Below are positions 1 through 64,000 of a DNA stretch of 64,000 nt, one piece after another. Made by a program: the position numbers and the translations under genes. The notes under the pieces were generated by a model that was not told where the DNA came from, searched no databases, and saw only the letters and a list, made by a program, of their open reading frames with translations. Position 1 is the first letter of the stretch; every line of letters starts with the position of its first letter. Location of the stretch: NCBI GenBank assembly GCA_027262695.1, contig GCA_027262695.1_4722.1; one strand, 5' to 3'. The DNA comes from a phage.

Positions 1-2358
1 GTAGTTCGCTTTAAGATGTTCTAATAACGGAGTAAGTCCGCCTAGGTAACTTAGCACAACGCCAACCGGGATACGTACGCCCATGAACTCAAGGTCAGCG
101 GCTTCGATAGGCATCTTCGCGGCATTGATACCGAAGAAATCAGGGAACGTTCCAACCGGCGTTGGGGTTTGATTCGGTTCGTAAACGTACAACTGATTCT
201 GATTATCCACCGCCAGGAATTCACCGTTGGTGTTTTTGGCGAACGTTAAGAATCCACCCGCCAGCTGTTCGGTGAACAAATCTGCGCCGATATGTTCTGG
301 CAACGTTTTGATATCGAGGCGTATGTCCCAATCCGCAAATTGAATTTGGGTGTAGTTACGCGCAAGCACAGCGAAGTAATACGGAACTTTGACAGCCGGA
401 TCAAAGACGTTACCACGTTTTAAGGTGGTTAGCGGGGAGGTTTTATCGTAATACATCGCTGTGAGTTGACGTGTTAACCAACGACCAGCATTATTCACGA
501 CACGCTCTGAACGTTTAACAAACACCTTACCGTAGGCGGTACTCAACGCAACTTCGGATGATGATACCTTTCTGATAGGTTTATCAACACGTTGTTTACG
601 CATCCGGTATTTAATACCGTTAACGACATAAATACCGTCCTTACGAACCTTCGGTAACATCACCGGGAACGTCGTTGGAACACCACCCACCGGAGCCAGC
701 TTGATCGTGATGACCTGGTAATCACCCATCACGTCAACAACATCTTCAACTTTATATCCGGTAACAGGATAGCCTGCTTGTTGCACTGCCACAACGGCCG
801 CTGCGATGTCCTTTTGCATCACGTGTTCAACGTAATGTTTATCCCACACCGCAAGCGTCGATTTACATAGGCTCTTATCGACGATAACATCCGCTTCCGG
901 CATAACCTTTGCTGGCGCTAATTTCGCGGCTTTTGGTTTAACCTCAACGTATTCAGCAAGCGTTAGTCCAGAACCGTCAGGTGCTTCAATTTCATGAATC
1001 GCGTCAGCGTTACGCATCGCGGCTTTATATTGAACGCCGCTTAATTGACCCGCATCCGCGAGGTCGCTCGCACGTACCAACACCGCATCGGATAACGACT
1101 GAATATATTCACCGTGCGTTTTCGGCAACGTTGCCGCATCGAAGACATCATCTTTTTCTTCCGGCACGTCGTCGTTGACGACCTCAAAGAGATCATCGGT
1201 GATGTCTTGATCTTCGTCCGGTTGAAAATCGGGCTGAACTTCAACGCCCGGGACTTCACGAACATCTTCGAACGCACGCTCAACAACCGCGTTCCATGCT
1301 TCAGCGTCGTCATCCTCATCCGATCCTCCGATCAACTCGCTTTCCAGTTCATCGGGGTCAAGAACGGTATCGAGATCCTCACCGTTAGGAAGCACGACAT
1401 CACGTTCATCGTACTCCGCATCGGGACTGTCTGCGAGAATATCACGCTCCTGACGAAGAACCTGCTCCTCTTCTTGTTTCTGTTCTTCTTCGTTGGCGCT
1501 CTGCGACCACAGACGGGTTACCGCCATCATCCAACGACGCTGGAATGTTTCAAGCGTTGTCTTATCAAGTTCCTCGCCTTCCTTCGCCAAACCCGAACGC
1601 CATTCTTCCATTAAACCAAGATTCAGGGTAAAGAAATAGACGCCGTCCGTAAATACAACGTTAAGCTTATCCAGCGAAGCACGATCCAATGACGCCATCG
1701 TACTGTTCTCACGATCGACACCTAACCAGCGGAAGAAGTCAAAGAACGACAGCTCCTCTGAGGTGGCAAAATTCATGAGGTTATTACGGGTTGGGGCTTG
1801 TTGTGTCGTACGCATCAACGATATCTTCGGTAACGTCGACGGGATACGGAATAACAAGAACTGCTGACGGTCGCTTTGCTTGGCGATCTCGTTTGCTTGC
1901 GTCCAAATCGTTTTACGCACGTTGAACCACTCATCATACCAACGTGTTAGCGTCGGACGATAGATGTACATGTGGTTAAGATGCGCATAGTTAGCCACGA
2001 TCTGGGCGTTGATGTTCTTCTCAACCTTGCTAAGATCGGTGACCAAACGAAAACGACGATGCGATGCACGGTAATCCAGTTTCGCACGCGGTAGCTGAAA
2101 TCGCTGATCGCGTCGAGGCGCGCCTTGCTTGGTTGCGAGGTCATCCGCGAACGATATCCAAAGCTGTGCACTTTCTTTGCTCAGCATGTATTCGTTTTCA
2201 GGAGGACCTATTAACGAAGGATCGGTTGCTGTGTAATGATAAACAGCATAACGCGGCAGCTGCAAAAGCTGCACCAAACGCAATCTAGGTGATAATAACT
2301 CTTGATAACGTCGTACACCGAATTGTCTGTAGTAATCAAGGTATTTAAGTTTTGCCAT
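1..2358 (-). CDS. large hypothetical protein, 5' part only (>785 aa, runs off window start); contains long acidic low-complexity stretch
   Basis: Uninterrupted minus-strand reading frame from ATG at 2358-2356 to position 1 (manually translated, MAKLKYLDYYRQFGVRRYQELL...); GGAG 8 nt upstream of ATG; not in ORF track because no stop in window. May alternatively be the 3' exon of the intron-containing gene upstream. Confidence 0.6.
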   Translation of the reverse strand, partial: MAKLKYLDYYRQFGVRRYQELLSPRLRLVQLLQLPRYAVYHYTATDPSLIGPPENEYMLSKESAQLWISFADDLATKQGAPRRDQRFQLPRAKLDYRASHRRFRLVTDLSKVEKNINAQIVANYAHLNHMYIYRPTLTRWYDEWFNVRKTIWTQANEIAKQSDRQQFLLFRIPSTLPKISLMRTTQQAPTRNNLMNFATSEELSFFDFFRWLGVDRENSTMASLDRASLDKLNVVFTDGVYFFTLNLGLMEEWRSGLAKEGEELDKTTLETFQRRWMMAVTRLWSQSANEEEQKQEEEQVLRQERDILADSPDAEYDERDVVLPNGEDLDTVLDPDELESELIGGSDEDDDAEAWNAVVERAFEDVREVPGVEVQPDFQPDEDQDITDDLFEVVNDDVPEEKDDVFDAATLPKTHGEYIQSLSDAVLVRASDLADAGQLSGVQYKAAMRNADAIHEIEAPDGSGLTLAEYVEVKPKAAKLAPAKVMPEADVIVDKSLCKSTLAVWDKHYVEHVMQKDIAAAVVAVQQAGYPVTGYKVEDVVDVMGDYQVITIKLAPVGGVPTTFPVMLPKVRKDGIYVVNGIKYRMRKQRVDKPIRKVSSSEVALSTAYGKVFVKRSERVVNNAGRWLTRQLTAMYYDKTSPLTTLKRGNVFDPAVKVPYYFAVLARNYTQIQFADWDIRLDIKTLPEHIGADLFTEQLAGGFLTFAKNTNGEFLAVDNQNQLYVYEPNQTPTPVGTFPDFFGINAAKMPIEAADLEFMGVRIPVGVVLSYLGGLTPLLEHLKANY

Positions 2359-2562
2359 GGGTTAGGCTCCACGAGGTCCCGTTAAGTTGCGTAATAGGAA
2401 CGCAACCGTATCGTAACCAATATCAATGTTGAATTTATTTTTACCGCTTACCCAGAAAGCACGCTTCTTGTGCGAGTTGGTAATTTCGTCGATGGCTTCC
2501 ATGGAATAAAGAACGTTAACCGAGACCGTATCACCGTCGAACCTTGTCTTCGCCTCAGTTCG

Positions 2563-3060
2563 CTACGCTGAGACCGCCTGCATGGATACGTACATGACAG
2601 GCTGCTTGCACTTTCATGCAAGAGGAGACTATATCAAACCGGCAGCTTCACCTTCTCGATCGTATCGAGAATGCGGTGCTGAAGTATTCTTCAGCAGCAC
2701 CTGCTACGGTAACCTACACTTCGAAGACGCTTGTCCTCTACAGGGTGGTAAATCCCTTAGTCGTTGAACCTGCGTTGTTTCCCATTCTTGGTTGCAAGAA
2801 TGCCGTATTACTACGCAACAACCAGGCTGCTGATTGCCCATTGTCTCGCACCTTAGCACCGCTTACGCGGCTTTTCTTTCAGCCTAAGCCTCTTACGGAG
2901 GTAGTGCATCTCAACTGTTGTTTCTGCCTTTCGGCACCCCATGGGTCGTTGAGCTTTAGGGGTTCCCAGCAATTCGTAGGTTTTTCAAGCACTCCCTTTC
3001 GGGAATACCGGACAACTTCCCTTGAAAAAAGTCTTTATTTTTCAAGGACTTATCCCCGCC
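2563..3060 (-). ncRNA. candidate group I self-splicing intron (boundaries approximate)
   Basis: Minus-strand core elements in canonical order: P AATTGCTGGGAA (2974-2963), Q AATCAGCAGCC (2835-2825), R GTTCAACGACTAAGGG (2769-2754), S GATATAGTCTCC (2635-2624); R GACTA pairs with S TAGTC (P7). No ORF >60 aa on this strand across ~600 bp between two long same-frame ORFs. Confidence 0.6.
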
Positions 3061-4518
3061 GAGTCCCTGGAGGTACGGGCTCGGAATGCAAACCGTTTCT
3101 ACGAACGATGCTTTTTGTTTCCAATCAGGGTATTCCCATGCGATATATCGTTCGTCAGTAATCGGTTCCCAATTACTATCAAGTTCTGTCTTGGGAGAAG
3201 CGTTAACGGTTGTACGCGCATAACAGGTTAACGGAATGACTGACTGCATGCCCGATACCGGATAACGTGTTACCATCGCAGCCAGGTTGTTCCAGTATTT
3301 ATATCCTGCGATATAGATAAGCTCAGTATAAGTAATGGGGTGAACATCCGCACCAGGTTTGTTAAGCATCTCTGGCGGTATTTCACTCATACCGCGGAAA
3401 AGTCGGAATGAATCGTTGTTTACATAAACCAAACAGAGATAACGACCATTCACCATGATAGGTTCGTTACGTACGCCTGGATCGCTTAGCGTGTTCAATA
3501 AACGTTCGATACCATCCCAAGTAGTAAAGTCATCGATGGTGTCAGGATCAAGTACGACTCGTTCACGTTCCATCGTTTCGGTATCGATAAGCTCAACCTC
3601 GGTAACATCACGGACGAAGATCTCTTGCAAAATACCAGTACGTAATGCGTGTTGCGTTATCGGAAGGGCTGCTTTGCTCATCTGGTATAGACCAAGCTGT
3701 ACAGATGTACATGACGTTTGGTTTGGAGAACCGAGAACCTCCGTTGTGGGGTTAATTGCCGAAATAACGTTACGGGTTGAGTTCCAAACACGACGTGAAC
3801 CGAACTTACCTTGGAAGATCCCTTTCTTACCCTGGAACATATCCAACAGCAATGCGTAGATATCATTGAAGGTTCTTTGCAGGCTCCAGCGCTGTCCGTC
3901 GTAGACAGGATCGTTGTAGTCCTTTAATCCATCGGGAACGGTATTGGAGATAGCAAGGAAACGACGGTAGAGCTCCGTGATTTCTTGTTCGCTTTCATAC
4001 CCGCCTTCCTTTACTTCTATTTCACGAAGACCAGCAGGTAACACCAATAAATGACGGGTCATCGCTTTGAACATGTTTTCTTCGACAACTTTAATACGCA
4101 GTTCTCGTTGCGCTGAACCTGTTGAAACGAACTTGATCTCCGCAACGTGTTGTGCGAAGAAACCGTAGCCGGTTTGTCCCGTTAATGCGTCAGCAGCAAC
4201 GAAATCACGCTGTTCTGGATCCCATCGTGCATAAGCTTTACCGGACATGATATCGCCATAAAGGTGTTTCAATCGAATAAGGCGATCGTAAATGACCGGA
4301 TGCAAGATTTCCACTTTACACTCGATGACCGCAAAGCGGCGATCACGATCTTCACTACCCGCACTCCCAAAGATGGTGTATGAATAAAAACCATCATCAT
4401 GGAAATTACCCGTACTCGGGTCACGGATACTCATGCTGGTAATCTTAGGAAGGAAACGCAACTGCTGCTTATCAAGATGCAGTATACTGATATTGAACGG
4501 CTCTCTGACTTTAGCCAT
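2956..4518 (-). CDS. hypothetical protein, putative 5' exon of intron-interrupted gene (last ~30-45 codons before the stop at 2956 are probably intron read-through)
   Basis: ORF track 2956..4551; start moved to ATG 4518 (MAKVREPF) preceded by AAGGAG with 7-nt spacer. ORF continues through the intron P element into a stop. Confidence 0.55.
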   Translation of the reverse strand: MAKVREPFNISILHLDKQQLRFLPKITSMSIRDPSTGNFHDDGFYSYTIFGSAGSEDRDRRFAVIECKVEILHPVIYDRLIRLKHLYGDIMSGKAYARWDPEQRDFVAADALTGQTGYGFFAQHVAEIKFVSTGSAQRELRIKVVEENMFKAMTRHLLVLPAGLREIEVKEGGYESEQEITELYRRFLAISNTVPDGLKDYNDPVYDGQRWSLQRTFNDIYALLLDMFQGKKGIFQGKFGSRRVWNSTRNVISAINPTTEVLGSPNQTSCTSVQLGLYQMSKAALPITQHALRTGILQEIFVRDVTEVELIDTETMERERVVLDPDTIDDFTTWDGIERLLNTLSDPGVRNEPIMVNGRYLCLVYVNNDSFRLFRGMSEIPPEMLNKPGADVHPITYTELIYIAGYKYWNNLAAMVTRYPVSGMQSVIPLTCYARTTVNASPKTELDSNWEPITDERYIAWEYPDWKQKASFVETVCIPSPYLQGLGGDKSLKNKDFFQGKLSGIPERECLKNLRIAGNP

Positions 4519-4691
4519 GGATGCACTCCTTAAATAAGGCGGCGGTATCATCTGAACACATGAGAGACGTAATGGGTGAAGCCATCACCCATCGCTTCCC
4601 TGCTTGATGCGAGGAAGGTATTAAATTACGTACCTGTCCGATGGCCTCGAACAGGCGATGTATGAAGCTATGCTTCAATTTGGAGGTATAC

Positions 4692-7600
4692 ATGGTAGAT
4701 AAAACCCGTGTTGAGGGTGATGATAATTGGGATAACTGGGATGAGGACTTCTCCCTGGATCTCGATTTTGATGAACCCAAAGACGACCGTAAGCCCATAA
4801 CCCGTTATGCAATAGGTGTCGCCAAAGGGGCTGCTGAAGATCTTACTTCCTACGAAAGAATGAAGGAGATCGCCAGAAACGCATTACCTAAGGGTTATAG
4901 CGACGGTATGGATCTTATCGATTCCGCCGTCGGATCCACGAAGGAACTATACAATGAAGCCGTTCGTGACATTCTTCCGAAGGTACAAAGCTCAAAACGG
5001 TTAGCCGCACAACTGACGAAAAAATACCGTGCGAGCATGCCCGATTTCTCGAAGAAAATTATCGAGCGTTGGGAGCAAGAAGCCAAGGAAGAAGACGAAC
5101 GTAAACAGGCGGAAGCCGATCTTAAACAACGCATGGCGAATGCAGGTGATGAAGAAATCGCTCGCAAGGTCGCTGAGGCGTTAGGAGAAGCGGCTAACCA
5201 GAACGCGGATCAGTTTGCAGAACAACAAGCAAAAGAAAGTATCCGTGACGATATTGCTGATAAACGTTATAATGTCACCAACAAACAGATGAGCGCGATG
5301 CAGGAAGGCATCGCCAAGATGGTTGGTTTCAATAACGAATTCGCCGCACGCTATATGCGTAAAAGCCTGGAACTAAAATACCGTTCTTTGGCGATACAAC
5401 GCGCGAGTTTCGATCAGCATAAAAAGTTAGCCGAAGTCTATATCGGTTTATTACAGAACATCCAAAAGAACACGGCTTTACCGGATGCGGCTAAAGCAAA
5501 AATGTCGGAAGAATTTCGTCGCACAGCGTACCAACGTTTCTTTGGTAACGCATTGAATGCGATGAGTTCTTTCGAGAACCGTTTCTTTGCTGATGTTAAG
5601 AAAAACCTTGCAACCAATGCGTTGGGTGCGTTGAAAGGTGTTGTGTCTGGCGCACACGACGCCCTCTCCGGTTTAAACGAAGCACGCGACTCGATGTCCA
5701 TGATGGACGGTATGGGGTCAGAAGGCGATATTAAGGAAATGCAAGGGAAGATGCTGGGTCAGTTGATCGGCTCAACCGTTGCACCATGGATGGCGAATAA
5801 AGGCATGACGGCATTGCGGGATTTAGCAAAACGTCATCCTAACGCTAAATTCGCCAACGCGTTAAAAGCGGTCGATCAAGGCGGTGAAGCTGCTGCTTAT
5901 ACAACGCGTAACGTTGGGAAACTGCTGCAAGAAGATCTTCGTAAAAACGAATTCAACCTCAGCGATCCCTTCTACAAACAGTTCCTGCGTGGGGCTGGAC
6001 GTTGGGCCTTCAATCTGGACGGTGGTCGTAACTTCCGTGTGATGAACGACACCGCGGAGACGTTAGCTGAACAAACATCTTTCGATGGTTTAACCTATCG
6101 TAGCATCAACGAGGTCATTCCCGGATTTCTTGCTCGTATACTGAAAAGCACTGAAGGTATCCGTACCGGTGAAAATGATCCTGATTACGAGGTCTATGAT
6201 GGCATCAGCGGGCAATTCGTTGCTCAACGTACCCGCGAACAAGGTGTAACCGACACCCTCTTTAACAAACGTTCGTTCGGTTATTACGCCGGTCGTTTTA
6301 ATGAAGTTATCTCGGTTATCGATCCCGATAAACAGCTGTCAGAAAAGGCAAGGAAAGCCTTGGCTAAACAGTTAGCACGCGACAGCGATGCGAACATGGC
6401 TTTCGATCCTGCTCGATATACCGACGAAAGTAACTTTGATCGCAGCATCGATAGAGACGCCATTAAAGAACTTTCTGCGTATTTCAAAGATCGTTACGGC
6501 ATTCGTGACGATGTTGATGATGAAGGTAACCGTCAACAGGTTATTGAAAACCGTGGGCAGTACTACACGGAACGTAACCGCGCTGATCTGCGGTACGGTA
6601 ATCTGAAATCCTTGCAGCCGGATATCCAACGCAACCTTAACCTTCTGAAACGTACCGGTGATGTTCAATACCTGGAACGCATCGGGATCGTAACAAGAAA
6701 CAGCGATGGCAGTTATTCGGTTAATCACGATCGTTACTTCTCTGAAATCGATCAATACATCGACCGACCGGAATACGCTGACCGTGGTGATGTTAACACG
6801 CGACTCAGTGCCCAACAGACCAGGGCGTTGGCGTTAGGCTATCGTGACGACGTTGCGTCAAACGCTGACGTACAAAATCGTGCGTTACCAAACCTCGATC
6901 GAACAACGGTCGGAACGGTAAACATCGATGAGAACATCGGATACGAGAAATGGTGGAACGATGCGGGTGTTATCACCACATCGCTTGAAGACCAAAATCG
7001 AGCATGGCAAGAACTCTATCTTGAAGCGCTTCAGGAAGCTTCGCATCAACGTGAAACGATGCTGGAACTTCTGAAAGCGATCTCAGAAAAAGAATGGGGT
7101 GGTAGCGGCGTTGGCCGCCAGGGCGAACCTGGCGGTGAAGAAAGTGATGATCGCTCTATGTTAGGTCGGATCTCCGACCTAACACTAGGTAAAGCCGGTA
7201 GCTATGCCTGGAAAGGTGCAAAAGGAGCTGCCAAGTTCGGATGGAAATGGGGTCGAAAAGCGGCGACATGGGGCGCAAAACGTACGTGGGGAAGCTTCGT
7301 AAACTCAGCGCGTCGAATTATCAACTTCAACCGTTTTGTGTTCGGTGCGTTATCCAAGGTCGATCAAGTTCCGTTTGACATTTACGTTAAAGGTGAAGAT
7401 CGTCCACGTATCTTAGCTGCAAAACTTCGTCAAGGTCTGTATTTCGATGAAGCCACCGGCAAAGCCGTCAAACGGATGAAGGATATTAAAGGTCCGTTAG
7501 TTGATGCTGACGGCAACATCGTCATCAGCGCTGAAGATATCGAGAAGGGATTGATTACGCGCGCTGGACGTGCCTTCGAAAACTCCGGTTTGAAAGCATG

Positions 7601-10600
7601 GGCACGTGAAGGTATCAACGGCATCACCACGGTATTAAGTTTACCAAGACTTTTAAAACGCGGTGCTACGGAGCTTTACAAGCATTTCGATAAAACACCT
7701 GACGTATACGTGACTGGTGAATCCACTCCACGTCTGCTTTCTCTGGTGATGGCGGCAGGCGGTTATTTCCGTAAGTCCGATGGGAAAGTCATCAAGCATC
7801 TGGAAGACATCGACGGTGATGTGGTTGACGCACAAGGAAACGTCATCCTGACCCACGCTGATATGCAGAAAGGGTTGGTCGATAAATACGGTAAGAAGAT
7901 ACGTCGCCTGAAAGAAAAGCTGATCAACTTCGGTGTGAAAGCTTTCACCTTACCGTTAACCTTATTGCGTAAGACAAAAGACATCCTGAAGAATCTCCCC
8001 ACGAAAGCCATGAACGGGTTGCGTCGTATGGGCCTGAACTTCCGTTTACCGGAAGAGGTGCTTATCGGTACAACCGCAGGCATGGTGGATCGTCTCGACG
8101 CTATTTATCAGCTTCTTGATAAACGCATGCCAGGTGGGGATAAGGATTATCGTGATTGGAACGGTGATGGTGTTCGTGAAGGATCGCTTGAAGATCTGAA
8201 ACGTAAACGCGCTGAGAAAGAAGGAGAAAAAGGAGAAGGTACAGGTAAAGGATCCGGGAAAGGAGAAGAGAAGGAGAAGAAAAAAGGAATTCTTGGGAGC
8301 CTTTTCGACATGCTTGGTGACACCGCACTTGGTAAACGTTTAATGGCGAGTCCGCTTGGAAAGATTCTGGGTGGCCTTGGATCCATTCTCAGCGGTGGTG
8401 CATCATTAACGGGGTTACTTGGGAAAGGTTTGCTTAAAGGCTCAGGCGCACTCCTCAGAGGGGGTTTAAGTGCTGCGGGTTGGTTAGGACGTGGTGCCCT
8501 GATGGCAGGCGGTGCTGCGCTTAATGCGGTAGGAGGATTATCCGGGCTTGGTGCTGCGCTTATCTCCCCGGTTGGGTTAGCGATTGCGGGCGGCGCATTA
8601 GCTGCCTATGCGGGTTGGAAAATCTATCAACATTTCGCTGATAAGCCTGACCCGATGCAGAAACTTCGTCTTATTGCATACGGTGCAAAAGGGGATGATA
8701 AGGACTTCAACAAGAAGTTATTGCAAACCGAAACCTACCTTACCGACCATGTGGTCATGACGGGAGATACCATCGGATTCAATCCAAAAGCAGATTCTGA
8801 AAAGATTCTTGAAATCTGGGAACTGTCATTGGAAGATACTGACCGGATGAATGAATGGAAGCGCTGGTATCTACATCGCTTTATCCCCGTTTTCGCTCGT
8901 GCGTTTAAACTCTGGAAAGAGCACATGCCGGACGAGAAGAAGTTCATGGAGATGGACGACTACCCCAACGGTGAGAACAAAGTCAAATGGTCAGAAGCCT
9001 TCATCTGGCCATCGGATAGTCCAGACAGCCCGTACTATGTTGAAGCTAACCCGTTAGGTTCGGCTGGCGCAACGTTATACATCGCGGGACAGGATGTTAA
9101 AAAGCTCATGGAAAGCCAGCTGGAAGTCATCAGGAAGGAATATCAAAACCAGATCAAGAAATACACGCACGATGAAGCGATTAAAGACTGGTCGAAGCTG
9201 TCTGACGCCCAACGTAAGTCCGTTGCGCCTAACGCGTTACGTGGACAGAAAGCCTCTTTACGTTTCAGCGATAACAAGTATAACAGTGCGGGTGTTAAAG
9301 GTCGTCAGAAACTGGACGCTACTGCGGTTGTTGAAAGCGTGGATCGTCGCGGTAAGAAATGGATGGCCGGTGGGTACATCGATGAACTTACCAGTTTACG
9401 TATCCGCGCCTACGGGTTAGAGGTTCCGCTGTTAAGCCAAATCAAGGTATTGATGGAACTGGAAGACGCGGTTGAACCTGGCGTTGTTGCTGAAGGTAAA
9501 GGCGTCAAATACGGCGGTAATCTCGCGGAGCTGTATAAGAAGTTCGCATCGAAATTCGGTCGGGATGTCAACGGCAAACAAGACCAGAACATCTGGTTTG
9601 CCTGGATGAACAACCGTTTCTTGCCGGTCTTCTTAACGTACTATCAGCAAGTTGGCGAGATGGGCGGACAAGGGCTGTTATCAGATGTTGTACAGAATCT
9701 GAAAGACAGCCAGCGTTGGGAAATCGGTGAGGCGTTGGTTGCTGCGCAATACAAGGATGAGAAGGGTGCGCTACAGCCGGTATGGTCGTGGAACAGTTGT
9801 GGTTTCTCTGGCACCAAAGCAAACATGTCCAGCAGTTCAACCAAGAGCCAACTCGATCTGTTAAAAGAATACGCAGATAAAGAGAAGGTTCGTGAGAAGA
9901 ACGCTGAAGCATCGCAGGAGGATGAAGATAAATTATCGAAAATCCAAGAGCAGTTGATGAAGCAAGCGGGATATGAGAAGAAGGACGGTGTTTGGCAGAA
10001 GAAATCACGTATCACGGGTGGGATGAGCAACGCGGAGGCGAACTACAATCCGAACCGTAACGAGGTTGGCAGAAGTAGCTTTACTGCTTCAGCAACCTCC
10101 AGCGCAGGTTTGGGTAGTGGTGGACCGGATATCACCGGGTTACCGAACATGGGACTGAAGAAACCCGCATCAGGTCCTGGTCCAGAAGCGGGTCGTCGTG
10201 CGGCAATTAAATCAGCGGTGAAGCACGGTATTACCGATCCGATGGAAATGGCGATGTTCTTATCGAACCTCGAACATGAATCCGGTAACTACAGGTATGT
10301 CCGCGAACTTAACTACACAAAACCCGACAGTCTGAAGAAAGCGTTCAGTCGTAAATTCAGGGATGAGCAGGACGCTGCCCAGACCATCAGCATGGGTCCA
10401 GAGGCGGTATTCGAACGTGTGTATGGAATGCGTAAGGATCTGGGAAATACCCAGAAAGGTGACGGAGCGAAATATCTGGGGCGTGGTTATATCCAGGTTA
10501 CAGGTAAAGCCAACTACGCACGATTGTCGAAGATCCTGAATAAAGATCTGGTTAGCGATCCATCGTATTTGGAAACCCCAGAAGGTGCAGCCGAAGGGAG

Positions 10601-11363
10601 TGTTGCGTGGTGGCTTAACAGGGGTAACGTATTACGCGATCCCGCAAAGCGTGGCGATGTTCGCCAGGTTCGTTACCTGGTTAACGGGGGGTATAACGGG
10701 CTACGCGATGTTGAGCAACGTTCAGCGTATTGGATTCAAGCTGCTAAAAGCGGTACATTGAAGAAAATGATGGATGAGGTTGCAGGTTCAACCTCAGACG
10801 ATCAAGCTGAAGGTCCGTCTACCGCCAGCCAAGTGAAGAACGAGGAGGCGCAAGAAACCAACAGCACACCAACATCAAGCAACGATCCGCAAGCACCGTC
10901 GGCAACCGCGACGCCTGAAGTCAAACCGTCAGCGGCCTCCGGTACCGCACCGGCACCCGGAACGGCAACACCGACACCAGGAAGTTTCGATACCGCAAAA
11001 GCTGCTGCTGGACAACCAGCGTCAACACCAGCGCCTAGCGAATTACCGTCAAACCCTGGTGCAAATCGAGGAATTTCAGTTCCAAATACACCTGCACAGG
11101 TTGCGCAGTCCGCAACACAAACATCGGCAGCAAGTGAAAACTTCTACGGTAGTGCAGGTGAGATTCTTCGTCAGCAGTTGACCGTGCAACAAAACATCGA
11201 GAAGAACACCGGTAAGACCAACGAACTGATCTCAGAATTGATCCAGGCTGTTAAAGGATCAACGATCGGTAAAGGTTCGACAGGATCTTCTCAACAACAG
11301 ACGATGTCGCTACCTAATCGTCCGCAAGGAATCTCTCCAACACGGACAAGGTACGCGCAGTAG
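4692..11363 (+). CDS. giant virion-associated protein (tape-measure-like) with GH19-family lysozyme/chitinase-like domain
   Basis: 2240-aa ORF; start set at ATG 4692 (GGAGG 5 nt upstream), giving 2223 aa. GH19-like motifs LEHESGN and KYLGRGYIQVTGKANY...SVAWWLNRG (about 10200-10750); Gly/Ala/Leu-rich hydrophobic segment about 8287-8630; Pro/Thr/Ser/Ala-rich tail about 10840-11140. Confidence 0.6.
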   Translation: MVDKTRVEGDDNWDNWDEDFSLDLDFDEPKDDRKPITRYAIGVAKGAAEDLTSYERMKEIARNALPKGYSDGMDLIDSAVGSTKELYNEAVRDILPKVQSSKRLAAQLTKKYRASMPDFSKKIIERWEQEAKEEDERKQAEADLKQRMANAGDEEIARKVAEALGEAANQNADQFAEQQAKESIRDDIADKRYNVTNKQMSAMQEGIAKMVGFNNEFAARYMRKSLELKYRSLAIQRASFDQHKKLAEVYIGLLQNIQKNTALPDAAKAKMSEEFRRTAYQRFFGNALNAMSSFENRFFADVKKNLATNALGALKGVVSGAHDALSGLNEARDSMSMMDGMGSEGDIKEMQGKMLGQLIGSTVAPWMANKGMTALRDLAKRHPNAKFANALKAVDQGGEAAAYTTRNVGKLLQEDLRKNEFNLSDPFYKQFLRGAGRWAFNLDGGRNFRVMNDTAETLAEQTSFDGLTYRSINEVIPGFLARILKSTEGIRTGENDPDYEVYDGISGQFVAQRTREQGVTDTLFNKRSFGYYAGRFNEVISVIDPDKQLSEKARKALAKQLARDSDANMAFDPARYTDESNFDRSIDRDAIKELSAYFKDRYGIRDDVDDEGNRQQVIENRGQYYTERNRADLRYGNLKSLQPDIQRNLNLLKRTGDVQYLERIGIVTRNSDGSYSVNHDRYFSEIDQYIDRPEYADRGDVNTRLSAQQTRALALGYRDDVASNADVQNRALPNLDRTTVGTVNIDENIGYEKWWNDAGVITTSLEDQNRAWQELYLEALQEASHQRETMLELLKAISEKEWGGSGVGRQGEPGGEESDDRSMLGRISDLTLGKAGSYAWKGAKGAAKFGWKWGRKAATWGAKRTWGSFVNSARRIINFNRFVFGALSKVDQVPFDIYVKGEDRPRILAAKLRQGLYFDEATGKAVKRMKDIKGPLVDADGNIVISAEDIEKGLITRAGRAFENSGLKAWAREGINGITTVLSLPRLLKRGATELYKHFDKTPDVYVTGESTPRLLSLVMAAGGYFRKSDGKVIKHLEDIDGDVVDAQGNVILTHADMQKGLVDKYGKKIRRLKEKLINFGVKAFTLPLTLLRKTKDILKNLPTKAMNGLRRMGLNFRLPEEVLIGTTAGMVDRLDAIYQLLDKRMPGGDKDYRDWNGDGVREGSLEDLKRKRAEKEGEKGEGTGKGSGKGEEKEKKKGILGSLFDMLGDTALGKRLMASPLGKILGGLGSILSGGASLTGLLGKGLLKGSGALLRGGLSAAGWLGRGALMAGGAALNAVGGLSGLGAALISPVGLAIAGGALAAYAGWKIYQHFADKPDPMQKLRLIAYGAKGDDKDFNKKLLQTETYLTDHVVMTGDTIGFNPKADSEKILEIWELSLEDTDRMNEWKRWYLHRFIPVFARAFKLWKEHMPDEKKFMEMDDYPNGENKVKWSEAFIWPSDSPDSPYYVEANPLGSAGATLYIAGQDVKKLMESQLEVIRKEYQNQIKKYTHDEAIKDWSKLSDAQRKSVAPNALRGQKASLRFSDNKYNSAGVKGRQKLDATAVVESVDRRGKKWMAGGYIDELTSLRIRAYGLEVPLLSQIKVLMELEDAVEPGVVAEGKGVKYGGNLAELYKKFASKFGRDVNGKQDQNIWFAWMNNRFLPVFLTYYQQVGEMGGQGLLSDVVQNLKDSQRWEIGEALVAAQYKDEKGALQPVWSWNSCGFSGTKANMSSSSTKSQLDLLKEYADKEKVREKNAEASQEDEDKLSKIQEQLMKQAGYEKKDGVWQKKSRITGGMSNAEANYNPNRNEVGRSSFTASATSSAGLGSGGPDITGLPNMGLKKPASGPGPEAGRRAAIKSAVKHGITDPMEMAMFLSNLEHESGNYRYVRELNYTKPDSLKKAFSRKFRDEQDAAQTISMGPEAVFERVYGMRKDLGNTQKGDGAKYLGRGYIQVTGKANYARLSKILNKDLVSDPSYLETPEGAAEGSVAWWLNRGNVLRDPAKRGDVRQVRYLVNGGYNGLRDVEQRSAYWIQAAKSGTLKKMMDEVAGSTSDDQAEGPSTASQVKNEEAQETNSTPTSSNDPQAPSATATPEVKPSAASGTAPAPGTATPTPGSFDTAKAAAGQPASTPAPSELPSNPGANRGISVPNTPAQVAQSATQTSAASENFYGSAGEILRQQLTVQQNIEKNTGKTNELISELIQAVKGSTIGKGSTGSSQQQTMSLPNRPQGISPTRTRYAQ

Positions 11364-11373
11364 TCATTAGTTC

Positions 11374-11395
11374 GGGGTGGGGAATCCCCACCCCC
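11374..11395 (+). terminator. GC-rich hairpin between the two large plus-strand genes
   Basis: GGGGTGGGGA-atc-CCCACCCC stem-loop immediately after stop of 4692..11363. Confidence 0.4.
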
Positions 11396-11412
11396 TTCTT
11401 GAGGAATGGTAC

Positions 11413-13554
11413 ATGGGTATTCTTGTTCAAAACGCCCTCATCACAAAACAAGCCTTTTTATTACCCGGTGACAGCAGCACGCTTAGTGCTGACATGATTA
11501 AAGCGAGACATACACCCTATTCCTACGATAACGTCGATGATACAACACTGGGTGGTAACTGGGTACTTAACCCGCCACCGCAATATACGAAATTTGCTGA
11601 TATCAAAGAACGACGACGTGCGGTTATGCCTGGATCAACGGGCATGGGTCGAGGCTATAGTGAAAGCATCAACAGCTTTAAAGAAGTTGTTACCTTACGA
11701 TTCGGTAAACCGCGCTTTACCGGCGCAGCTATCTTCTTTACTGACTTCTACGACGCGGATGTTGCGGTTACCGTGAAAACCGGTCGCGATCCCGGTATTC
11801 TTTATTACGCCGCCAAAGCGTATACCACCGTGCTTTCTTACCTCACACCGTTACCCTATATCTACATGCTGGGTCGTATCGGTCGATACTTCATGGGCAA
11901 ACCGACCAGCCAGTATTATTATCAAGTACCGACCATGCACGTTTATTGGTCTTCGTTCCAGACGTTGGTCAACCAAGCAGCAATAAACATGGGTATTGTT
12001 GCAGGGATGGGTAAGGACAAAGGGTACGTTGAGGAAGGCGGTACTGTACTCCACCAATTCTCGATTGGTGGTCAGGATGTTGAAGAATTCATCAACTACG
12101 CTTCTAAAACGCTCCCAGGCATTTACAAGAAAGGCGGTGGGATCGATATCTATCAAATTGCAACACGTCGTCAGCGTATACAGAACGCATGGGTTCGACG
12201 TATTCAATCCATGATGGAAAACGATTACGCGTCTTACGAGGAATTCTGGAACGATCTTGATAAACGACTTGATAGCGGCGCGTTTCCATCGGACGTTACC
12301 GGTCGTACGCTAACACAATACCTTGCTGATACACAGAAGTCTGCTGTTTACAGTGCAGCAGCAGGTGATAACAAACAGACGATGGACGACCTGTTATTCG
12401 GAAGGGCTTCCTACAGCAACAAAGATGCTGATGCTAACTTCAATGTCTCTGCTGCCACCTCCGACGGCGGTACGTCAACACATAGTCAAGGTACGACAGC
12501 CAACGTCGGTAATTCAACATCAGGGACCACACAGGCTTCAACTACAGCATCAACGGCTGGAGGTGCGAACGTACAGAGCAAAGGCATCGGGCAAACGAAT
12601 GCGGCTGAAGAAGCGACGTTCCTTGATCTGATGGATGCTGAACTGGCCGATGGTGCTCAGTTTATCAGTTTTCGAGTCGATTCCGTAACCAGTGTAACCG
12701 AAACATTCTCAAACAGTGCATCGGAAAGTTCAATCGCTCAGACGATGAACAGCAAAGCGCAAGCGAACATCGAACGGCGCTTTACGTTGTCAGGTGGTCA
12801 AACCGGTTGGGGTACGCTGGACGCGGCGATAAAGGGTGTGTCGGATACCATCAACGGTGCTATTTCAGGAATGGGTTTGGATGGTATCTTTGGTGCCTTC
12901 ATGGGTTCTGGCTTCGCAGACATTCCAAAGTTCTATTCTGGGTCATCGGTAAGCCTTCCACGTGCAGATCTGACAATGGAATTACGTTCCTGGAGTGGAG
13001 ATCGTTGGTCGATCTTTACGAACCTCATGGTACCGCTTTTAGCGATCCTTGCAGGCGGTTTACCGCAGTCTACCGGTAAATCGTCTTACGGGATGCCATT
13101 CATGTGCGAGTGTTATATTCCTGGTAAGGTCCAGATTAAAATGGGTCTTATTGATAATATCACAGTTACACGCCATGTCGGGAACGTGCCGTCAACACGT
13201 GAACGCTTACCGTTAGGTATTGATGTCAGTTTCAGTGTGTATGACCTGTCGTCGATCGTTGCAATGCCGATCACCACCACAGCAGCATCATTAGCAAAAT
13301 TGGATCCTCGTGGCTTCTTAAGTGATCTTCTTGCTGATGATACGCCGCTGAACAACTATCTTGCTGTGTTATCGGCGTTGACGCTTACCGAACAGGTTTA
13401 CATGGTCCCGGATTTAAGTCGTCGTATGCATAAGACCATGGCTGATATCGATAGTTTCTGGAGCAAAGGTAATTTTGCTAACTGGTTATCGGACACCATG
13501 CCTGGCAGGATAGCATCAGGGCTGTTATGGAAACGTACCGAACGACCGTTCTGA
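11413..13554 (+). CDS. hypothetical virion protein (follows giant protein; Thr/Ser-rich central linker)
   Basis: ORF track 11377..13554; start moved to ATG 11413 (GAGGAA upstream). 713 aa. No recognised catalytic motif. Confidence 0.55.
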   Translation: MGILVQNALITKQAFLLPGDSSTLSADMIKARHTPYSYDNVDDTTLGGNWVLNPPPQYTKFADIKERRRAVMPGSTGMGRGYSESINSFKEVVTLRFGKPRFTGAAIFFTDFYDADVAVTVKTGRDPGILYYAAKAYTTVLSYLTPLPYIYMLGRIGRYFMGKPTSQYYYQVPTMHVYWSSFQTLVNQAAINMGIVAGMGKDKGYVEEGGTVLHQFSIGGQDVEEFINYASKTLPGIYKKGGGIDIYQIATRRQRIQNAWVRRIQSMMENDYASYEEFWNDLDKRLDSGAFPSDVTGRTLTQYLADTQKSAVYSAAAGDNKQTMDDLLFGRASYSNKDADANFNVSAATSDGGTSTHSQGTTANVGNSTSGTTQASTTASTAGGANVQSKGIGQTNAAEEATFLDLMDAELADGAQFISFRVDSVTSVTETFSNSASESSIAQTMNSKAQANIERRFTLSGGQTGWGTLDAAIKGVSDTINGAISGMGLDGIFGAFMGSGFADIPKFYSGSSVSLPRADLTMELRSWSGDRWSIFTNLMVPLLAILAGGLPQSTGKSSYGMPFMCECYIPGKVQIKMGLIDNITVTRHVGNVPSTRERLPLGIDVSFSVYDLSSIVAMPITTTAASLAKLDPRGFLSDLLADDTPLNNYLAVLSALTLTEQVYMVPDLSRRMHKTMADIDSFWSKGNFANWLSDTMPGRIASGLLWKRTERPF

Positions 13555-13570
13555 TATTCGCCGCATAGAA

Positions 13571-13602
13571 CCCTCCTCCAACCCGTAAGGGAAGGAGGAG
13601 GG
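13571..13602. terminator. bidirectional hairpin CCCTCCTCC-AACCCGTAAGGGAA-GGAGGAGGG
   Basis: Perfect 9-bp outer stem with inner CCC/GGG and GTAA loop between convergent genes. Confidence 0.6.
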
Positions 13603-13608
13603 TTTATG

Positions 13609-14676
13609 TTAACCTAACGTCACTGTCGGTAAATCAGAATAAAGTTTCTTCAATCCTGCCATCGTGGTCGTCGTTGTGTAATTCTTACCCACCACAGCAA
13701 GCGATGCGTATTTCTTACTGCGTGAGAAAAGAGAATAAAACCCACTGGAGGTTTCCATCCACATCGTGAGGCGTTCTGCATCCTTACCGTGGTAATTCGT
13801 TTTACCCCATCCTGGTTTAAACGCATCAGCAAAATCAATTAAACGTGACGCTTCAGCGTCGTATTCTTTAAGGGTGATGTACGACGGTATACGGTAATTA
13901 CGAAACAGCAAAGTAATCAGTTCAGGAACCACGCTACGTGCGCGTTCAGCCGTAATAAGTTCGGTGATAACAGCAGCTGTACGGAAATCGCCGTTCTGTC
14001 CAACGCTACTTAATGACTCTGCTAAAGTGGTTGCCATCGCCACTTTATCTTCCGCTGATCCTGAATCATACAAACTACGCACGTCGATATAGTTGCCCGC
14101 TAATGCAGCTTGACGAATCAACGACGTAACAACAGTTTGGTTCGTCTTGTAGTCGTTATAGCTGAACGACGTACGTTCCTTTCCTTGATCAGAAAGATAC
14201 TGATCAACGATCGTAGACAGTTTGTAATACTCATCGCCAGACATCAGACTGTCGAGAAGTTTTACATTACCCTCTTTATCGATAAGCTTCCCTAGCGCAC
14301 CATTAGACTGTTGGTTGATGGTGCTGTAAATCTGATCTTTGACTTGCGATAAGATGTTATCCGTTGATGTGATATTCAAGCCGGTAACATCTTTGATCTT
14401 ATTCATTAACGCGTTTTCATTCAGCGAGATTTTACCGCCGCTGATGTCGATGAAAGAGTTAAGATCACTGATGGAAATCAGGTTTCCTGTTAACGCTGAT
14501 AATGTACTGTTGATGCTGTTCGTAATACTGCTACGAAAACTGGTTAACGCGTCTGCTGCTGAAACAGCGGTACCGCTAACCGCTTTAAGGAGCGTGTCAC
14601 GCCCGGTTGAAAAATCGCTGGTGATAGTTTTGATCTTGGACGTATCTATACTCGGCAGTTTGTCGTAAAGACTCAT
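13609..14676 (-). CDS. hypothetical protein
   Basis: ORF track 13609..14727; start moved to ATG 14676 (MSLYDKLPSI) with AGGAGGA 4 nt upstream. Confidence 0.6.
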   Translation of the reverse strand: MSLYDKLPSIDTSKIKTITSDFSTGRDTLLKAVSGTAVSAADALTSFRSSITNSINSTLSALTGNLISISDLNSFIDISGGKISLNENALMNKIKDVTGLNITSTDNILSQVKDQIYSTINQQSNGALGKLIDKEGNVKLLDSLMSGDEYYKLSTIVDQYLSDQGKERTSFSYNDYKTNQTVVTSLIRQAALAGNYIDVRSLYDSGSAEDKVAMATTLAESLSSVGQNGDFRTAAVITELITAERARSVVPELITLLFRNYRIPSYITLKEYDAEASRLIDFADAFKPGWGKTNYHGKDAERLTMWMETSSGFYSLFSRSKKYASLAVVGKNYTTTTTMAGLKKLYSDLPTVTLG

Positions 14677-14715
14677 CACGTCCTCCTGAAAAAGAAAAAA
14701 GAAATACGGCATAAA

Positions 14716-14741
14716 GCCTACCCACACAATGGTGGGTAGGC
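14716..14741 (-). terminator. hairpin GCCTACCCAC-acaat-GTGGGTAGGC followed on the minus strand by TTTATGCCGT
   Basis: Stem-loop after stop of 14759..15271; motif at 14706-14715. Confidence 0.55.
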
Positions 14742-14758
14742 TAAGATCAACATCGATG

Positions 14759-15271
14759 TTAAACTTCTTCGTTTTCTGAACCTAATGATTCAGCATCTGG
14801 ATCGTCAACAGGAACGGTTGCATCAAAATACCGCTTCGTATGCGTGGTTGTGTACCCTACGCTATCCGTAATGGAAATCGTAAACGTCACTTCCCTTGCA
14901 CGTATTAAACGCAACTTGTTCATGAAGTTCCGAAAAGGCATGGATCCACGATTCAACTCCTTGATGACGTTTCCTCGAATGCTGGAAATGTCTTTATTCG
15001 TTTTATCGGGATGCCGTTTCTTCACGTCACGCATATGTCGGGTGATATACGAATTGAGCTGATTTGCGCCGATCCCTCTCTCCGTATAAATCTGCAACAA
15101 GAACTCCGTCAGGAAATCCTGTCTACCCGTAGGCGTCCAGAAGTTGTTACCGTGGTTATAGTTAGTCGCTCGTCCTCGATTACTTTGAGGATTTTCATCA
15201 TCGCTTTCGTCACGACGCTTAAGCGGATTAATGCGTGCGCGAAAAGAGACTTCGTTATATTTATCTATCAT
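14759..15271 (-). CDS. hypothetical basic protein
   Basis: ORF track 14759..15316; ATG 15271 overlaps stop of upstream gene in ATGA arrangement. Confidence 0.5.
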   Translation of the reverse strand: MIDKYNEVSFRARINPLKRRDESDDENPQSNRGRATNYNHGNNFWTPTGRQDFLTEFLLQIYTERGIGANQLNSYITRHMRDVKKRHPDKTNKDISSIRGNVIKELNRGSMPFRNFMNKLRLIRAREVTFTISITDSVGYTTTHTKRYFDATVPVDDPDAESLGSENEEV

Positions 15272-15783
15272 AGTACACCAGTGTATTGACTGAGTGCGAA
15301 GGTTAGGAGTTCGCAACAGTCTCTCGCTAGTTTCCTTGTTTTGCGTAATCCATAAGCCGCATCCAAATCGTCACGTTCCGCCAGCGCGTCTAACCACGTC
15401 GCAAGTATGCGTCCATACTCGATAACGTCACGCATGAGAACGTCGAACTGGATAACACGACCATCGGCATCAGCAAGCCAACGATTGAATGTAATTTGTG
15501 GTGCTAATATTGCATAGGTTCTCTCCTCTAATGTTATTATGTTTATGTTGCCTTCGTTATCGAACGCTTGATGCCAACGGCGTAGGTCAAGCATCAACGA
15601 CTCAGCATCCATATACCACAACGGTAAATACGTTTTACGTGCAACACGTATATCGTAGATGTTGTGAACCCAGGACGTTGTTTTATAGAGCAACAAGAGT
15701 TCGTTTAACCGTTGCCTATCATCTTGAAACGTCTTCCTTTTATAACGTTGGAAAGCACGCCTCAAGAAAAAGCGATGTAACAT
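15268..15783 (-). CDS. hypothetical protein
   Basis: 171-aa ORF, first gene of a minus-strand operon. Confidence 0.55.
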   Translation of the reverse strand: MLHRFFLRRAFQRYKRKTFQDDRQRLNELLLLYKTTSWVHNIYDIRVARKTYLPLWYMDAESLMLDLRRWHQAFDNEGNINIITLEERTYAILAPQITFNRWLADADGRVIQFDVLMRDVIEYGRILATWLDALAERDDLDAAYGLRKTRKLARDCCELLTFALSQYTGVL

Positions 15784-15851
15784 GGCATCACCTATGTATC
15801 ATTCTTGCAGGTATCAATGATACCGTCACAAGAAGGTAACGTTTTACGTCG

Positions 15852-15875
15852 CCTCCATGACTGTTATCATGGAGG
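15852..15875. promoter_or_regulatory. inverted repeat CCTCCATGA-n6-TCATGGAGG in divergent promoter region
   Basis: Perfect 9-bp arms between minus gene start (15783) and plus gene start (15918); followed by GGTAATATAG. Confidence 0.35.
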
Positions 15876-15917
15876 TAATATAGTCCTGATATTTTTTTCA
15901 ATACGGAGAATAGAATA

Positions 15918-16532
15918 ATGAGCGAATACGGTGTTGTCCCCGTAGATGATGAACCGCAAGAGGCACCCGATAAATTCGAGGTCCGTCTCGATGAAACTCG
16001 TAACATCCGTCAACGATTTATTCAGCGTCTTGAAATGCTGTTAGATAGCGAATTCAAGGAATTTGAGCATAATCCCGGTGCGGATAATAAAGCCATCGTT
16101 GACGTAGAAAACGTCGACCGAATCGGGAAACTATTGCTGAAATCGTTGGGTGATAATGATAAAGTCGACTTAACGCTGAAACGTATTAGTGCTGACCAGG
16201 CCATGAACGACAGCGCATTGAAAACAGCGCAGGCCCTAACCGAAACCATGCTGCGCCGCTTAGGTCAGATGGATCAACATCCTCTCGCAGCAGGGGCTGT
16301 TTATGATGGCGAAGTCGTGCAACCGGTTACACCGGAAGAGCGCGATCGTCGACTTGGTTTTGCGTCGTTGGAAGAATTCGACAGCAAAGAGTTTTCACCG
16401 GGTATTCTCATCCAGGGACGTGTTGAAGAAACCAGCGATGCTTTTTACGCTAGAATGGCTCAACTGACGGCGTCGGTTCGTGAAGAGGTGTCTCAGCAGA
16501 TGACTGCTGAGGACGCACGCGAGGGGGAATAA
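15918..16532 (+). CDS. hypothetical acidic protein
   Basis: 204-aa ORF; AT-rich upstream region with GGAG. Confidence 0.55.
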   Translation: MSEYGVVPVDDEPQEAPDKFEVRLDETRNIRQRFIQRLEMLLDSEFKEFEHNPGADNKAIVDVENVDRIGKLLLKSLGDNDKVDLTLKRISADQAMNDSALKTAQALTETMLRRLGQMDQHPLAAGAVYDGEVVQPVTPEERDRRLGFASLEEFDSKEFSPGILIQGRVEETSDAFYARMAQLTASVREEVSQQMTAEDAREGE

Positions 16533-17229
16533 AATAACTGAACCATTTTATTCCAAAGAACCGCATGAACATCACGGGTGCGTTAGAAAGTTCAATCGCT
16601 TCGTAAAGTTGATCGTAAGCCAGATCGGAGTCAGGAATGGTTTCGCTGATCCGTCTGGCTACCACCAATACGTTACAAATCGGATTATCTTCCAACAGCA
16701 TTTGATTCGGGAGATGCCAACGTTTGAAATCGTAAAAGAACATCGCGTTATACGTTTTACGGATTTCTGCGGGATGCATCGTCGCCGGATGACGGTAGAT
16801 AATCTCGACGATATCTTGCGCACCGAGATACTGTTGAATACCCTCTTTTAACGCAACAGCTGCATCACCGACAAACTCAAACGGGTATGTGTTGACATGA
16901 ACCGAAAAATCCGGCGATGCGATACCGGTTAATCGATCCTTCATGTAATCCGCAACCACATAACACAACCGCCACATTAACTCCGTAGGAATGCATTTAT
17001 CGAGAATGGTTTCGTCAATATTTGCTAACGCGTTCTTAAACTCCTCGTAGGTGTAGTTTACTCCCGCCTGTTTCTCAGGTTCCAGGTTATAGGGCCTGTA
17101 ATGCCATTTCTTTCCCCACTTCCTGATCGCTTCTGGATCCAACGTTGTCGCTACTGCCATCTCAATGTCGAGCAGCGCTTCGAGTTCGACATAAACCGTA
17201 ACATACGCTGCGCTTTCAATCATCATCAC
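16450..17229 (-). CDS. hypothetical protein
   Basis: 259-aa ORF; 3' end overlaps convergent gene 15918..16532 by 83 nt; 5' end overlaps upstream gene by 4 nt. Confidence 0.5.
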   Translation of the reverse strand: MMMIESAAYVTVYVELEALLDIEMAVATTLDPEAIRKWGKKWHYRPYNLEPEKQAGVNYTYEEFKNALANIDETILDKCIPTELMWRLCYVVADYMKDRLTGIASPDFSVHVNTYPFEFVGDAAVALKEGIQQYLGAQDIVEIIYRHPATMHPAEIRKTYNAMFFYDFKRWHLPNQMLLEDNPICNVLVVARRISETIPDSDLAYDQLYEAIELSNAPVMFMRFFGIKWFSYFIPPRVRPQQSSAETPLHEPTPSVEPF

Positions 17230-17927
17230 TCTCCAGTATTACCCGTTAGCATCTGCGCGTCAGGCGACGTTGCCATTTTCTTCTCGTACTCTTTGGTTTG
17301 TTTGAAGACCAACTCACCGATTTCTTCCAGTTCTTCAACGGTGACGGTATGCAAATAGAGTAGCGGAATAATCCAGGTGTTCGCATTAAGCATGTCGCGG
17401 ATATCATCAACGGATGGGAGTTCGGTAAAGAACTGTTCATCAACTGCGAATAAATCCCGTGCGATGCCGTCAACGAGTTTGTGATTGCTTTCATGGATCC
17501 ATGCGAAACTTTCAGCAAGATGTTCCACGAGCATTTTAATATCATCGTCCGTTGAGAACACCGTACGACGAACATGCGTTGTAAGATCCATCGTGAATCC
17601 CATCAGCGAAGGGGTATCCTCAGAACGGAGTTCGCGCCACAAACGAAGCATGTTTTCAGGGATAAACAAATCATGGATAAAGGTGACACTGAACTTCGTC
17701 ACCCAATCTCGAATCGTCGCGCCTTTCGAATACTGTTGCGGCGGGGAATACAAATACACCCAGCGTTTTGTATACGCGATGACTTCCTTTCGCATCATCG
17801 CATCTAAAACAAGCACATAACGATCGGAAGCAAGTTCTTCCAATAAAAGCTCGAACGCCGTATCGCTTTCTGGAGAGAACGATCGTTTGATCTCTGCAAT
17901 ACGTCGTGATAACGAACTACGTAGCAT
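17226..17927 (-). CDS. hypothetical protein
   Basis: 233-aa ORF in operon. Confidence 0.55.
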   Translation of the reverse strand: MLRSSLSRRIAEIKRSFSPESDTAFELLLEELASDRYVLVLDAMMRKEVIAYTKRWVYLYSPPQQYSKGATIRDWVTKFSVTFIHDLFIPENMLRLWRELRSEDTPSLMGFTMDLTTHVRRTVFSTDDDIKMLVEHLAESFAWIHESNHKLVDGIARDLFAVDEQFFTELPSVDDIRDMLNANTWIIPLLYLHTVTVEELEEIGELVFKQTKEYEKKMATSPDAQMLTGNTGE

Positions 17928-17929
17928 GA

Positions 17930-18604
17930 TTAACCCTCGTCGAGATTATTCTGGAGATGCATTGCGGTGAGAATAACGCCAACTGCTGAAACCGATTTTG
18001 CTTTACTGTCTTCCGGAAGCTGTTCCAGACTTACCGTACCGGTTTCTAACAACATGCGGTTCATCGCGTTGAACTTCTTATCGTCACCACCACGCGCCTG
18101 CATCAACTCTCGGTTTACGTTCGGCATCGACCGTCCTAACGTCGCCTGCATTTCTGGCTGGCTCCACGTTGAGCCTTTACTGCCACCCGTCGGCTGGTTG
18201 GTCAACTGGTCTTTGGTGTTGTTGTTTTTCGGGATCGATATTTTAGCACTCAACGTTTCGGCTTGTCGGCGGTTTGGAATCAGGTACAATCTGGTTGGGC
18301 GGTCACGAAGCACCAATTGCCCTGTTTTCTGGTCGGTGAGATAAATGCGCTGGAAGAAGGGGAAACCGTATTTCTTACCAACTTCCAACGCACGTTTTAT
18401 CGTCACCTCGTTTTTGTTCATGTTGGGTACCCAGATGGGTAGAATCTCTTTCTTATCCCGACATAAACGCATATAGGCATCAAACGTCTCATCATCGATT
18501 TCAGCAAAACGTTTTTTGTAAATAGCGTAAGTCGGGCTAGATTCACCCACCAGGTCTTTGATATACCCAAGAATGAATTTTTCTGCTGCAGCGCGGTTGG
18601 ACAT
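17930..18604 (-). CDS. hypothetical protein
   Basis: 224-aa ORF in operon. Confidence 0.55.
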   Translation of the reverse strand: MSNRAAAEKFILGYIKDLVGESSPTYAIYKKRFAEIDDETFDAYMRLCRDKKEILPIWVPNMNKNEVTIKRALEVGKKYGFPFFQRIYLTDQKTGQLVLRDRPTRLYLIPNRRQAETLSAKISIPKNNNTKDQLTNQPTGGSKGSTWSQPEMQATLGRSMPNVNRELMQARGGDDKKFNAMNRMLLETGTVSLEQLPEDSKAKSVSAVGVILTAMHLQNNLDEG

Positions 18605-18613
18605 AAACGTCTC

Positions 18614-18955
18614 CTATTGTCGTGTCTGTTGCGGAAATACCCGAAACACCTGGACAATGATGTTCTTGTCCTCGCGGTTGGCGATGTCGATCATGTGTTT
18701 TGTTCCAGGACTTTTGAAATCCCAGAACGCAATTAGATGCGTAATGACATCACCCATCCACTCATTGCGTCTGAATCCAGCACCTTTACGATAAGGACCA
18801 TCCCAATCGGCAGGAAACGTGGTGTATTTAAACCCGTAATCCTTCGCGTAGCGGCGCACATGCAAATCAGCACCTGAATGCGCACCGCCAGCAATGAGAT
18901 GAACTTTGTCGTGAGGAAGGTTGTGTAACATCTGGTTCATACGCTTTTCGAACAA
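18614..18955 (-). CDS. DUF2493-like (SLOG/DprA-like Rossmann-fold) protein
   Basis: Motifs HLIAGGAHSGAD, FPADWD, KGAGFRRNEWM, AFWDFKSPGTKHMIDIA match the pattern I recall for DUF2493 proteins. Confidence 0.5.
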   Translation of the reverse strand: MFEKRMNQMLHNLPHDKVHLIAGGAHSGADLHVRRYAKDYGFKYTTFPADWDGPYRKGAGFRRNEWMGDVITHLIAFWDFKSPGTKHMIDIANREDKNIIVQVFRVFPQQTRQ

Positions 18956-19008
18956 GGGATAATCATCCCAGTAGCGTGATCCCGATACCCCTACACGATA
19001 GGGTTCGC

Positions 19009-19329
19009 TTATCTTCCACCGCGCAATGACTTTACGTTGCGTGCAATAAACGGTGCAACGTAGTCGCGGAAATTATGGATCCATCCTTTAATGGGTTGGT
19101 TGTCGAGCAAACATTCTCGTACTGAGAATGTGCTGACTTCTAATACGCCAAACTGCAATCGCCAATAACGGTTAATTTCAGCTTGGGTATGTTCTAATGT
19201 CATGTACTCAGGAACACGAGCCAGCAGGTCGTGTTTAAATTGCTCAGCAATCGCTGGTTGATGTGACGCAATTGTCTGCGTGATAACATCAATCAGTTCA
19301 TGCGCGTGCTTGATAGCAGGTGCTGTCAT
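19009..19329 (-). CDS. hypothetical protein
   Basis: 106-aa ORF in operon. Confidence 0.5.
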   Translation of the reverse strand: MTAPAIKHAHELIDVITQTIASHQPAIAEQFKHDLLARVPEYMTLEHTQAEINRYWRLQFGVLEVSTFSVRECLLDNQPIKGWIHNFRDYVAPFIARNVKSLRGGR

Positions 19330-19341
19330 TTATTTAGCCTT

Positions 19342-20832
19342 TTATTTTTTACTCGGACGATTCAGCGCAGGCACCGGATTTTTCGGTTGCTTTGTTTTTT
19401 CATCCATCCAGTACGGGAAGTATTCACCTGTACGCATGCGCAGTAAGTCCATGGTGGAAAGGAACGGAAGCGGATTTGGGTCGTCCAGATACGTCCAATA
19501 ACCACGTGTGTTTAACAGTACATCCCAGTCGAAACCTTTTGCTTTAAGATCGTCGTACAGTTCCTGTGGGGTGCAATAGAGCTGTGGGTTCTCGTAAACT
19601 TCTTGACGCCAGAGATTATGCATCTGGCACAACTCCGAGGTAATCTCCAGAGCGCGTTGCAGATACTCATCTTCTTCACAGAGAGAACGAATGGTTGTAC
19701 GCTGTAGTGCAACATCCGGATAAATATCCAAATACACCGTAGAAGCACCCTCAGCAGGTTTACCACCGGATGCATGCATACCCCAACCACGCATCCATTC
19801 TTTATCGCGTAGGTAATGGTATTCTGTTAACGACGGTTTAACGCCTTCGCTCTGACTGACGACAATCGGAAACGGTAAACCTGTCGGTCCGTTTTTAGCA
19901 CGCATGTTGAAAACCTGAATCAACTGCAGATCGGTATCACCAATAAGGTTATCACCAGGTCCACGAGGATACAACACACGTTTATCGGCGTTCTGAAGAA
20001 TCGTCAGTTTATCGATTTTCCAGAGGTTGTTAGTATAAAACGTAAAACGTTCAGGGACGTTCTTAAACTTCTCGTCACCTTTAAACCCTTTCAGTTTTCG
20101 TACCGGTTGCTGGCCTGGCATACCGCCAACGTTGACACCATCACCAAGGTGGGCCGTCATGGTGATATAAATGCCTGCTGACGCGGTGAGTACCGGCATC
20201 TGGGATAAAATCTGGCTTTTTGCTGCTGCTGAACGCATGGCTTCAGCATTTAGCTTTGCACCACCTGCGGTTTCTTTATCGAACAATGCATCAACAGCAT
20301 CGATTGGTAATCCAGAGAAACTGTCAATGAGGACAACGGTTGGTAACCACCAGGTGTAGTTCTCGCCGTGTTTGTTAATAAATGGAACGGCTTTGCGTTG
20401 TGACTTGTCTTTAACTTTGTCGTCACGGAATTTCTTGATTGCGTCGAACCAGATGTTACCACTCATCTGAACAGCGTCGGTGATAAACACACGTTCTTCT
20501 TCGAACAGGTCAACACCCGCGATATTAGACATGTTCATCGCAAGCGTTAAGATACGTGTTGTCGTTAACGACATTTCTGTGTCGTAAACGCTACTATTGC
20601 TGTTCGCGTAACGATCGATAACACGTAACAAGCGAAACATTATGAACGTGGTTTTGTTCATGTTGCCGCGAGCGCCTGCGCCCTCAACAAGCATCATACC
20701 GCCGTTACAAATGCTTTCACCGTGTTTACCGACGTAGTACCGACCACCAGATGTGGGAATATCCATTAAGCAACCAATGTTGAGATTAAAACGCATCTCT
20801 TCACCGGGAGAAAGGTACTTATTAAGATTCAT
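19342..20832 (-). CDS. RecA-superfamily ATPase (UvsX/RecA-like recombinase or DnaB-like helicase core)
   Basis: P-loop-like GAGARGNMNKTTF near N-terminus; TVVLIDSFSGL and AEAMRSAAAKSQILSQMPVLTASAG resemble RecA/UvsX Walker B and downstream region. Confidence 0.5.
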   Translation of the reverse strand: MNLNKYLSPGEEMRFNLNIGCLMDIPTSGGRYYVGKHGESICNGGMMLVEGAGARGNMNKTTFIMFRLLRVIDRYANSNSSVYDTEMSLTTTRILTLAMNMSNIAGVDLFEEERVFITDAVQMSGNIWFDAIKKFRDDKVKDKSQRKAVPFINKHGENYTWWLPTVVLIDSFSGLPIDAVDALFDKETAGGAKLNAEAMRSAAAKSQILSQMPVLTASAGIYITMTAHLGDGVNVGGMPGQQPVRKLKGFKGDEKFKNVPERFTFYTNNLWKIDKLTILQNADKRVLYPRGPGDNLIGDTDLQLIQVFNMRAKNGPTGLPFPIVVSQSEGVKPSLTEYHYLRDKEWMRGWGMHASGGKPAEGASTVYLDIYPDVALQRTTIRSLCEEDEYLQRALEITSELCQMHNLWRQEVYENPQLYCTPQELYDDLKAKGFDWDVLLNTRGYWTYLDDPNPLPFLSTMDLLRMRTGEYFPYWMDEKTKQPKNPVPALNRPSKK

Positions 20833-20930
20833 TGGGTAAAAACTCCTTCGATTCTTCGACTAATTCTTAGTGTTCAGAGAATAACTATTTTTAGTTAAGA
20901 CTGACAACCGCTATTTCCACGAGGACAATC

Positions 20931-21773
20931 ATGCATAAATTTACCATTCCTGAAGACCCGATTACACTGCAGACCCTTTGGGATTCACATCGTGCTCTAT
21001 CAATGGAAGGCTTTGCACAAGACTTCGCTTCACTTACTGCAGTAACGAATCTTCGTAGTATGTTTACTAACGGTAAGAAGTTCGTTACCGATTGGCTTAA
21101 AAAACGTGATGTGACGGTTTATCCTAAAGTCTCCGATGACCTCGATACCATCTTTAGCAACAACGCTTACAGCGATCTCATTGGGTATCGTGCTTTTATT
21201 CCGAATGGTTTAAATGCGCCGATGTCAGATTATGTTGTTGCTTTAACCCAGAGCCTGGATAGCGTAATTGGTACCATCTTGCCCGATTTGGATAAGTTGA
21301 CCGTAACGTGCGCTAAAGCCGTCAACGACGTTAACTTCCGTCGTAGTAGTGGTATGGCTCAAACACTACCTAAAAACGACCCAGAGAACGTTTTAGAGAC
21401 GTTACGTGCGATGTTCAAACGTGGGACGGTAACACAGACCACTGTAGGTCGTGCATATAAGAACGAAGACGATATCCGTCAGATCGGAAAAGATCTGGAT
21501 GTTTCCCGTACCCGTGCGCTCGACGTTAATCCTAAAGACGTGAAGAAAGCAATCGAACGTTTCATGGAGGTGGCTGACCGCTTAACCGAAATCCTGGTTC
21601 AAGATTACAATGAGGGTGCGGTGAGCAACGCAATGATTCGTGATATTAGCGACGCTATCTACCAAACAGCCAAGCAGGCTGAACTGTATGCGTTTCTCGT
21701 GAACGCTTTGGCTGAAGCGATCATCGCATATAACGACACATGGGACGCCGTTAAAAAGAACGCGAAAAAATAA
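20931..21773 (+). CDS. hypothetical protein
   Basis: 280-aa ORF bounded by divergent promoter region and terminator hairpin. Confidence 0.55.
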   Translation: MHKFTIPEDPITLQTLWDSHRALSMEGFAQDFASLTAVTNLRSMFTNGKKFVTDWLKKRDVTVYPKVSDDLDTIFSNNAYSDLIGYRAFIPNGLNAPMSDYVVALTQSLDSVIGTILPDLDKLTVTCAKAVNDVNFRRSSGMAQTLPKNDPENVLETLRAMFKRGTVTQTTVGRAYKNEDDIRQIGKDLDVSRTRALDVNPKDVKKAIERFMEVADRLTEILVQDYNEGAVSNAMIRDISDAIYQTAKQAELYAFLVNALAEAIIAYNDTWDAVKKNAKK

Positions 21774-21781
21774 CATAATAA

Positions 21782-21817
21782 CCCACCCTACTACCCCGTT
21801 AAGGGCGGTAGGGTGGG
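21782..21817. terminator. bidirectional hairpin CCCACCCTAC...GTAGGGTGGG
   Basis: 10-bp stem between convergent genes. Confidence 0.55.
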
Positions 21818-21824
21818 ATAAGGT

Positions 21825-22256
21825 TTATTTGCTGTATAGCTGTACCACTCGTTGTGTCGTAGGAACGCAGACTCTTACCAGAAGCTTTTTAATCTCCTGA
21901 CGAATCGTTGCTTTATCATCATAATAAAGCCATGGTGGAACGCGTTGCATTATGCGCTGCACGGCTTCATCGTAGTTCGTCGTCTCATTGAGTAACGTCT
22001 CACTATCCAGATCTTTCCATGCAGTAATACCAAGCCGCGCAGCAAACATCAGCGCTGAAACTGACTCCGCTATCTCCAGTCGCTCATTCATATCCGCAAG
22101 ACCTTTTAGCATGATGTAATTATCATCGTGCCGATGTAAGGTACCAAACAAACTTCCAAAGAGGAGGATGCGTTTGGCTTTTGCGGTTAAGAGGAACGAC
22201 AGGAGAGCGTGTTTCAACGGTTGTTTCTCACGTTCTACCTGTTCGACCATCTCCAT
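21825..22256 (-). CDS. hypothetical protein
   Basis: 143-aa ORF downstream of RNase H fusion gene. Confidence 0.5.
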   Translation of the reverse strand: MEMVEQVEREKQPLKHALLSFLLTAKAKRILLFGSLFGTLHRHDDNYIMLKGLADMNERLEIAESVSALMFAARLGITAWKDLDSETLLNETTNYDEAVQRIMQRVPPWLYYDDKATIRQEIKKLLVRVCVPTTQRVVQLYSK

Positions 22257-22259
22257 TGA

Positions 22260-23786
22260 TTACTCCAACACATAACGTGGGTTACTGTATATGTTAGCCC
22301 ATATCCCCACATCGTTACCTGATTCAATAATCACAGCAAAACGAAACGCAATATCAGACTCACGATAGGTTACTGCATACGCTTTCGTTTCGGGCGATGC
22401 TAAATAGCTCAAGTTCAGACGTTGAGGCAGGTCTAACCCCAAGGACATGGTACATGACGTAACACCTTGTTTATCAGGGTTCAGTCTGTAGTTCATGTCC
22501 ACTTTTAGGCTTTTCGTCACCTGCGTAATCGCACTATGCACTTTGGTAACCGTTTTGCCTTTCTTATCCTTTTCTGTTTCGAAAAGAACGTCGGTAATTT
22601 CGGTTACGACCAGACGCGGTGTGGATTCACGGTTATTGTCCAGCCATTCATCCAGTAACGTCTTCAAGAAGTTCAAGGAATCAATCGCACGCCAAGCAAG
22701 GTTCGGCGGATTACATGCTTCCATGAGAATCGCGGTGTTCGATCCACCCAACGGAAGATGCACGCTCTTACCGAGGCCCGTTGGACGCATGGTAAGATCG
22801 CACTCGCCCTCAAGAATATCGCGATGGTATTGACGATGATGAAGGTTATCGATGTATGCAATATACACTGATTCCGTTGTCCCATGCTCTAATACCCGAG
22901 ATGCATGCATACGCATAATCTCGACAGCATCATCTGGTTTGCTTAGATAGACAACGCTATACGCACTATCGCTGATTCTTTTCCCTAATTCAAGACGTCC
23001 TTTATTATCTTTATCGGTGTTACCACCGAAGTAGATATAGCGACCATCTTTCGCACGTTCTTGCTGCTGGTTGGTGGTGAAGTAACAGCGCGAGAACGTA
23101 AAGAACGGGCTTATTTCCGGCTCGGGGTTCCAATAACCTTTCGCTGGAAGCTCTCGGCGTATTTGGGTTCGTACAGCCCAGTCCTGGTTTTGTGACAGAT
23201 ACGTTCCACGCGTCGCCAGCATATCGGCACGCTCGTTACCGATATTGCCCTCGTGTCCAGGAACGTATCGCAGCGAAATATCGATAGCGTCGCGCTTTGC
23301 ATCCCTGATTGCACTATCGAGTTTTCGCCACCGTTCAGCATTCAACAACGGTTTATTATCGGATTTCACCCAGTTGTTTTCTCGCCAGTTAGCAAGATGG
23401 TTGGTGGTACCTACAACAACATATTGGCTATCCGACAATAGCTGAATCCGTTTTGCCCCCTTCGCTTTTCCAAGTTCAATCGCACGAATCGCTGCGTCCA
23501 ACTCCGCCTGATTGTTCGTCACGTTGAAACCTAACGCTTCTAACTCATCCACGTACTCTTTGGGTTCGACCAGCACAGCGTCTTTAGGAAAGTCGAGTTT
23601 AGGATCGACGTAACCGTATTGCGTCGGTTTGGGCTTTCCACTTTTTGAAGGTTCCAAGGTGCCTTTCACTTCTTTCATCAAATCGTAGGTGTAGCCATGT
23701 ACACCATAGCCACCGTACCCACTTGACGTTGGACGGGATCCCCCGTCACAATAGAAAACGGCACCAAGCTCGTTATTTCCTGCCAT
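22260..23786 (-). CDS. RNase H1-like domain fused to ~320-aa C-terminal domain of unknown function
   Basis: ORF track 22260..23798; start moved to ATG 23786 (MAGNNE, GAGG upstream). RNase H motifs: YCDGG, TNNQAELDAAIRA, SDSQYVV, GNERADMLA. Confidence 0.7.
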   Translation of the reverse strand: MAGNNELGAVFYCDGGSRPTSSGYGGYGVHGYTYDLMKEVKGTLEPSKSGKPKPTQYGYVDPKLDFPKDAVLVEPKEYVDELEALGFNVTNNQAELDAAIRAIELGKAKGAKRIQLLSDSQYVVVGTTNHLANWRENNWVKSDNKPLLNAERWRKLDSAIRDAKRDAIDISLRYVPGHEGNIGNERADMLATRGTYLSQNQDWAVRTQIRRELPAKGYWNPEPEISPFFTFSRCYFTTNQQQERAKDGRYIYFGGNTDKDNKGRLELGKRISDSAYSVVYLSKPDDAVEIMRMHASRVLEHGTTESVYIAYIDNLHHRQYHRDILEGECDLTMRPTGLGKSVHLPLGGSNTAILMEACNPPNLAWRAIDSLNFLKTLLDEWLDNNRESTPRLVVTEITDVLFETEKDKKGKTVTKVHSAITQVTKSLKVDMNYRLNPDKQGVTSCTMSLGLDLPQRLNLSYLASPETKAYAVTYRESDIAFRFAVIIESGNDVGIWANIYSNPRYVLE

Positions 23787-23836
23787 TGTAAACCTCATTA
23801 ATCATTGTCCGTATGATAGCCCAAAGTTGTACGGTA

Positions 23837-24388
23837 TTACCGATTCTGTTCTGTTGATGTCGATTGATTGCGATTGACCTTCATTGACCTTAATTTTCCT
23901 CCGTTAATCACGCATTGATCGCGTTGTTCGACAGTAGTGAGGCTATTGCAGACGTAGTAAGTATCAATGAAACGATCCACGCGTTCTTGAAACTTCCTTT
24001 CATCAGCTTGTTCTCGTTCGTAAGTTCGTAACGCACGATCAACTTCACCCTGCAGGATCCGGTTCTGTTCAACCATACTGTCGATTAAACGGCCTCTTAC
24101 TTCGTTCGATGTGTAGAGTTGACGAATCAGTTCTCGGTTGGTATCACGCGCATAACGCAATGTTGCATTCTCCTGACGTAAGCTATTAACATCAGCCATC
24201 AGGGTAATGATTTTTTCGCCAGCAAATAACGTCACGATACCCAATACGATGAAAAAACCCGTAATCAAGAATATCGAGGACTGCCGAGCTCCATCTCGAC
24301 GAGAACGTGCAGGCGGTCGCTTACTTCGCCGAAACAGCTCGCGAAGAAAAGGGAAAAGCCAGGGCAACGCCTTGAGTGTAGTAAACAT
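23837..24388 (-). CDS. membrane-anchored coiled-coil protein (single TM, Rz/i-spanin-like topology)
   Basis: ORF track 23837..24532; start moved to ATG 24388 (AAGGA upstream). Basic N-terminus, TM SSIFLITGFFIVLGIVTLFAG, then heptad-rich region. Confidence 0.4.
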   Translation of the reverse strand: MFTTLKALPWLFPFLRELFRRSKRPPARSRRDGARQSSIFLITGFFIVLGIVTLFAGEKIITLMADVNSLRQENATLRYARDTNRELIRQLYTSNEVRGRLIDSMVEQNRILQGEVDRALRTYEREQADERKFQERVDRFIDTYYVCNSLTTVEQRDQCVINGGKLRSMKVNRNQSTSTEQNR

Positions 24389-24442
24389 GCGTGTGTCCTT
24401 GATAGTATGAAATTTCCAATACAACTTAACCGAGGACGTCGA

Positions 24443-25783
24443 ATGATTAATATTTTTGGTTTTTATACGTACAAAGGGTACGCTAATAACCACCCAAAAA
24501 CCACGGCGAAATTCGGTGAGTTCAGTCAGCACAGTGCTACGTTCAGTCGCGAGATCGGCATCTATACCAACACGGCGTACGCACGTACGACCTTATTAGT
24601 GTTGAATGCAGAAAACGAAGCTGGTGAGGCACAAACGCTGGATGACGACACCGCAGGCCGCATTCTTCAGGTTGGTCAATGGTTGCTGGAAAAAGCCTCA
24701 TCGGGCGAAATCCAGGAAGACAGAGACCAAGTTATCAGCTACCTAAAAGACGACTTCACAACGTATCTTGATTCTATCGACATCCCAACACCCACCACCG
24801 ATGGGAAAGTCTATCTACCGGCGTGGATCAGTTTCAAGATAACAGCCACCGGCGATGTTGTCAAGATTTGGTTGTCTGATAGCGTATTCCAAAGTCAATA
24901 TCCAAAATACGAATATGAAGTCGTTCCTCCTGTTCCTAAGGATCAGTTAGATACCTTCTTCGAAGATCTGGCAACATTGAAGAAACTGGTTGACAGTCGA
25001 AGCAGCGAGAAACTGACCGAAGAAATCAACGAGGTGCGCGACCAATTCCCAGACACACAATTGTGGACGAAAACCTATAAAGCGTACGATTACACCGACG
25101 ATTCGAAATACATTAATACCGATTGGACGGTGATCATCTACGGTGCGGCAGGTAACAACATTGATAATATCAAGGAGTTCCTGCAAAACTGGGTTCTTAG
25201 CAACAGCACGCACGGACGTCCAGACTGGGAAATCGTTCTGCCGGATCTTTTTATTCCGACGGAACACATCTTCATCCCAATCTGGAACCGCCACAGCGCC
25301 CCGGAAATGACCAATCAGGCACGTATCTATAGTCCTATCTTCGATGATTCGTTGATGGATACCTACCTGAAAAACTTTGCTGATGGTTACGGTGAAACCA
25401 CCGAAGTCCGTAAATCGCTTCAAGCTGTGCCGACGTTGTGGCGCTCGATCGGTTTCTTAAGCGTTGGTAACTCACGTAACCGTGACGGTAAGCTTAAGTT
25501 CTACGATCGCTGGCCGCAATACGCACTTATCAGCACAACCAGTATCGACATTAACCGTATCGACGATGCGACACGTGAATTCATCACCTTCACTTACGAA
25601 ATGCTGAAACTGGCAGAATCGCTCACCGAAGACGATCCAGTACCGTTGGGCTATAGTCGTGTTACGCGTGGCAGCAATAGCTTCTTAGCGAAAAGCCACA
25701 ACGATGTTCAGTATCTCTTCTTAACAAAAGAAGCGTTCCTGAAGAAAATGCCGGATGAAGCCGACACACCTGTTGGAGGTTGA
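24443..25783 (+). CDS. hypothetical protein
   Basis: ORF track 24407..25783; start moved to ATG 24443 (GAGGA 6 nt upstream). Confidence 0.55.
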   Translation: MINIFGFYTYKGYANNHPKTTAKFGEFSQHSATFSREIGIYTNTAYARTTLLVLNAENEAGEAQTLDDDTAGRILQVGQWLLEKASSGEIQEDRDQVISYLKDDFTTYLDSIDIPTPTTDGKVYLPAWISFKITATGDVVKIWLSDSVFQSQYPKYEYEVVPPVPKDQLDTFFEDLATLKKLVDSRSSEKLTEEINEVRDQFPDTQLWTKTYKAYDYTDDSKYINTDWTVIIYGAAGNNIDNIKEFLQNWVLSNSTHGRPDWEIVLPDLFIPTEHIFIPIWNRHSAPEMTNQARIYSPIFDDSLMDTYLKNFADGYGETTEVRKSLQAVPTLWRSIGFLSVGNSRNRDGKLKFYDRWPQYALISTTSIDINRIDDATREFITFTYEMLKLAESLTEDDPVPLGYSRVTRGSNSFLAKSHNDVQYLFLTKEAFLKKMPDEADTPVGG

Positions 25784-25785
25784 TT

Positions 25786-26412
25786 ATGGCTGTAACACGC
25801 ATGACGCCAAGTCCCGGTGCGGTCGGGGTATTCACAGTATCAGCGCCGTTCTCCGTTGGTGCATCGACGTTATATACCGTTACAGCGTTGCGAAGATTCA
25901 GCGAAGTCATCGGTAGTGGAATCGATCTATTTACGGAACTATACGAACCGTTATCGATAGACAAATCCACTTTCGAAGCGCATCTTGAAGCAAATGCTTA
26001 TCTCGTCACGTTACAGCCGGATTATGGTGCGCCAGTACTGGTACCAGATACGTATATCACGTCGTACCCAAAGAACGATTCCTTACGGTATCGCCGCATT
26101 ATTCTGGGTATTGATTTCGGGCCTCTTCCTCCCGGTCTTGACCTTTCGTATTTAACAACGATATTGAAAGGTAAAGCCAGTGATATTCTTGGTGTCGAAC
26201 CTGAAGTTAAAACGATGGAAATCACTCTCGATGATACCGTTACTCAGGAACAACATCAGATAAACGAAGCCCGTCGTCAGGCTGCGATAAAAGAGCGAGA
26301 TACCATTTACGCACGCTGTGAAACACAAGAGAAGCAGATAACGGCTTTACTTGCAACCCAAAAGCAACTTATCAAATTGCTTCAAGACGCCGGAATCAAT
26401 CCGACACCTTAA
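25786..26412 (+). CDS. hypothetical protein with C-terminal coiled coil
   Basis: ATG 25786 with GGAGG 6 nt upstream, 3 nt after stop of previous gene. Confidence 0.55.
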   Translation: MAVTRMTPSPGAVGVFTVSAPFSVGASTLYTVTALRRFSEVIGSGIDLFTELYEPLSIDKSTFEAHLEANAYLVTLQPDYGAPVLVPDTYITSYPKNDSLRYRRIILGIDFGPLPPGLDLSYLTTILKGKASDILGVEPEVKTMEITLDDTVTQEQHQINEARRQAAIKERDTIYARCETQEKQITALLATQKQLIKLLQDAGINPTP

Positions 26413-26418
26413 CATATT

Positions 26419-26450
26419 CCCTCCTCCAACCCGTAAGGGAAGGAGGAGGG
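26419..26450. terminator. hairpin CCCTCCTCC-AACCCGTAAGGGAA-GGAGGAGGG followed by TATGCCGT and A12
   Basis: Same hairpin family as 13571; motif at 26452-26459. Confidence 0.6.
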
Positions 26451-26521
26451 CTATGCCGTAAAGCAAAAAAAAAAAATGATAGTCACGAGCCCTCCAATGA
26501 AGGAGAGCCGTGACCGTCAGT

Positions 26522-27223
26522 TTAGGATGCGGATAATCTAGCGTACTTTTGTCGAATATGGTTCTTACGGCGAACTTCGTCATCCTCGTCGCGCCATTCG
26601 AGGTAAGCTACGAATCGCCGTAACTGCGCTGCAGTCATTGTTGCTGACAGATCTTCTATTTCTAAAACAACATAGTGAACTTCGCCGACACCATCGCAGT
26701 CAGTATAACGGAATACCAAAAGATCCTTATCATATTCCGTGATAATAACCTTGAATCGTTTCTCGAACAAATAAAACAGTTCCGATTCGATAATCATCGG
26801 GATAACACAATTATCGTCACGTTCAATGATTTTCATCATCACACGTAACGCACGAAGCGCGTGATGGGCGAACGAACCATTAAATCGTTGATTCATTGCT
26901 TGTCCCACATCAACGATCTTTGTTCCTGGCCAGGGACGGATTACTGATTTCGGTGGTGTAAGACGGCAGCGGTACGCTTGTATAAACAACAGAATATCGG
27001 CGACATTAGGAAATTCTTCCTGGTCTTTGTACAGCTTACGGATAATATCCGGGATCGTAGTCAACAAATATTTCCTATCGCCTCCTACTTTCTCGAGATT
27101 AGCGATATGCCCTTCTACCACTGGCTGGTAAACGAAATTATACCAGTGGTGGTATTTTGCAACGTGTTGGTATTTCGGGATGAAATTAAGAACAGCGTTC
27201 ACTGCGCGTTTTAATGGGTTCAT
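26522..27223 (-). CDS. hypothetical protein
   Basis: 233-aa ORF. Confidence 0.55.
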   Translation of the reverse strand: MNPLKRAVNAVLNFIPKYQHVAKYHHWYNFVYQPVVEGHIANLEKVGGDRKYLLTTIPDIIRKLYKDQEEFPNVADILLFIQAYRCRLTPPKSVIRPWPGTKIVDVGQAMNQRFNGSFAHHALRALRVMMKIIERDDNCVIPMIIESELFYLFEKRFKVIITEYDKDLLVFRYTDCDGVGEVHYVVLEIEDLSATMTAAQLRRFVAYLEWRDEDDEVRRKNHIRQKYARLSAS

Positions 27224-27237
27224 CAGAAGAATCCTTC

Positions 27238-27672
27238 TTATGTTTTAATATGCACATCGTCAATCCCCTCGGTAATCCAGCCGATGGGAAGGACAATCGT
27301 TGTTATCGTGTTATGGGTGTAAGGATTAAGAAAATGGAAATAGTAATTTGTGTTAGATTGTTCGATGCGTAGGTCGAGCTGTGCGTCTTCAGGTAACCGT
27401 AACCAGGCACCGTACAGTTCATTAAACTTACGCTGAATTTTACCTGGGTTCATTGGAACCCCACGACCACGTTGATGTAGCTGACGTAATGATTCAATCA
27501 AACACTCAGAGATACCCGTTGTCGTTCCGTTATCGCTTGTATCGACAACGATGAACTCTCGTGACCCACGACCAAGATAAAAACCAGCAACAAAAGCTGC
27601 AGCAACAAAAAATATCGTACCGATACCAATATACCAATAGTAAGTATCCATAACGGCCTCACTTATACCCAA
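27238..27672 (-). CDS. small membrane protein (N-terminal TM)
   Basis: TM YYWYIGIGTIFFVAAAFVAGFYLG near N-terminus. Confidence 0.5.
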   Translation of the reverse strand: MGISEAVMDTYYWYIGIGTIFFVAAAFVAGFYLGRGSREFIVVDTSDNGTTTGISECLIESLRQLHQRGRGVPMNPGKIQRKFNELYGAWLRLPEDAQLDLRIEQSNTNYYFHFLNPYTHNTITTIVLPIGWITEGIDDVHIKT

Positions 27673-28238
27673 TAGTCGGCAAGCGGTTTCACCTTATTAA
27701 CGGGTAATTGTACTTTACCGATATTCTCTACATCTGCATCCGCGTAGAGAACAATTTTATCATTGTCTCTTTCCCAACGAATAATAAATCGACCAGGAAG
27801 AAGATTACCCTGTTCAAGAGACGCAGTAACCTGCTGCGTTAACACCGACAACCAAGCAGGCATCAGTGTTGCAATATCTAAGTCATTTGACCATTCAGCA
27901 CGTTGCTCCACAGGGCGTAACATCCGTTGGATGGTGCGTTGAACCGTCGCAGTGATATAGCCTTTATCTTCATCACTGATCGGATCCGGACGAGACACAA
28001 AACGTTCAGTAGGCTTGTGGGTAATATGTTCATGCAATTCGATGAGTGGTGTTGTCATAGTACTCGCTCCGTCAGAATGTAATTGGGTAACCCGCAGGGT
28101 TGTCTGCATGGTATTCAGAAGCGCAAAAGCGCCATAAACAACAACGACACTAAGTACAACCAAAACAGAAATCATTAACGTATATTGCATTGATATCTCC
28201 TCTTCATACGCATCTTGAAGATTAGTTAAAATCAACAA
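27663..28238 (-). CDS. small membrane protein (N-terminal TM)
   Basis: TM LMISVLVVLSVVVVYGAFALL near N-terminus; GAGGAGAT upstream. Confidence 0.5.
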   Translation of the reverse strand: MLILTNLQDAYEEEISMQYTLMISVLVVLSVVVVYGAFALLNTMQTTLRVTQLHSDGASTMTTPLIELHEHITHKPTERFVSRPDPISDEDKGYITATVQRTIQRMLRPVEQRAEWSNDLDIATLMPAWLSVLTQQVTASLEQGNLLPGRFIIRWERDNDKIVLYADADVENIGKVQLPVNKVKPLADYWV

Positions 28239-28258
28239 AAGAAAAAACGATATAAAGC

Positions 28259-28284
28259 AAGGTCCTCTGATATCAGAGGACCTT
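28259..28284 (-). terminator. intrinsic terminator: 26-bp perfect palindrome followed by T-rich run on minus strand
   Basis: AAGGTCCTCTGA-TA-TCAGAGGACCTT, then TTTATATCGTTTTTTCTTTTG on the transcribed strand. Confidence 0.65.
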
Positions 28285-28291
28285 GGATCAA

Positions 28292-28948
28292 TTAGCTTGC
28301 AGCTTCTTCATTTGTTTCAGGTTTGCTTCCCCCTAACAAACCGTCGAACAGACCCGTATGTTTCAGGTAGAAGAGAGCGATAGCGCCCATTGCTGCTGCG
28401 CTCGTCGCCGTTAATGCAACCCCTGCACGATACTGCCATTTACGGTCAGGCTTTTGATCAAGCGCCATACGACGCATGTATTCAGCCTCTGCTTCATTCC
28501 GATGAATTTCGGATTCGGCCAAGCGGGCTAAGGTATCGCGGTCAAGGTTATCATAACGTGCGTTCATGGTGGTTTCCTCTTGTTTGGAAGTTGATTGCTT
28601 GGTAGATTCTTGGTCAACAGTCGTTTCGGTTGGTTCAAACGGCTGGTTGTTCATTTTCTGATCTTTATTGGACATGATAGGCTCCTTCGATTTTTGAGAC
28701 GAAATTGATTTAAACCATCGTGGATGGCGGTATTCGGTTTTACATGTGCAGTTAAGTTTCTCGTGCAGGAAAGCGTAAAAACGTTTTGCGCCTACACGTA
28801 AGGCTTTCAGCATTACCCATCCACGAGCACTCAAACGGTGTAGCTGTTGCGGTATGTCGAGTTTCCTAGCCAAGCGAAAGTATCTTTCAATCACTTCGAT
28901 AGGAAACCATTGTTGTTCCACATCGGTGAGACTGAAAGTCTTATCCAT
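28292..28948 (-). CDS. hypothetical protein with C-terminal TM segment
   Basis: 218-aa ORF; hydrophobic GVALTATSAAAMGAIALFYL near C-terminus. Confidence 0.5.
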   Translation of the reverse strand: MDKTFSLTDVEQQWFPIEVIERYFRLARKLDIPQQLHRLSARGWVMLKALRVGAKRFYAFLHEKLNCTCKTEYRHPRWFKSISSQKSKEPIMSNKDQKMNNQPFEPTETTVDQESTKQSTSKQEETTMNARYDNLDRDTLARLAESEIHRNEAEAEYMRRMALDQKPDRKWQYRAGVALTATSAAAMGAIALFYLKHTGLFDGLLGGSKPETNEEAAS

Positions 28949-28979
28949 GATTGAAATCTCGCTGGCTTACTTCACTTAA

Positions 28980-28996
28980 GTAATATAGCCGTGAAA
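28980..28996 (+). promoter_or_regulatory. conserved 17-mer GTAATATAGCCGTGAAA (candidate promoter element)
   Basis: Identical 17-mer recurs at 43715-43731; the 9-nt core GTAATATAG recurs at 15875-15883. Confidence 0.35.
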
Positions 28997-29098
28997 AATG
29001 TTGGATTAAGTTAAATACCGCAACCGCAGCTAATTTTATAGGCTTTTAGCCTAAACCAATCATCTTCGGAATCATCATCTTTGAAACAGGAATCTATC

Positions 29099-29920
29099 AT
29101 GGAAAAAGTATTTGTTTGTAAGTTGTTTACCAACGGCAATAGCCAACCAATGTATCTGACCGATCCTGTTCTAGGTAATCGGAACAGTACCGTATTCAAA
29201 GAGGCTTTCGAATACGCTAAAAATAAAGCCGTGAGAACACTGACGTCTGATGACTGTATCGACGGTATCACGTGGGCAGAGTTAATCGGTGATGCCGTTC
29301 GACACTTCGTTCGGGATGCGAGAAAACGGGAAATCTGTCTCACGACTATTGTTGTGCGTGAAAACGCAGAAATTTTATCAAACGTTTTGGTTGATTTTAA
29401 TGACGTTTGCGTGTTTAATCCAGAGAACACGTTTGAACAATACCTTACTGCCCTGAACAACCAGCTCGGTAAAGATATTCATCCCGAATTCGCCAAGTTA
29501 ACGTATCAAGTGCTTTTTAACGACGTCGATCCAAACACAAAGATCAACACCAGCTTATCGCCCCTGGTAAAGAAATACGGATCGGTTCTTGCTACGGCAA
29601 CACCCACCACCGATGGCGGTTATGATATCGAATTGGATGGTCCATTAAAAGAACAAGAACCTACTGGGATTCGGGCGGTACATCACAACCTCGTCGTTAA
29701 ATCTGATGGATGCGATGAACATTACGCTATGATAAACGATGAAAACAATTACCGTTTAAGTCAAGCGATTGGTGTTCTACGCTATACCGAACCCACTGTT
29801 GTAGACGATTATACATCGACAACAACACACACCACGTGTTTCATTTTCATCTATCCCAATGAAAGTGTATACATTACCGACTGCTATGGCAATACCGTAG
29901 ATAGCTTACGTCGTTATTAA
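29099..29920 (+). CDS. hypothetical protein
   Basis: ORF track 29081..29920 (TTG); ATG 29099 preferred. Confidence 0.5.
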   Translation: MEKVFVCKLFTNGNSQPMYLTDPVLGNRNSTVFKEAFEYAKNKAVRTLTSDDCIDGITWAELIGDAVRHFVRDARKREICLTTIVVRENAEILSNVLVDFNDVCVFNPENTFEQYLTALNNQLGKDIHPEFAKLTYQVLFNDVDPNTKINTSLSPLVKKYGSVLATATPTTDGGYDIELDGPLKEQEPTGIRAVHHNLVVKSDGCDEHYAMINDENNYRLSQAIGVLRYTEPTVVDDYTSTTTHTTCFIFIYPNESVYITDCYGNTVDSLRRY

Positions 29921-29926
29921 TCATCA

Positions 29927-29948
29927 AGCCTGTCCTTCGGGGCAGGCT
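29927..29948 (+). terminator. hairpin AGCCTGTCC-ttcg-GGGCAGGCT followed by TTTTATGCCGTTAAA
   Basis: Stem-loop 6 nt after stop of 29099..29920; T-run then TATGCCGT motif. Confidence 0.6.
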
Positions 29949-30022
29949 TTTATGCCGTTAAATAACTGGAATAAGAATTAACAAAATAGGAAAATGGTGT
30001 GAATATAACACAAAGGAGGGAG

Positions 30023-30145
30023 ATGATTATGTTACTCATTCTAATGGAGAGAGCATTGCTGGCGGGTATCTGCGCATTCTCTGTTAAACACGCTGTTACT
30101 ATCATGACTGAAGAAAGGCGTAATACGCATAATGTATTACGCTGA
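30023..30145 (+). CDS. small hydrophobic peptide (40 aa), not in ORF track
   Basis: AAGGAGGGAG immediately upstream of ATG 30023; MIMLLILMERALLAGICAFSVKHAVTIMTEERRNTHNVLR; stop TGA 5 nt before ATG of next gene. Confidence 0.45.
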   Translation: MIMLLILMERALLAGICAFSVKHAVTIMTEERRNTHNVLR

Positions 30146-30150
30146 AAACA

Positions 30151-30564
30151 ATGTCTGCATTAGTGTATGACGAGAAATCGTCGAGGCCCCCGTCTTCACG
30201 AGGGCCAACACCTATGCATGATTATTCATCGTCTGTTAAACAAAAGGTTATAAACATGAGCAATTTGAACGTTGAATTTACTTCAACAACGCCTGTCATG
30301 AATGGTGTTGGCACTGAAACCAAAATCGTATTAGAACCCATTCCAGGGTTACGCGATCTCGGTGATTTTTATCAACTGATGCCGCGTATACGGAAGGCCT
30401 TAAACAGTATCGATCTTGATTCTAATAAAGATTTCCAACACGATACAGAAAATACCGATCATGTATTGCTGCCATCAGGGATCGCAAAATTCACCTACAC
30501 GCAAACATTGAAAGCCTCCGATGGTGAAATCCGTCGTTTTATCGTTGAAGTAGAAAGCGCATAA
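30151..30564 (+). CDS. hypothetical protein
   Basis: 137-aa ORF; no SD at 30151 but possible coupling to upstream small ORF; alternative start ATG 30256. Confidence 0.45.
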   Translation: MSALVYDEKSSRPPSSRGPTPMHDYSSSVKQKVINMSNLNVEFTSTTPVMNGVGTETKIVLEPIPGLRDLGDFYQLMPRIRKALNSIDLDSNKDFQHDTENTDHVLLPSGIAKFTYTQTLKASDGEIRRFIVEVESA

Positions 30565-30568
30565 AAAC

Positions 30569-30600
30569 CATCCTCCCGACCCGTAAGGGAAGGGAGGATG
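30569..30600. terminator. hairpin CATCCTCCC-GACCCGTAAGGGAA-GGGAGGATG followed by TATGCCGTTAAA
   Basis: Same family as 13571/26419; motif at 30604-30611. Confidence 0.6.
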
Positions 30601-30617
30601 AAATATGCCGTTAAACG

Positions 30618-31259
30618 TTATTCAACAAACCCTGCATTCAACAGATTGTCGTAAACACGATTAGCGACATCAACAGGAGAATGTGTGTTACTGGTATCTA
30701 TACGCAGCGTTTTCGCGTCGCCGAGATAGTCCATAAAATCCATGTAACGATAACGTCGTTTATTGAATGTCGCTTCATCGATGTTATCAAACATCTGATG
30801 TTTAGCGTGACGAACACGGAACCGCCTTAAATACGTAGGATAGTCGATATCCAGATAAACATAGTAAGACGGCATGATAATCGACGGTAGGTTCGGCAAC
30901 AATGCGTCAAACAACTTAACGTTGGCATCATTAACCTGATAAACATACGTCGAAGCAATCGAACGATCGCTAAGCACAGTCTTCCCTTCGTTAAGGGCTG
31001 GATGAATCACCTTGTTGAAGAGATGATTACGTTGCGACATCATCGCCAATAGTTCAGTTTCTGGATCGAATCTGTTCGTTGGTGTCTGATCTTCCAGGAT
31101 AAGTTTACGAATGGCTTCTCCGTAGAGCGTACCACCGGGTTCACGTACGACACAGACGTTGTTTAAACGACTGTGTAAAGACGAGATAACCGAACTCTTT
31201 CCTGAATAATCCAGACCTTCAATAACGATATATTTATTACGAGACATTCCCCGCTCCAA
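30618..31259 (-). CDS. tmk: thymidylate kinase (dTMP kinase)
   Basis: KYIVIEGLDYSGKSS P-loop and REPGGT motif match the Tmk pattern; 213 aa. Confidence 0.85.
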   Translation of the reverse strand: MERGMSRNKYIVIEGLDYSGKSSVISSLHSRLNNVCVVREPGGTLYGEAIRKLILEDQTPTNRFDPETELLAMMSQRNHLFNKVIHPALNEGKTVLSDRSIASTYVYQVNDANVKLFDALLPNLPSIIMPSYYVYLDIDYPTYLRRFRVRHAKHQMFDNIDEATFNKRRYRYMDFMDYLGDAKTLRIDTSNTHSPVDVANRVYDNLLNAGFVE

Positions 31260-31263
31260 TTAA

Positions 31264-32490
31264 CTACTTCGTTTTCGCCGTTATCGGCTGCGATACTGTA
31301 ATCTCGACCCGATCGACATCGGTACGTTTAACGATGATAAGGCTGCGTTCATCACCGAATGGTTCTGAGATCTTACAAGCCTCTTTAAGATTTTCGAGAA
31401 TCGTGCCATGGGGTTCAAACACCGCAAAACCGGAACTAGCGTCGATTCTTATTAAATATACACGCACATTGTTTACGGTAATGGTGTCATCCGTCTTGAA
31501 CCCACAGCAGGAGGGTAGACAGAACTGACCATTAACGCAATTAGCTAAGTATGCCTCACCACCGAACATTTCTATTAACGTCACCGGTTTAAATGTTTTC
31601 TCTGGGAAAGCATTATTAAGAATATCGTTTCCATTCACAAACCAGATCGTTACTTTATCTTCGGAATACGCTAGTCTGTATGGTTGGGTTGCGGACGCCT
31701 GCGCTTTATGCTGGTTAAATAACTTTGATTTTGTCGCAATCACAGCACGACCTTGGGCGTCAAAGTACAGAACTTCATACCCAACACATCCGATAAACAC
31801 GCGACGGTTATTAAGTTCCGGAATTCTGACTACTAACGCATTACCATCTTCCGTCGGTGTAATACCACGTAGGATGATAGATTCGTTGTTCAATGTTGAG
31901 TTGCTCACGATGACGCTTCGCATTACCGCTGGCGACACTATTTCATCTGCTGCAGGTTCAAGTTGCTCAGCTGTTACAGTCACGGATCTGTCTTCCTTTT
32001 CAACTGGCCAGTTGAAAAGGATTGTTTTATTAAGACAAACAATTGGGGTAATTTCGCCGATACTCCGTATCTTGACTGAGGGGCAATTGCACACATACGG
32101 AACAAAAACATCAATATCGTTGGTCGCTTCTTCAAGCATGCTAGCATACGCCATTGCTTCGGGACGATCGGTGAGATGAATAACAGCATAGACGATATCG
32201 TCTTTTAACCACGCACGTTTCACTCGTCCTATAACACGATTGATGTCTACAATAACTCTCTGAGCTTTCATCTCCCATTTTACTGCATCAGTACCACCCG
32301 CAACCACGTTCGGTTTATCCGTGTTTACACGATGAAGGAAACTATTGATTATTTCCTCATCGATCTGGATATCCTTTCTCGCAAAATTCAACAACGGAAT
32401 AACGAACTCATTGTTACCGCACTTCTCTGCTCCGCGAATGATAGGAGTACACTTCTTGTTCTCATCTGATCCCCAGATAACTTTAGTCAT
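31264..32490 (-). CDS. hypothetical protein
   Basis: ORF track 31264..32517 (GTG); ATG 32490 with AAGGA upstream preferred. Confidence 0.5.
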   Translation of the reverse strand: MTKVIWGSDENKKCTPIIRGAEKCGNNEFVIPLLNFARKDIQIDEEIINSFLHRVNTDKPNVVAGGTDAVKWEMKAQRVIVDINRVIGRVKRAWLKDDIVYAVIHLTDRPEAMAYASMLEEATNDIDVFVPYVCNCPSVKIRSIGEITPIVCLNKTILFNWPVEKEDRSVTVTAEQLEPAADEIVSPAVMRSVIVSNSTLNNESIILRGITPTEDGNALVVRIPELNNRRVFIGCVGYEVLYFDAQGRAVIATKSKLFNQHKAQASATQPYRLAYSEDKVTIWFVNGNDILNNAFPEKTFKPVTLIEMFGGEAYLANCVNGQFCLPSCCGFKTDDTITVNNVRVYLIRIDASSGFAVFEPHGTILENLKEACKISEPFGDERSLIIVKRTDVDRVEITVSQPITAKTK

Positions 32491-32523
32491 TTTCTGTTTC
32501 CTTCTTGGGTTTTGCACAAGTTT

Positions 32524-33138
32524 CTAACGGCGTTTTGTACCGACCTTCCCATTTCGATGGTCATCAAGAATACGCCATTCTTCGAACAGGAGTTCGGCTG
32601 CGAAATAACCTACAGCGATGCTGTCTATCGCATGCTCATCAAGATTCGCTAACACAACACCGTTTCTGGGTGTGATGTTCATGAGGTTCAACACTTTCTG
32701 GCGAACATCGTCCTTACCAACACGGGACGTCATAATCCCAACAGCGCGTTTTGCGCTTCGGTTATCAACCCCTAAGAAAGACACCGTAGGGTCAAAATCG
32801 ATAACCGTTGTCTGAATCGCTGAAAACAGCTCGCTGAGCGCCATACCGCTTTGCTTGAAACGACCGATGAATGGCGTCTCACAAGCGACCGCTTGCGGCT
32901 GGTACTCTTGCAATAACGTTGTCAGCGAACGACGGTGTTCTTGGATACGTGCGGCACGATTACCGTATCCAAGCGCAATATCGCCATCGGGATCATATCG
33001 ACGTGAAGCGTGCCATGTCCCTGCATACAGCAGTTCAATATCTTCGACACGCACGTCCAAACGTAGTAACGACGCACCGAGTGTATCGGTGCCAGGGTCG
33101 ATTGCCAGAATATCGTAAGCGTATTCTGGTGGGATCAT
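32524..33138 (-). CDS. RuvC-like Holliday junction resolvase
   Basis: ILAIDPGTDTLG (RuvC motif ILGIDPG), ACETPF, C-terminal DEHAIDSIAVG; ATG 33138 overlaps upstream stop (ATGA). Confidence 0.7.
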   Translation of the reverse strand: MIPPEYAYDILAIDPGTDTLGASLLRLDVRVEDIELLYAGTWHASRRYDPDGDIALGYGNRAARIQEHRRSLTTLLQEYQPQAVACETPFIGRFKQSGMALSELFSAIQTTVIDFDPTVSFLGVDNRSAKRAVGIMTSRVGKDDVRQKVLNLMNITPRNGVVLANLDEHAIDSIAVGYFAAELLFEEWRILDDHRNGKVGTKRR

Positions 33139-33950
33139 GGTGTTACAACAGCCTCTACTGACCATGGGAAGGTTTTCGCAACAACACCTTCCAGGAAGCG
33201 TTCAACTTCCGATTGCTCATACACCGAAAGCTTTTCGAACGGCGTTTGGTCTTCGGTTAAACCTACCGCATGAATAGGACCCAGGTCTTTAACCAGAGTG
33301 ACTTCGCCTTTAACGCCTTCGCGTTTAACGATGATCGCATGATCATTAACCTTGGGATCATACAGCACGCGCATCATGGTTACCGCGTCATCCGGTTCAT
33401 GACCGAAATCGATGGCAACACGAGCATTCGTCCCTTCATCATCCAGAAGCTTGCTCAGCGCTTTACAACGGTCTTCAATCCAATCCAACGCAACCACGGT
33501 TTCTTGGCGTAGCTGAACCTCAACTTCTTTTCCTTGTTCGTCGATACGTTTCACAGTAACAAAATCGTGTAATAGGCGGTCAGGAAGGAGGGAAGCAATA
33601 AGCTCAATGTTGGGTTCAGGTTTTTCGTTTTCCAGAATGATGGTCGCTTGTGCGTCCAGATGTTCTTTAAAACGGATGTAGCGCGTTAATCGCAGAACCT
33701 CGTCTTGGGATTTTGCGTCTTCGGGAATAATCTCCGTCATGACGTTATAAATCTTTTCAGCGAACGTCGGAATTACGGTGATTGTAATTCGTGCTGGTGT
33801 ACCGCGCTCCTGATACTCATCGGCTAACTTCTTGGCCATCCCGTTAAAATAGGTCTGGAGAAACGGTTGTTGTGTTAAAAACATTTTCTCCAGATCGGAA
33901 TAGCGATGCTTGCGTGCATGGCCTAGCTTCTTCATAGGCTTTTTCATCAA
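33135..33950 (-). CDS. hypothetical protein
   Basis: 271-aa ORF between Rad50-like and RuvC-like genes; no Mre11 phosphoesterase motifs seen. Confidence 0.5.
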   Translation of the reverse strand: MMKKPMKKLGHARKHRYSDLEKMFLTQQPFLQTYFNGMAKKLADEYQERGTPARITITVIPTFAEKIYNVMTEIIPEDAKSQDEVLRLTRYIRFKEHLDAQATIILENEKPEPNIELIASLLPDRLLHDFVTVKRIDEQGKEVEVQLRQETVVALDWIEDRCKALSKLLDDEGTNARVAIDFGHEPDDAVTMMRVLYDPKVNDHAIIVKREGVKGEVTLVKDLGPIHAVGLTEDQTPFEKLSVYEQSEVERFLEGVVAKTFPWSVEAVVTP

Positions 33951-33968
33951 CAGAAATCCTTATTTGTC

Positions 33969-36425
33969 TTAAATTATCGTGACATGTTCGTTATACGTTT
34001 CGGGGAGAATGATGTTCGTTTTATCAAGAACCATACACTCGGCTTTACGGAATGATGCATGGTTAATAACATAGTGGCTGATGAACCACACTTGGCTTAC
34101 GCGGTGACCATCAACCAAACGACGAACAAAATCCATGGCATTAGATTGGTGCTGCGGATCAAATGTTGATGCGAATTCATCTAACATCAACGGATAATCC
34201 GTGAACCCTTTGTAATGCATCATCGCGATGATGAACGCGATATTGATAATTTCCTTTTGTCCCTTACTCCCATAAACAATATCTTTTCGCGGTGTCGGAT
34301 ACTTCTCGGTTAAAAGTGGAAAACGATAGTTCAATCCTTGCGCATCGATAGCACATGGGAGTATCTGAAGTTGGTATTCCCAAATACTCGCAATGATACC
34401 GTTCATGTACTCAACGAACGCGTTGATTGGACCAGCGATTGTTTCGGCAATCAGTCCGTTAGATGGACTTAACTCATCCAGAACAAGTTGTGCGTAACTG
34501 AGCTGTTCTTCCACCTCTTTTTGTGTCGTTTCCAACTGAACCAGAAGCTGCTGGTCGGTTTTAGCTTCCTGTAGTTGCTGTTCGACATGACTTATTCGGC
34601 GAACTGTATCAGACATCGCAGCACGTAACGATTTCGTGTAGAGGTGTTGCAGATACTCTAACCACAGTTGCGTTAACGCTTTATCGCTGTTATCAGAACG
34701 TACCTGATCTTCCATAATCGACGTAATGGTTTCCAATCTACCTTCCGTAGCTGTGATGGCTTGTGTTAACCGCTCAACGGTTGTTAACAACTCTGTCCTG
34801 TTCTTATAAAGCAATTCTCGACGTTGCTGTAACGGTTCAACATCAACCGCTTGTACCCGTTCGAGCATACCTTGAAGATGCTTCCGTTCCTGTTCGGCTT
34901 GTGTGTAACGCGCAAGTTTCTCAAACGCAAGCAACCAATCGTTAATGATTCCAATGCTGCGGAATCCTAAACCGTTTTTACGTCCTTCTTCCAACAGATT
35001 ATCCCACATGGGTTTAATGGCGTAATAATCCTTCGTCCAACGCGTTAACTGACGATGTTGTTCCATCCAAAGCGTATAGCGCTGCACCTTCTCATTAAGT
35101 TCGGCTAACGATTTCTCCTGTTCTTCAACCCAAGCACGACCCTTCTGAATACGTTGTTCAATACCCGCTTTGCTGGTCTTTTCTGTCTCACCAACATGAA
35201 AGCGATAATTGCATTTTGGACAGCTGGTCTGGGGTTGATGGTTAAGGTGGTCGAGGTGCGCTTCTAAATCGGCTAACGCATGTTTCGCGTTACGCAAACG
35301 CATTCTTGCTGCCTCTTCCTCCTTGATGTAAGCTTCAGCGTCGTAAACATGATAGGTGTTGTCGGTATCAATCCATTCTTGGAGTAATTCCGTTAACGGA
35401 GCCTGAACTTGTGTGAGCTGTTGTAAACAAACCGCGGCGTCCAGATTCATTGTTAAAAGCTCACCTGGATGATCTTGCTGAAGTTGTTCATCCAAACAGG
35501 CAAGGCGGGCTTTAATCTGATCGATATCGCCTTCTCCAGACTGTTTCAACTGGTCAAGGATATTATCGATACCCAACAGCTCGTCAACCTGACTTTCGAG
35601 TTTCGCATTCGCATTCGCGAGTTGCTCTCTTAGTTCAGCCAGATTCTGCTGTTCTTGTTGCGATGTTCCTCCTTGGTAACGAACAACCGCGCGAAGAAGT
35701 TCGCGATTAAAATGATGGGCACGTTGTGCGGATTCCAGAAGCTGTCGTTGATCAACGTCGCTATCGAATAACGGCAATCCCATCATCGCTTCGAGCGCTG
35801 AGCGTTGCTGCTTTAACTCTGCTTCCAATCCCTGGTGGTCGGTTCCGGTGTATTTCGCTTCAATACGCTGTGATGTTTCAACCAACTTATTCAGTGTATG
35901 CTCATTCACCGCTTTCAGTGAACGTACTTGTTGCTTAACAACCTGAAACAACTCGAGCGCATAATCGACGTTAACCGGACATATCTGTGTTAATCGTTCG
36001 CGGCGTTTCATCGGTCCCATTTCGGTGAACTGATAAGCCGTTTCGTAACCTAGCAACAAACGAATGGTGTCATCATTAAGTTCGAAATGTTCTTCAATCA
36101 GTTTCCATTGGGCCGGTTGTGTACCACCACCGTTCAGGTTCTCGCTGTCGTTAACGTAGAACTCATGCTTAAACCCTTTTTCTAAACGACTGATAAGACG
36201 GTATTGCTTATTACGGTGTTCGCAGCGGTACTCGTAATACCCGTCTTTATCAAAATCAGCACGCTCAGGAACGGTCGGATACAGCAAAGGCAATAGACTA
36301 CTCTTACCGGAACCATTACTGCCTAAAATGAGTTGTACGGGATTATCTGGCCGGATGACCAGCTCCCGAATCATCCCGGTATCAAAACGATTGAATCCAC
36401 GTAAGTGGAGATAGGTGCATCGCAT
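33969..36425 (-). CDS. Rad50/SbcC-like SMC-family ATPase with coiled coil and CxxC zinc-hook
   Basis: Walker A LILGSNGSGKSSLL; central CPKC (about 35215-35226) inside long coiled coil; C-terminal signature-like GSKGQKE and Walker B PLMLDEF. Start set at ATG 36425. Confidence 0.7.
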   Translation of the reverse strand: MRCTYLHLRGFNRFDTGMIRELVIRPDNPVQLILGSNGSGKSSLLPLLYPTVPERADFDKDGYYEYRCEHRNKQYRLISRLEKGFKHEFYVNDSENLNGGGTQPAQWKLIEEHFELNDDTIRLLLGYETAYQFTEMGPMKRRERLTQICPVNVDYALELFQVVKQQVRSLKAVNEHTLNKLVETSQRIEAKYTGTDHQGLEAELKQQRSALEAMMGLPLFDSDVDQRQLLESAQRAHHFNRELLRAVVRYQGGTSQQEQQNLAELREQLANANAKLESQVDELLGIDNILDQLKQSGEGDIDQIKARLACLDEQLQQDHPGELLTMNLDAAVCLQQLTQVQAPLTELLQEWIDTDNTYHVYDAEAYIKEEEAARMRLRNAKHALADLEAHLDHLNHQPQTSCPKCNYRFHVGETEKTSKAGIEQRIQKGRAWVEEQEKSLAELNEKVQRYTLWMEQHRQLTRWTKDYYAIKPMWDNLLEEGRKNGLGFRSIGIINDWLLAFEKLARYTQAEQERKHLQGMLERVQAVDVEPLQQRRELLYKNRTELLTTVERLTQAITATEGRLETITSIMEDQVRSDNSDKALTQLWLEYLQHLYTKSLRAAMSDTVRRISHVEQQLQEAKTDQQLLVQLETTQKEVEEQLSYAQLVLDELSPSNGLIAETIAGPINAFVEYMNGIIASIWEYQLQILPCAIDAQGLNYRFPLLTEKYPTPRKDIVYGSKGQKEIINIAFIIAMMHYKGFTDYPLMLDEFASTFDPQHQSNAMDFVRRLVDGHRVSQVWFISHYVINHASFRKAECMVLDKTNIILPETYNEHVTII

Positions 36426-36450
36426 GCTATGATAATCCTTCTTCGATACC

Positions 36451-36496
36451 TTCTGAACCACGGGTTCAGAATGCGAAGCTGAAGCCATACTTCAGC
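36451..36496. promoter_or_regulatory. two adjacent inverted repeats in divergent promoter region
   Basis: TTCTGAACC-acg-GGTTCAGAA (36451-36471) and GCTGAAG-ccata-CTTCAGC (36478-36496). Confidence 0.35.
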
Positions 36497-36539
36497 GTTA
36501 TTTTCTATATCGTTATTTAAATCAGTAGGAGATTACAGC

Positions 36540-37628
36540 ATGAGCGACCTGGCAACAGACAATCGCACAAAAGGGAGTCAGCTAGCTCCAGACAACAACG
36601 TAAGCGTTTTCCGTATCTATGCCTTGGGTACTGTTGCTGCCGACTTTTCCAATAAAAGTCTGGAGGAAGATCCTAACCAAACGCTGGAGGTCTTTCTTGA
36701 TGAGATGATGTCAGGCGCTGATGGGAAAGTTGAAGCGGCGGGAAGCGTTAAAGAAGTCAGTGCAACAGACGCTCAAGGGAACAGTTATACGGCGAAAGCG
36801 GCAACAACAACCAGCGTACAGTGTTACTGGTTACCTTTCGGTAGTAACCGGATGACAGCACCTAACTTGAGGAAAGGTCAGCGTGTGGTGGTCTGGCGTA
36901 CTGCTGATGAAGAACAACTCTATTGGCAGCCCAAAGGAGGGGATAGTGAGCTGATGACCATGGAATCGGTTATCCTCACCGTCAGCGCACGTCCTAGCGC
37001 TAAGAAGGACCGTAAATCGATTTCAACGGAAGACTGCTATTACCTAATGGTTGATACCTTTCTTAAGAAAGCGGTTATCGGTACAAGCGCACAGCTTGGT
37101 GAAGTTACCCAAGTCTACATGGAACTTAATCTGGACGAGGGTTACCTACAGGTTGCGGACAGCGTCCATCAAAATCTGCTGTTACTCCATTTCGTTGAAC
37201 ATATGCTGCGTTATCAAAACCAGGACGACAGCATCATCGACGTGACAAAAAAGAACATCACATTCCAGTGCGAGGATACGCTCAAAGCCATCGCTAAGAA
37301 CGATATCCGAATGAAAGCAAAAAACATTTATACCGAATGTGAGAACTTCGAGCGTACCAGCAAAACAGAAAGCGTTACGAGTCAGAATGTTTCTTTGAAG
37401 TGTGACCGCTACACCGCGCAAGTATCAGGACAAACCACGTTCAAATGTCCTAATACGGTATTCACCGGAGCTGTAAGCTTCACAGGTGAGGACGGAAACA
37501 CGATGACGTTGAATGGGAACTTCGTACATGTTGCGGGCTCTTGGCGTTCACCAACCGGAACAAACGTATACACCCACGATCATGGTGGTGTAGATCGTGG
37601 TAGCGGTCGTACAGACCCGTTCCAATAA
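36540..37628 (+). CDS. hypothetical protein
   Basis: 362-aa ORF, AGGAGA upstream; isolated plus-strand gene with hairpin 37651-37684 downstream. Confidence 0.55.
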   Translation: MSDLATDNRTKGSQLAPDNNVSVFRIYALGTVAADFSNKSLEEDPNQTLEVFLDEMMSGADGKVEAAGSVKEVSATDAQGNSYTAKAATTTSVQCYWLPFGSNRMTAPNLRKGQRVVVWRTADEEQLYWQPKGGDSELMTMESVILTVSARPSAKKDRKSISTEDCYYLMVDTFLKKAVIGTSAQLGEVTQVYMELNLDEGYLQVADSVHQNLLLLHFVEHMLRYQNQDDSIIDVTKKNITFQCEDTLKAIAKNDIRMKAKNIYTECENFERTSKTESVTSQNVSLKCDRYTAQVSGQTTFKCPNTVFTGAVSFTGEDGNTMTLNGNFVHVAGSWRSPTGTNVYTHDHGGVDRGSGRTDPFQ

Positions 37629-37650
37629 ACAAAAAAGAAATGCAACACAA

Positions 37651-37684
37651 CCTCCTTCCCCGGCCTGATGGCTAGGGAAGGAGG
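37651..37684. terminator. bidirectional hairpin CCTCCTTCCC...GGGAAGGAGG
   Basis: 10-bp stem between convergent genes. Confidence 0.55.
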
Positions 37685-37699
37685 ATTATGGTTTATTTA

Positions 37700-38089
37700 T
37701 TAACGGATTGCGTTTTGGATGATTTCTTTTCCGATCGTAATCAAAGCAGGTATCTGTACTGCGGTTGCGCCTTGATGACGAAACGCGGTCGTTAATGCGG
37801 TATCGATGCTCACAGCACGTCCGTGAAGACGATCGAAATAGACTTGAGTGATAGCAGCGGCATACTCTTTTCGCTGTTTCTTGGTTTGGTTTACCATCGT
37901 CGCACTACTACCGACGATGAAATAAGCGATTAAGAAGAATGCGGCTGACCGTGAGCCGGGTAGAAAGCCTTGGCGTTTAGGAAGCATTTCACAATCACGA
38001 ACAGTAATACTGTTCGTGAGCTTTTCCATGTCGACATGGCATAATTTTGCATAGGTGTGAAGATGATGGGTAAAAGTTGAATTTAACAT
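37700..38089 (-). CDS. small membrane protein
   Basis: Central TM AAFFLIAYFIVGSSATMV; GAGGAAAG upstream. Confidence 0.5.
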   Translation of the reverse strand: MLNSTFTHHLHTYAKLCHVDMEKLTNSITVRDCEMLPKRQGFLPGSRSAAFFLIAYFIVGSSATMVNQTKKQRKEYAAAITQVYFDRLHGRAVSIDTALTTAFRHQGATAVQIPALITIGKEIIQNAIR

Positions 38090-38193
38090 TTCTTTCCTCG
38101 GTTACAATGAGTTCAATGTATGGCGTAAACGTCACAGAACGACGTATAACAGTTTGTTTTGATTTCTAAGGTGTTTCCCTATCTAAGAGTGAA

Positions 38194-38556
38194 TTAAAGC
38201 GTTCTGAAGAGTTCTGTGGCGTTCTCAGCACGTAAACATGCTTCGTTCAACAACTCCGCTAACAACTTCGATCTAACTTCAACGAATGTCCTGGTACGAT
38301 GCTCCCAGTCTAAACGGATGGTGTAAGTATCATCCATGTTTCTGTGGTCAACAACAGATGTTGAACAACGTGTTTCTTGTTTATTCACAGCACTCCAGAC
38401 ATCACGGATAATCGTCATGCCTTTCTTGGTGCACGTAAACGTCAAGATACAACGATTATTCGCTGCTTCTTCACAAACGTGAATAAATTCGCTTCGTAGC
38501 GATGAGGTCTTGGTCAATCGATCGATAGCAAGCGATAACCCAATACGTTGTTGCAT
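38194..38556 (-). CDS. small hypothetical protein (tandem family, possible third member)
   Basis: 120 aa; ILTFTCTKKGMTIIRDVW resembles the core of the two upstream genes. Confidence 0.45.
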   Translation of the reverse strand: MQQRIGLSLAIDRLTKTSSLRSEFIHVCEEAANNRCILTFTCTKKGMTIIRDVWSAVNKQETRCSTSVVDHRNMDDTYTIRLDWEHRTRTFVEVRSKLLAELLNEACLRAENATELFRTL

Positions 38557-38557
38557 A

Positions 38558-38971
38558 TCAAATTCCTTCTTTCAAAATCTCATTAAGGCCGTCTGCAACC
38601 GCGTCCAAATGGGCATCCATATCCGTTACGGTGTCAGCGGTAACTGTCCAGACGTGCTGTATTAATGTCTCACCATTCGTACATTTTACCATTTCCATCG
38701 CCAACTTTGTTTGTCCTGACGATGGTGAGATCTCATTGCTCCGCCAAAACGCAGCCTCGAGTAATGTTTTACCTAACGCTGTACACACAAAAGTAAATTC
38801 TACTTGACCAATACCTACCACCGAAGCGGATAACGGTTGGATATGTTCGCGCAGCTTATCATCTTCACGTAGGAGCAGCAGTGTACGATGTAAGTGTGTA
38901 CGGTGGGTAACAATAGCGTCGTAATGACCGATGCGTACATCGGCTACTGATTCAGGCCAGTTAATTTTCAT
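38558..38971 (-). CDS. small hypothetical protein (tandem paralog)
   Basis: 137 aa; VEFTFVCTALGKTLLEAAFW aligns with LGFVFSQTGKDVLENIFW of 38987..39430. Confidence 0.5.
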   Translation of the reverse strand: MKINWPESVADVRIGHYDAIVTHRTHLHRTLLLLREDDKLREHIQPLSASVVGIGQVEFTFVCTALGKTLLEAAFWRSNEISPSSGQTKLAMEMVKCTNGETLIQHVWTVTADTVTDMDAHLDAVADGLNEILKEGI

Positions 38972-38986
38972 GTTCGATTCCTCGTA

Positions 38987-39430
38987 TTAACACTGTGTTC
39001 CATTCGATAAGCGGGTGGTATCAAAACGATCCAGTTGGTGTACAATGCTATTAGCAACACGATGCAAATAGTGTATTTTGTCCATTCGTGAAATCGCAGA
39101 AATCGTCCAGCAAGCCTCTGACGTCCAATAGGTGCCGTCTTCACTAAGGCTAACGTTATAAACTAACTTCGTCATCACATTTCTCGCCTTATGCTCAGCA
39201 GACCAGAATATGTTTTCTAACACATCCTTCCCCGTTTGTGAAAACACGAACCCAAGCTTCACGTCGAGGTCGGATGCTTCAAGATTAACGAAGTGAAGAT
39301 GATTCTCCAAAGGCGCAAAAGAGGCTAAACGTTCCAGCGCGTTTTGCAGCGTGGGATGATCGAGCTTTTCGAGATCATCCACAGGTTGTTCAGGTACAAT
39401 CGCGATCGATTTACAGAATTTAATTTCCAT
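38987..39430 (-). CDS. small hypothetical protein (tandem paralog)
   Basis: 147 aa; shared core motif with 38558..38971. Confidence 0.5.
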   Translation of the reverse strand: MEIKFCKSIAIVPEQPVDDLEKLDHPTLQNALERLASFAPLENHLHFVNLEASDLDVKLGFVFSQTGKDVLENIFWSAEHKARNVMTKLVYNVSLSEDGTYWTSEACWTISAISRMDKIHYLHRVANSIVHQLDRFDTTRLSNGTQC

Positions 39431-39459
39431 GGTAGGTTCCTCTTGATAGATGGTAGTAA

Positions 39460-39479
39460 CGGGGATACCGCGGTATCCC
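39460..39479 (-). terminator. intra-operon hairpin GGGGATACCGCGGTATCCCC
   Basis: Perfect 20-bp palindrome between two minus genes. Confidence 0.4.
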
Positions 39480-39487
39480 CTAAGTCT

Positions 39488-39958
39488 TTATAACACGCCC
39501 CAAGCCATATTGGGTACAGGCTCGTTACGTTCGATGTAATACATCAAGCGTTCTTTAAGTTTGGTTAACGCCTCAGCAACGATGTTCTCCATGGCAATCA
39601 CCTTTCCAATGTAATCCATGGTATCCTGCCACGTAAACCATTCGACGGTATTGACGATGTAAAGGGTTTCATCGTCGTCGGTCATGACCTTGGCATTTTC
39701 ACGATGATCGCGGGTCGCGTATAACGGTGTTTTTAGATTCGCTCTGATACGTACCCAGAGCTTCTCCAGGAAATCGCTCGGTTGACTATCTGTCGTGATG
39801 ATAAGTTCACTCCGTACTGAACGCTCTCCACGCTTTTCAATAACAAGTAAACCATCGTAAGTGATGTTCATCAAGTTACGAAGGTCATCATTGCTATTCC
39901 AGTCTTTTACAACAGCAGGAAGTTGGCTATTGTACTCTTCAGGTAATCTCTTAAGCAT
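39488..39958 (-). CDS. hypothetical protein
   Basis: 156-aa ORF. Confidence 0.5.
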   Translation of the reverse strand: MLKRLPEEYNSQLPAVVKDWNSNDDLRNLMNITYDGLLVIEKRGERSVRSELIITTDSQPSDFLEKLWVRIRANLKTPLYATRDHRENAKVMTDDDETLYIVNTVEWFTWQDTMDYIGKVIAMENIVAEALTKLKERLMYYIERNEPVPNMAWGVL

Positions 39959-40403
39959 CGGTTTCTGCTCCTATATCACGTTTGAGTTCGGCGACCAGTT
40001 TGTCGTAATGGTCTTTTATCACATTCGCCATAACGAATTGCGCTTTTCTCACTAGCTGCTCATTGGCATCACTGAATGTAAAATACTCTCGCACTTCAAC
40101 CGGATGTGATACGCCACCGATATCGTAGGCTTTATTCGATGTGCGTTGAGCGATCACTGGGAGCGGTTTCGCGGCGTTCAGCGCAGTACAGATTTCCGTA
40201 ACGAGTTCTTGAATTTGGCTTTTCCCTTCGATGATAACGCTGCAACGATAAACATCCACCTCGTTAAGTTGTTCAACAACATCCGCCTTGATTTTGAATT
40301 GACCTACAAGCGCGCTTACTAAAGTGCGGTGCCAATTGTTCACCACTCCAACCAGCAATGGATGATTCTCAAGATCTCTTCTGTTCATTTCTGAGCTCCT
40401 CAA
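39951..40403 (-). CDS. hypothetical protein
   Basis: 150-aa ORF overlapping downstream gene by 8 nt. Confidence 0.5.
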   Translation of the reverse strand: MRSSEMNRRDLENHPLLVGVVNNWHRTLVSALVGQFKIKADVVEQLNEVDVYRCSVIIEGKSQIQELVTEICTALNAAKPLPVIAQRTSNKAYDIGGVSHPVEVREYFTFSDANEQLVRKAQFVMANVIKDHYDKLVAELKRDIGAETDA

Positions 40404-40425
40404 TCGCTCTATAACAAACTTTTAG

Positions 40426-40450
40426 AGGAAGGGAAACATATTCCCTTCCT
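40426..40450 (-). terminator. hairpin GGAAGGGAA-acata-TTCCCTTCC
   Basis: 9-bp stem between 40468..40743 and 39951..40403. Confidence 0.4.
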
Positions 40451-40467
40451 TGAGTTAGTTTATTGCG

Positions 40468-40743
40468 TTATACGTCTTTTCTGTGCGCGTAGAACGCCTT
40501 CGTTCCGTTGTTGATCGCCTCAACCACATCCGGGGTTAACACAACGGCGATATCGCTTCGAGATGACGGTGCGTAATACCCTTCACCGTTCTCGGTAATC
40601 AGGCGATAACGGACTAAGCCTATGTTCGGTTCAACGCGTACCACTCTTTCGAGTTTGTACTTGATGATCTTCGTCAGGCCGATAGTCTCTGATGCGTAGA
40701 TGGCTTTATAAACTTTGTTCTTTGCTGTCGTTTTCATCAACAT
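40468..40743 (-). CDS. small hypothetical protein interleaved in paralog cluster
   Basis: ORF track 40468..40812; internal ATG 40743 chosen to limit overlap with paralog 1 (still 38 nt). Confidence 0.4.
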   Translation of the reverse strand: MLMKTTAKNKVYKAIYASETIGLTKIIKYKLERVVRVEPNIGLVRYRLITENGEGYYAPSSRSDIAVVLTPDVVEAINNGTKAFYAHRKDV

Positions 40744-41599
40744 GGTTTCTGTTTTCCTTGGTTTGTTGTGGTCCCAGGTCGGAGATATCCCAACGGATAT
40801 AACCAACATCACGGATTCGCTCGGCTGTTTCTTCGGATTGTGGATTACGACTGATAACCGGTAGCCATTCCCCTTCTCGGGTTATCTTAACTTCGGTGAT
40901 CTGTAAGCTCATGTTCCAACGAACGTCATAAACCAGCGCGTAACCAAGAGGATGAACAAGCCCATCTTGGTTATACATCTTCAAAAGACCTCTTACATCT
41001 TCGCTACGAAGTGATTTCATGGCTGGACGTACGCGTTGAAGTCTCTTTGTGATATCGTATCCCAACTTAATATCCTTCCAACCCGTCATGACGTAAGGAA
41101 CAACGTTGCGGCGACGGAGTTGATGGTTGTGAGTGGTTTCTTCGGCGGTAAGATGTACCCAACCGAGATCGCTGTACGCCACGAACCGCGCTCCTTCTCC
41201 ATCGAGCACTGTGTGCTCATCTAACGCTGCTGCAACACCATGGCCTGCGTAATACGACGGAAGAACGTTCAGCATTTTAATACGGCTTTCTTGACCGGTA
41301 TGGTCAGGGTCGATATGCGCGTAGTAATAATTACGGCTTACCGGACGACCTTCCGCCATACATCCACGGAAGACAGGGTCCTGCATTCCAAGCGGATGGT
41401 AATACGCGAGCTGTTGCTCGTCACCTTCCCCGATGACCAACAAACGATCTTCACGACTTGGTGTGCTAGGATCTTTCACCGTGATGTAGGTAACAATCAC
41501 TTTCAGATTGTCTAAAATGTCCTGTGGAAGTTTCTCTAAATCCCGTGCGTCGTAAATACGATTAACAACAACGTTTGCAATGTGTTTTGGTAAGCTCAT
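40706..41599 (-). CDS. member 1 of triplicated ~270-aa paralog family (unknown function)
   Basis: Shared motifs LAYYHPLGMQ, SDLGWVHL, HPLGYALVYDVRWN, GYIRWDISDL; unique C-terminal extension. Confidence 0.6.
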   Translation of the reverse strand: MSLPKHIANVVVNRIYDARDLEKLPQDILDNLKVIVTYITVKDPSTPSREDRLLVIGEGDEQQLAYYHPLGMQDPVFRGCMAEGRPVSRNYYYAHIDPDHTGQESRIKMLNVLPSYYAGHGVAAALDEHTVLDGEGARFVAYSDLGWVHLTAEETTHNHQLRRRNVVPYVMTGWKDIKLGYDITKRLQRVRPAMKSLRSEDVRGLLKMYNQDGLVHPLGYALVYDVRWNMSLQITEVKITREGEWLPVISRNPQSEETAERIRDVGYIRWDISDLGPQQTKENRNHVDENDSKEQSL

Positions 41600-41644
41600 T
41601 TTAGATCTCTCTTTGTTATCGGTAAAATAAATAACGGCATAAAT

Positions 41645-41660
41645 GGGACATAACTGTCCC
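41645..41660 (-). terminator. hairpin GGGACA-taac-TGTCCC followed on minus strand by TTTATGCCGTTATTTATTTT
   Basis: Between paralog 2 stop and paralog 1 start; motif at 41633-41642. Confidence 0.45.
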
Positions 41661-41679
41661 CGTGTTAAATATCAACTGT

Positions 41680-42522
41680 TCACGCTTTCAAGTCTGAAAT
41701 ATCCCAACGTACGTAACCTGTACGCTCAATGTCGTCAACCAGTCGCTCGGTTTGATTTTCAACGCCAACGACGGGCACCCAATTTAAACGCCAGCGTCCA
41801 CCGACATTAACCTCAACACGCTGCAGATCTTCATTCCAACAAACCCCATTCGGTCTCAAAAAGCCCATCGGATGGATGTAGTCCTCATCGTAATCTTTCA
41901 ATAGCGCGAGAATATCGCTTCGGCTATAAGTCTTCACGCTTGCTAGATGTACGCTTTGTAGCTTATCACGCAGACCCCAACCGTACTCACTATCACGCCA
42001 TTCAGGCATGACAACCGGCAGTACATTCCGATGACGGATGTATTTTGCCGCTTCAGCAATATCAGCTGGGAGATGTATCCAACCTAAATCGCTGTTAGCG
42101 ACAAAATCAGGACTATCCATTTCATGGATGTAACGATCGTAAAGCGTAGCAGCGAGTCCTTCAGCAAGCACGTTTGTTGGAAGGAGGCAGTTGGCGCTTA
42201 TCTTGAAATCGAATACATCGGCATCAGGATCCACGTATGCGTAAAACCCGCGCGCAAAAGCACCGCCATGCTCTTTGAAGTAGTATTGGAACACAGCGTT
42301 TTGCATTCCGATGGGGTGGTAGTAAGCCAACACACGTTGTTCGCCGTCCGTGATTTCAATGAGCCGATCTTTCGGCTTCGGCCAGGTGATCTTCTCAACA
42401 TCGCAAACGCTGACGATCTTTCGTAGATTCACCTTGATATGTTCCGGGAGATGCCCGATTTCATTTTCATGATAAACACGGGTGATGACGTGATGAATAA
42501 CAGATTGTGGTTTAGCTGTCAT
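41680..42522 (-). CDS. member 2 of triplicated paralog family
   Basis: LAYYHPIGMQ, SDLGWIHL, HPMGFLRPNGVCWN, GYVRWDISDL. Confidence 0.6.
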   Translation of the reverse strand: MTAKPQSVIHHVITRVYHENEIGHLPEHIKVNLRKIVSVCDVEKITWPKPKDRLIEITDGEQRVLAYYHPIGMQNAVFQYYFKEHGGAFARGFYAYVDPDADVFDFKISANCLLPTNVLAEGLAATLYDRYIHEMDSPDFVANSDLGWIHLPADIAEAAKYIRHRNVLPVVMPEWRDSEYGWGLRDKLQSVHLASVKTYSRSDILALLKDYDEDYIHPMGFLRPNGVCWNEDLQRVEVNVGGRWRLNWVPVVGVENQTERLVDDIERTGYVRWDISDLKA

Positions 42523-42554
42523 TTGACGTCTCCTTTTCGTTTGTTGGTGATGGT

Positions 42555-42854
42555 TTAGGGTTTAGGTTCCGTTTTGTATTGTGCGAGTAATGCGTTGATC
42601 TGCTCCCGTTGTTCTTTTAAGCATGTGGGAAGCTGGTCTTCCCGTACCGTTCCGATTTCCAACGTGATGTACCAACGTTGTTCGGAAGCCTGCCATTGAA
42701 AACTGCTCTGTAACCGAAGGATGTTGGGATCGCGTACCTTGCTTGCGCTGTAGCGATCGAACCAATCCAGATAAGCGGCTTTTCCTTCCTCGTCGGCAAC
42801 GTAACGCTGCACGCTGTTCTTGCCTTTGTTCTCGTATCCCGTGATGCGGATCAT
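42555..42854 (-). CDS. small hypothetical protein interleaved in paralog cluster
   Basis: ORF track 42555..42908; ATG 42854 overlaps stop of paralog 3 in ATGA arrangement. Confidence 0.45.
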   Translation of the reverse strand: MIRITGYENKGKNSVQRYVADEEGKAAYLDWFDRYSASKVRDPNILRLQSSFQWQASEQRWYITLEIGTVREDQLPTCLKEQREQINALLAQYKTEPKP

Positions 42855-43627
42855 GCGAACGTTTCTCCTGTAACGTGTTGCGGATAGCGTAGCATGGTAA
42901 CATCCCATTGTACGAATCCCTGCTGTTGGAGTTGTTGCATAACCGCTTCAACGTCTTGTCCTGGATGCGCAACCGGCAACCAACGTGTATCCAGCACCTT
43001 CGCTTCAAGGCGGGCTTTGCGCTTGTTCCAACGTACCTCGCTGATCCATGCGAAGCCAAGCGGATGCACCACCTGCGGGTAATGCACGCGCAGCAGGTTC
43101 TTCATCCGGCGAAGGATTGCAAGCCTGGCGTCAAGCGCGTATGGTTTCACCTGGTTAAGCTTGCGGGTGTAATACGTTCCCACGGTTTGGTTCGCCCAAC
43201 CAGGAAGCGCATGATGGGACCCAGCCTGCAATGTATTGTCCCCGTTCGTCTTCAACCAACCGTATTGCCCTGCCGCACGTCCTTTCTCATGTTCAACTTG
43301 TACCAGCTGATCGATGAACGAAGCATCAACGATACCGTGATCCACCTCATCCAACGCATAGCGCACCACCAACCCGCTCGCGCTCATCCGTGCGGGATGC
43401 TGGCTCCGATGCGCGTACCAAACCCTATTAACATGCAGCCGAGAAGGATACGTGTGTGCGCCACGCCAAAACACTTTTCCGAGAACACGTTCTCCACAGT
43501 ACACCATCACCCCTTTGTGATCGATTAGGTAATCCAACACCTTCATGCATTCCGCTTTGATGCTATCCGGTAATGCTAAGTATTCCTCTTCGGTGAACAC
43601 GGTATCAAAAATGATTTCATCGCTCAT
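42851..43627 (-). CDS. member 3 of triplicated paralog family (most divergent)
   Basis: HPLGFAWISEVRWN and GFVQWDVTML align with members 1 and 2. Confidence 0.55.
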   Translation of the reverse strand: MSDEIIFDTVFTEEEYLALPDSIKAECMKVLDYLIDHKGVMVYCGERVLGKVFWRGAHTYPSRLHVNRVWYAHRSQHPARMSASGLVVRYALDEVDHGIVDASFIDQLVQVEHEKGRAAGQYGWLKTNGDNTLQAGSHHALPGWANQTVGTYYTRKLNQVKPYALDARLAILRRMKNLLRVHYPQVVHPLGFAWISEVRWNKRKARLEAKVLDTRWLPVAHPGQDVEAVMQQLQQQGFVQWDVTMLRYPQHVTGETFA

Positions 43628-43639
43628 GGATAAAGTTCC

Positions 43640-44075
43640 TTGTTTTCACGTTGTTTGATTAACGTATTGATTTCTGATGATGATAACATCGATATGTTTG
43701 CTGTTATCAAGAAGGTAATATAGCCGTGAAAGGATTTGTATTACAGAAAGGATATTTGTTTTTAAGAAGGGACGATGGTTATCAGGAAGGAGGTTATCGG
43801 TAGGTGTAGGAGAGGGGATTTCAAGGAAGGTTTAAGAGGATAGTTATGTTGTTTAGTTGAGAGTTTGCTAAAATAGCTTTATCGTTATCTTAGTTTATCT
43901 GTGTATTCGTTAGGTATCTTGATTTATCTTCTTAATGATCTTTTCAAAAGTGTTATCATGGTTATCTTAGGTTATGTCTTAATTGTTTTATCTTGGTATG
44001 TTTAAGTTGTTTTAAGTTATCTGTTTATCTATCTTGTTATCTTGTTTAAGTTGTTAATGGCTTATCTTCAAAACA
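43640..44075. repeat. AT-rich non-coding region with purine-rich (A/G)GAAGG repeats (about 43700-43850) and at least 8 TATCTT iterons (about 43880-44070)
   Basis: No credible ORF; copies such as GTTATCTTAG, GGTATCTTGA, TTTATCTTCT, GGTTATCTTAGG, TTTATCTTGG, GCTTATCTTC; TGTTTAAGTTGTT twice. Confidence 0.6.
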
Positions 44076-44085
44076 ATGGATAACA

Positions 44086-44131
44086 TGTGTTTACTACGCT
44101 CGTTGAGTTATAACTCAACGGTAACACATGT
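44086..44131. promoter_or_regulatory. composite palindrome: perfect 20-bp CGTTGAGTTATAACTCAACG flanked by inverted ACATGTGTT / AACACATGT
   Basis: 44101-44120 is its own reverse complement; flanking arms extend the dyad imperfectly. Confidence 0.45.
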
Positions 44132-44535
44132 CATCTGTGCATTACACTACGTTACATGCTTATCAACGTTTTGTGAAGACAAAACGTTCAACTCTAAAAA
44201 ACCATTTGTGATACTCTTCTTCACGTTGTTCATCAGAGTATCTCGTCTATCCTCACTGCGTTCGCATACGACATCACCGTTATACGCTAACGCTACGCTT
44301 ATAGCTTATAACTCTAAGGATAAAAACATAAACTCGCTTCGCTCGTTTAGTTTTTCTTTTTCTTAGAGTTATCATGTTGCTCGTCTCTAAAGGACTTCGC
44401 TCCTCCCCCGTCCCCCGAAGGGGCCGAGGTCGTGGAAATTTTACTTTCCAAATACATTTACAACGTCTGTAAACTTTTACCGACACATACCTAATCTTAT
44501 ATTTAAAATTAGAAAAAGAGAAAATACGAACATAA

Positions 44536-44566
44536 CCCTCCTCCAACCCGGAAGGGAAGGAGGAGG
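44536..44566 (-). terminator. hairpin CCCTCCTCC-AACCCGGAAGGGAA-GGAGGAGG
   Basis: Same family as 13571; after stop of 44585..45478; followed on minus strand by TTATGTTCGTATTTT. Confidence 0.6.
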
Positions 44567-44584
44567 TGATAACAGTCTATTTAA

Positions 44585-45478
44585 TTAATCGGAAGTGTTA
44601 TAACCGAATACTGCTTTACCGTAGGTGTGAGTACCATCACTGAGTGACAATACTAATACGTGGTTATACGCATCGTTAACACCCTTGTCGGTAGAATCGG
44701 TGGTAACACCGTTGTAGACAAAGGTAGCTGATTGCAGATTGGTTTTCAGTTCATTGATGATATCATCACTTACACCAGTCTGCTCTTTAATCAGAGTAGT
44801 CAGGTTACCTGCTAAGCTTGCGTCGAGATTTACTTCGTTGCCAGTAATAGCTTGTAAACCTGAAGCGTAAGTACTGAAGTCTAACGGATAGGTTAACAGA
44901 CGTGCTGACGTTTTGGTACCATTGCCTTCATCAACGTAGGTTAAGTTACCCAGGTTGGTAACCTTGATAATGTTAGACAGATCCAGCGTTGTGTTATAAA
45001 CTTTAACTTGAACAGAACCATACCAAGCCAACGAATCTTCTTTGGCTTCCAGGGTAACGGTTTGGATACCTGACTGATCAAAGGTAACGGGATTAGATAA
45101 CGTTTCAGCTTTGATGTCTTTTGTTTTATCCAGGAACTTCTCGCCGGAAGGCGTAACCATACCGTAGCGTTGAGCTACGAGGTCGACCACGTCACCGATG
45201 GTGGTGTTTGCTTCAACACTAACGCGCACCGCGATCTTCTGGAACCATTTAGCCAGATCCAGACGATGATAGGTGACATCGCGGGTATTGAAGTACGGTG
45301 TACCATCACCCGGACTGAGTGTTAATGTTGCTGCACTATCAGAATCGCTTTTGGATTTAAGAACGTATTTGAGATCAGTGTATTTGAAACTGGCTCCCGT
45401 ATCGGCGTTAAGCTGGTTGATCTCATCAACGATAAGTTGCCACGGTGTTTTCAAAGTAAGTGATACTCGACTTGACAT
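44585..45478 (-). CDS. structural-region paralog family member A (YYDR-YG-LAWTGSV family)
   Basis: VTYHRLDL, LVAQRYGMV, LAWYGSVQV. Confidence 0.55.
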   Translation of the reverse strand: MSSRVSLTLKTPWQLIVDEINQLNADTGASFKYTDLKYVLKSKSDSDSAATLTLSPGDGTPYFNTRDVTYHRLDLAKWFQKIAVRVSVEANTTIGDVVDLVAQRYGMVTPSGEKFLDKTKDIKAETLSNPVTFDQSGIQTVTLEAKEDSLAWYGSVQVKVYNTTLDLSNIIKVTNLGNLTYVDEGNGTKTSARLLTYPLDFSTYASGLQAITGNEVNLDASLAGNLTTLIKEQTGVSDDIINELKTNLQSATFVYNGVTTDSTDKGVNDAYNHVLVLSLSDGTHTYGKAVFGYNTSD

Positions 45479-45514
45479 TTTTTTACCTCGATGGTTGTTA
45501 CATCACTCTCAAAA

Positions 45515-45562
45515 GATGTAAATGTTTACAGAAAATAATATATTTTATATTTAATGTAAATG
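45515..45562. promoter_or_regulatory. direct repeats ATGTAAATG (x2) with TGTAAA-tg-TTTACA inverted repeat in AT-rich divergent promoter
   Basis: 45515-45523 and 45554-45562; inverted repeat 45517-45530. Confidence 0.35.
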
Positions 45563-45620
45563 ATATGGAGAACGACTCCGAATCTCCTTTTCGACCATCA
45601 AAATCAGAGGACACACAGTC

Positions 45621-46163
45621 ATGGCCTTAGACTTTAACAAAGCAGCGAAATCCCTTCTGCTCGATCTTATCAACACCAAAGCAACTCGCACACTGACCGA
45701 AGAAGAACTGCAGTTCGGTACTCCGGGGGCATCTTCCGAACATTCTAAGAACACCGTTATTCAGCTGGATGCTGCGGATGAAGCAGAAAACCTGCAGGGT
45801 ACTCAGCAGTTCTACTACGATCGTCTGGCTCTATCTGACGTTTTCGCTGATGTAACCGGCGATGTTACTTTCGAACTGCCGCACGGTACTGAAAGCATCC
45901 AGGCTTCCGAGCTGGTAAGCAAGCTGGTCACCAAATTCGGCCTGGCTTCCCTGACCGGTGAAATCAAAGAAGAAACCTTCCAGCTGTCTGCAGGTACTGT
46001 TGGTCAGGTAACTCTGAGCGCGATCGAGAACGGTCTGGTATATACCGGCACTCTGCAGGTTGCTCTGACCTATGCAGCAGCACCGAAAGACGAACTGGCA
46101 ACCGTTCTGGCGAATAACGTAGCTGAAGGTTTCGTGAAACCTGAAGTAGCTGTCGTTGGCTAA
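45621..46163 (+). CDS. paralog family member B; strongly codon-optimised, probably very abundant virion protein
   Basis: FYYDRLAL, LVTKFGLA, LVYTGTLQV; near-exclusive CTG/GGT/CGT/ACC/TTC codon use unlike neighbours. Confidence 0.65.
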   Translation: MALDFNKAAKSLLLDLINTKATRTLTEEELQFGTPGASSEHSKNTVIQLDAADEAENLQGTQQFYYDRLALSDVFADVTGDVTFELPHGTESIQASELVSKLVTKFGLASLTGEIKEETFQLSAGTVGQVTLSAIENGLVYTGTLQVALTYAAAPKDELATVLANNVAEGFVKPEVAVVG

Positions 46164-46172
46164 TAAGCACGT

Positions 46173-46213
46173 AGAGCAATAGTATGGGTTTTGTACAGCT
46201 CGGCTATTGCTCT
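46173..46213 (+). terminator. stem-loop AGAGCAATAG-n21-CTATTGCTCT directly after stop of 45621..46163
   Basis: 10-bp perfect stem; further hairpins downstream in a ~290-nt 3' region. Confidence 0.4.
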
Positions 46214-46362
46214 TCTACAATTTGGTTGTAACAATCTGCGTGGTTGCACGCTTATCTTTCTCATTGAACGCTTCGTATGATGCGTGGTGTTGAAAGGGTT
46301 GTGGATCTCCTCAAGCGGCCAGGGACCCAGACCAACCTGAATAAACACAAACACATGTTAAG

Positions 46363-46394
46363 CCCCTCCTCATCCGTTATTGGGTGGGGAGGGG
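46363..46394. terminator. bidirectional hairpin CCCCTCCTCATCC...GGGTGGGGAGGGG
   Basis: Between convergent genes 45621..46163 and 46458..47093. Confidence 0.5.
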
Positions 46395-46457
46395 TCTTAT
46401 ACGTCTTTATGCGTTCCGTTCGTTCTGGAGCGTTTTAGAACGGTTTACGACAGGGTT

Positions 46458-47093
46458 TTATTCAGCACTGAAACCGTTCAAACGGATAGCTTCGTAACGT
46501 TTACGTTCACGACGTTTACGCGCCTGCCAACCGTAAATGAACTTCTCGTCTTTCTCACGACGTTCAGCTAATTCGATGTAATACATGCTCTGCATATCCA
46601 GCATCGCGTCGATAAGGTAATCTTTACCTTGCTCGCCACGTTTTGCGATATAAGCGTCCAACGCACCTAAGGTTTTAGGTCCCATCCCACCATCAGCGTC
46701 AATATCTTTCCAGTAAGTTTGACGGTTGTTCATGACGTTGAGGTAACGCTGGAGGTTCTTAACGGCAACGGATTTGCCTGCATTGATACCCAGATCAAAG
46801 AGACGGTCAGCTAAGAACACGGAACGCTTCATGACGTCATCAAGCTTCATCTTATCCCAGAAGTGGGTTTTGTAGATGAAGAACGCCATGTCGTAGGTCA
46901 GATTGCGCATATTACCATTCCAACCGAATTTCGTTTTCAGCGTGGTTTTGTATTGATCGGCGAGCGCTTTCGTAATTCCCATCATGGTTTCATTACCGCT
47001 GTCATCTGGGTCGTTGACGTATCCCGCCTCGATGTTGGTTTTATCACGAATGATGAATTCGCAGGTAAAATCTTTTTCAGTAATCTTGGTCAT
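46458..47093 (-). CDS. endolysin, GH108-like muramidase with PG_binding_3-like C-terminal domain
   Basis: EAGYVNDPDDSGNETMMGIT matches the GH108 motif (EGGYVNDP.D.GG.T.GIT); DADGGMGPKTLGAL matches the peptidoglycan-binding motif. Confidence 0.8.
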   Translation of the reverse strand: MTKITEKDFTCEFIIRDKTNIEAGYVNDPDDSGNETMMGITKALADQYKTTLKTKFGWNGNMRNLTYDMAFFIYKTHFWDKMKLDDVMKRSVFLADRLFDLGINAGKSVAVKNLQRYLNVMNNRQTYWKDIDADGGMGPKTLGALDAYIAKRGEQGKDYLIDAMLDMQSMYYIELAERREKDEKFIYGWQARKRRERKRYEAIRLNGFSAE

Positions 47094-47185
47094 TAGAACT
47101 CCTCGTTTAGATAACGATTTAGAGGAACAGGAAGGCCCTAGAACGCGATAAACGATTTAAACCAGGCAAACCCTAGATTAAACTT

Positions 47186-47199
47186 TTCGAAGCGTTAGA
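47186..47199. promoter_or_regulatory. perfect palindrome TAGAACGCGTTCTA upstream of endolysin gene
   Basis: Related TAGAACG / CGTTCT words also at about 47138, 46411-46432. Confidence 0.35.
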
Positions 47200-47219
47200 A
47201 CGCGTTCTAGAGCGTGAAA

Positions 47220-49268
47220 TTAAATACCCTTGGTTCCTTTCACGCGGTGCGCAATTTCTTCAACCATTGCACGCAAGGCACGAAGCTGTTGGTCGTGTTC
47301 GTACCAACCGCCTAACAGAACCCCGCTATACACCATGGTGTCCAGACTTAACAGTCCTTTATCTGATACGTTGATCATTTCAGGGAACTGTTCTTGTACA
47401 CGTTGTGCGATAACACCGATCTTCTCAACATCAGGATCGTAGTCGTGACGGAAACGGGCAAGCCCGGTGTATGCCATTTCACGTAAACGATCACTGAAAG
47501 ATTCTGGATGGTCTTTCAGATAACGGATGTCGTGTTTACTACGCTCATCTGAACGGATGTATGCGTTAGGAACATCGATGTTGCTGTTGAAGTACAACGC
47601 GCTACCACCACCTGCAGAGTTACCCCAATAGAAGCTAGTAAGAATGCTACCGCCATTACCTGTAACATGCACGGTGCTTCCCACCCTCGTTCCACCGCTA
47701 CCATCAACGAAGACCAGTTTGTTTCCGCTGTAAGAACCCCAGAACAGACGACTATCGATGATGTTGGTTGCGGCGAGGCGGGCGTTACGTGGTGTAGAAT
47801 AGACGGTGTTGATATCTTGCTGCGCCTGTGCGTCAGAAGCGATACCGTAGTTCTGCACATTACCTAAACCTACTTGGGCTTTTGTAACAGCGTGAGGGTT
47901 GTCTCGACGGTTAGCGTGATTGTTAACCAGATCGCCCGCCAATTTCTGAATTGCCCAGTTGGTAGACTGTGGCGTCATGTAACGGTTAGTTGCAGAACCA
48001 CCTTGCGCCTCAGCTTGGTTAGCGGTTGGGTAGTTCTCAACGCTTCCTAACCCTACTTGTGCCTTAGACACTTGGTGCGGGTTATTCTTGTCGGCAATAT
48101 GTGCATTAAGCGGAACTAACGCGAAGGTCTCGATGGACGCTTTGGTTGTGTTCGGTGCCATTAATCGGTTAGCTGCAACCCCAGCACGTGCTTCATCCTC
48201 CGAAGCCATCGGATAGTCTTGCACATTACCTAATCCTACCTGCGCTTTGGTCACCTTGTGCGGGTTGTTGTAATCGGTTTTATGTGCGTTAAGCGGAATC
48301 AATGCGAATTGTTCAATCGCTGCAACGGTACGTAGCGGCGTCATGAATCGGTTATTCGCTGTTCCGTCCTTCGCCTCGCTATCCGAAGCGGTCGGGAAGT
48401 TATCAACGTTCCCAAGGTTAACCTGTGCTTTGGTAACGCTATGTGGGTTATCTTTACGATTAGCGTGAGCGTCGACTAGATCCCCACCCAGTTTAGCAAT
48501 CGCCCATCCAACCGTTTGTGCGGTCATGTATCGGTCAGGTGCTGTACCGGCTTCTGCCTCCGCCTTGTTTGCGGTAGGATAGTTCTGTACATTACCTAAA
48601 CCTACTTGGGCTTTTGTGGTTTCGTGCGGGTTATCGGTACGGTTAGCATGCGCGTAATGCAGATCGGTAAGGTCTTTATCCGCCGCTTGCATGTCTTTAC
48701 GTAGCTGATCGATTGCCGCCCAGAGACGGTTATCGGACGCAGCATCACCGATAAGTATTGCGGCTTTCAGCGAATAGATCGCTAAGCAAAGATGTTCGGT
48801 ACCGTAGATAGCACTAACATGGTGGATGTGTGGTTCAGGCGGATAAAGTTCCGGTTTGTTCTTGATGTCGTCCCAGTTGATCGGACGATCGTCAAGTTTG
48901 AGTTCTTCGATAGCCTGATATAACGCGTCAATAAGACTTACGTAAACACCACCGATGATACGATAGTCGTTAATTAACGTCCCCTCGATATCATCGTTGA
49001 TGATGGCGATCGCCGCACAGATTTCTTTACCTGCGTAAAGCGTCGCATCCTGATACAAGAAGATGGGTTTATAATCCACGCCTCGTACCAGTGTCTTACC
49101 GGTAAGCTTTTCAGTGATGACCAGACTTTCGGTAAAGAACGGTCCGCCATCAAGGGCGTAACATTTATTCTCGGTTCGTGGAACGGTATGCTCTTCACCA
49201 ACGATGTGGTTGCTGGCGAGTGTACCGGTCCAGTCCTCGGGGTACTTCAGGGTAATTGGTGTCGACAT
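47220..49268 (-). CDS. tail fibre protein with five NPH..TKAQVGLGNV repeats and C-terminal S74-type intramolecular chaperone domain
   Basis: Repeats about 47846-48656; C-terminal SDERSKHDIRYL...GVIAQRVQE (about 47220-47590) matches the autoproteolytic chaperone motif of endosialidase/T5 pb1-type fibres. Confidence 0.75.
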   Translation of the reverse strand: MSTPITLKYPEDWTGTLASNHIVGEEHTVPRTENKCYALDGGPFFTESLVITEKLTGKTLVRGVDYKPIFLYQDATLYAGKEICAAIAIINDDIEGTLINDYRIIGGVYVSLIDALYQAIEELKLDDRPINWDDIKNKPELYPPEPHIHHVSAIYGTEHLCLAIYSLKAAILIGDAASDNRLWAAIDQLRKDMQAADKDLTDLHYAHANRTDNPHETTKAQVGLGNVQNYPTANKAEAEAGTAPDRYMTAQTVGWAIAKLGGDLVDAHANRKDNPHSVTKAQVNLGNVDNFPTASDSEAKDGTANNRFMTPLRTVAAIEQFALIPLNAHKTDYNNPHKVTKAQVGLGNVQDYPMASEDEARAGVAANRLMAPNTTKASIETFALVPLNAHIADKNNPHQVSKAQVGLGSVENYPTANQAEAQGGSATNRYMTPQSTNWAIQKLAGDLVNNHANRRDNPHAVTKAQVGLGNVQNYGIASDAQAQQDINTVYSTPRNARLAATNIIDSRLFWGSYSGNKLVFVDGSGGTRVGSTVHVTGNGGSILTSFYWGNSAGGGSALYFNSNIDVPNAYIRSDERSKHDIRYLKDHPESFSDRLREMAYTGLARFRHDYDPDVEKIGVIAQRVQEQFPEMINVSDKGLLSLDTMVYSGVLLGGWYEHDQQLRALRAMVEEIAHRVKGTKGI

Positions 49269-49281
49269 AACCTGGAGGTCC

Positions 49282-51879
49282 TTATAACGTGACTGTACCT
49301 AATTTGGTTGTCTTATTGAGATTAATGACAGAGATCTGGGTATCGCTGGTCGTAATCGTTCCGATATTAACGCGCTGTCCTTTATCATCTTCTTGCTTGT
49401 AGATGGTTAACTCCAGTTCTAACTGGTCGCCATTAGGAACAACGGAAACGTACCATGTTTTATTACCTGGTGAACTATTATAGTCTTTTAGGTTATAATG
49501 GCCTTTAGGTAAGGTCATGGCCTTACCGGCAAACAAACATGAAATGTCCTCGTTGATATAAACGTCGAAACCGGAAGAAGCGATGACTGTTGAGGCCATT
49601 ATTCGAGACGCGACGATACCACGATTATAGTCGTCGATTGTGGTACCTATGACATTGAATACTTGCCCCCCGTTACCCATAATGGTCGATTCGCTAGTGT
49701 TTACGTAGCCGATACCCCAAGTCGGATGAATGTTCCAGCGGTACCCACTGTTTTGTAAATATGTATACATGTCCTCATAGGCCGCATTCACCCAACTACC
49801 ATCACTTTTTCGTCCAGCCCTAAATTGGAATGTGTTGCTATTTCCAGATGTCCCTCGGCCAAGCGGGACATGTCCCGCTACTAACCAACCATCCGTACTT
49901 TGCATATATGCGAACGAACCGTACGCTCTGTTATCAGCCCAAATATTCACGGTATCAACACGCTCAACGTAGGCGATTACCTTTTGTACGCCAGTTATAG
50001 CGATTGAACCCTTGCGTGCCGACAAATTAACTTCTGCGATTACAACACCCATTTTACGCTGGCTGCCACTAAACCCCAATACAACCATTAAACACGGTGC
50101 GTTTGTTGCTTCAGGAGGGATTGTTATCGATTGTTTCCAGTCGGTGATTCCGTTGAGTTTTGTTCCAGTGTATGCGTTCCAGACGGTTTGTCCAGCCGAT
50201 TTCAGATTCTGTTCAGAAATAGAAATGCTATCGCCCTCAGGGATTAACGTGTCGTAATTAAGACCGATGTTACTGGATAGACGATTGTCATTTAAGTAAG
50301 ATCCACTGAGTGTGACGTTATTGTTACGATATATTGTCAAGAATGGCGCAGCCAGAGCGTCTAATACCGTAAAGTTACTTGATGGCATGAAACCATAGAC
50401 ATCGATACCATTACCGTGGTAATGGTAGTTTGTCCAACTACCTTGATAACTTACGGTACGCCCATCGTAGTGACCTTGTTCACCGCCACTGCTAGACAAC
50501 GTGTATATCTTGGTTGCTGATAGAAATGCGAGATACCCATGAGCCGCCAAAGCTCCAACAACCCTGTCTTTTATCTTTAACCAATCTGAAGTATATAACG
50601 TACTGTCGGGATTCATTTTGGCTATTTCATCGTAAGCTGTGCCTGCGAAGTTTCCGATAGTGTACGTACGTATATCCGGCTGTCCGTTATTGTCGTTCTG
50701 TACAGCAATTACTTGCCCAGAATCATTGATATCGATATTACCGATACAGTTGTGAGGCCCCCACACCCAATATCCATCTTTATAATTGGATTCTCCTTGT
50801 GTGAATGTTGATGGTCCTCGCCACGCGATGCCGTTCGATTCGGCGTAGTAGGTCGCTTGCCCCGATCCGGGATTCATGGCGTATTTGTTATTGGTTGGGT
50901 CAAAATCGATGTAAAAATGATGCATTCCTTGACGTTGATGATTGTTCTGATCATTTGTCCACCACGATGAACCGACCAGAATTCGCGCTTTACCATTTTT
51001 TACAGTGGACCATAAACGTATTGCAGCGCGCCAGATGATTTGACCGATCCCGTTAGACGGGAAACTATTCGCACTTATACGGTTACAGACTATGAGTTCG
51101 CTGCTATTGTTTACTTGAGTCCCTTCAATTGTGACACCGTTTATGTTAGTGATCAGTGTTGCCGATACACTACCCCCTGTAGGGGCGATAGAGGAACGTT
51201 GAACGGTGTAAATTTTTAGTGATAATTTATAGCCGTCCCTAACAGCAATCCCAATGTAAATAGTCCCGTTAATTTCCCAACAACAAACATCGGGCATCGT
51301 TTCTTTGAAATCGGATAAAGCACCATCGATATACATTGCAACGTGTTTACTGGCATCGAATGTACCATCCGTTAACGCGATGAACATTTTGGCGTTATTA
51401 CCGTTGATATCAGCCGCTAATCCGAGTAGTATGTTGTTCTGATGACAGTAGATGGCTTTAGGTGCTAGATCCAACATAGCCGGTTGGTACTGTCGGCTTG
51501 TCGGTATTACGCTAGTAACTGCACCATTTTGATCCGTTTTACAAATAACGTAATATACGCCATGTATGATGCTGTTTGTCGCCGACCTTAGTAGGACAAT
51601 CGTCCCGTCAGATTCACGACATATACCGTAATGACGATAGTCGGTGATTAAGCCGATAGCACCATCAGCAGAGCCTTCAATTGCCAGAGGAAAATAACTT
51701 TGGTCCCCAACCTGTTCGATATCGGTTGCGCCAATATCGATGTATTTTTCCATCTCAGTGTTGAACTCAGCGGTACTGTAGGCACCGAGATCGCTCGCCT
51801 TTAGTCCCGTTGGGTTGTCGCGACTGGCGATACGCGTAGTAACGCTACTCACCAGTTCGCTGAACTTTTTCATTGCCAT
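49282..51879 (-). CDS. large tail fibre / receptor-binding protein candidate
   Basis: 865-aa ORF immediately upstream of and co-oriented with the fibre genes; no repeats or catalytic motif recognised. Confidence 0.45.
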   Translation of the reverse strand: MAMKKFSELVSSVTTRIASRDNPTGLKASDLGAYSTAEFNTEMEKYIDIGATDIEQVGDQSYFPLAIEGSADGAIGLITDYRHYGICRESDGTIVLLRSATNSIIHGVYYVICKTDQNGAVTSVIPTSRQYQPAMLDLAPKAIYCHQNNILLGLAADINGNNAKMFIALTDGTFDASKHVAMYIDGALSDFKETMPDVCCWEINGTIYIGIAVRDGYKLSLKIYTVQRSSIAPTGGSVSATLITNINGVTIEGTQVNNSSELIVCNRISANSFPSNGIGQIIWRAAIRLWSTVKNGKARILVGSSWWTNDQNNHQRQGMHHFYIDFDPTNNKYAMNPGSGQATYYAESNGIAWRGPSTFTQGESNYKDGYWVWGPHNCIGNIDINDSGQVIAVQNDNNGQPDIRTYTIGNFAGTAYDEIAKMNPDSTLYTSDWLKIKDRVVGALAAHGYLAFLSATKIYTLSSSGGEQGHYDGRTVSYQGSWTNYHYHGNGIDVYGFMPSSNFTVLDALAAPFLTIYRNNNVTLSGSYLNDNRLSSNIGLNYDTLIPEGDSISISEQNLKSAGQTVWNAYTGTKLNGITDWKQSITIPPEATNAPCLMVVLGFSGSQRKMGVVIAEVNLSARKGSIAITGVQKVIAYVERVDTVNIWADNRAYGSFAYMQSTDGWLVAGHVPLGRGTSGNSNTFQFRAGRKSDGSWVNAAYEDMYTYLQNSGYRWNIHPTWGIGYVNTSESTIMGNGGQVFNVIGTTIDDYNRGIVASRIMASTVIASSGFDVYINEDISCLFAGKAMTLPKGHYNLKDYNSSPGNKTWYVSVVPNGDQLELELTIYKQEDDKGQRVNIGTITTSDTQISVINLNKTTKLGTVTL

Positions 51880-51891
51880 TATTCACCTCGA

Positions 51892-52377
51892 TTAAATAGG
51901 CGAGTCGGGTAGCTGACCATCATCGATCTCGATGGTGGCCACCTTACGTGTTGCAGCAAGATGTGATGTACCCTGGATTTTGTTCCAGGTGCCGATACGC
52001 ATGGCGTTTTTGTAGCTGCTATCGCTATCGTTCAGCGTGTAAACAAAACCGCTATCGGTTACGGCAAGATAGATCCAGCCTACAGACTCACTGATGCCTG
52101 ACACGTCCAAAGTTGCTGCTGGCACCGTCCCTACCACCGTGTTGTATTCCGCTGTACCTTGACCAATGCTGATCCGTCCGTTGCTGTAACTGGCTGCTGG
52201 AAGCGTTTTATTTCGACTGAAGAAAAGAAACGGAAGGTAACGCTGGGTAACAAGCGGTGCAAGTTTAGGAGCCACTTCGGTCTTAACGTAGACATCTGTT
52301 TGTGCTGGCGTTACCTCGTGAGGGTTCTTTTGGGTAAGATACGTCCCCCATTCAGAAAGCAGTGTTGATAGCTTCAT
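51892..52377 (-). CDS. small fibre-associated protein with N-terminal NPH-type motif
   Basis: KNPHEVTPAQTDVY near N-terminus; paralog of 52382..52897. Confidence 0.5.
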   Translation of the reverse strand: MKLSTLLSEWGTYLTQKNPHEVTPAQTDVYVKTEVAPKLAPLVTQRYLPFLFFSRNKTLPAASYSNGRISIGQGTAEYNTVVGTVPAATLDVSGISESVGWIYLAVTDSGFVYTLNDSDSSYKNAMRIGTWNKIQGTSHLAATRKVATIEIDDGQLPDSPI

Positions 52378-52381
52378 GCGG

Positions 52382-52897
52382 TTACCCCATGTAACGTTTT
52401 TGGCCGAGGATGAAGACTTTGTTAAATACCACCGAAGTGATTCCTGTTGCGTTACAGCTCACCTGCCCGACGCGAATTGCTGTTGACGTATCGACCCCAG
52501 CACTACTCTGCCAGATCCAATCGATCGATCCGTCTTTCTGACGAATGAAAAGATAACCGGTTTTGTTCGCCCAGTCGGAAGTAAGTTTTTTGATGTCTAG
52601 CGTTCCCTTCGCCAGAATATAGTCGGTACCGGCGATCATGACGGGTATTTCAGGATACGAGATTACCGTACCGCTGGCAGTAACGTTGCTGATGCGTTCG
52701 CTACGAATATCGGTACAGTCACCGAAATACGCTACGGGGAGTATCCCCTTAGGGAGCTTTTTGCCGATTCTCGTATCGATCGTGTTTTTATCGGGTGCGT
52801 CGATTTGCGCTGCGGTGACTTGGTTAGGGTTATCCTTCCTTGCGTACCATGTCGTCATGCGAGCACCCAATTCACTCATTTTTGTGCCCATTTTCAC
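52382..52897 (-). CDS. small fibre-associated protein with N-terminal NPN-type motif
   Basis: KDNPNQVTAAQIDAP near N-terminus; paralog of 51892..52377. Confidence 0.5.
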   Translation of the reverse strand: MKMGTKMSELGARMTTWYARKDNPNQVTAAQIDAPDKNTIDTRIGKKLPKGILPVAYFGDCTDIRSERISNVTASGTVISYPEIPVMIAGTDYILAKGTLDIKKLTSDWANKTGYLFIRQKDGSIDWIWQSSAGVDTSTAIRVGQVSCNATGITSVVFNKVFILGQKRYMG

Positions 52898-52936
52898 ATC
52901 CTATCGAAAAATAAAAAGAAGGAAAGGTGGGTAGAA

Positions 52937-52954
52937 CCCACCCATCCGTTATAA
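52937..52954 (-). terminator. hairpin GGTGGGT-aga-ACCCACC followed by T-rich run on minus strand
   Basis: Overlaps stop of fibre gene 52949..55102; TTCCTTTCCTTCTTTTTATTTTT follows on transcribed strand. Confidence 0.55.
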
Positions 52955-55102
52955 CGTTTCGAAGTCGGTTGCTTTGATAACCGCGTTGAAGTTGGCAAGG
53001 AATTCCTTAAGCAACGCTTGGAAGACATCACGGAACGCCGTGTTCGTCTTCAAACTGGTTAAATAATCGTTCTTAAGGTAATCGCTCAGCTTACCGATCT
53101 TCTGCATCTTCTCGCCGTCTTCGTTCTCTCCAGGTTCTTGGCTGTTGATGTTAACCCATTTGATCCCTTCGAGATCGCCATCGGCAAGGAAGTTAGCGGG
53201 CGTCTCATCGTCGTTCAGGATTTTAATTGTGTCGCTGGATTCAATGCCACCGTAAGCTTCCAGAAGCTGGTTGACTGTTAGCGTGTTGGTGTTGATTGAA
53301 CCATTGACACCATCAATACCGATGCCTGCACCTGTGATGGATGTCGCCGAAAGATCGATCGGCCCGGTTAACTTACCACCGTTGATCGGTAACGCACCAA
53401 CTTGCTCTGCGGTGTGTGTGTGGTTGGCTAACGCCGCAAACGCCGCGATAGACTTATATGTCGAATACGGCGTCATGTACGCTGATTGGTTGGTGTTGTC
53501 AGCGGCTTCAGTATCGGTAGCGACATTAAAGTTCTGCACGTTGCTGAGACCGACCTGCGCCTTCGTTACTTCATGCGGGTTGCTCTTATCGACAACGTGT
53601 GCTGCAAAACCGTCACCGGCTAAAGCGGTGATTGCTGCTTTTGTCGCAGCCGGTGTCATATAGCGGTTGGTTGCTTCACCTGCCTGTGCTTCCGCATCAG
53701 AAGCAACAGGATAGTTCTCAACGCTCCCCAAACCGACCTGAGATTTTGTTACTTGGTGTGGGTTTTCGGTATTCGCGATATGGCTACTGAATCCTTGACC
53801 AGCCAGTTGCTCGATTGCGTAACGAACAAGTATTGGCGTCATGTACTTGTTGTTAACCTGACCATCGATGGCTTCTTGGGTGGTGGCAACCCCGAAGTTT
53901 TGCACGCTCCCCAACCCAACTTGCGCTTTCGTAACAGCGTGGGGGTTATTGGTGTTACCGATGTGATCGGTAACCGTTGGGGTGATTAATCCTGCGATAG
54001 CGGCTGCCGTGGTCGCAGGGGTCATGTATTTATCGTTAGCAACACCCGCAGCAGCTTCTACGTTAGATGCTACACCGTAGTTCAATACATTTCCTAACCC
54101 AACCTGCGCCTTGGTTACCCCGTGGGGGTTGTTCTTGTCTCCGGTATGGGTTGTCAACGTAGCGTTAACGTTATCGATACGCGTGCTTAAGCTATCAGTG
54201 ATTGCTTTGATTGCGGCTCGTACACCCGCTGGTGTTGTGTACAGATCTGTGGCCGTACCGGTAATGGTTGTATTACTATCGGCTACACCGTAGTTCTCAA
54301 CGTTTCCGAGTCCCACCTGGGCTTTCGTTACCTTGTGTGGGTTGTTGTAGTTGCTGATGTGCGCAGCAGCACTATCACCACTCAGGTTAGCGATCATCTT
54401 ACGCGTCATCGCCAACGTCATGTACAGATTTTCACCGATGGTTTCCAGATCGCTCTCGGTCGCCGTTGTGAAGTTCTGCACATTCCCCAATCCAACTTGA
54501 GCCTTGGTTACCCCATGGGGATTATCGCGACGATTCTCGTGCTGCAGCAATGCGGTCATTGCTTTATTGAACCCTTCTTCAAGCGGTTCTTTCAATGATT
54601 CGATTGCAGCCACCACATCGTCCCACGTCATTGTGTCGGTTTCGACATTATGCTGGTGGTTGATTGGCGGGAATACGGAAGGAACGTCGGCAACCTTTTC
54701 CCAGAACGTAACGCGGGGATCGTAAAGGTTGTTGGCTAAAACGTTAAGAATTTGTTGTTGATCAAGTGTAAACTCACCCCCCAGTGAATAGTAGTTCAGT
54801 TGCAACTGTCCACTGAATGCGGTGTCCAACAGCATGATGGAACCGTATAATTCCAGGCCGGTCAGCGCAGCCATGGCACGGAAGGGGTGAGTGCATAAAA
54901 AGTCAACGCCTTCTTCCAGATACGCGTTTGTTTCCGGGTTGTAGATCTTTAATCCATTACGAAAATATGGCGCGTATTTAGGAACGAGAAAGTTAAATCC
55001 GGTCCCCGTGGAAGGACGGACAGTGACGAGTTCTTCTGGAACCCATGCGCCATCCAAATTCCCCTGCGGGTTATACGGAAGGCGTTTAATTTCATCTGTC
55101 AT
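52949..55102 (-). CDS. tail fibre protein with six NPH..TKAQVGLGNV repeats
   Basis: Repeats about 53530-54541, e.g. NRRDNPHGVTKAQVGLGNVQNF, NNPHKVTKAQVGLGNVENY. Confidence 0.7.
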   Translation of the reverse strand: MTDEIKRLPYNPQGNLDGAWVPEELVTVRPSTGTGFNFLVPKYAPYFRNGLKIYNPETNAYLEEGVDFLCTHPFRAMAALTGLELYGSIMLLDTAFSGQLQLNYYSLGGEFTLDQQQILNVLANNLYDPRVTFWEKVADVPSVFPPINHQHNVETDTMTWDDVVAAIESLKEPLEEGFNKAMTALLQHENRRDNPHGVTKAQVGLGNVQNFTTATESDLETIGENLYMTLAMTRKMIANLSGDSAAAHISNYNNPHKVTKAQVGLGNVENYGVADSNTTITGTATDLYTTPAGVRAAIKAITDSLSTRIDNVNATLTTHTGDKNNPHGVTKAQVGLGNVLNYGVASNVEAAAGVANDKYMTPATTAAAIAGLITPTVTDHIGNTNNPHAVTKAQVGLGSVQNFGVATTQEAIDGQVNNKYMTPILVRYAIEQLAGQGFSSHIANTENPHQVTKSQVGLGSVENYPVASDAEAQAGEATNRYMTPAATKAAITALAGDGFAAHVVDKSNPHEVTKAQVGLSNVQNFNVATDTEAADNTNQSAYMTPYSTYKSIAAFAALANHTHTAEQVGALPINGGKLTGPIDLSATSITGAGIGIDGVNGSINTNTLTVNQLLEAYGGIESSDTIKILNDDETPANFLADGDLEGIKWVNINSQEPGENEDGEKMQKIGKLSDYLKNDYLTSLKTNTAFRDVFQALLKEFLANFNAVIKATDFETL

Positions 55103-55133
55103 GATGCGCCCTTTACAAGTTGTTAGTAAGTGT

Positions 55134-55152
55134 GGGATACCCTGGGGTATCC
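55134..55152. promoter_or_regulatory. hairpin GGGATACC-ctg-GGTATCC in divergent promoter region
   Basis: Between minus start 55102 and plus start 55207. Confidence 0.3.
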
Positions 55153-55206
55153 TGTGTTAACAGCGGTAAAATATTACTGTAACTATAAAATAAGGGGGCC
55201 TCTCCC

Positions 55207-56484
55207 ATGTATACATTGGTAAAAACTTACGGATTACCCGTAGGTTCCGGCACGGCCTGGACAGCACTTGAAGCGGGTGAAAGCGTCCTGAGCACGTTGT
55301 TCGCAACGTATCAAAAACTCAATATCCAGGTCCATGAAAGTTATACTGACCAGCAGCAGGTTATCGATCTTTATACGTTTCAATCCGAGCTTCAAAACAG
55401 CAGCGATACGCTTAATGCTTGGCTGAAGGCGAAGTCGGATGCCCACACCAACCTTCGTGGTCAACCGGGTGAACTCTCGATTAAAGCCCACAAGCTCTAT
55501 TGTCACGACGTTATCACGGTAGGCTTTCTTCCTAAAGTCGGTAATAGTGGATATCATCCAAGCAACGCGATTCCTGAATCGGAACGTACCGATATTCTCC
55601 TAACAAAAGCGAACACGAATTACGAGAACATCGGCAAGCACTGCTTGTTCACGGTAGGGGGTTACGTACACCCTCACGTTTACGGTAAGGATGTTGGTGT
55701 TTATATCCAGGGTGGATTCAAGACAGCCCAACGCAGCCAGGAAAACGATATCGGGATGATCGATTTCAGCTGTATCGGAAGTTTGGAGATTCATGCGATC
55801 ACAGAAGACATGATTGCGGATTCCACGAAGCTTTTACCGTACAAAGATGAGATGTATCTGCGCTTACCCCGTAAAGTCGCGGAAGATGAAACGGTCGCAT
55901 TAGTGTTCGGAGGTTACTTACATCTCCTCGATGACTGTTACACGATCGTTAGTGATACGACAGCAAAAATAAACTGCATTAACATGTTCTTGTACGAAAG
56001 GTATTTTCGTTCTCGTGAATATCTTGACTTAACCTCCCTCGGTATTCTCTTGGACGAAGAAAACCCACAATCGGATATTGTTGCGAACCGTTTGCTGTCC
56101 GATAAAGCCTTGAAAGCTTGGGTGACCCATCCATGCAGCTTTTGGGTTTATATCAAAGCAACCTCGATTCAAGTTACGCAAGAACCGCTACCGCGCAGTG
56201 GTGTGCCAGGACAGTATTTCTTAGGCAAGAAACCGGAAGGATTAATTCGCGCGGATCTTGGAGAACTACCTGCGTACGTACAGACTTACGAGAAACCACT
56301 GTGGGTACTTCATTCACGATGGGGACTTCGTAAGAACATGCTGTTTGAAAACACGTTATACAAACACACACGTGTTAAACGCCTCAATGATACACCGTAT
56401 CTCCATCAGGTATGGTTGGAAACGCATGCGACGTTACAAACCGTACACAAGCTGGAACTGATCGATTCCAGTCAGAAAAAATAA
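55207..56484 (+). CDS. hypothetical protein (structural region)
   Basis: 425-aa ORF. Confidence 0.55.
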   Translation: MYTLVKTYGLPVGSGTAWTALEAGESVLSTLFATYQKLNIQVHESYTDQQQVIDLYTFQSELQNSSDTLNAWLKAKSDAHTNLRGQPGELSIKAHKLYCHDVITVGFLPKVGNSGYHPSNAIPESERTDILLTKANTNYENIGKHCLFTVGGYVHPHVYGKDVGVYIQGGFKTAQRSQENDIGMIDFSCIGSLEIHAITEDMIADSTKLLPYKDEMYLRLPRKVAEDETVALVFGGYLHLLDDCYTIVSDTTAKINCINMFLYERYFRSREYLDLTSLGILLDEENPQSDIVANRLLSDKALKAWVTHPCSFWVYIKATSIQVTQEPLPRSGVPGQYFLGKKPEGLIRADLGELPAYVQTYEKPLWVLHSRWGLRKNMLFENTLYKHTRVKRLNDTPYLHQVWLETHATLQTVHKLELIDSSQKK

Positions 56485-56499
56485 ACACGGCAAACATAA

Positions 56500-56531
56500 C
56501 CCTCCTCCAACCCATCAGGGAAGGAGGAGGG
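56500..56531. terminator. hairpin CCCTCCTCC-AACCCATCAGGGAA-GGAGGAGGG followed by TATGCCGT
   Basis: Same family; motif at 56534-56541. Confidence 0.6.
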
Positions 56532-56540
56532 CATATGCCG

Positions 56541-57446
56541 TCAGGCTACGTATAACGTTAGATAACCTTCAATGAGGGTGTTCATTACACTGAGTTGGAG
56601 AACGACAGCTTTACTAACATCCGTACGCACCCCGAACGGTAGCGTTTTGAAGTGCTCTGGATCCGTAATAACTTTCGCGTTTTGTAGGTTAAGCGATCCT
56701 GGTATCGCTGACAATACCCAACGATCGTTAACCGTCAGACCAACGATCTCTTCAGAAAGTCCTAACTTCAGAGTGTTCATTTCTGCAATCAGGGCTTCTG
56801 AATGCGCATCGCCCGATGTTAACGTGTAACCATCGGTTAACGCCGTCAACACCGCATCCGATACGAACCAGTTGTACGATACGATCGCACCTGGTAGCTT
56901 ATCGCTATCCCGATCGATGATGTAGTTAAGACCAGCTAACATGTTGTTACGGATGAGGTTGTTCAGGTCGTTATGACCTGATGTCAACTCAACAAGCAGT
57001 TGACCGACCCAGACTTGGTTACCGGGTTTCGGTGTTATTACAACCTGTATCGGCTGTCGGGATTTGTCCAGATCAGCATCAACGATTTCGGTTTTATTCA
57101 GCAGGATACCGTACGTTGAGGCTAAGACAGGCAATACCTCAGAAACCTTGGTCAGTGTATCTAAGGTTTCGATTTCTATCGGCCAACGATGTTGCCCACC
57201 AGACCAAATACCGAGTTTGCTAAGATCGATACGGTTGTAATAGATGTCGACGGAGTTCACGAGCCCGGAACCCGGTTGTGGGTGCACGGTCAACATACTG
57301 TTGCGTTTGTATCCCGTGCTTTCAGAAGCCTCACCGATAACCAGCTTATCCAGCGTCACACCCCGAGCATCGAAATCGCTATGTTTTCGAATCAGTCGGA
57401 AGAGAATTTCCTTTGATTCTAGCCCCAGGATTTCACTGTACTCCAT
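56541..57446 (-). CDS. structural-region paralog family member C
   Basis: DIYYNRIDL, LASTYGILL, QVWVGQLLV. Confidence 0.55.
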   Translation of the reverse strand: MEYSEILGLESKEILFRLIRKHSDFDARGVTLDKLVIGEASESTGYKRNSMLTVHPQPGSGLVNSVDIYYNRIDLSKLGIWSGGQHRWPIEIETLDTLTKVSEVLPVLASTYGILLNKTEIVDADLDKSRQPIQVVITPKPGNQVWVGQLLVELTSGHNDLNNLIRNNMLAGLNYIIDRDSDKLPGAIVSYNWFVSDAVLTALTDGYTLTSGDAHSEALIAEMNTLKLGLSEEIVGLTVNDRWVLSAIPGSLNLQNAKVITDPEHFKTLPFGVRTDVSKAVVLQLSVMNTLIEGYLTLYVA

Positions 57447-57461
57447 TTAACACCCCTTAGG

Positions 57462-58346
57462 TTACGGTAGGATTTCTGCACCGGTTGGACCTGCCTTACG
57501 GGCTTCCAACGCACCAAGGTCGTATTTCAACGTTAACGTATCGTTGGTGGTGTAGAGGTTGTGGTACGTTGAAATCAGGTCGGTAACTTGAGCTCCTACG
57601 ATTTCGTTCATATCGAAGTTGGAACCTTGACCGTCATCAGCACGAACGATTTTATCGCCCGCAGAGACTATTCCAATTTCAGAAATAACCGCGTACTCTT
57701 CACCACCCTCGGTGAGCTTAGCCACATTGCGGTATTCGTTAATATCCCACGGTGTCCAAACCAGAGACACCTTGCAGCTGTAATCGTAATACTCACCTGT
57801 CGCCACTAAAATTCCGGTGGTCGGAATATCCGGTCGTGGCGGGTTGAGGTTCACATCGGTGGGATGCCATTCGATGGTCTGAGCAACACCATCAATGTAT
57901 TTGGTATAACGCATGGAGCGGACAACGTTATCGAAATCGATGCGGCGACCGTAATAACAGATGTACTTTTTACCGCTTTCCAGCGTCTCGATACGCCGTA
58001 ACCCAAATTTAGCACGTTCGTCCGTGGTTAAATCGTTACCCACTTCACGCATTACAAATGGCTTGATCTTCCACGGTGAAAGATTGCTTGCTTCATGGGC
58101 GATCGGCATCGAGGAAGGGATACCGTTCGCATTACGGATGAATTCATGACCCAGGTTACCGATACAGAAGTAACGTACGGCAGGATTACCTTCAGGGTAG
58201 ATCTTCGCTTGGATCTGAAGTTTTTCGTTCAGGGTGCTATGTTCTTCCCACGCGTGAGGAAGTCCCAACGTCAGGTTGGTTTGTACTTGACCACCGATAA
58301 TCGTACGAACGATACGATCGGTAGCACGGATTTGTGTAGAAGCCAT
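57462..58346 (-). CDS. hypothetical structural protein, possible divergent member of the same family
   Basis: YICYYGRRIDF and VSLVWTPW loosely match family motifs. Confidence 0.45.
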   Translation of the reverse strand: MASTQIRATDRIVRTIIGGQVQTNLTLGLPHAWEEHSTLNEKLQIQAKIYPEGNPAVRYFCIGNLGHEFIRNANGIPSSMPIAHEASNLSPWKIKPFVMREVGNDLTTDERAKFGLRRIETLESGKKYICYYGRRIDFDNVVRSMRYTKYIDGVAQTIEWHPTDVNLNPPRPDIPTTGILVATGEYYDYSCKVSLVWTPWDINEYRNVAKLTEGGEEYAVISEIGIVSAGDKIVRADDGQGSNFDMNEIVGAQVTDLISTYHNLYTTNDTLTLKYDLGALEARKAGPTGAEILP

Positions 58347-58362
58347 GTCTTTTCCTATTTAA

Positions 58363-59214
58363 TCAGTTATATTGCATCAACAGGATACCGCCGTAGTTCG
58401 TGCAGTAATCTTGACTTAGTGTAACGATAACCGCATTAGCGAATGCTGGGTTAACCGGATAGCCCTGGGCGATAAGGTCGGTTGTTTTACCTGTTGCGAG
58501 CACGGTTGCCCCATACAGGTTGTTTTCGTCCTCACGACCGTTATAAACCCAAGGGGTTGGTGCAACGTTGTTGAATAAACTCACCAGTGCGCTTAAGTTA
58601 CTACCAACCTTTAATCCAGCAAGATCGGAACGGATGGCTGTACAATCAATAGCGTAACTGTAAACCAATGCCTGGATACGATTTGCGGTGTAGTACGGGA
58701 AATTGAGGCCGGTCATCACCGTGGTCTTCATCATCCCTGCAATATCGCGTGCGCTATCGAGAAGATAAAATTTAACACTCCCTGTCCAGGCTAATCCGGT
58801 TGTTTTCAATTCTACGACATGAGGGAACGGATATTCATCACCTCGAACAATCGGAGAATCAACGCAGCTTTCCTGATCGATAACGATTCCGTACGTTGAT
58901 TGGATCAGCGGGATAAGATCGTGCGTGGTTTTAACACCGGCATCGATTGCAAGCTTCGGCTCCATTCCCAAGAAGAAATCCTGGATTGGAATACGATCGT
59001 ACCATACGTAGCTGCTTTCACGGTACTGCGCTGGTGTTACGGTTGCCGAAGGCGATACTTTAGCGCGGGTATTTCGATTATACGCGTGGTTTCCGTTTTC
59101 AGCAACATCCGTGATATCAAGTGCATCGAAGTTAAAGTCGAAGTCAGGATTGGCTACCTGAATAAGTTCGGCGACCAGTACTTTAGGACTTTTGTTTAAC
59201 AATTTCTGACTCAT
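58363..59214 (-). CDS. structural-region paralog family member E
   Basis: YVWYDRIPI, LIQSTYGIVI, LAWTGSVKF. Confidence 0.55.
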   Translation of the reverse strand: MSQKLLNKSPKVLVAELIQVANPDFDFNFDALDITDVAENGNHAYNRNTRAKVSPSATVTPAQYRESSYVWYDRIPIQDFFLGMEPKLAIDAGVKTTHDLIPLIQSTYGIVIDQESCVDSPIVRGDEYPFPHVVELKTTGLAWTGSVKFYLLDSARDIAGMMKTTVMTGLNFPYYTANRIQALVYSYAIDCTAIRSDLAGLKVGSNLSALVSLFNNVAPTPWVYNGREDENNLYGATVLATGKTTDLIAQGYPVNPAFANAVIVTLSQDYCTNYGGILLMQYN

Positions 59215-59224
59215 TGTTTATTCC

Positions 59225-60160
59225 TTAGCCTTGTTCTTTCGGGGAACGGCCCTGAAGGCTTGCGGTATGCCCGTCGACATTATAATAGAAAATCAACGGA
59301 CCGCCAACAGCAGTACAGTAGTTTTCATCCAGACTGATTTCGATGCCGTATTGGTAACCTGCGCGAGCCGGGATACGTTCGCCTAACTCACCGTTGAAAT
59401 CCACCTTCGCGTTATACAGGTTGTATGGCGCTGTGTTATCGGTTAATACCCAACGATCGGTGGTCATTTCAGCCAGAAGGTCAGCAACCATCACATCGCT
59501 AACAACGGTACCTGTTACCAGCGAAGCCAAAAGCTCACCGTACTCAGACGTATCGCGACTGTAACTGTAGATTTCACCGCTTGCACGTACACCCTGTCCA
59601 AAGAACTTAAGACCGTCCAGCTCTTTGATCGCGATGATATCATCAAGATTCGGTACACGCGATTTCATCAGGATACGAACGCTCCCCGTCCAAGCCAGGC
59701 AACTAGATACGACGCGAAGCAACTGTCCGTTAACGGTATCCCAGTTAAGTTCATCGTTGACGATTTCTTCAGCTGTAAGGCCAAGACCGAAACGTTCCTT
59801 GATGATAGGCCAGATATCACGCATCTTGGTGGCGTCTGGCGCATCAATAAGAATAGGCGCTACGTTACGCAGATACGCGCCGATATTAATACGATCGTAA
59901 TACAGCGTCGTCGAACCTTCATAATCGTCTAACTCAGTAAGCTTAGCGGTTGCCGTTGCCGTAATCTGGGTGTCGCGCTCGTAGGCGCTTTGGTTAGTGG
60001 TTGGTGTTCCTAAAACCAATAATTCAGGTGTCAGGACGTGTTCTCCGTTCTGAGGTGGGTTATCGTGGTTGATAAGACCGTACACGAGATCGGATGAAGG
60101 TAAAGAGACGTCAACCGGGTAAAGTTCGGTGCCGTCAGTAGTTGTTACCGTATCACTCAC
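59225..60160 (-). CDS. structural-region paralog family member F
   Basis: TLYYDRINI, IIKERFGLGL, LAWTGSVRI. Confidence 0.55.
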   Translation of the reverse strand: MSDTVTTTDGTELYPVDVSLPSSDLVYGLINHDNPPQNGEHVLTPELLVLGTPTTNQSAYERDTQITATATAKLTELDDYEGSTTLYYDRINIGAYLRNVAPILIDAPDATKMRDIWPIIKERFGLGLTAEEIVNDELNWDTVNGQLLRVVSSCLAWTGSVRILMKSRVPNLDDIIAIKELDGLKFFGQGVRASGEIYSYSRDTSEYGELLASLVTGTVVSDVMVADLLAEMTTDRWVLTDNTAPYNLYNAKVDFNGELGERIPARAGYQYGIEISLDENYCTAVGGPLIFYYNVDGHTASLQGRSPKEQG

Positions 60161-60219
60161 GGTGGCCTCCTCGCCAGAAATTAGTTAAAAAAGAGTTTGC
60201 GATATGCTGCGCTATCACG

Positions 60220-62631
60220 TTAAGCATCCTCGGTAGGTAATGGTTTCACAATCAAACGATTGAGCGGATTCGATAGGCGCATACTGATAGGCTTATACGC
60301 AGCATGATTCGTTTCGCTCAATACAGCGGATCGGAAGCGACCTTCAACACGTTTATAGATTGGGTTTATCCAAAGACCCTGAAGACCCGGTTGACGGAAA
60401 CGTTGTTCGATAGGTTTAATCGGTTTCACGGTCAAACCACGTACCGCTTCTGACGGTATACGTTCGCTGATGTCGCGAGGCGCTCGACCTGGGAATGGAG
60501 CCAACCAGAGACCATCCAGCGGGTTCTTACGGAAACGCAACGAGATAGGATCGCTGATAACCTGCGCCCAGTATTGCGTGCTGAACCGTACCGTCTGGGT
60601 ATTCTCGTAACCGCTGCAATCGCACCAGGTGGGTTTCGGCGGGGCTTCTAAGCTCTCAACCGCGGATTCACGCCAGTTCGTCATTGGATTGTTATCATGG
60701 ACGAATTTGATAACTTCCGTAGCCTGGTTATCCGTATCGTGAACGTTTGCTTGTGCCCAGTCCTCCCACAGTTCTTCACTGCCGCTTACCAAACTTGAAC
60801 CGAGTCGAACGGCAATTTTGTTCAGTGGTTTGATCGGATCACTGTTGATTGTCTGGATAAAATGGATGGTGTAACTGCTCAGTGTCTTAAGCAGCTGTAG
60901 CATCCCGTATTGAATATCCTTAAGACTGGTAACGTCTTCCAAGTCTTGACCGGTGGCCTTCGTGAAGATATCGAGAGCCAGAATCCCTGCTTCTTCTTGA
61001 CTGATTGCGTCAAGTTCCCAATCCATCGCTAAGAACCATTCCTTGTAAAGCTGTCCAATACCGAAATCAACCCCAACGTCCATGTAGAAGTTTTCAACGA
61101 TCGCTTCAGCCATACCTCGAGCCTGGTAATGCTCCTGGAGCTGATACATGAACTGATGACGACGCCAACCCTGGTAAATTTCGGTAACGATGTTAAGAAA
61201 TTCCTCAGTACTGACGATAGGACGTAATGTCACCTGTTTATCTAAACACCACCAGATCAGTTTGTCAGGAATGATAACCGGATCGGTAATGCTACGAAGA
61301 TGCTCGAATGTCGGTAACGTTAAAACGCGGACGTGGTTAGCATGGATCTTAGGCACTTCAATCAGCGTCATACCCATCGAATAGTTCAGCAAATACAAGA
61401 ATAGCTTGTAGGCATCTTTCATCGACATGGTCATGGTATCACCCGTCACCGGGTTGGTGGTGGTTAACCGTGACTGATACATGCCGATGGAACTCAGATG
61501 GATCCATTCGTTGAGCAAGAAATCGTATTTCGGGTATAACTCACTGTCGGTAAGATCTTCCGCTTCACTTTCCAATACCTTGGTTGTTAAGGTATTATTG
61601 TCATGCATCGACATCTTCTCTATTGTGCGGTTAAGCTCGGTATAATACTCCGCTTCGTTATCCCGCGCTAGAGGGAACTGTTGTTGCATTACGGTGGTGA
61701 CCTTACGACGTACCGTCCCGTTACCAACGATCTCTTGAAGGTTAAGCGGTTTACGTTCCATGTAAACAGTGGGTTTTAACGTCTGAGGTATTTCGGAAGC
61801 GTCTTGTTTGATCGAAAACGCACCGATTGGAATGCCACGATCGGTTAATACCTTTTGAATGAGCTTATCGTAGTTTTCCGTTCTACCCATGTTCCTTTCG
61901 ACGTAAGCGATGTTACGATAGAACCAGAGCATTTGGGATTCTGTCATGTATCGCTTGAATCGATCAAGACCTTGATGGCTTGCCAGATAACTCCAGATAT
62001 GGAAGCTATGGGCATAATGGGTATGACAGTTTTCCCAACGAATACCTTTTATCATCTCAGGTATTTGTGTGAATAGAATAGCATATAACGCAGGCCAATG
62101 AAGCATATCGACGCTTTCATATGCCGGATGTTCCCAGCGTCTGAAGTAGTCGTCGATTTCTTGCTGTAATCGTGGAATAAGGTTGGCTTCGCGTGATTCA
62201 ACCTCACGGGTATCGTACCAGAGAATCTCGTGATTGCGTGCAGCAATGGCTTTCTCGATATCGATGGGGTTAAGGATACCCAAGATCAACATACGTTGTT
62301 CCGGGTACCGTGCAATTAGACGATTGAAATAATCTCCGCCGTACGCGTATTCCCTTGCGGTCATGCGGTGCCGTAGCATGTTTTCCTTGGTGAACTCGAT
62401 CTCTTCGAGCGTATCCAGGGAATTGACGGTCATCATTGTCTGACAAGGATGATACTCGCCAGCGAGATTCATGTAGTATAACCACGTGCGTGGGTCGTCC
62501 CCGACGGCCATCTGGTAGACTTCGGAAACCTTGAGGTTTAACCGTTCTGCCGTGATGTCGCTTTTAATAATCAGGGTGTCCGTTAGACGCTGCACGCTTT
62601 CCGAATAAAGCTGATAGTCAGTGTTGGACAC
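60220..62631 (-). CDS. large hypothetical protein (about 803 aa)
   Basis: ORF track 60220..62700 begins at TTG; GTG 62631 with GGAGGA 6 nt upstream preferred. Confidence 0.5.
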   Translation of the reverse strand: MSNTDYQLYSESVQRLTDTLIIKSDITAERLNLKVSEVYQMAVGDDPRTWLYYMNLAGEYHPCQTMMTVNSLDTLEEIEFTKENMLRHRMTAREYAYGGDYFNRLIARYPEQRMLILGILNPIDIEKAIAARNHEILWYDTREVESREANLIPRLQQEIDDYFRRWEHPAYESVDMLHWPALYAILFTQIPEMIKGIRWENCHTHYAHSFHIWSYLASHQGLDRFKRYMTESQMLWFYRNIAYVERNMGRTENYDKLIQKVLTDRGIPIGAFSIKQDASEIPQTLKPTVYMERKPLNLQEIVGNGTVRRKVTTVMQQQFPLARDNEAEYYTELNRTIEKMSMHDNNTLTTKVLESEAEDLTDSELYPKYDFLLNEWIHLSSIGMYQSRLTTTNPVTGDTMTMSMKDAYKLFLYLLNYSMGMTLIEVPKIHANHVRVLTLPTFEHLRSITDPVIIPDKLIWWCLDKQVTLRPIVSTEEFLNIVTEIYQGWRRHQFMYQLQEHYQARGMAEAIVENFYMDVGVDFGIGQLYKEWFLAMDWELDAISQEEAGILALDIFTKATGQDLEDVTSLKDIQYGMLQLLKTLSSYTIHFIQTINSDPIKPLNKIAVRLGSSLVSGSEELWEDWAQANVHDTDNQATEVIKFVHDNNPMTNWRESAVESLEAPPKPTWCDCSGYENTQTVRFSTQYWAQVISDPISLRFRKNPLDGLWLAPFPGRAPRDISERIPSEAVRGLTVKPIKPIEQRFRQPGLQGLWINPIYKRVEGRFRSAVLSETNHAAYKPISMRLSNPLNRLIVKPLPTEDA

Positions 62632-62700
62632 GATCGGTCCTCCAAGGAGCCAGTGTAAATGAACGATATAAATAAAGGGCGCGTCGCCCTCGAACGTCAA

Positions 62701-64000
62701 ATGAGCAATAATGACGTTGCGAAGGCACTCATGAACAAATTTGTCGCTCCTGCTCCGCAGTCACGTCTTTATAACACACGTGAAGCGGAAGGAGCGAGCG
62801 GTCGTTTCGGGTTAGTTGTTCCCGACCAGATGACGATGAACACGGTGACGCGTGCGACCGCAACAAACGTCGAGGATAATAAAAACATCCTCGAGTTGTT
62901 CCCTGAACTTAAACGCGTGATGCAGATCTATGTTGCCGCGTTGACGAACCCTAACGATCTTAAGACGGTCGAGATGTTCATCGACAGCGAAGATTTCCCC
63001 GGCAGAGTCGCAGAAATCGTTCAGCCGATGATCGATACCATCGACACGCATTTTAAGAATATCTATAAAATAAAGACGCTTATCCCTCGTATCATCGAAG
63101 ATGTCTTCTTTATCAAGGGCAGCTATAACTTCGTTGTTCTGCCTGAAAGCACGCTCGATCGTGCTATTAACGGCAACGGCCAACTGAAACTCGAAGAATA
63201 CGGATTTAAAAACAATCATTTCGCCAGCTGGGGGCTGCTGGGGAATGACAGCCGTATACGCAGTCAACATCAGTTACCGACAACGGTTTCGATGGAAGAT
63301 TATTTTTCAGGCGTTAACGAAACCATCCCGTACGATCCGGTTGTCCGTATCGATAGCATCAAGTTTACCAACACGATGCTCCGTGATAAAGACGGTAAAT
63401 TCATTGAAGCGAAGGTCGATATTCCGGATATGGTTACGGTTGTTGATAACCCAGACATCCTTCGCATGCCGATTTTACACCAACGTCGTGCGTCAACAGC
63501 CGTGCAACGTGCATTACGTGCAAACACCTTAGGCGGTAACGGCCTGGTGACGTTATCAGGCGATCCGACGCAAACCGCGAATCGACGTGAGCTGACACAA
63601 GAGCAAGTTAATGAGATCTGGAATAAACTAAACATCCAACGTCATACCAAGGTATCGCCTGTGTACGCACTAGCAACCCCGGATACCCTTGACCGTCAAA
63701 GTGTCGGTCATCCTGGTGTGATGCACGTACCACCTGAGTCATTAGAACCGGTTCATGCGCCTGGCGATCCAGAGAACCATATCGGTTATCTCGTCCAGCT
63801 GGATGAATTCGGTTACCCAGTACGTTTGGTTGAAGATGCTGCGTATTACAAACAGCTGGAAGGTCGACTGTCGAAGATCACGGCGGATATTGCCGGTACA
63901 TCAAGCAACGGAATGGCGAGTGAGATGATCGGGGCAGCGAAGAACATGGTTCAAGGTACGTCGTGTAACCAAGTCGATATGTCAGCGTTTGTCTCGTCGT
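62701..64000 (+). CDS. hypothetical protein, 5' part only (>430 aa, runs off window end)
   Basis: Frame from ATG 62701 (or ATG 62731 with GAAGG upstream) is open to position 64000 (checked codon by codon); not in ORF track because no stop in window. Confidence 0.6.
   Translation, partial: MSNNDVAKALMNKFVAPAPQSRLYNTREAEGASGRFGLVVPDQMTMNTVTRATATNVEDNKNILELFPELKRVMQIYVAALTNPNDLKTVEMFIDSEDFPGRVAEIVQPMIDTIDTHFKNIYKIKTLIPRIIEDVFFIKGSYNFVVLPESTLDRAINGNGQLKLEEYGFKNNHFASWGLLGNDSRIRSQHQLPTTVSMEDYFSGVNETIPYDPVVRIDSIKFTNTMLRDKDGKFIEAKVDIPDMVTVVDNPDILRMPILHQRRASTAVQRALRANTLGGNGLVTLSGDPTQTANRRELTQEQVNEIWNKLNIQRHTKVSPVYALATPDTLDRQSVGHPGVMHVPPESLEPVHAPGDPENHIGYLVQLDEFGYPVRLVEDAAYYKQLEGRLSKITADIAGTSSNGMASEMIGAAKNMVQGTSCNQVDMSAFVSS

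Follow-up and report, generated by a model that had tools for sequence, protein, structure and literature searches.

The closest characterised system to the fibre genes described here is found in phiKZ, where gp130 is a peripheral-baseplate protein and each fibre docks beneath it. According to the phiKZ atlas there are 12 fibres, each contributing six N-domains of the gp131 type and a bundle of six helices beneath gp130. Three different paralogues, gp133, gp134 and gp135, occur at 1:1:1 within one fibre base; the hexamer rests on AF3 models fitted into density of 4.4–6 Å. Transposon insertions are absent from each of phiKZ gp131–gp135, so each of these genes is taken to be essential. For Goslar, a nucleus-forming Escherichia coli jumbo phage that uses the LPS outer core (GluII) as its receptor, the peripheral baseplate and fibres could not be resolved in the preprint on this phage.

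The fibre locus of a Goslar-like phage

The stretch of phage DNA analysed here (64,000 nucleotides; hereafter the window) has 92.6% nucleotide identity to Goslar across 82% of the region, and its gene order matches that of Goslar gp025–gp030. We identify the source phage as a close relative of Goslar (a Goslar-like chimallivirus). All five genes of a preliminary description were found as open reading frames, each on the minus strand: fibre 1 (F1, 682 aa, 47220..49268; Goslar gp025), the 865-aa candidate receptor-binding protein B865 (49282..51879; gp026), the small proteins S161 (51892..52377; gp027) and S171 (52382..52897; gp028), and fibre 2 (F2, 717 aa, 52949..55102; gp029). S171 probably starts at the ATG at 52891, which yields the 169 aa of the Goslar annotation instead of 171; an AGGA lies 7 nt upstream of this codon but directly adjoins the GTG at 52897. 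Between F2 and the block of three paralogous genes lies a putative terminator, a hairpin of 8 pairs (5 G-C) followed by a T-rich tail (52925..52943, minus strand).

On the plus strand, divergent from the fibre genes, a 425-aa protein (55207..56484; Goslar gp030) matches PHIKZ130 (9xqd_L) over aa 1–338 (phmmer against the PDB, E = 2.4e-26), phiKZ-type gp130 and RAY gp16 (BLASTP, E = 7e-28 and 3e-28, respectively), and phrog_3337. These alignments show the divergently transcribed gene to be a gp130 homologue; the proteins of locus L005 used in the phiKZ-type comparison were verified as PHIKZ131 and PHIKZ130. By gene order and homology, the locus is recognized as a tail-fibre gene cluster, syntenic with the phiKZ gp130–gp135 genes of the peripheral-baseplate fibre complex. 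The locus is flanked by DUF7941 ‘fibre cloud’ proteins that have carbohydrate-binding domains; these, together with variation in the F1 tip, leave B865 a candidate for the primary receptor-binding protein.

Two fibres built on NPH repeats

F1 and F2 share a common plan. F1 opens with a gp131-like N-domain and a helix, continues into five NPH units and finishes with a Gly-rich tip and an S74 chaperone. In F2, the gp131-like N-domain leads through an HxH linker to the helix; six NPH units follow, then a transition half-unit and a C-terminal body of ~140 aa, and there is no S74 module. Both match phrog_2163 (E = 2e-144 for F1, 1e-137 for F2). In BLASTP comparisons with phiKZ-type proteins, F1 matches gp135 (E = 2.5e-30), gp131 (3.7e-28), gp134 and gp133, the four matches spanning E = 2.5e-30 to 2.3e-19, and F2 matches PHIKZ131-type gp131 (E = 6.5e-43). 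F2 is 98.5% identical to Goslar gp029 and belongs to a family of at least 1676 members. A related N-terminal domain in the two fibres had been proposed, and the N-domains compared alone do align (BLASTP, E = 1e-10, 24% identity over 110 aa). The F2 N-domain (aa 1–125, 54728..55102, minus strand) is modelled as beta-rich with pLDDT 77–92, and is 100% identical to its counterpart in Goslar and 72% identical to that in the related locus L004.

The NPH units form consecutive arrays in F1 (aa 203–498, 47775..48662, minus strand) and in F2 (aa 184–556, 53435..54553, minus strand). The anticipated five and six copies were borne out, with NPH at aa 213, 274, 335, 396 and 457 of F1 and at aa 194, 254, 325, 386, 447 and 508 of F2; the unit, previously given as ~60 residues, has a period of 61 aa (183 nt), excepting one spacing of 71 aa and one of 60 aa. 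Translated in six frames, the window contains 11 matches to the strict motif NPH.[VT][TS]K[AS]QV.L, versus 0 in 200 residue shuffles. A relaxed motif has exactly 14 matches in the window: the 11 fibre copies, and one at each N-terminus of B865, S161 and S171. In the monomer model of F2, each unit is predicted to combine an extended stretch (NPH..GLGNV) with two helices, one short and one of ~20 residues, and such units may build segmented trimeric shafts. Because the models are of monomers only (pTM 0.28 for F2, with low confidence at aa 557–634), the trimeric state is one that we infer. Beyond the F2 shaft lie the transition half-unit (ANHTHTAEQVGALPINGGKLTG) and the C-terminal body (together aa 557–717, 52949..53434, minus strand), recognized from a family consensus that terminates in H.....NPH..TA.QVGA; this body is 98% identical to Goslar, 91% to locus L002 and 36% to L004.

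The suggestion that the first fibre ends in an S74 chaperone is upheld. Specifically, Peptidase_S74 (PF13884) matches F1 aa 573–631 at 26.3 bits (Pfam cut-off 22), and S573-D-E-R-S-K578 can be aligned to SDRRIK in the chaperone of S16 gp37 (6f45), showing, at the level of alignment, an intramolecular chaperone (aa 573–682, 47220..47552, minus strand) with an intact S573/K578 Ser/Lys dyad and predicted cleavage at S573. This module would help the F1 tip to fold and then cleave itself off. C-terminal processing, which virion mass spectrometry was expected to reveal, agrees with the Goslar data: among the peptides listed, 0/2 post-cleavage and 5/6 mature-part peptides were found.

Three paralogues with a common N-module

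The three proteins encoded between the fibres lack the fibre N-domain. B865 opens with an N-module (aa 1–65, 51685..51879, minus strand; alignment and model) comprising a helix at residues 2–18, an NPH-type transition half-unit (DNPTGLKASDLGAYSTAEF), a further helix and an LP..G strand, and is 97%, 89% and 54% identical here to Goslar, L002 and L004, respectively. It closes with a conserved beta-domain (aa 726–865, 49282..49704, minus strand) that has homologues in the S171 and S161 bodies and is 92% identical to Goslar and likewise to L002. In S171, aa 17–165 align with aa 726–862 of B865 alleles (hhalign, 99.7% probability, E = 5e-27) and the N-module matches that of B865 (E = 8e-5); the protein also matches phrog_3573 at positions 888–971 and a fusion protein, RAY gp18 (E = 4e-17). 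S161, the family of which was found in Goslar-like phages only, combines the N-module (hhalign against the B865-family module, 95.8%, E = 7e-9) with a diverged copy of the S171-type beta-domain (hhalign against the S171 family, 91%, E = 1e-6, 120 columns). Its BLASTP match to S171 (E = 9e-8) likewise agrees with the earlier view of two small paralogues, each opening with one NPH/NPN element.

Taken together, the profile alignments show B865, S161 and S171 to be paralogues with a ~60-aa N-module and a ~100–140-aa C-terminal beta-domain in common, the N-module being a helix plus a truncated transition NPH half-unit. The 865-aa protein had been described as free of repeats, which holds for tandem repeats but not for its start, where a degenerate single NPH element is present (SRDNPTGLKASDLGAYS). 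That B865 belongs to one paralogue set with the two small proteins had been missed in the preliminary description.

Virion composition and assembly

The virion data all derive from Goslar rather than from the phage of the window. Published mass spectrometry detected all five orthologues (gp025–gp029) in virions, with central copy estimates of 87 for gp025, 75 for gp029, 18 for gp030, 14 each for gp028 and gp027, and 13 for gp026. Thus gp25 and gp29 are about equally abundant, and gp26, gp27 and gp28 occur at ~1:1:1 and a roughly six-fold lower level. Across ten proteins whose copy number is known, the label-free central estimate was 0.57–3.7 times the true value, so these figures are rough and a 3:3:1:1:1 ratio is one reading compatible with them. 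The anticipated virion association of the small proteins is matched by the presence of both orthologues, 98.8% and 97.7% identical to those in the window, in purified Goslar virions. The multi-component fibre apparatus of the preliminary description is likewise supported.

We consider it probable that the locus encodes the host-recognition fibre module of a Goslar-like peripheral baseplate, a syntenic homologue of phiKZ gp130–gp135. By analogy with phiKZ, trimers of F1 and F2 would be anchored beneath the gp130 homologue by their N-domains and post-domain helices, plausibly with a 3+3 hexameric base. B865, S161 and S171 would then be ‘split-off’ distal bodies that enter the complex by their shared N-module, most likely end-on or co-axially, and possibly as a 1:1:1 heterotrimer. 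It is doubtful, albeit conceivable, that these three proteins instead form separate homotrimers, like conventional fibre proteins: three small appendages, each with its own site on the fibres or peripheral baseplate, one bearing the receptor-binding propeller and two being short stubs. Estimates of 13–14 copies lie near the 18 of the gp130 homologue (12 copies in phiKZ), making 36 of each unlikely, and modelling of the B865 body gives a confident, self-contained monomer (pTM 0.82). Moreover, all five Goslar-type loci that were read (Goslar, L002–L004 and the window) encode the three proteins together, next to one another and in an unchanged order, and in phiKZ the three 1:1:1 paralogues share one fibre base.

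Candidate determinants of host range

Comparison of relatives delimits a hypervariable body in B865 (aa 121–725, 49705..51519, minus strand), which includes a predicted beta-propeller. Identity over aa 121–760 is 54–57% to Goslar and 34–39% to L002, versus 83–99% for the neighbouring genes; whole B865 is 65% and 48% identical, respectively, with both ends conserved, and alleles in the database are 96 to 33% identical, again with conserved ends. In the model, the ~660-aa insert forms a lectin/glycosidase-like beta-propeller accompanied by additional beta-domains. It is the sole hypervariable part of the locus, the F1 tip (aa 499–572, 47553..47774, minus strand) being a second, lesser variable module; the insert is therefore the best host-range candidate. 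Both its variability and its modelled propeller favour the initial nomination of the 865-aa protein as a receptor binder, and a lectin-like propeller would fit an LPS-core receptor. The propeller may thus bind surface carbohydrate and set host range, with the F1 tip acting as a second specificity module, exchanged independently.

It is unlikely that the F1 tip is instead the primary receptor binder and B865 a structural or enzymatic accessory (e.g. glycan-degrading or secondary-binding) with no role in host range. S74-chaperoned tips are classical receptor binders, and the F1 C-terminus matches phrog_1699 (T-even gp37 distal tip-like, E = 2.9e-16) and bears a weak resemblance to the tip of S16 gp37 (6f45). 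The tip is also the only part of F1 diverged from Goslar (82% identity) and is replaced outright in L004 (14%), where a different domain is found, and F1 is about six times commoner than B865 in Goslar virions. However, the divergence of B865 is greater and more frequent, and the window and L002 share 100% identical F1 tips yet have B865 bodies (aa 121–760) that are merely ~36% identical; the suitability of a lectin-like propeller for the LPS core points the same way. Insofar as dual specificity is common, the two readings are not exclusive.

Lateral docking and recombination

The small proteins had been envisaged as docking onto the repeat shafts. Lateral attachment of these proteins, and of B865, as side branches through their single NPH element is very unlikely, even though such an element stands at the start of each of the three virion-associated proteins and 11 units per fibre pair offer many potential sites. 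The truncated half-unit lacks GLGNVxN and the A..EA..G..YMTP half, and the abundance of the three proteins is about one sixth that of the fibre chains rather than a multiple of it. After the last NPH unit, the chain runs on covalently into these same bodies in both RAY and phiKZ, which argues for co-axial extensions over side branches. Because the element is a terminal shaft-to-body transition half-unit, end-on or co-axial assembly through the N-module is the more likely arrangement, as judged from these motifs.

That the NPH-coding DNA, originally described as near-identical repeats, serves as a substrate for recombination, with fibre modules reshuffled and host range switched as a result, is scarcely credible: eleven in-frame copies of the 183-nt unit do lie in two genes 4 kb apart, with one exact match of 29 nt (F1 units 1 and 5), the longest within one gene, but the units are just 36–66% identical (mean 51%), share at most 14 nt exactly between the two genes and yield no tandem array in TRF, unit number and gene length are equal in the window, Goslar, L002 and L003, and the mosaic breakpoints among related phages fall at the conserved ends of the B865 gene and at the F1 tip, with none in the repeats.

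Comparison with known systems

The proposed arrangement differs from its relatives in how the chains are divided. In phiKZ gp131, gp133, gp134 and gp135 and in RAY gp18 and gp19, the transition half-unit precedes the distal body; B865, S161 and S171 carry the same half-unit N-terminally. RAY gp18 fuses an N-domain, NPH and an S171-like body, RAY gp19 comprises an N-domain, NPH and a B865-like body, and RAY gp20 a helix, NPH and a B865-like body. Overall, the fibre cluster is a version of a known system and not a novel type of machine: the combination of two repeat-built fibres, a fast-evolving protein of sugar-binding type and two cut-down copies of that protein makes it a variant of the phiKZ-type apparatus.

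Organization of the fibre locus and its source phage

The fibre apparatus that a preliminary description placed at 47220-55102 is real and rightly located, and comprises five ORFs, all co-directional on the minus strand, that include five plus six copies of a repeat built around an NPH motif (the NPH unit). In order of transcription, these encode the NPH-repeat fibre F2 (52949-55102; 717 aa), the small proteins S171 (52382-52897; 171 aa) and S161 (51892-52377; 161 aa), the large protein B865 (49282-51879; 865 aa), and the second NPH-repeat fibre F1 (47220-49268; 682 aa). The start of S171 is more likely the ATG at 52891, which has AGGA 7 nt upstream and would give a protein of 169 aa. A gp130-like gene (55207-56484, plus strand; 425 aa) is divergent from F2. 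The nucleus-forming chimallivirus Escherichia phage vB_EcoM_Goslar is closely related to the source of the window; the fibre region matches Goslar at 92.6% DNA identity across 82% of its length, and the gap is the centre of B865. The orthologous locus, Goslar gp025-gp030 (NC_048170), has the same gene order, from F1 (gp025) through B865 (gp026), S161 (gp027), S171 (gp028) and F2 (gp029) to the gp130-like gene (gp030), and is annotated as hypothetical or virion structural proteins, with S74 marked on gp025. Identity to Goslar is 95% for F1, 98.5% for F2, 98.8% for S161, 97.7% for S171 and 97.4% for the gp130-like protein, whereas it falls to 65% for B865 (40-70% in its centre) and 82% for the F1 tip.

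Two intergenic elements were also observed. The 104-bp divergent region between the starts of F2 (55102) and the gp130-like gene (55207) contains a perfect palindrome, GGATACCC-TG-GGGTATCC (55135-55152), which occurs as a single copy in the window, where 0 are expected even with 2 mismatches. It is kept in position in Goslar and in two other Goslar-type loci (L002 and L003), is not found in a further one (L004), a phiKZ-type locus or Erwinia phage RAY, and could be an operator or 5'-UTR hairpin of the fibre operon. F2 and S171 are separated by 51 nt, within which a terminator-like hairpin of 8 pairs with a T-rich tail (52925-52943, minus strand) might attenuate read-through into the block of three paralogues. 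Such attenuation would fit the ~6-fold lower level of gp26-28 relative to gp29 in Goslar virions; the hairpin leaves without explanation the high abundance of gp25, whose gene lies further downstream. Since a sigma-70 promoter scan returned fewer sites than in shuffles, and chimalliviruses are transcribed by their own RNA polymerases, the scan was uninformative.

NPH-repeat shafts and the gp131-type N-domain

The NPH units have a period of 61 aa (183 nt) and the consensus H-x5-NPH-x-VTKAQVGLGNVxNY-x2-A-x3-EA-x2-G-x4-YMTP-x2-T-x-AAI, with five copies in F1 (47775-48662) and six in F2 (53435-54553). The strict core occurs 11 times, compared to 0 in 200 shuffles, and a relaxed pattern is found exactly 14 times in the 64-kb window, once in each of the 11 fibre units and once at the N-terminus of each of B865, S161, and S171. 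Copies share 26-67% identity in protein and 36-66% in DNA, the longest exact DNA matches reaching 29 nt inside F1 and 14 nt when F1 is compared with F2, and Tandem Repeats Finder detected no DNA array in the fibre genes. The low identity, short exact matches and lack of an array therefore contradict the initial view of near-identical DNA repeats, and no support emerged for their proposed role as recombination substrates.

The suggestion that both fibres share a related N-terminal domain was upheld, with an E-value of 1e-10 when the two gp131-type N-domains were aligned alone. Both fibres also possess the motif W..(V/I)...P..(F/Y)PP..H.H, and an HxH motif follows the N-domain in each (PPEPHIHH at aa 141-151 of F1 and PPINHQH at aa 143-151 of F2). 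In addition, two His residues per NPH unit (at position -6 and within NPH itself) are invariant in a 52-sequence family alignment. HxH motifs in T4 gp12 and gp37 bind metal ions; by analogy, the unit His residues and the HxH motifs could line the trimer axis and bind metal ions.

In a monomer model of F2, each unit is predicted to form an extended NPH..GLGNV segment, a short helix, and a helix of ~20 residues. A Foldseek search with this model gave only marginal PDB matches (E ~1e-4, with meaningless TM-scores), because it represents a single elongated chain with a pTM of 0.28. These matches were a 526-residue chain of the T4 baseplate 5iv5, equal in length to gp12, a Klebsiella KP1 baseplate fibre, and the T4 short tail fibre as re-refined in 5lye. 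Pfam and NCBIfam hold no model for the NPH unit, F2, B865 or S171, and a PDB sequence search returned no solved structure with the NPH repeat; matches to ribosomal L18e (E 0.007) arose by chance through 'aqVgLGnvEnY'. A full-text literature search (NPH motif, YomR, and related terms) yielded irrelevant papers only. The NPH-repeat fibre family nonetheless comprises at least 1676 database proteins, many on 200-315-kb contigs, with C-termini that vary between S74, Invasin_D3, Big_1, and GP38, and the repeat by itself also occurs in Felix-O1-like and SPbeta fibres.

Three paralogues without the N-domain

B865, S161, and S171 are without the gp131-type N-domain and open instead with a helix and a half-unit. 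The distal body of phiKZ gp131, gp133, gp134, and gp135 is preceded, as the final NPH element, by a transition half-unit, NPHxVTAxQ(V/L)xxY(T/S)K..D..(I/L), which is devoid of GLGNVxN and of the A..EA..G..YMTP half. This is the element present at the N-termini of B865 (DNPTGLKASDLGAYSTAEF), S161 (KNPHEVTPAQTDVYVKTEV), and S171 (DNPNQVTAAQIDAPDKNTI), and the ~15-residue helix ahead of it is equivalent to the end-helix that a preceding unit would contribute. F2 also carries a half-unit after unit 6 (HTHTAEQVGAL), and the family consensus has the same ending. The description of B865 as a protein without repeats is wrong in that its start comprises a degenerate NPH element within the ~60-aa N-module common to the three proteins.

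Profile comparison aligned S171 aa 17-165 with B865 aa 726-862 (99.7% probability, E 5e-27), and S161 with S171 (91%); thus, S161 and S171 represent B865 without its ~660-residue middle. They had been described as small paralogues with a single NPH-type element, and both points stand, the element being the N-terminal half-unit. S161 also gave a weak Lyase_8 match, which at 19 bits fell short of the cut-off of 27 and was set aside, the profiles showing kinship with the C-domains of S171 and B865 instead. The three proteins are best read as distal bodies turned into separate polypeptides, each keeping the shaft-to-body junction element. Docking of the small proteins on the repeat shafts, as originally suggested, found no support.

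B865 is a hypervariable protein with a predicted propeller fold

An AlphaFold2 monomer model of B865, based on an 81-sequence alignment (pLDDT 89.2, pTM 0.82), places a helical module at the N-terminus, ahead of an all-beta body, and comparison with sialidase, GH43, and GH130-type glycosidases and with propeller lectins assigns a beta-propeller fold to the predicted body. This likeness is one of fold class only: structural alignments to propeller glycosidases and lectins have 6-10% identity, and no sequence-family match exists in Pfam, NCBIfam or PDB sequences, so that B865 is not to be called an enzyme or a family member. No active site was found in B865, and a PDB match to CPSF7 (E 0.06) was rejected.

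B865 is the sole hypervariable gene of the locus, with 65% identity to Goslar compared to 90-99% for the neighbours examined, and 48% to L002, where neighbours retain 83-98%. Alleles in databases span 96, 89, 80, 65, 48, and ~33% identity. The divergence is limited to ~aa 120-725 and is flanked by conserved ends, with 97% (Goslar) and 89% (L002) identity in the N-module and 92% in the C-domain for both. Genome-wide screens have identified the LPS outer core (GluII) as the Goslar receptor and leave the receptor-binding protein without assignment; a receptor of this type fits a lectin-like binder. Nomination of the 865-aa protein as a candidate receptor-binding protein is therefore supported by its hypervariability and by its predicted lectin-like propeller.

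The L002 locus is located on contig VNCB01000001.1 (236 kb) of GCA_014829495.1. Assemblies labelled Salmonella Enteritidis or E. coli include ~236-kb contigs representing entire genomes of Goslar-like phages, indicating phage carried in, or contaminating, bacterial isolates. Alleles of B865 (P0014, P0021, and P0181) recur across many public read sets, e.g. with 326 member sequences for P0014.

The S74 chaperone and the F1 tip

F1 does end in an S74 chaperone, as first recognized: aa 573-631 match Peptidase_S74 (PF13884) at 26.3 bits (gathering cut-off 22; E 9.3e-6) across profile positions 1-56 of 58. In endosialidases, the catalytic dyad consists of the cleavage-site Ser and a Lys five residues downstream (S-D-x-x-x-K). 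The C-terminal ~110-aa module of F1 opens with the same pattern, as do S74 chaperones of the endosialidase K1F type and of S16 gp37 (PDB 6F45); S573-D-E-R-S-K578 aligns with SDRRIK of the latter, and the module aligns over the full length of the 6F45 chaperone. The context differs, in that the F1 module comes after a short Gly-rich tip carried by an NPH-repeat shaft, in place of a triple beta-helix spike. Among the peptides listed for Goslar gp025 in Table S4 of Basu et al. 2026 (bioRxiv 10.64898/2026.04.21.720040), five of the six tested that precede S573 are found, compared to 0 of the two that follow it (DHPESLSER and AMVEEIAHHVK); this pattern, from a small sample of the orthologue only, fits removal of the S74 module, if weakly.

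Identity in the F1 tip (aa 499-572) is 82% to Goslar and 100% to L002. The L004 counterpart of F1 (644 aa) ends in another small C-terminal domain without the S74 module, which makes the chaperoned tip an exchangeable cassette. The tip constitutes a second exchangeable module that assorts independently of the B865 body. L004 is a Goslar-like phage of greater distance, and its locus (2821-10595 of a 101-kb Logan contig from SRR33371455) has the order F2-F1-S171-S161-B865, with the fibres adjacent.

Virion stoichiometry and proposed assembly

According to Table S4 of Basu et al. 2026 (bioRxiv 10.64898/2026.04.21.720040), which concerns Goslar and not the window phage, all five orthologues are detected in CsCl-purified virions, with central estimates of 87 copies for gp025, 75 for gp029, 18 for gp030, 14 each for gp028 and gp027, and 13 for gp026. 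Virion association of the two small proteins was thereby confirmed for the Goslar orthologues gp027 and gp028. Their presence in purified virions, equimolar with gp26, led us to reject a role for S161 and S171 as non-structural assembly chaperones. The two fibres gp025 and gp029 are about equimolar (4.8 and 4.2 relative to gp030), and gp026-gp028 are equal within ~11% despite a five-fold size range. Calibration of the LFQ data against ten baseplate proteins of known copy number gave estimates of 0.57-3.7x the true value (median ~1.65). The Goslar data are compatible with ~3 F1 + 3 F2 + 1 + 1 + 1 per gp130-type site, with twelve sites if the arrangement is phiKZ-like; 18 copies of each paralogue would also be allowed by the LFQ data, and 36 copies look unlikely. 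The Goslar preprint (10.64898/2026.04.21.720040) labels gp025 and gp029 'tail fiber', reports the fibres as being without resolved density, and in its accessible part contains no discussion of gp26-28, their common modules or S74 processing.

In the assembly that we propose, F1 and F2 trimers would anchor under the gp130 homologue via the gp131-type N-domain and the helix that follows it, plausibly as a 3+3 hexamer in place of phiKZ gp131x3 + gp133/134/135. The NPH units would build segmented trimeric shafts, and the S74 chaperone would fold the F1 tip before cleaving itself at S573. B865, S161, and S171 would join through their common N-module, either as a 1:1:1 heterotrimer, which we prefer, or as separate homotrimers, and the propeller of B865 would be presented to a surface glycan to set host range together with the F1 tip. 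This preference is one of rather low probability, and would have the three paralogues form one 1:1:1 pseudo-threefold heterotrimer per fibre site, with N-modules and C-terminal beta-domains paired and only B865 bearing the ~660-aa propeller insert. If so, each trimer would bear a single binding domain, making the receptor-binding end of the fibre inherently asymmetric, and its chains would be polypeptides detached from the shaft; what phiKZ gp133/134/135 exemplify at the fibre base would thereby recur at the receptor-binding tip. To our knowledge, no phage fibre with such an arrangement has been described.

Of the chimallivirus virion, neither the fibres nor the peripheral baseplate could be modelled in the 2026 Goslar and phiKZ cryo-EM studies, and the Goslar receptor-binding protein is without assignment. 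The present analysis provides testable assignments for these parts: the gp130 homologue as docking platform; two NPH-repeat fibres as the N-domain-bearing base, one with an S74-processed tip; and three paralogues with a common N-module and C-domain, the large one with a hypervariable lectin-like propeller. For host-range engineering, the predicted cut sites are the conserved B865 flanks, at ~aa 120 and 725, and the F1 tip (aa 499-572), and the B865 allelic series (96 to 33%) is predicted to track LPS-core or other glycan types. These assignments are of use in phage engineering and in the reading of unresolved density.

Genes flanking the fibre cluster

An endolysin with GH108 and PG_binding_3 domains is encoded directly downstream of F1 (46458-47093, minus strand). 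Its Goslar orthologue gp024 is present in purified virions at ~76 estimated copies, similar to the fibres; besides acting in lysis, the enzyme may serve as a virion-associated lysin, or it may co-purify. DUF7941 paralogues lie on both sides of the fibre cluster (44585-45478, minus; 45621-46163, plus; 56541-57446, minus; and further ORFs to ~60160). The Goslar preprint (10.64898/2026.04.21.720040) proposes for DUF7941 proteins (gp22, gp23, and others) an assembly into long filaments, joined head to tail and anchored at the baseplate as a 'fibre cloud', and the whole neighbourhood can therefore be regarded as a host-recognition island. Elsewhere in the window, two adjacent plus-strand ORFs (4641-11363, 2240 aa; 11377-13554, 725 aa) have no Pfam match at E<=0.001.

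Comparison with known fibre systems

The closest described system is the phiKZ fibre complex. The 425-aa protein matches PHIKZ130 (9xqd_L; E 2.4e-26), F2 matches gp131 (E 6.5e-43), and F1 matches gp135, gp131, gp134, and gp133 (E 2.5e-30 to 2.3e-19, with 2.5e-30 for gp135 and 3.7e-28 for gp131). In a phiKZ-type genome, whose 771-aa and 427-aa proteins were verified as PHIKZ131 (4gbf) and PHIKZ130, gp130 is divergent from gp131, gp132, gp133, gp134, and gp135, none of which carries transposon insertions in phiKZ. The phiKZ atlas (PMC13250141) describes twelve fibres on the outer baseplate, each under one gp130. The base of each fibre combines a six-helix bundle with six N-domains of gp131 type, for which gp131x3 + gp133 + gp134 + gp135 is the proposed composition; the distal fibre is without resolved density, and the gp131 propeller is proposed as the host-binding end.

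Both loci share a divergent gp130 homologue and a run of fibre paralogues with homologous N-domain, post-domain helix, and NPH units, a terminal truncated half-unit before the distal body, a beta-propeller as proposed host-binding end, and small proteins with one NPH unit and no N-domain (gp132 in phiKZ). They differ in that phiKZ has four N-domain paralogues (gp131, gp133, gp134, and gp135) with only two NPH elements each, whereas the window has only two N-domain proteins with 5 and 6 full units, one ending in an S74 chaperone. Moreover, the propeller is fused to gp131 in phiKZ but occupies a separate N-domain-less polypeptide in the window, with two truncated paralogues alongside, and no sequence match was found between the B865 propeller and the gp131 C-domain (4GBF).

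Erwinia phage RAY (Agricanvirus, a chimallivirus) offers a second comparison (gp16-gp20), with the gp130 homologue gp16 adjoining fibre paralogues that contain the N-domain, the NPH unit, an S171-type beta-domain, and a B865-type body. Here the modules are fused: gp18 comprises N-domain, helix, one NPH unit, and S171-like body (E 4e-17), gp19 comprises N-domain, NPH, and B865-like body, and gp20 comprises helix, NPH-like unit, and B865-like body. RAY has one NPH unit, compared to 5-6 in the window, and no S74 match was seen in gp16-gp20. The phiKZ authors liken their fibres functionally to the T4 short tail fibres (PMC13250141); F1 and F2 have no sequence family in common with T4 gp12 and HxH fibres. 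Overall, the window locus represents the Goslar-type form of an apparatus already known, the peripheral fibre complex of phiKZ type, and introduces no new principle; what is new is the modular logic worked out for the three paralogues without an N-domain, together with the mapped variable cassettes.
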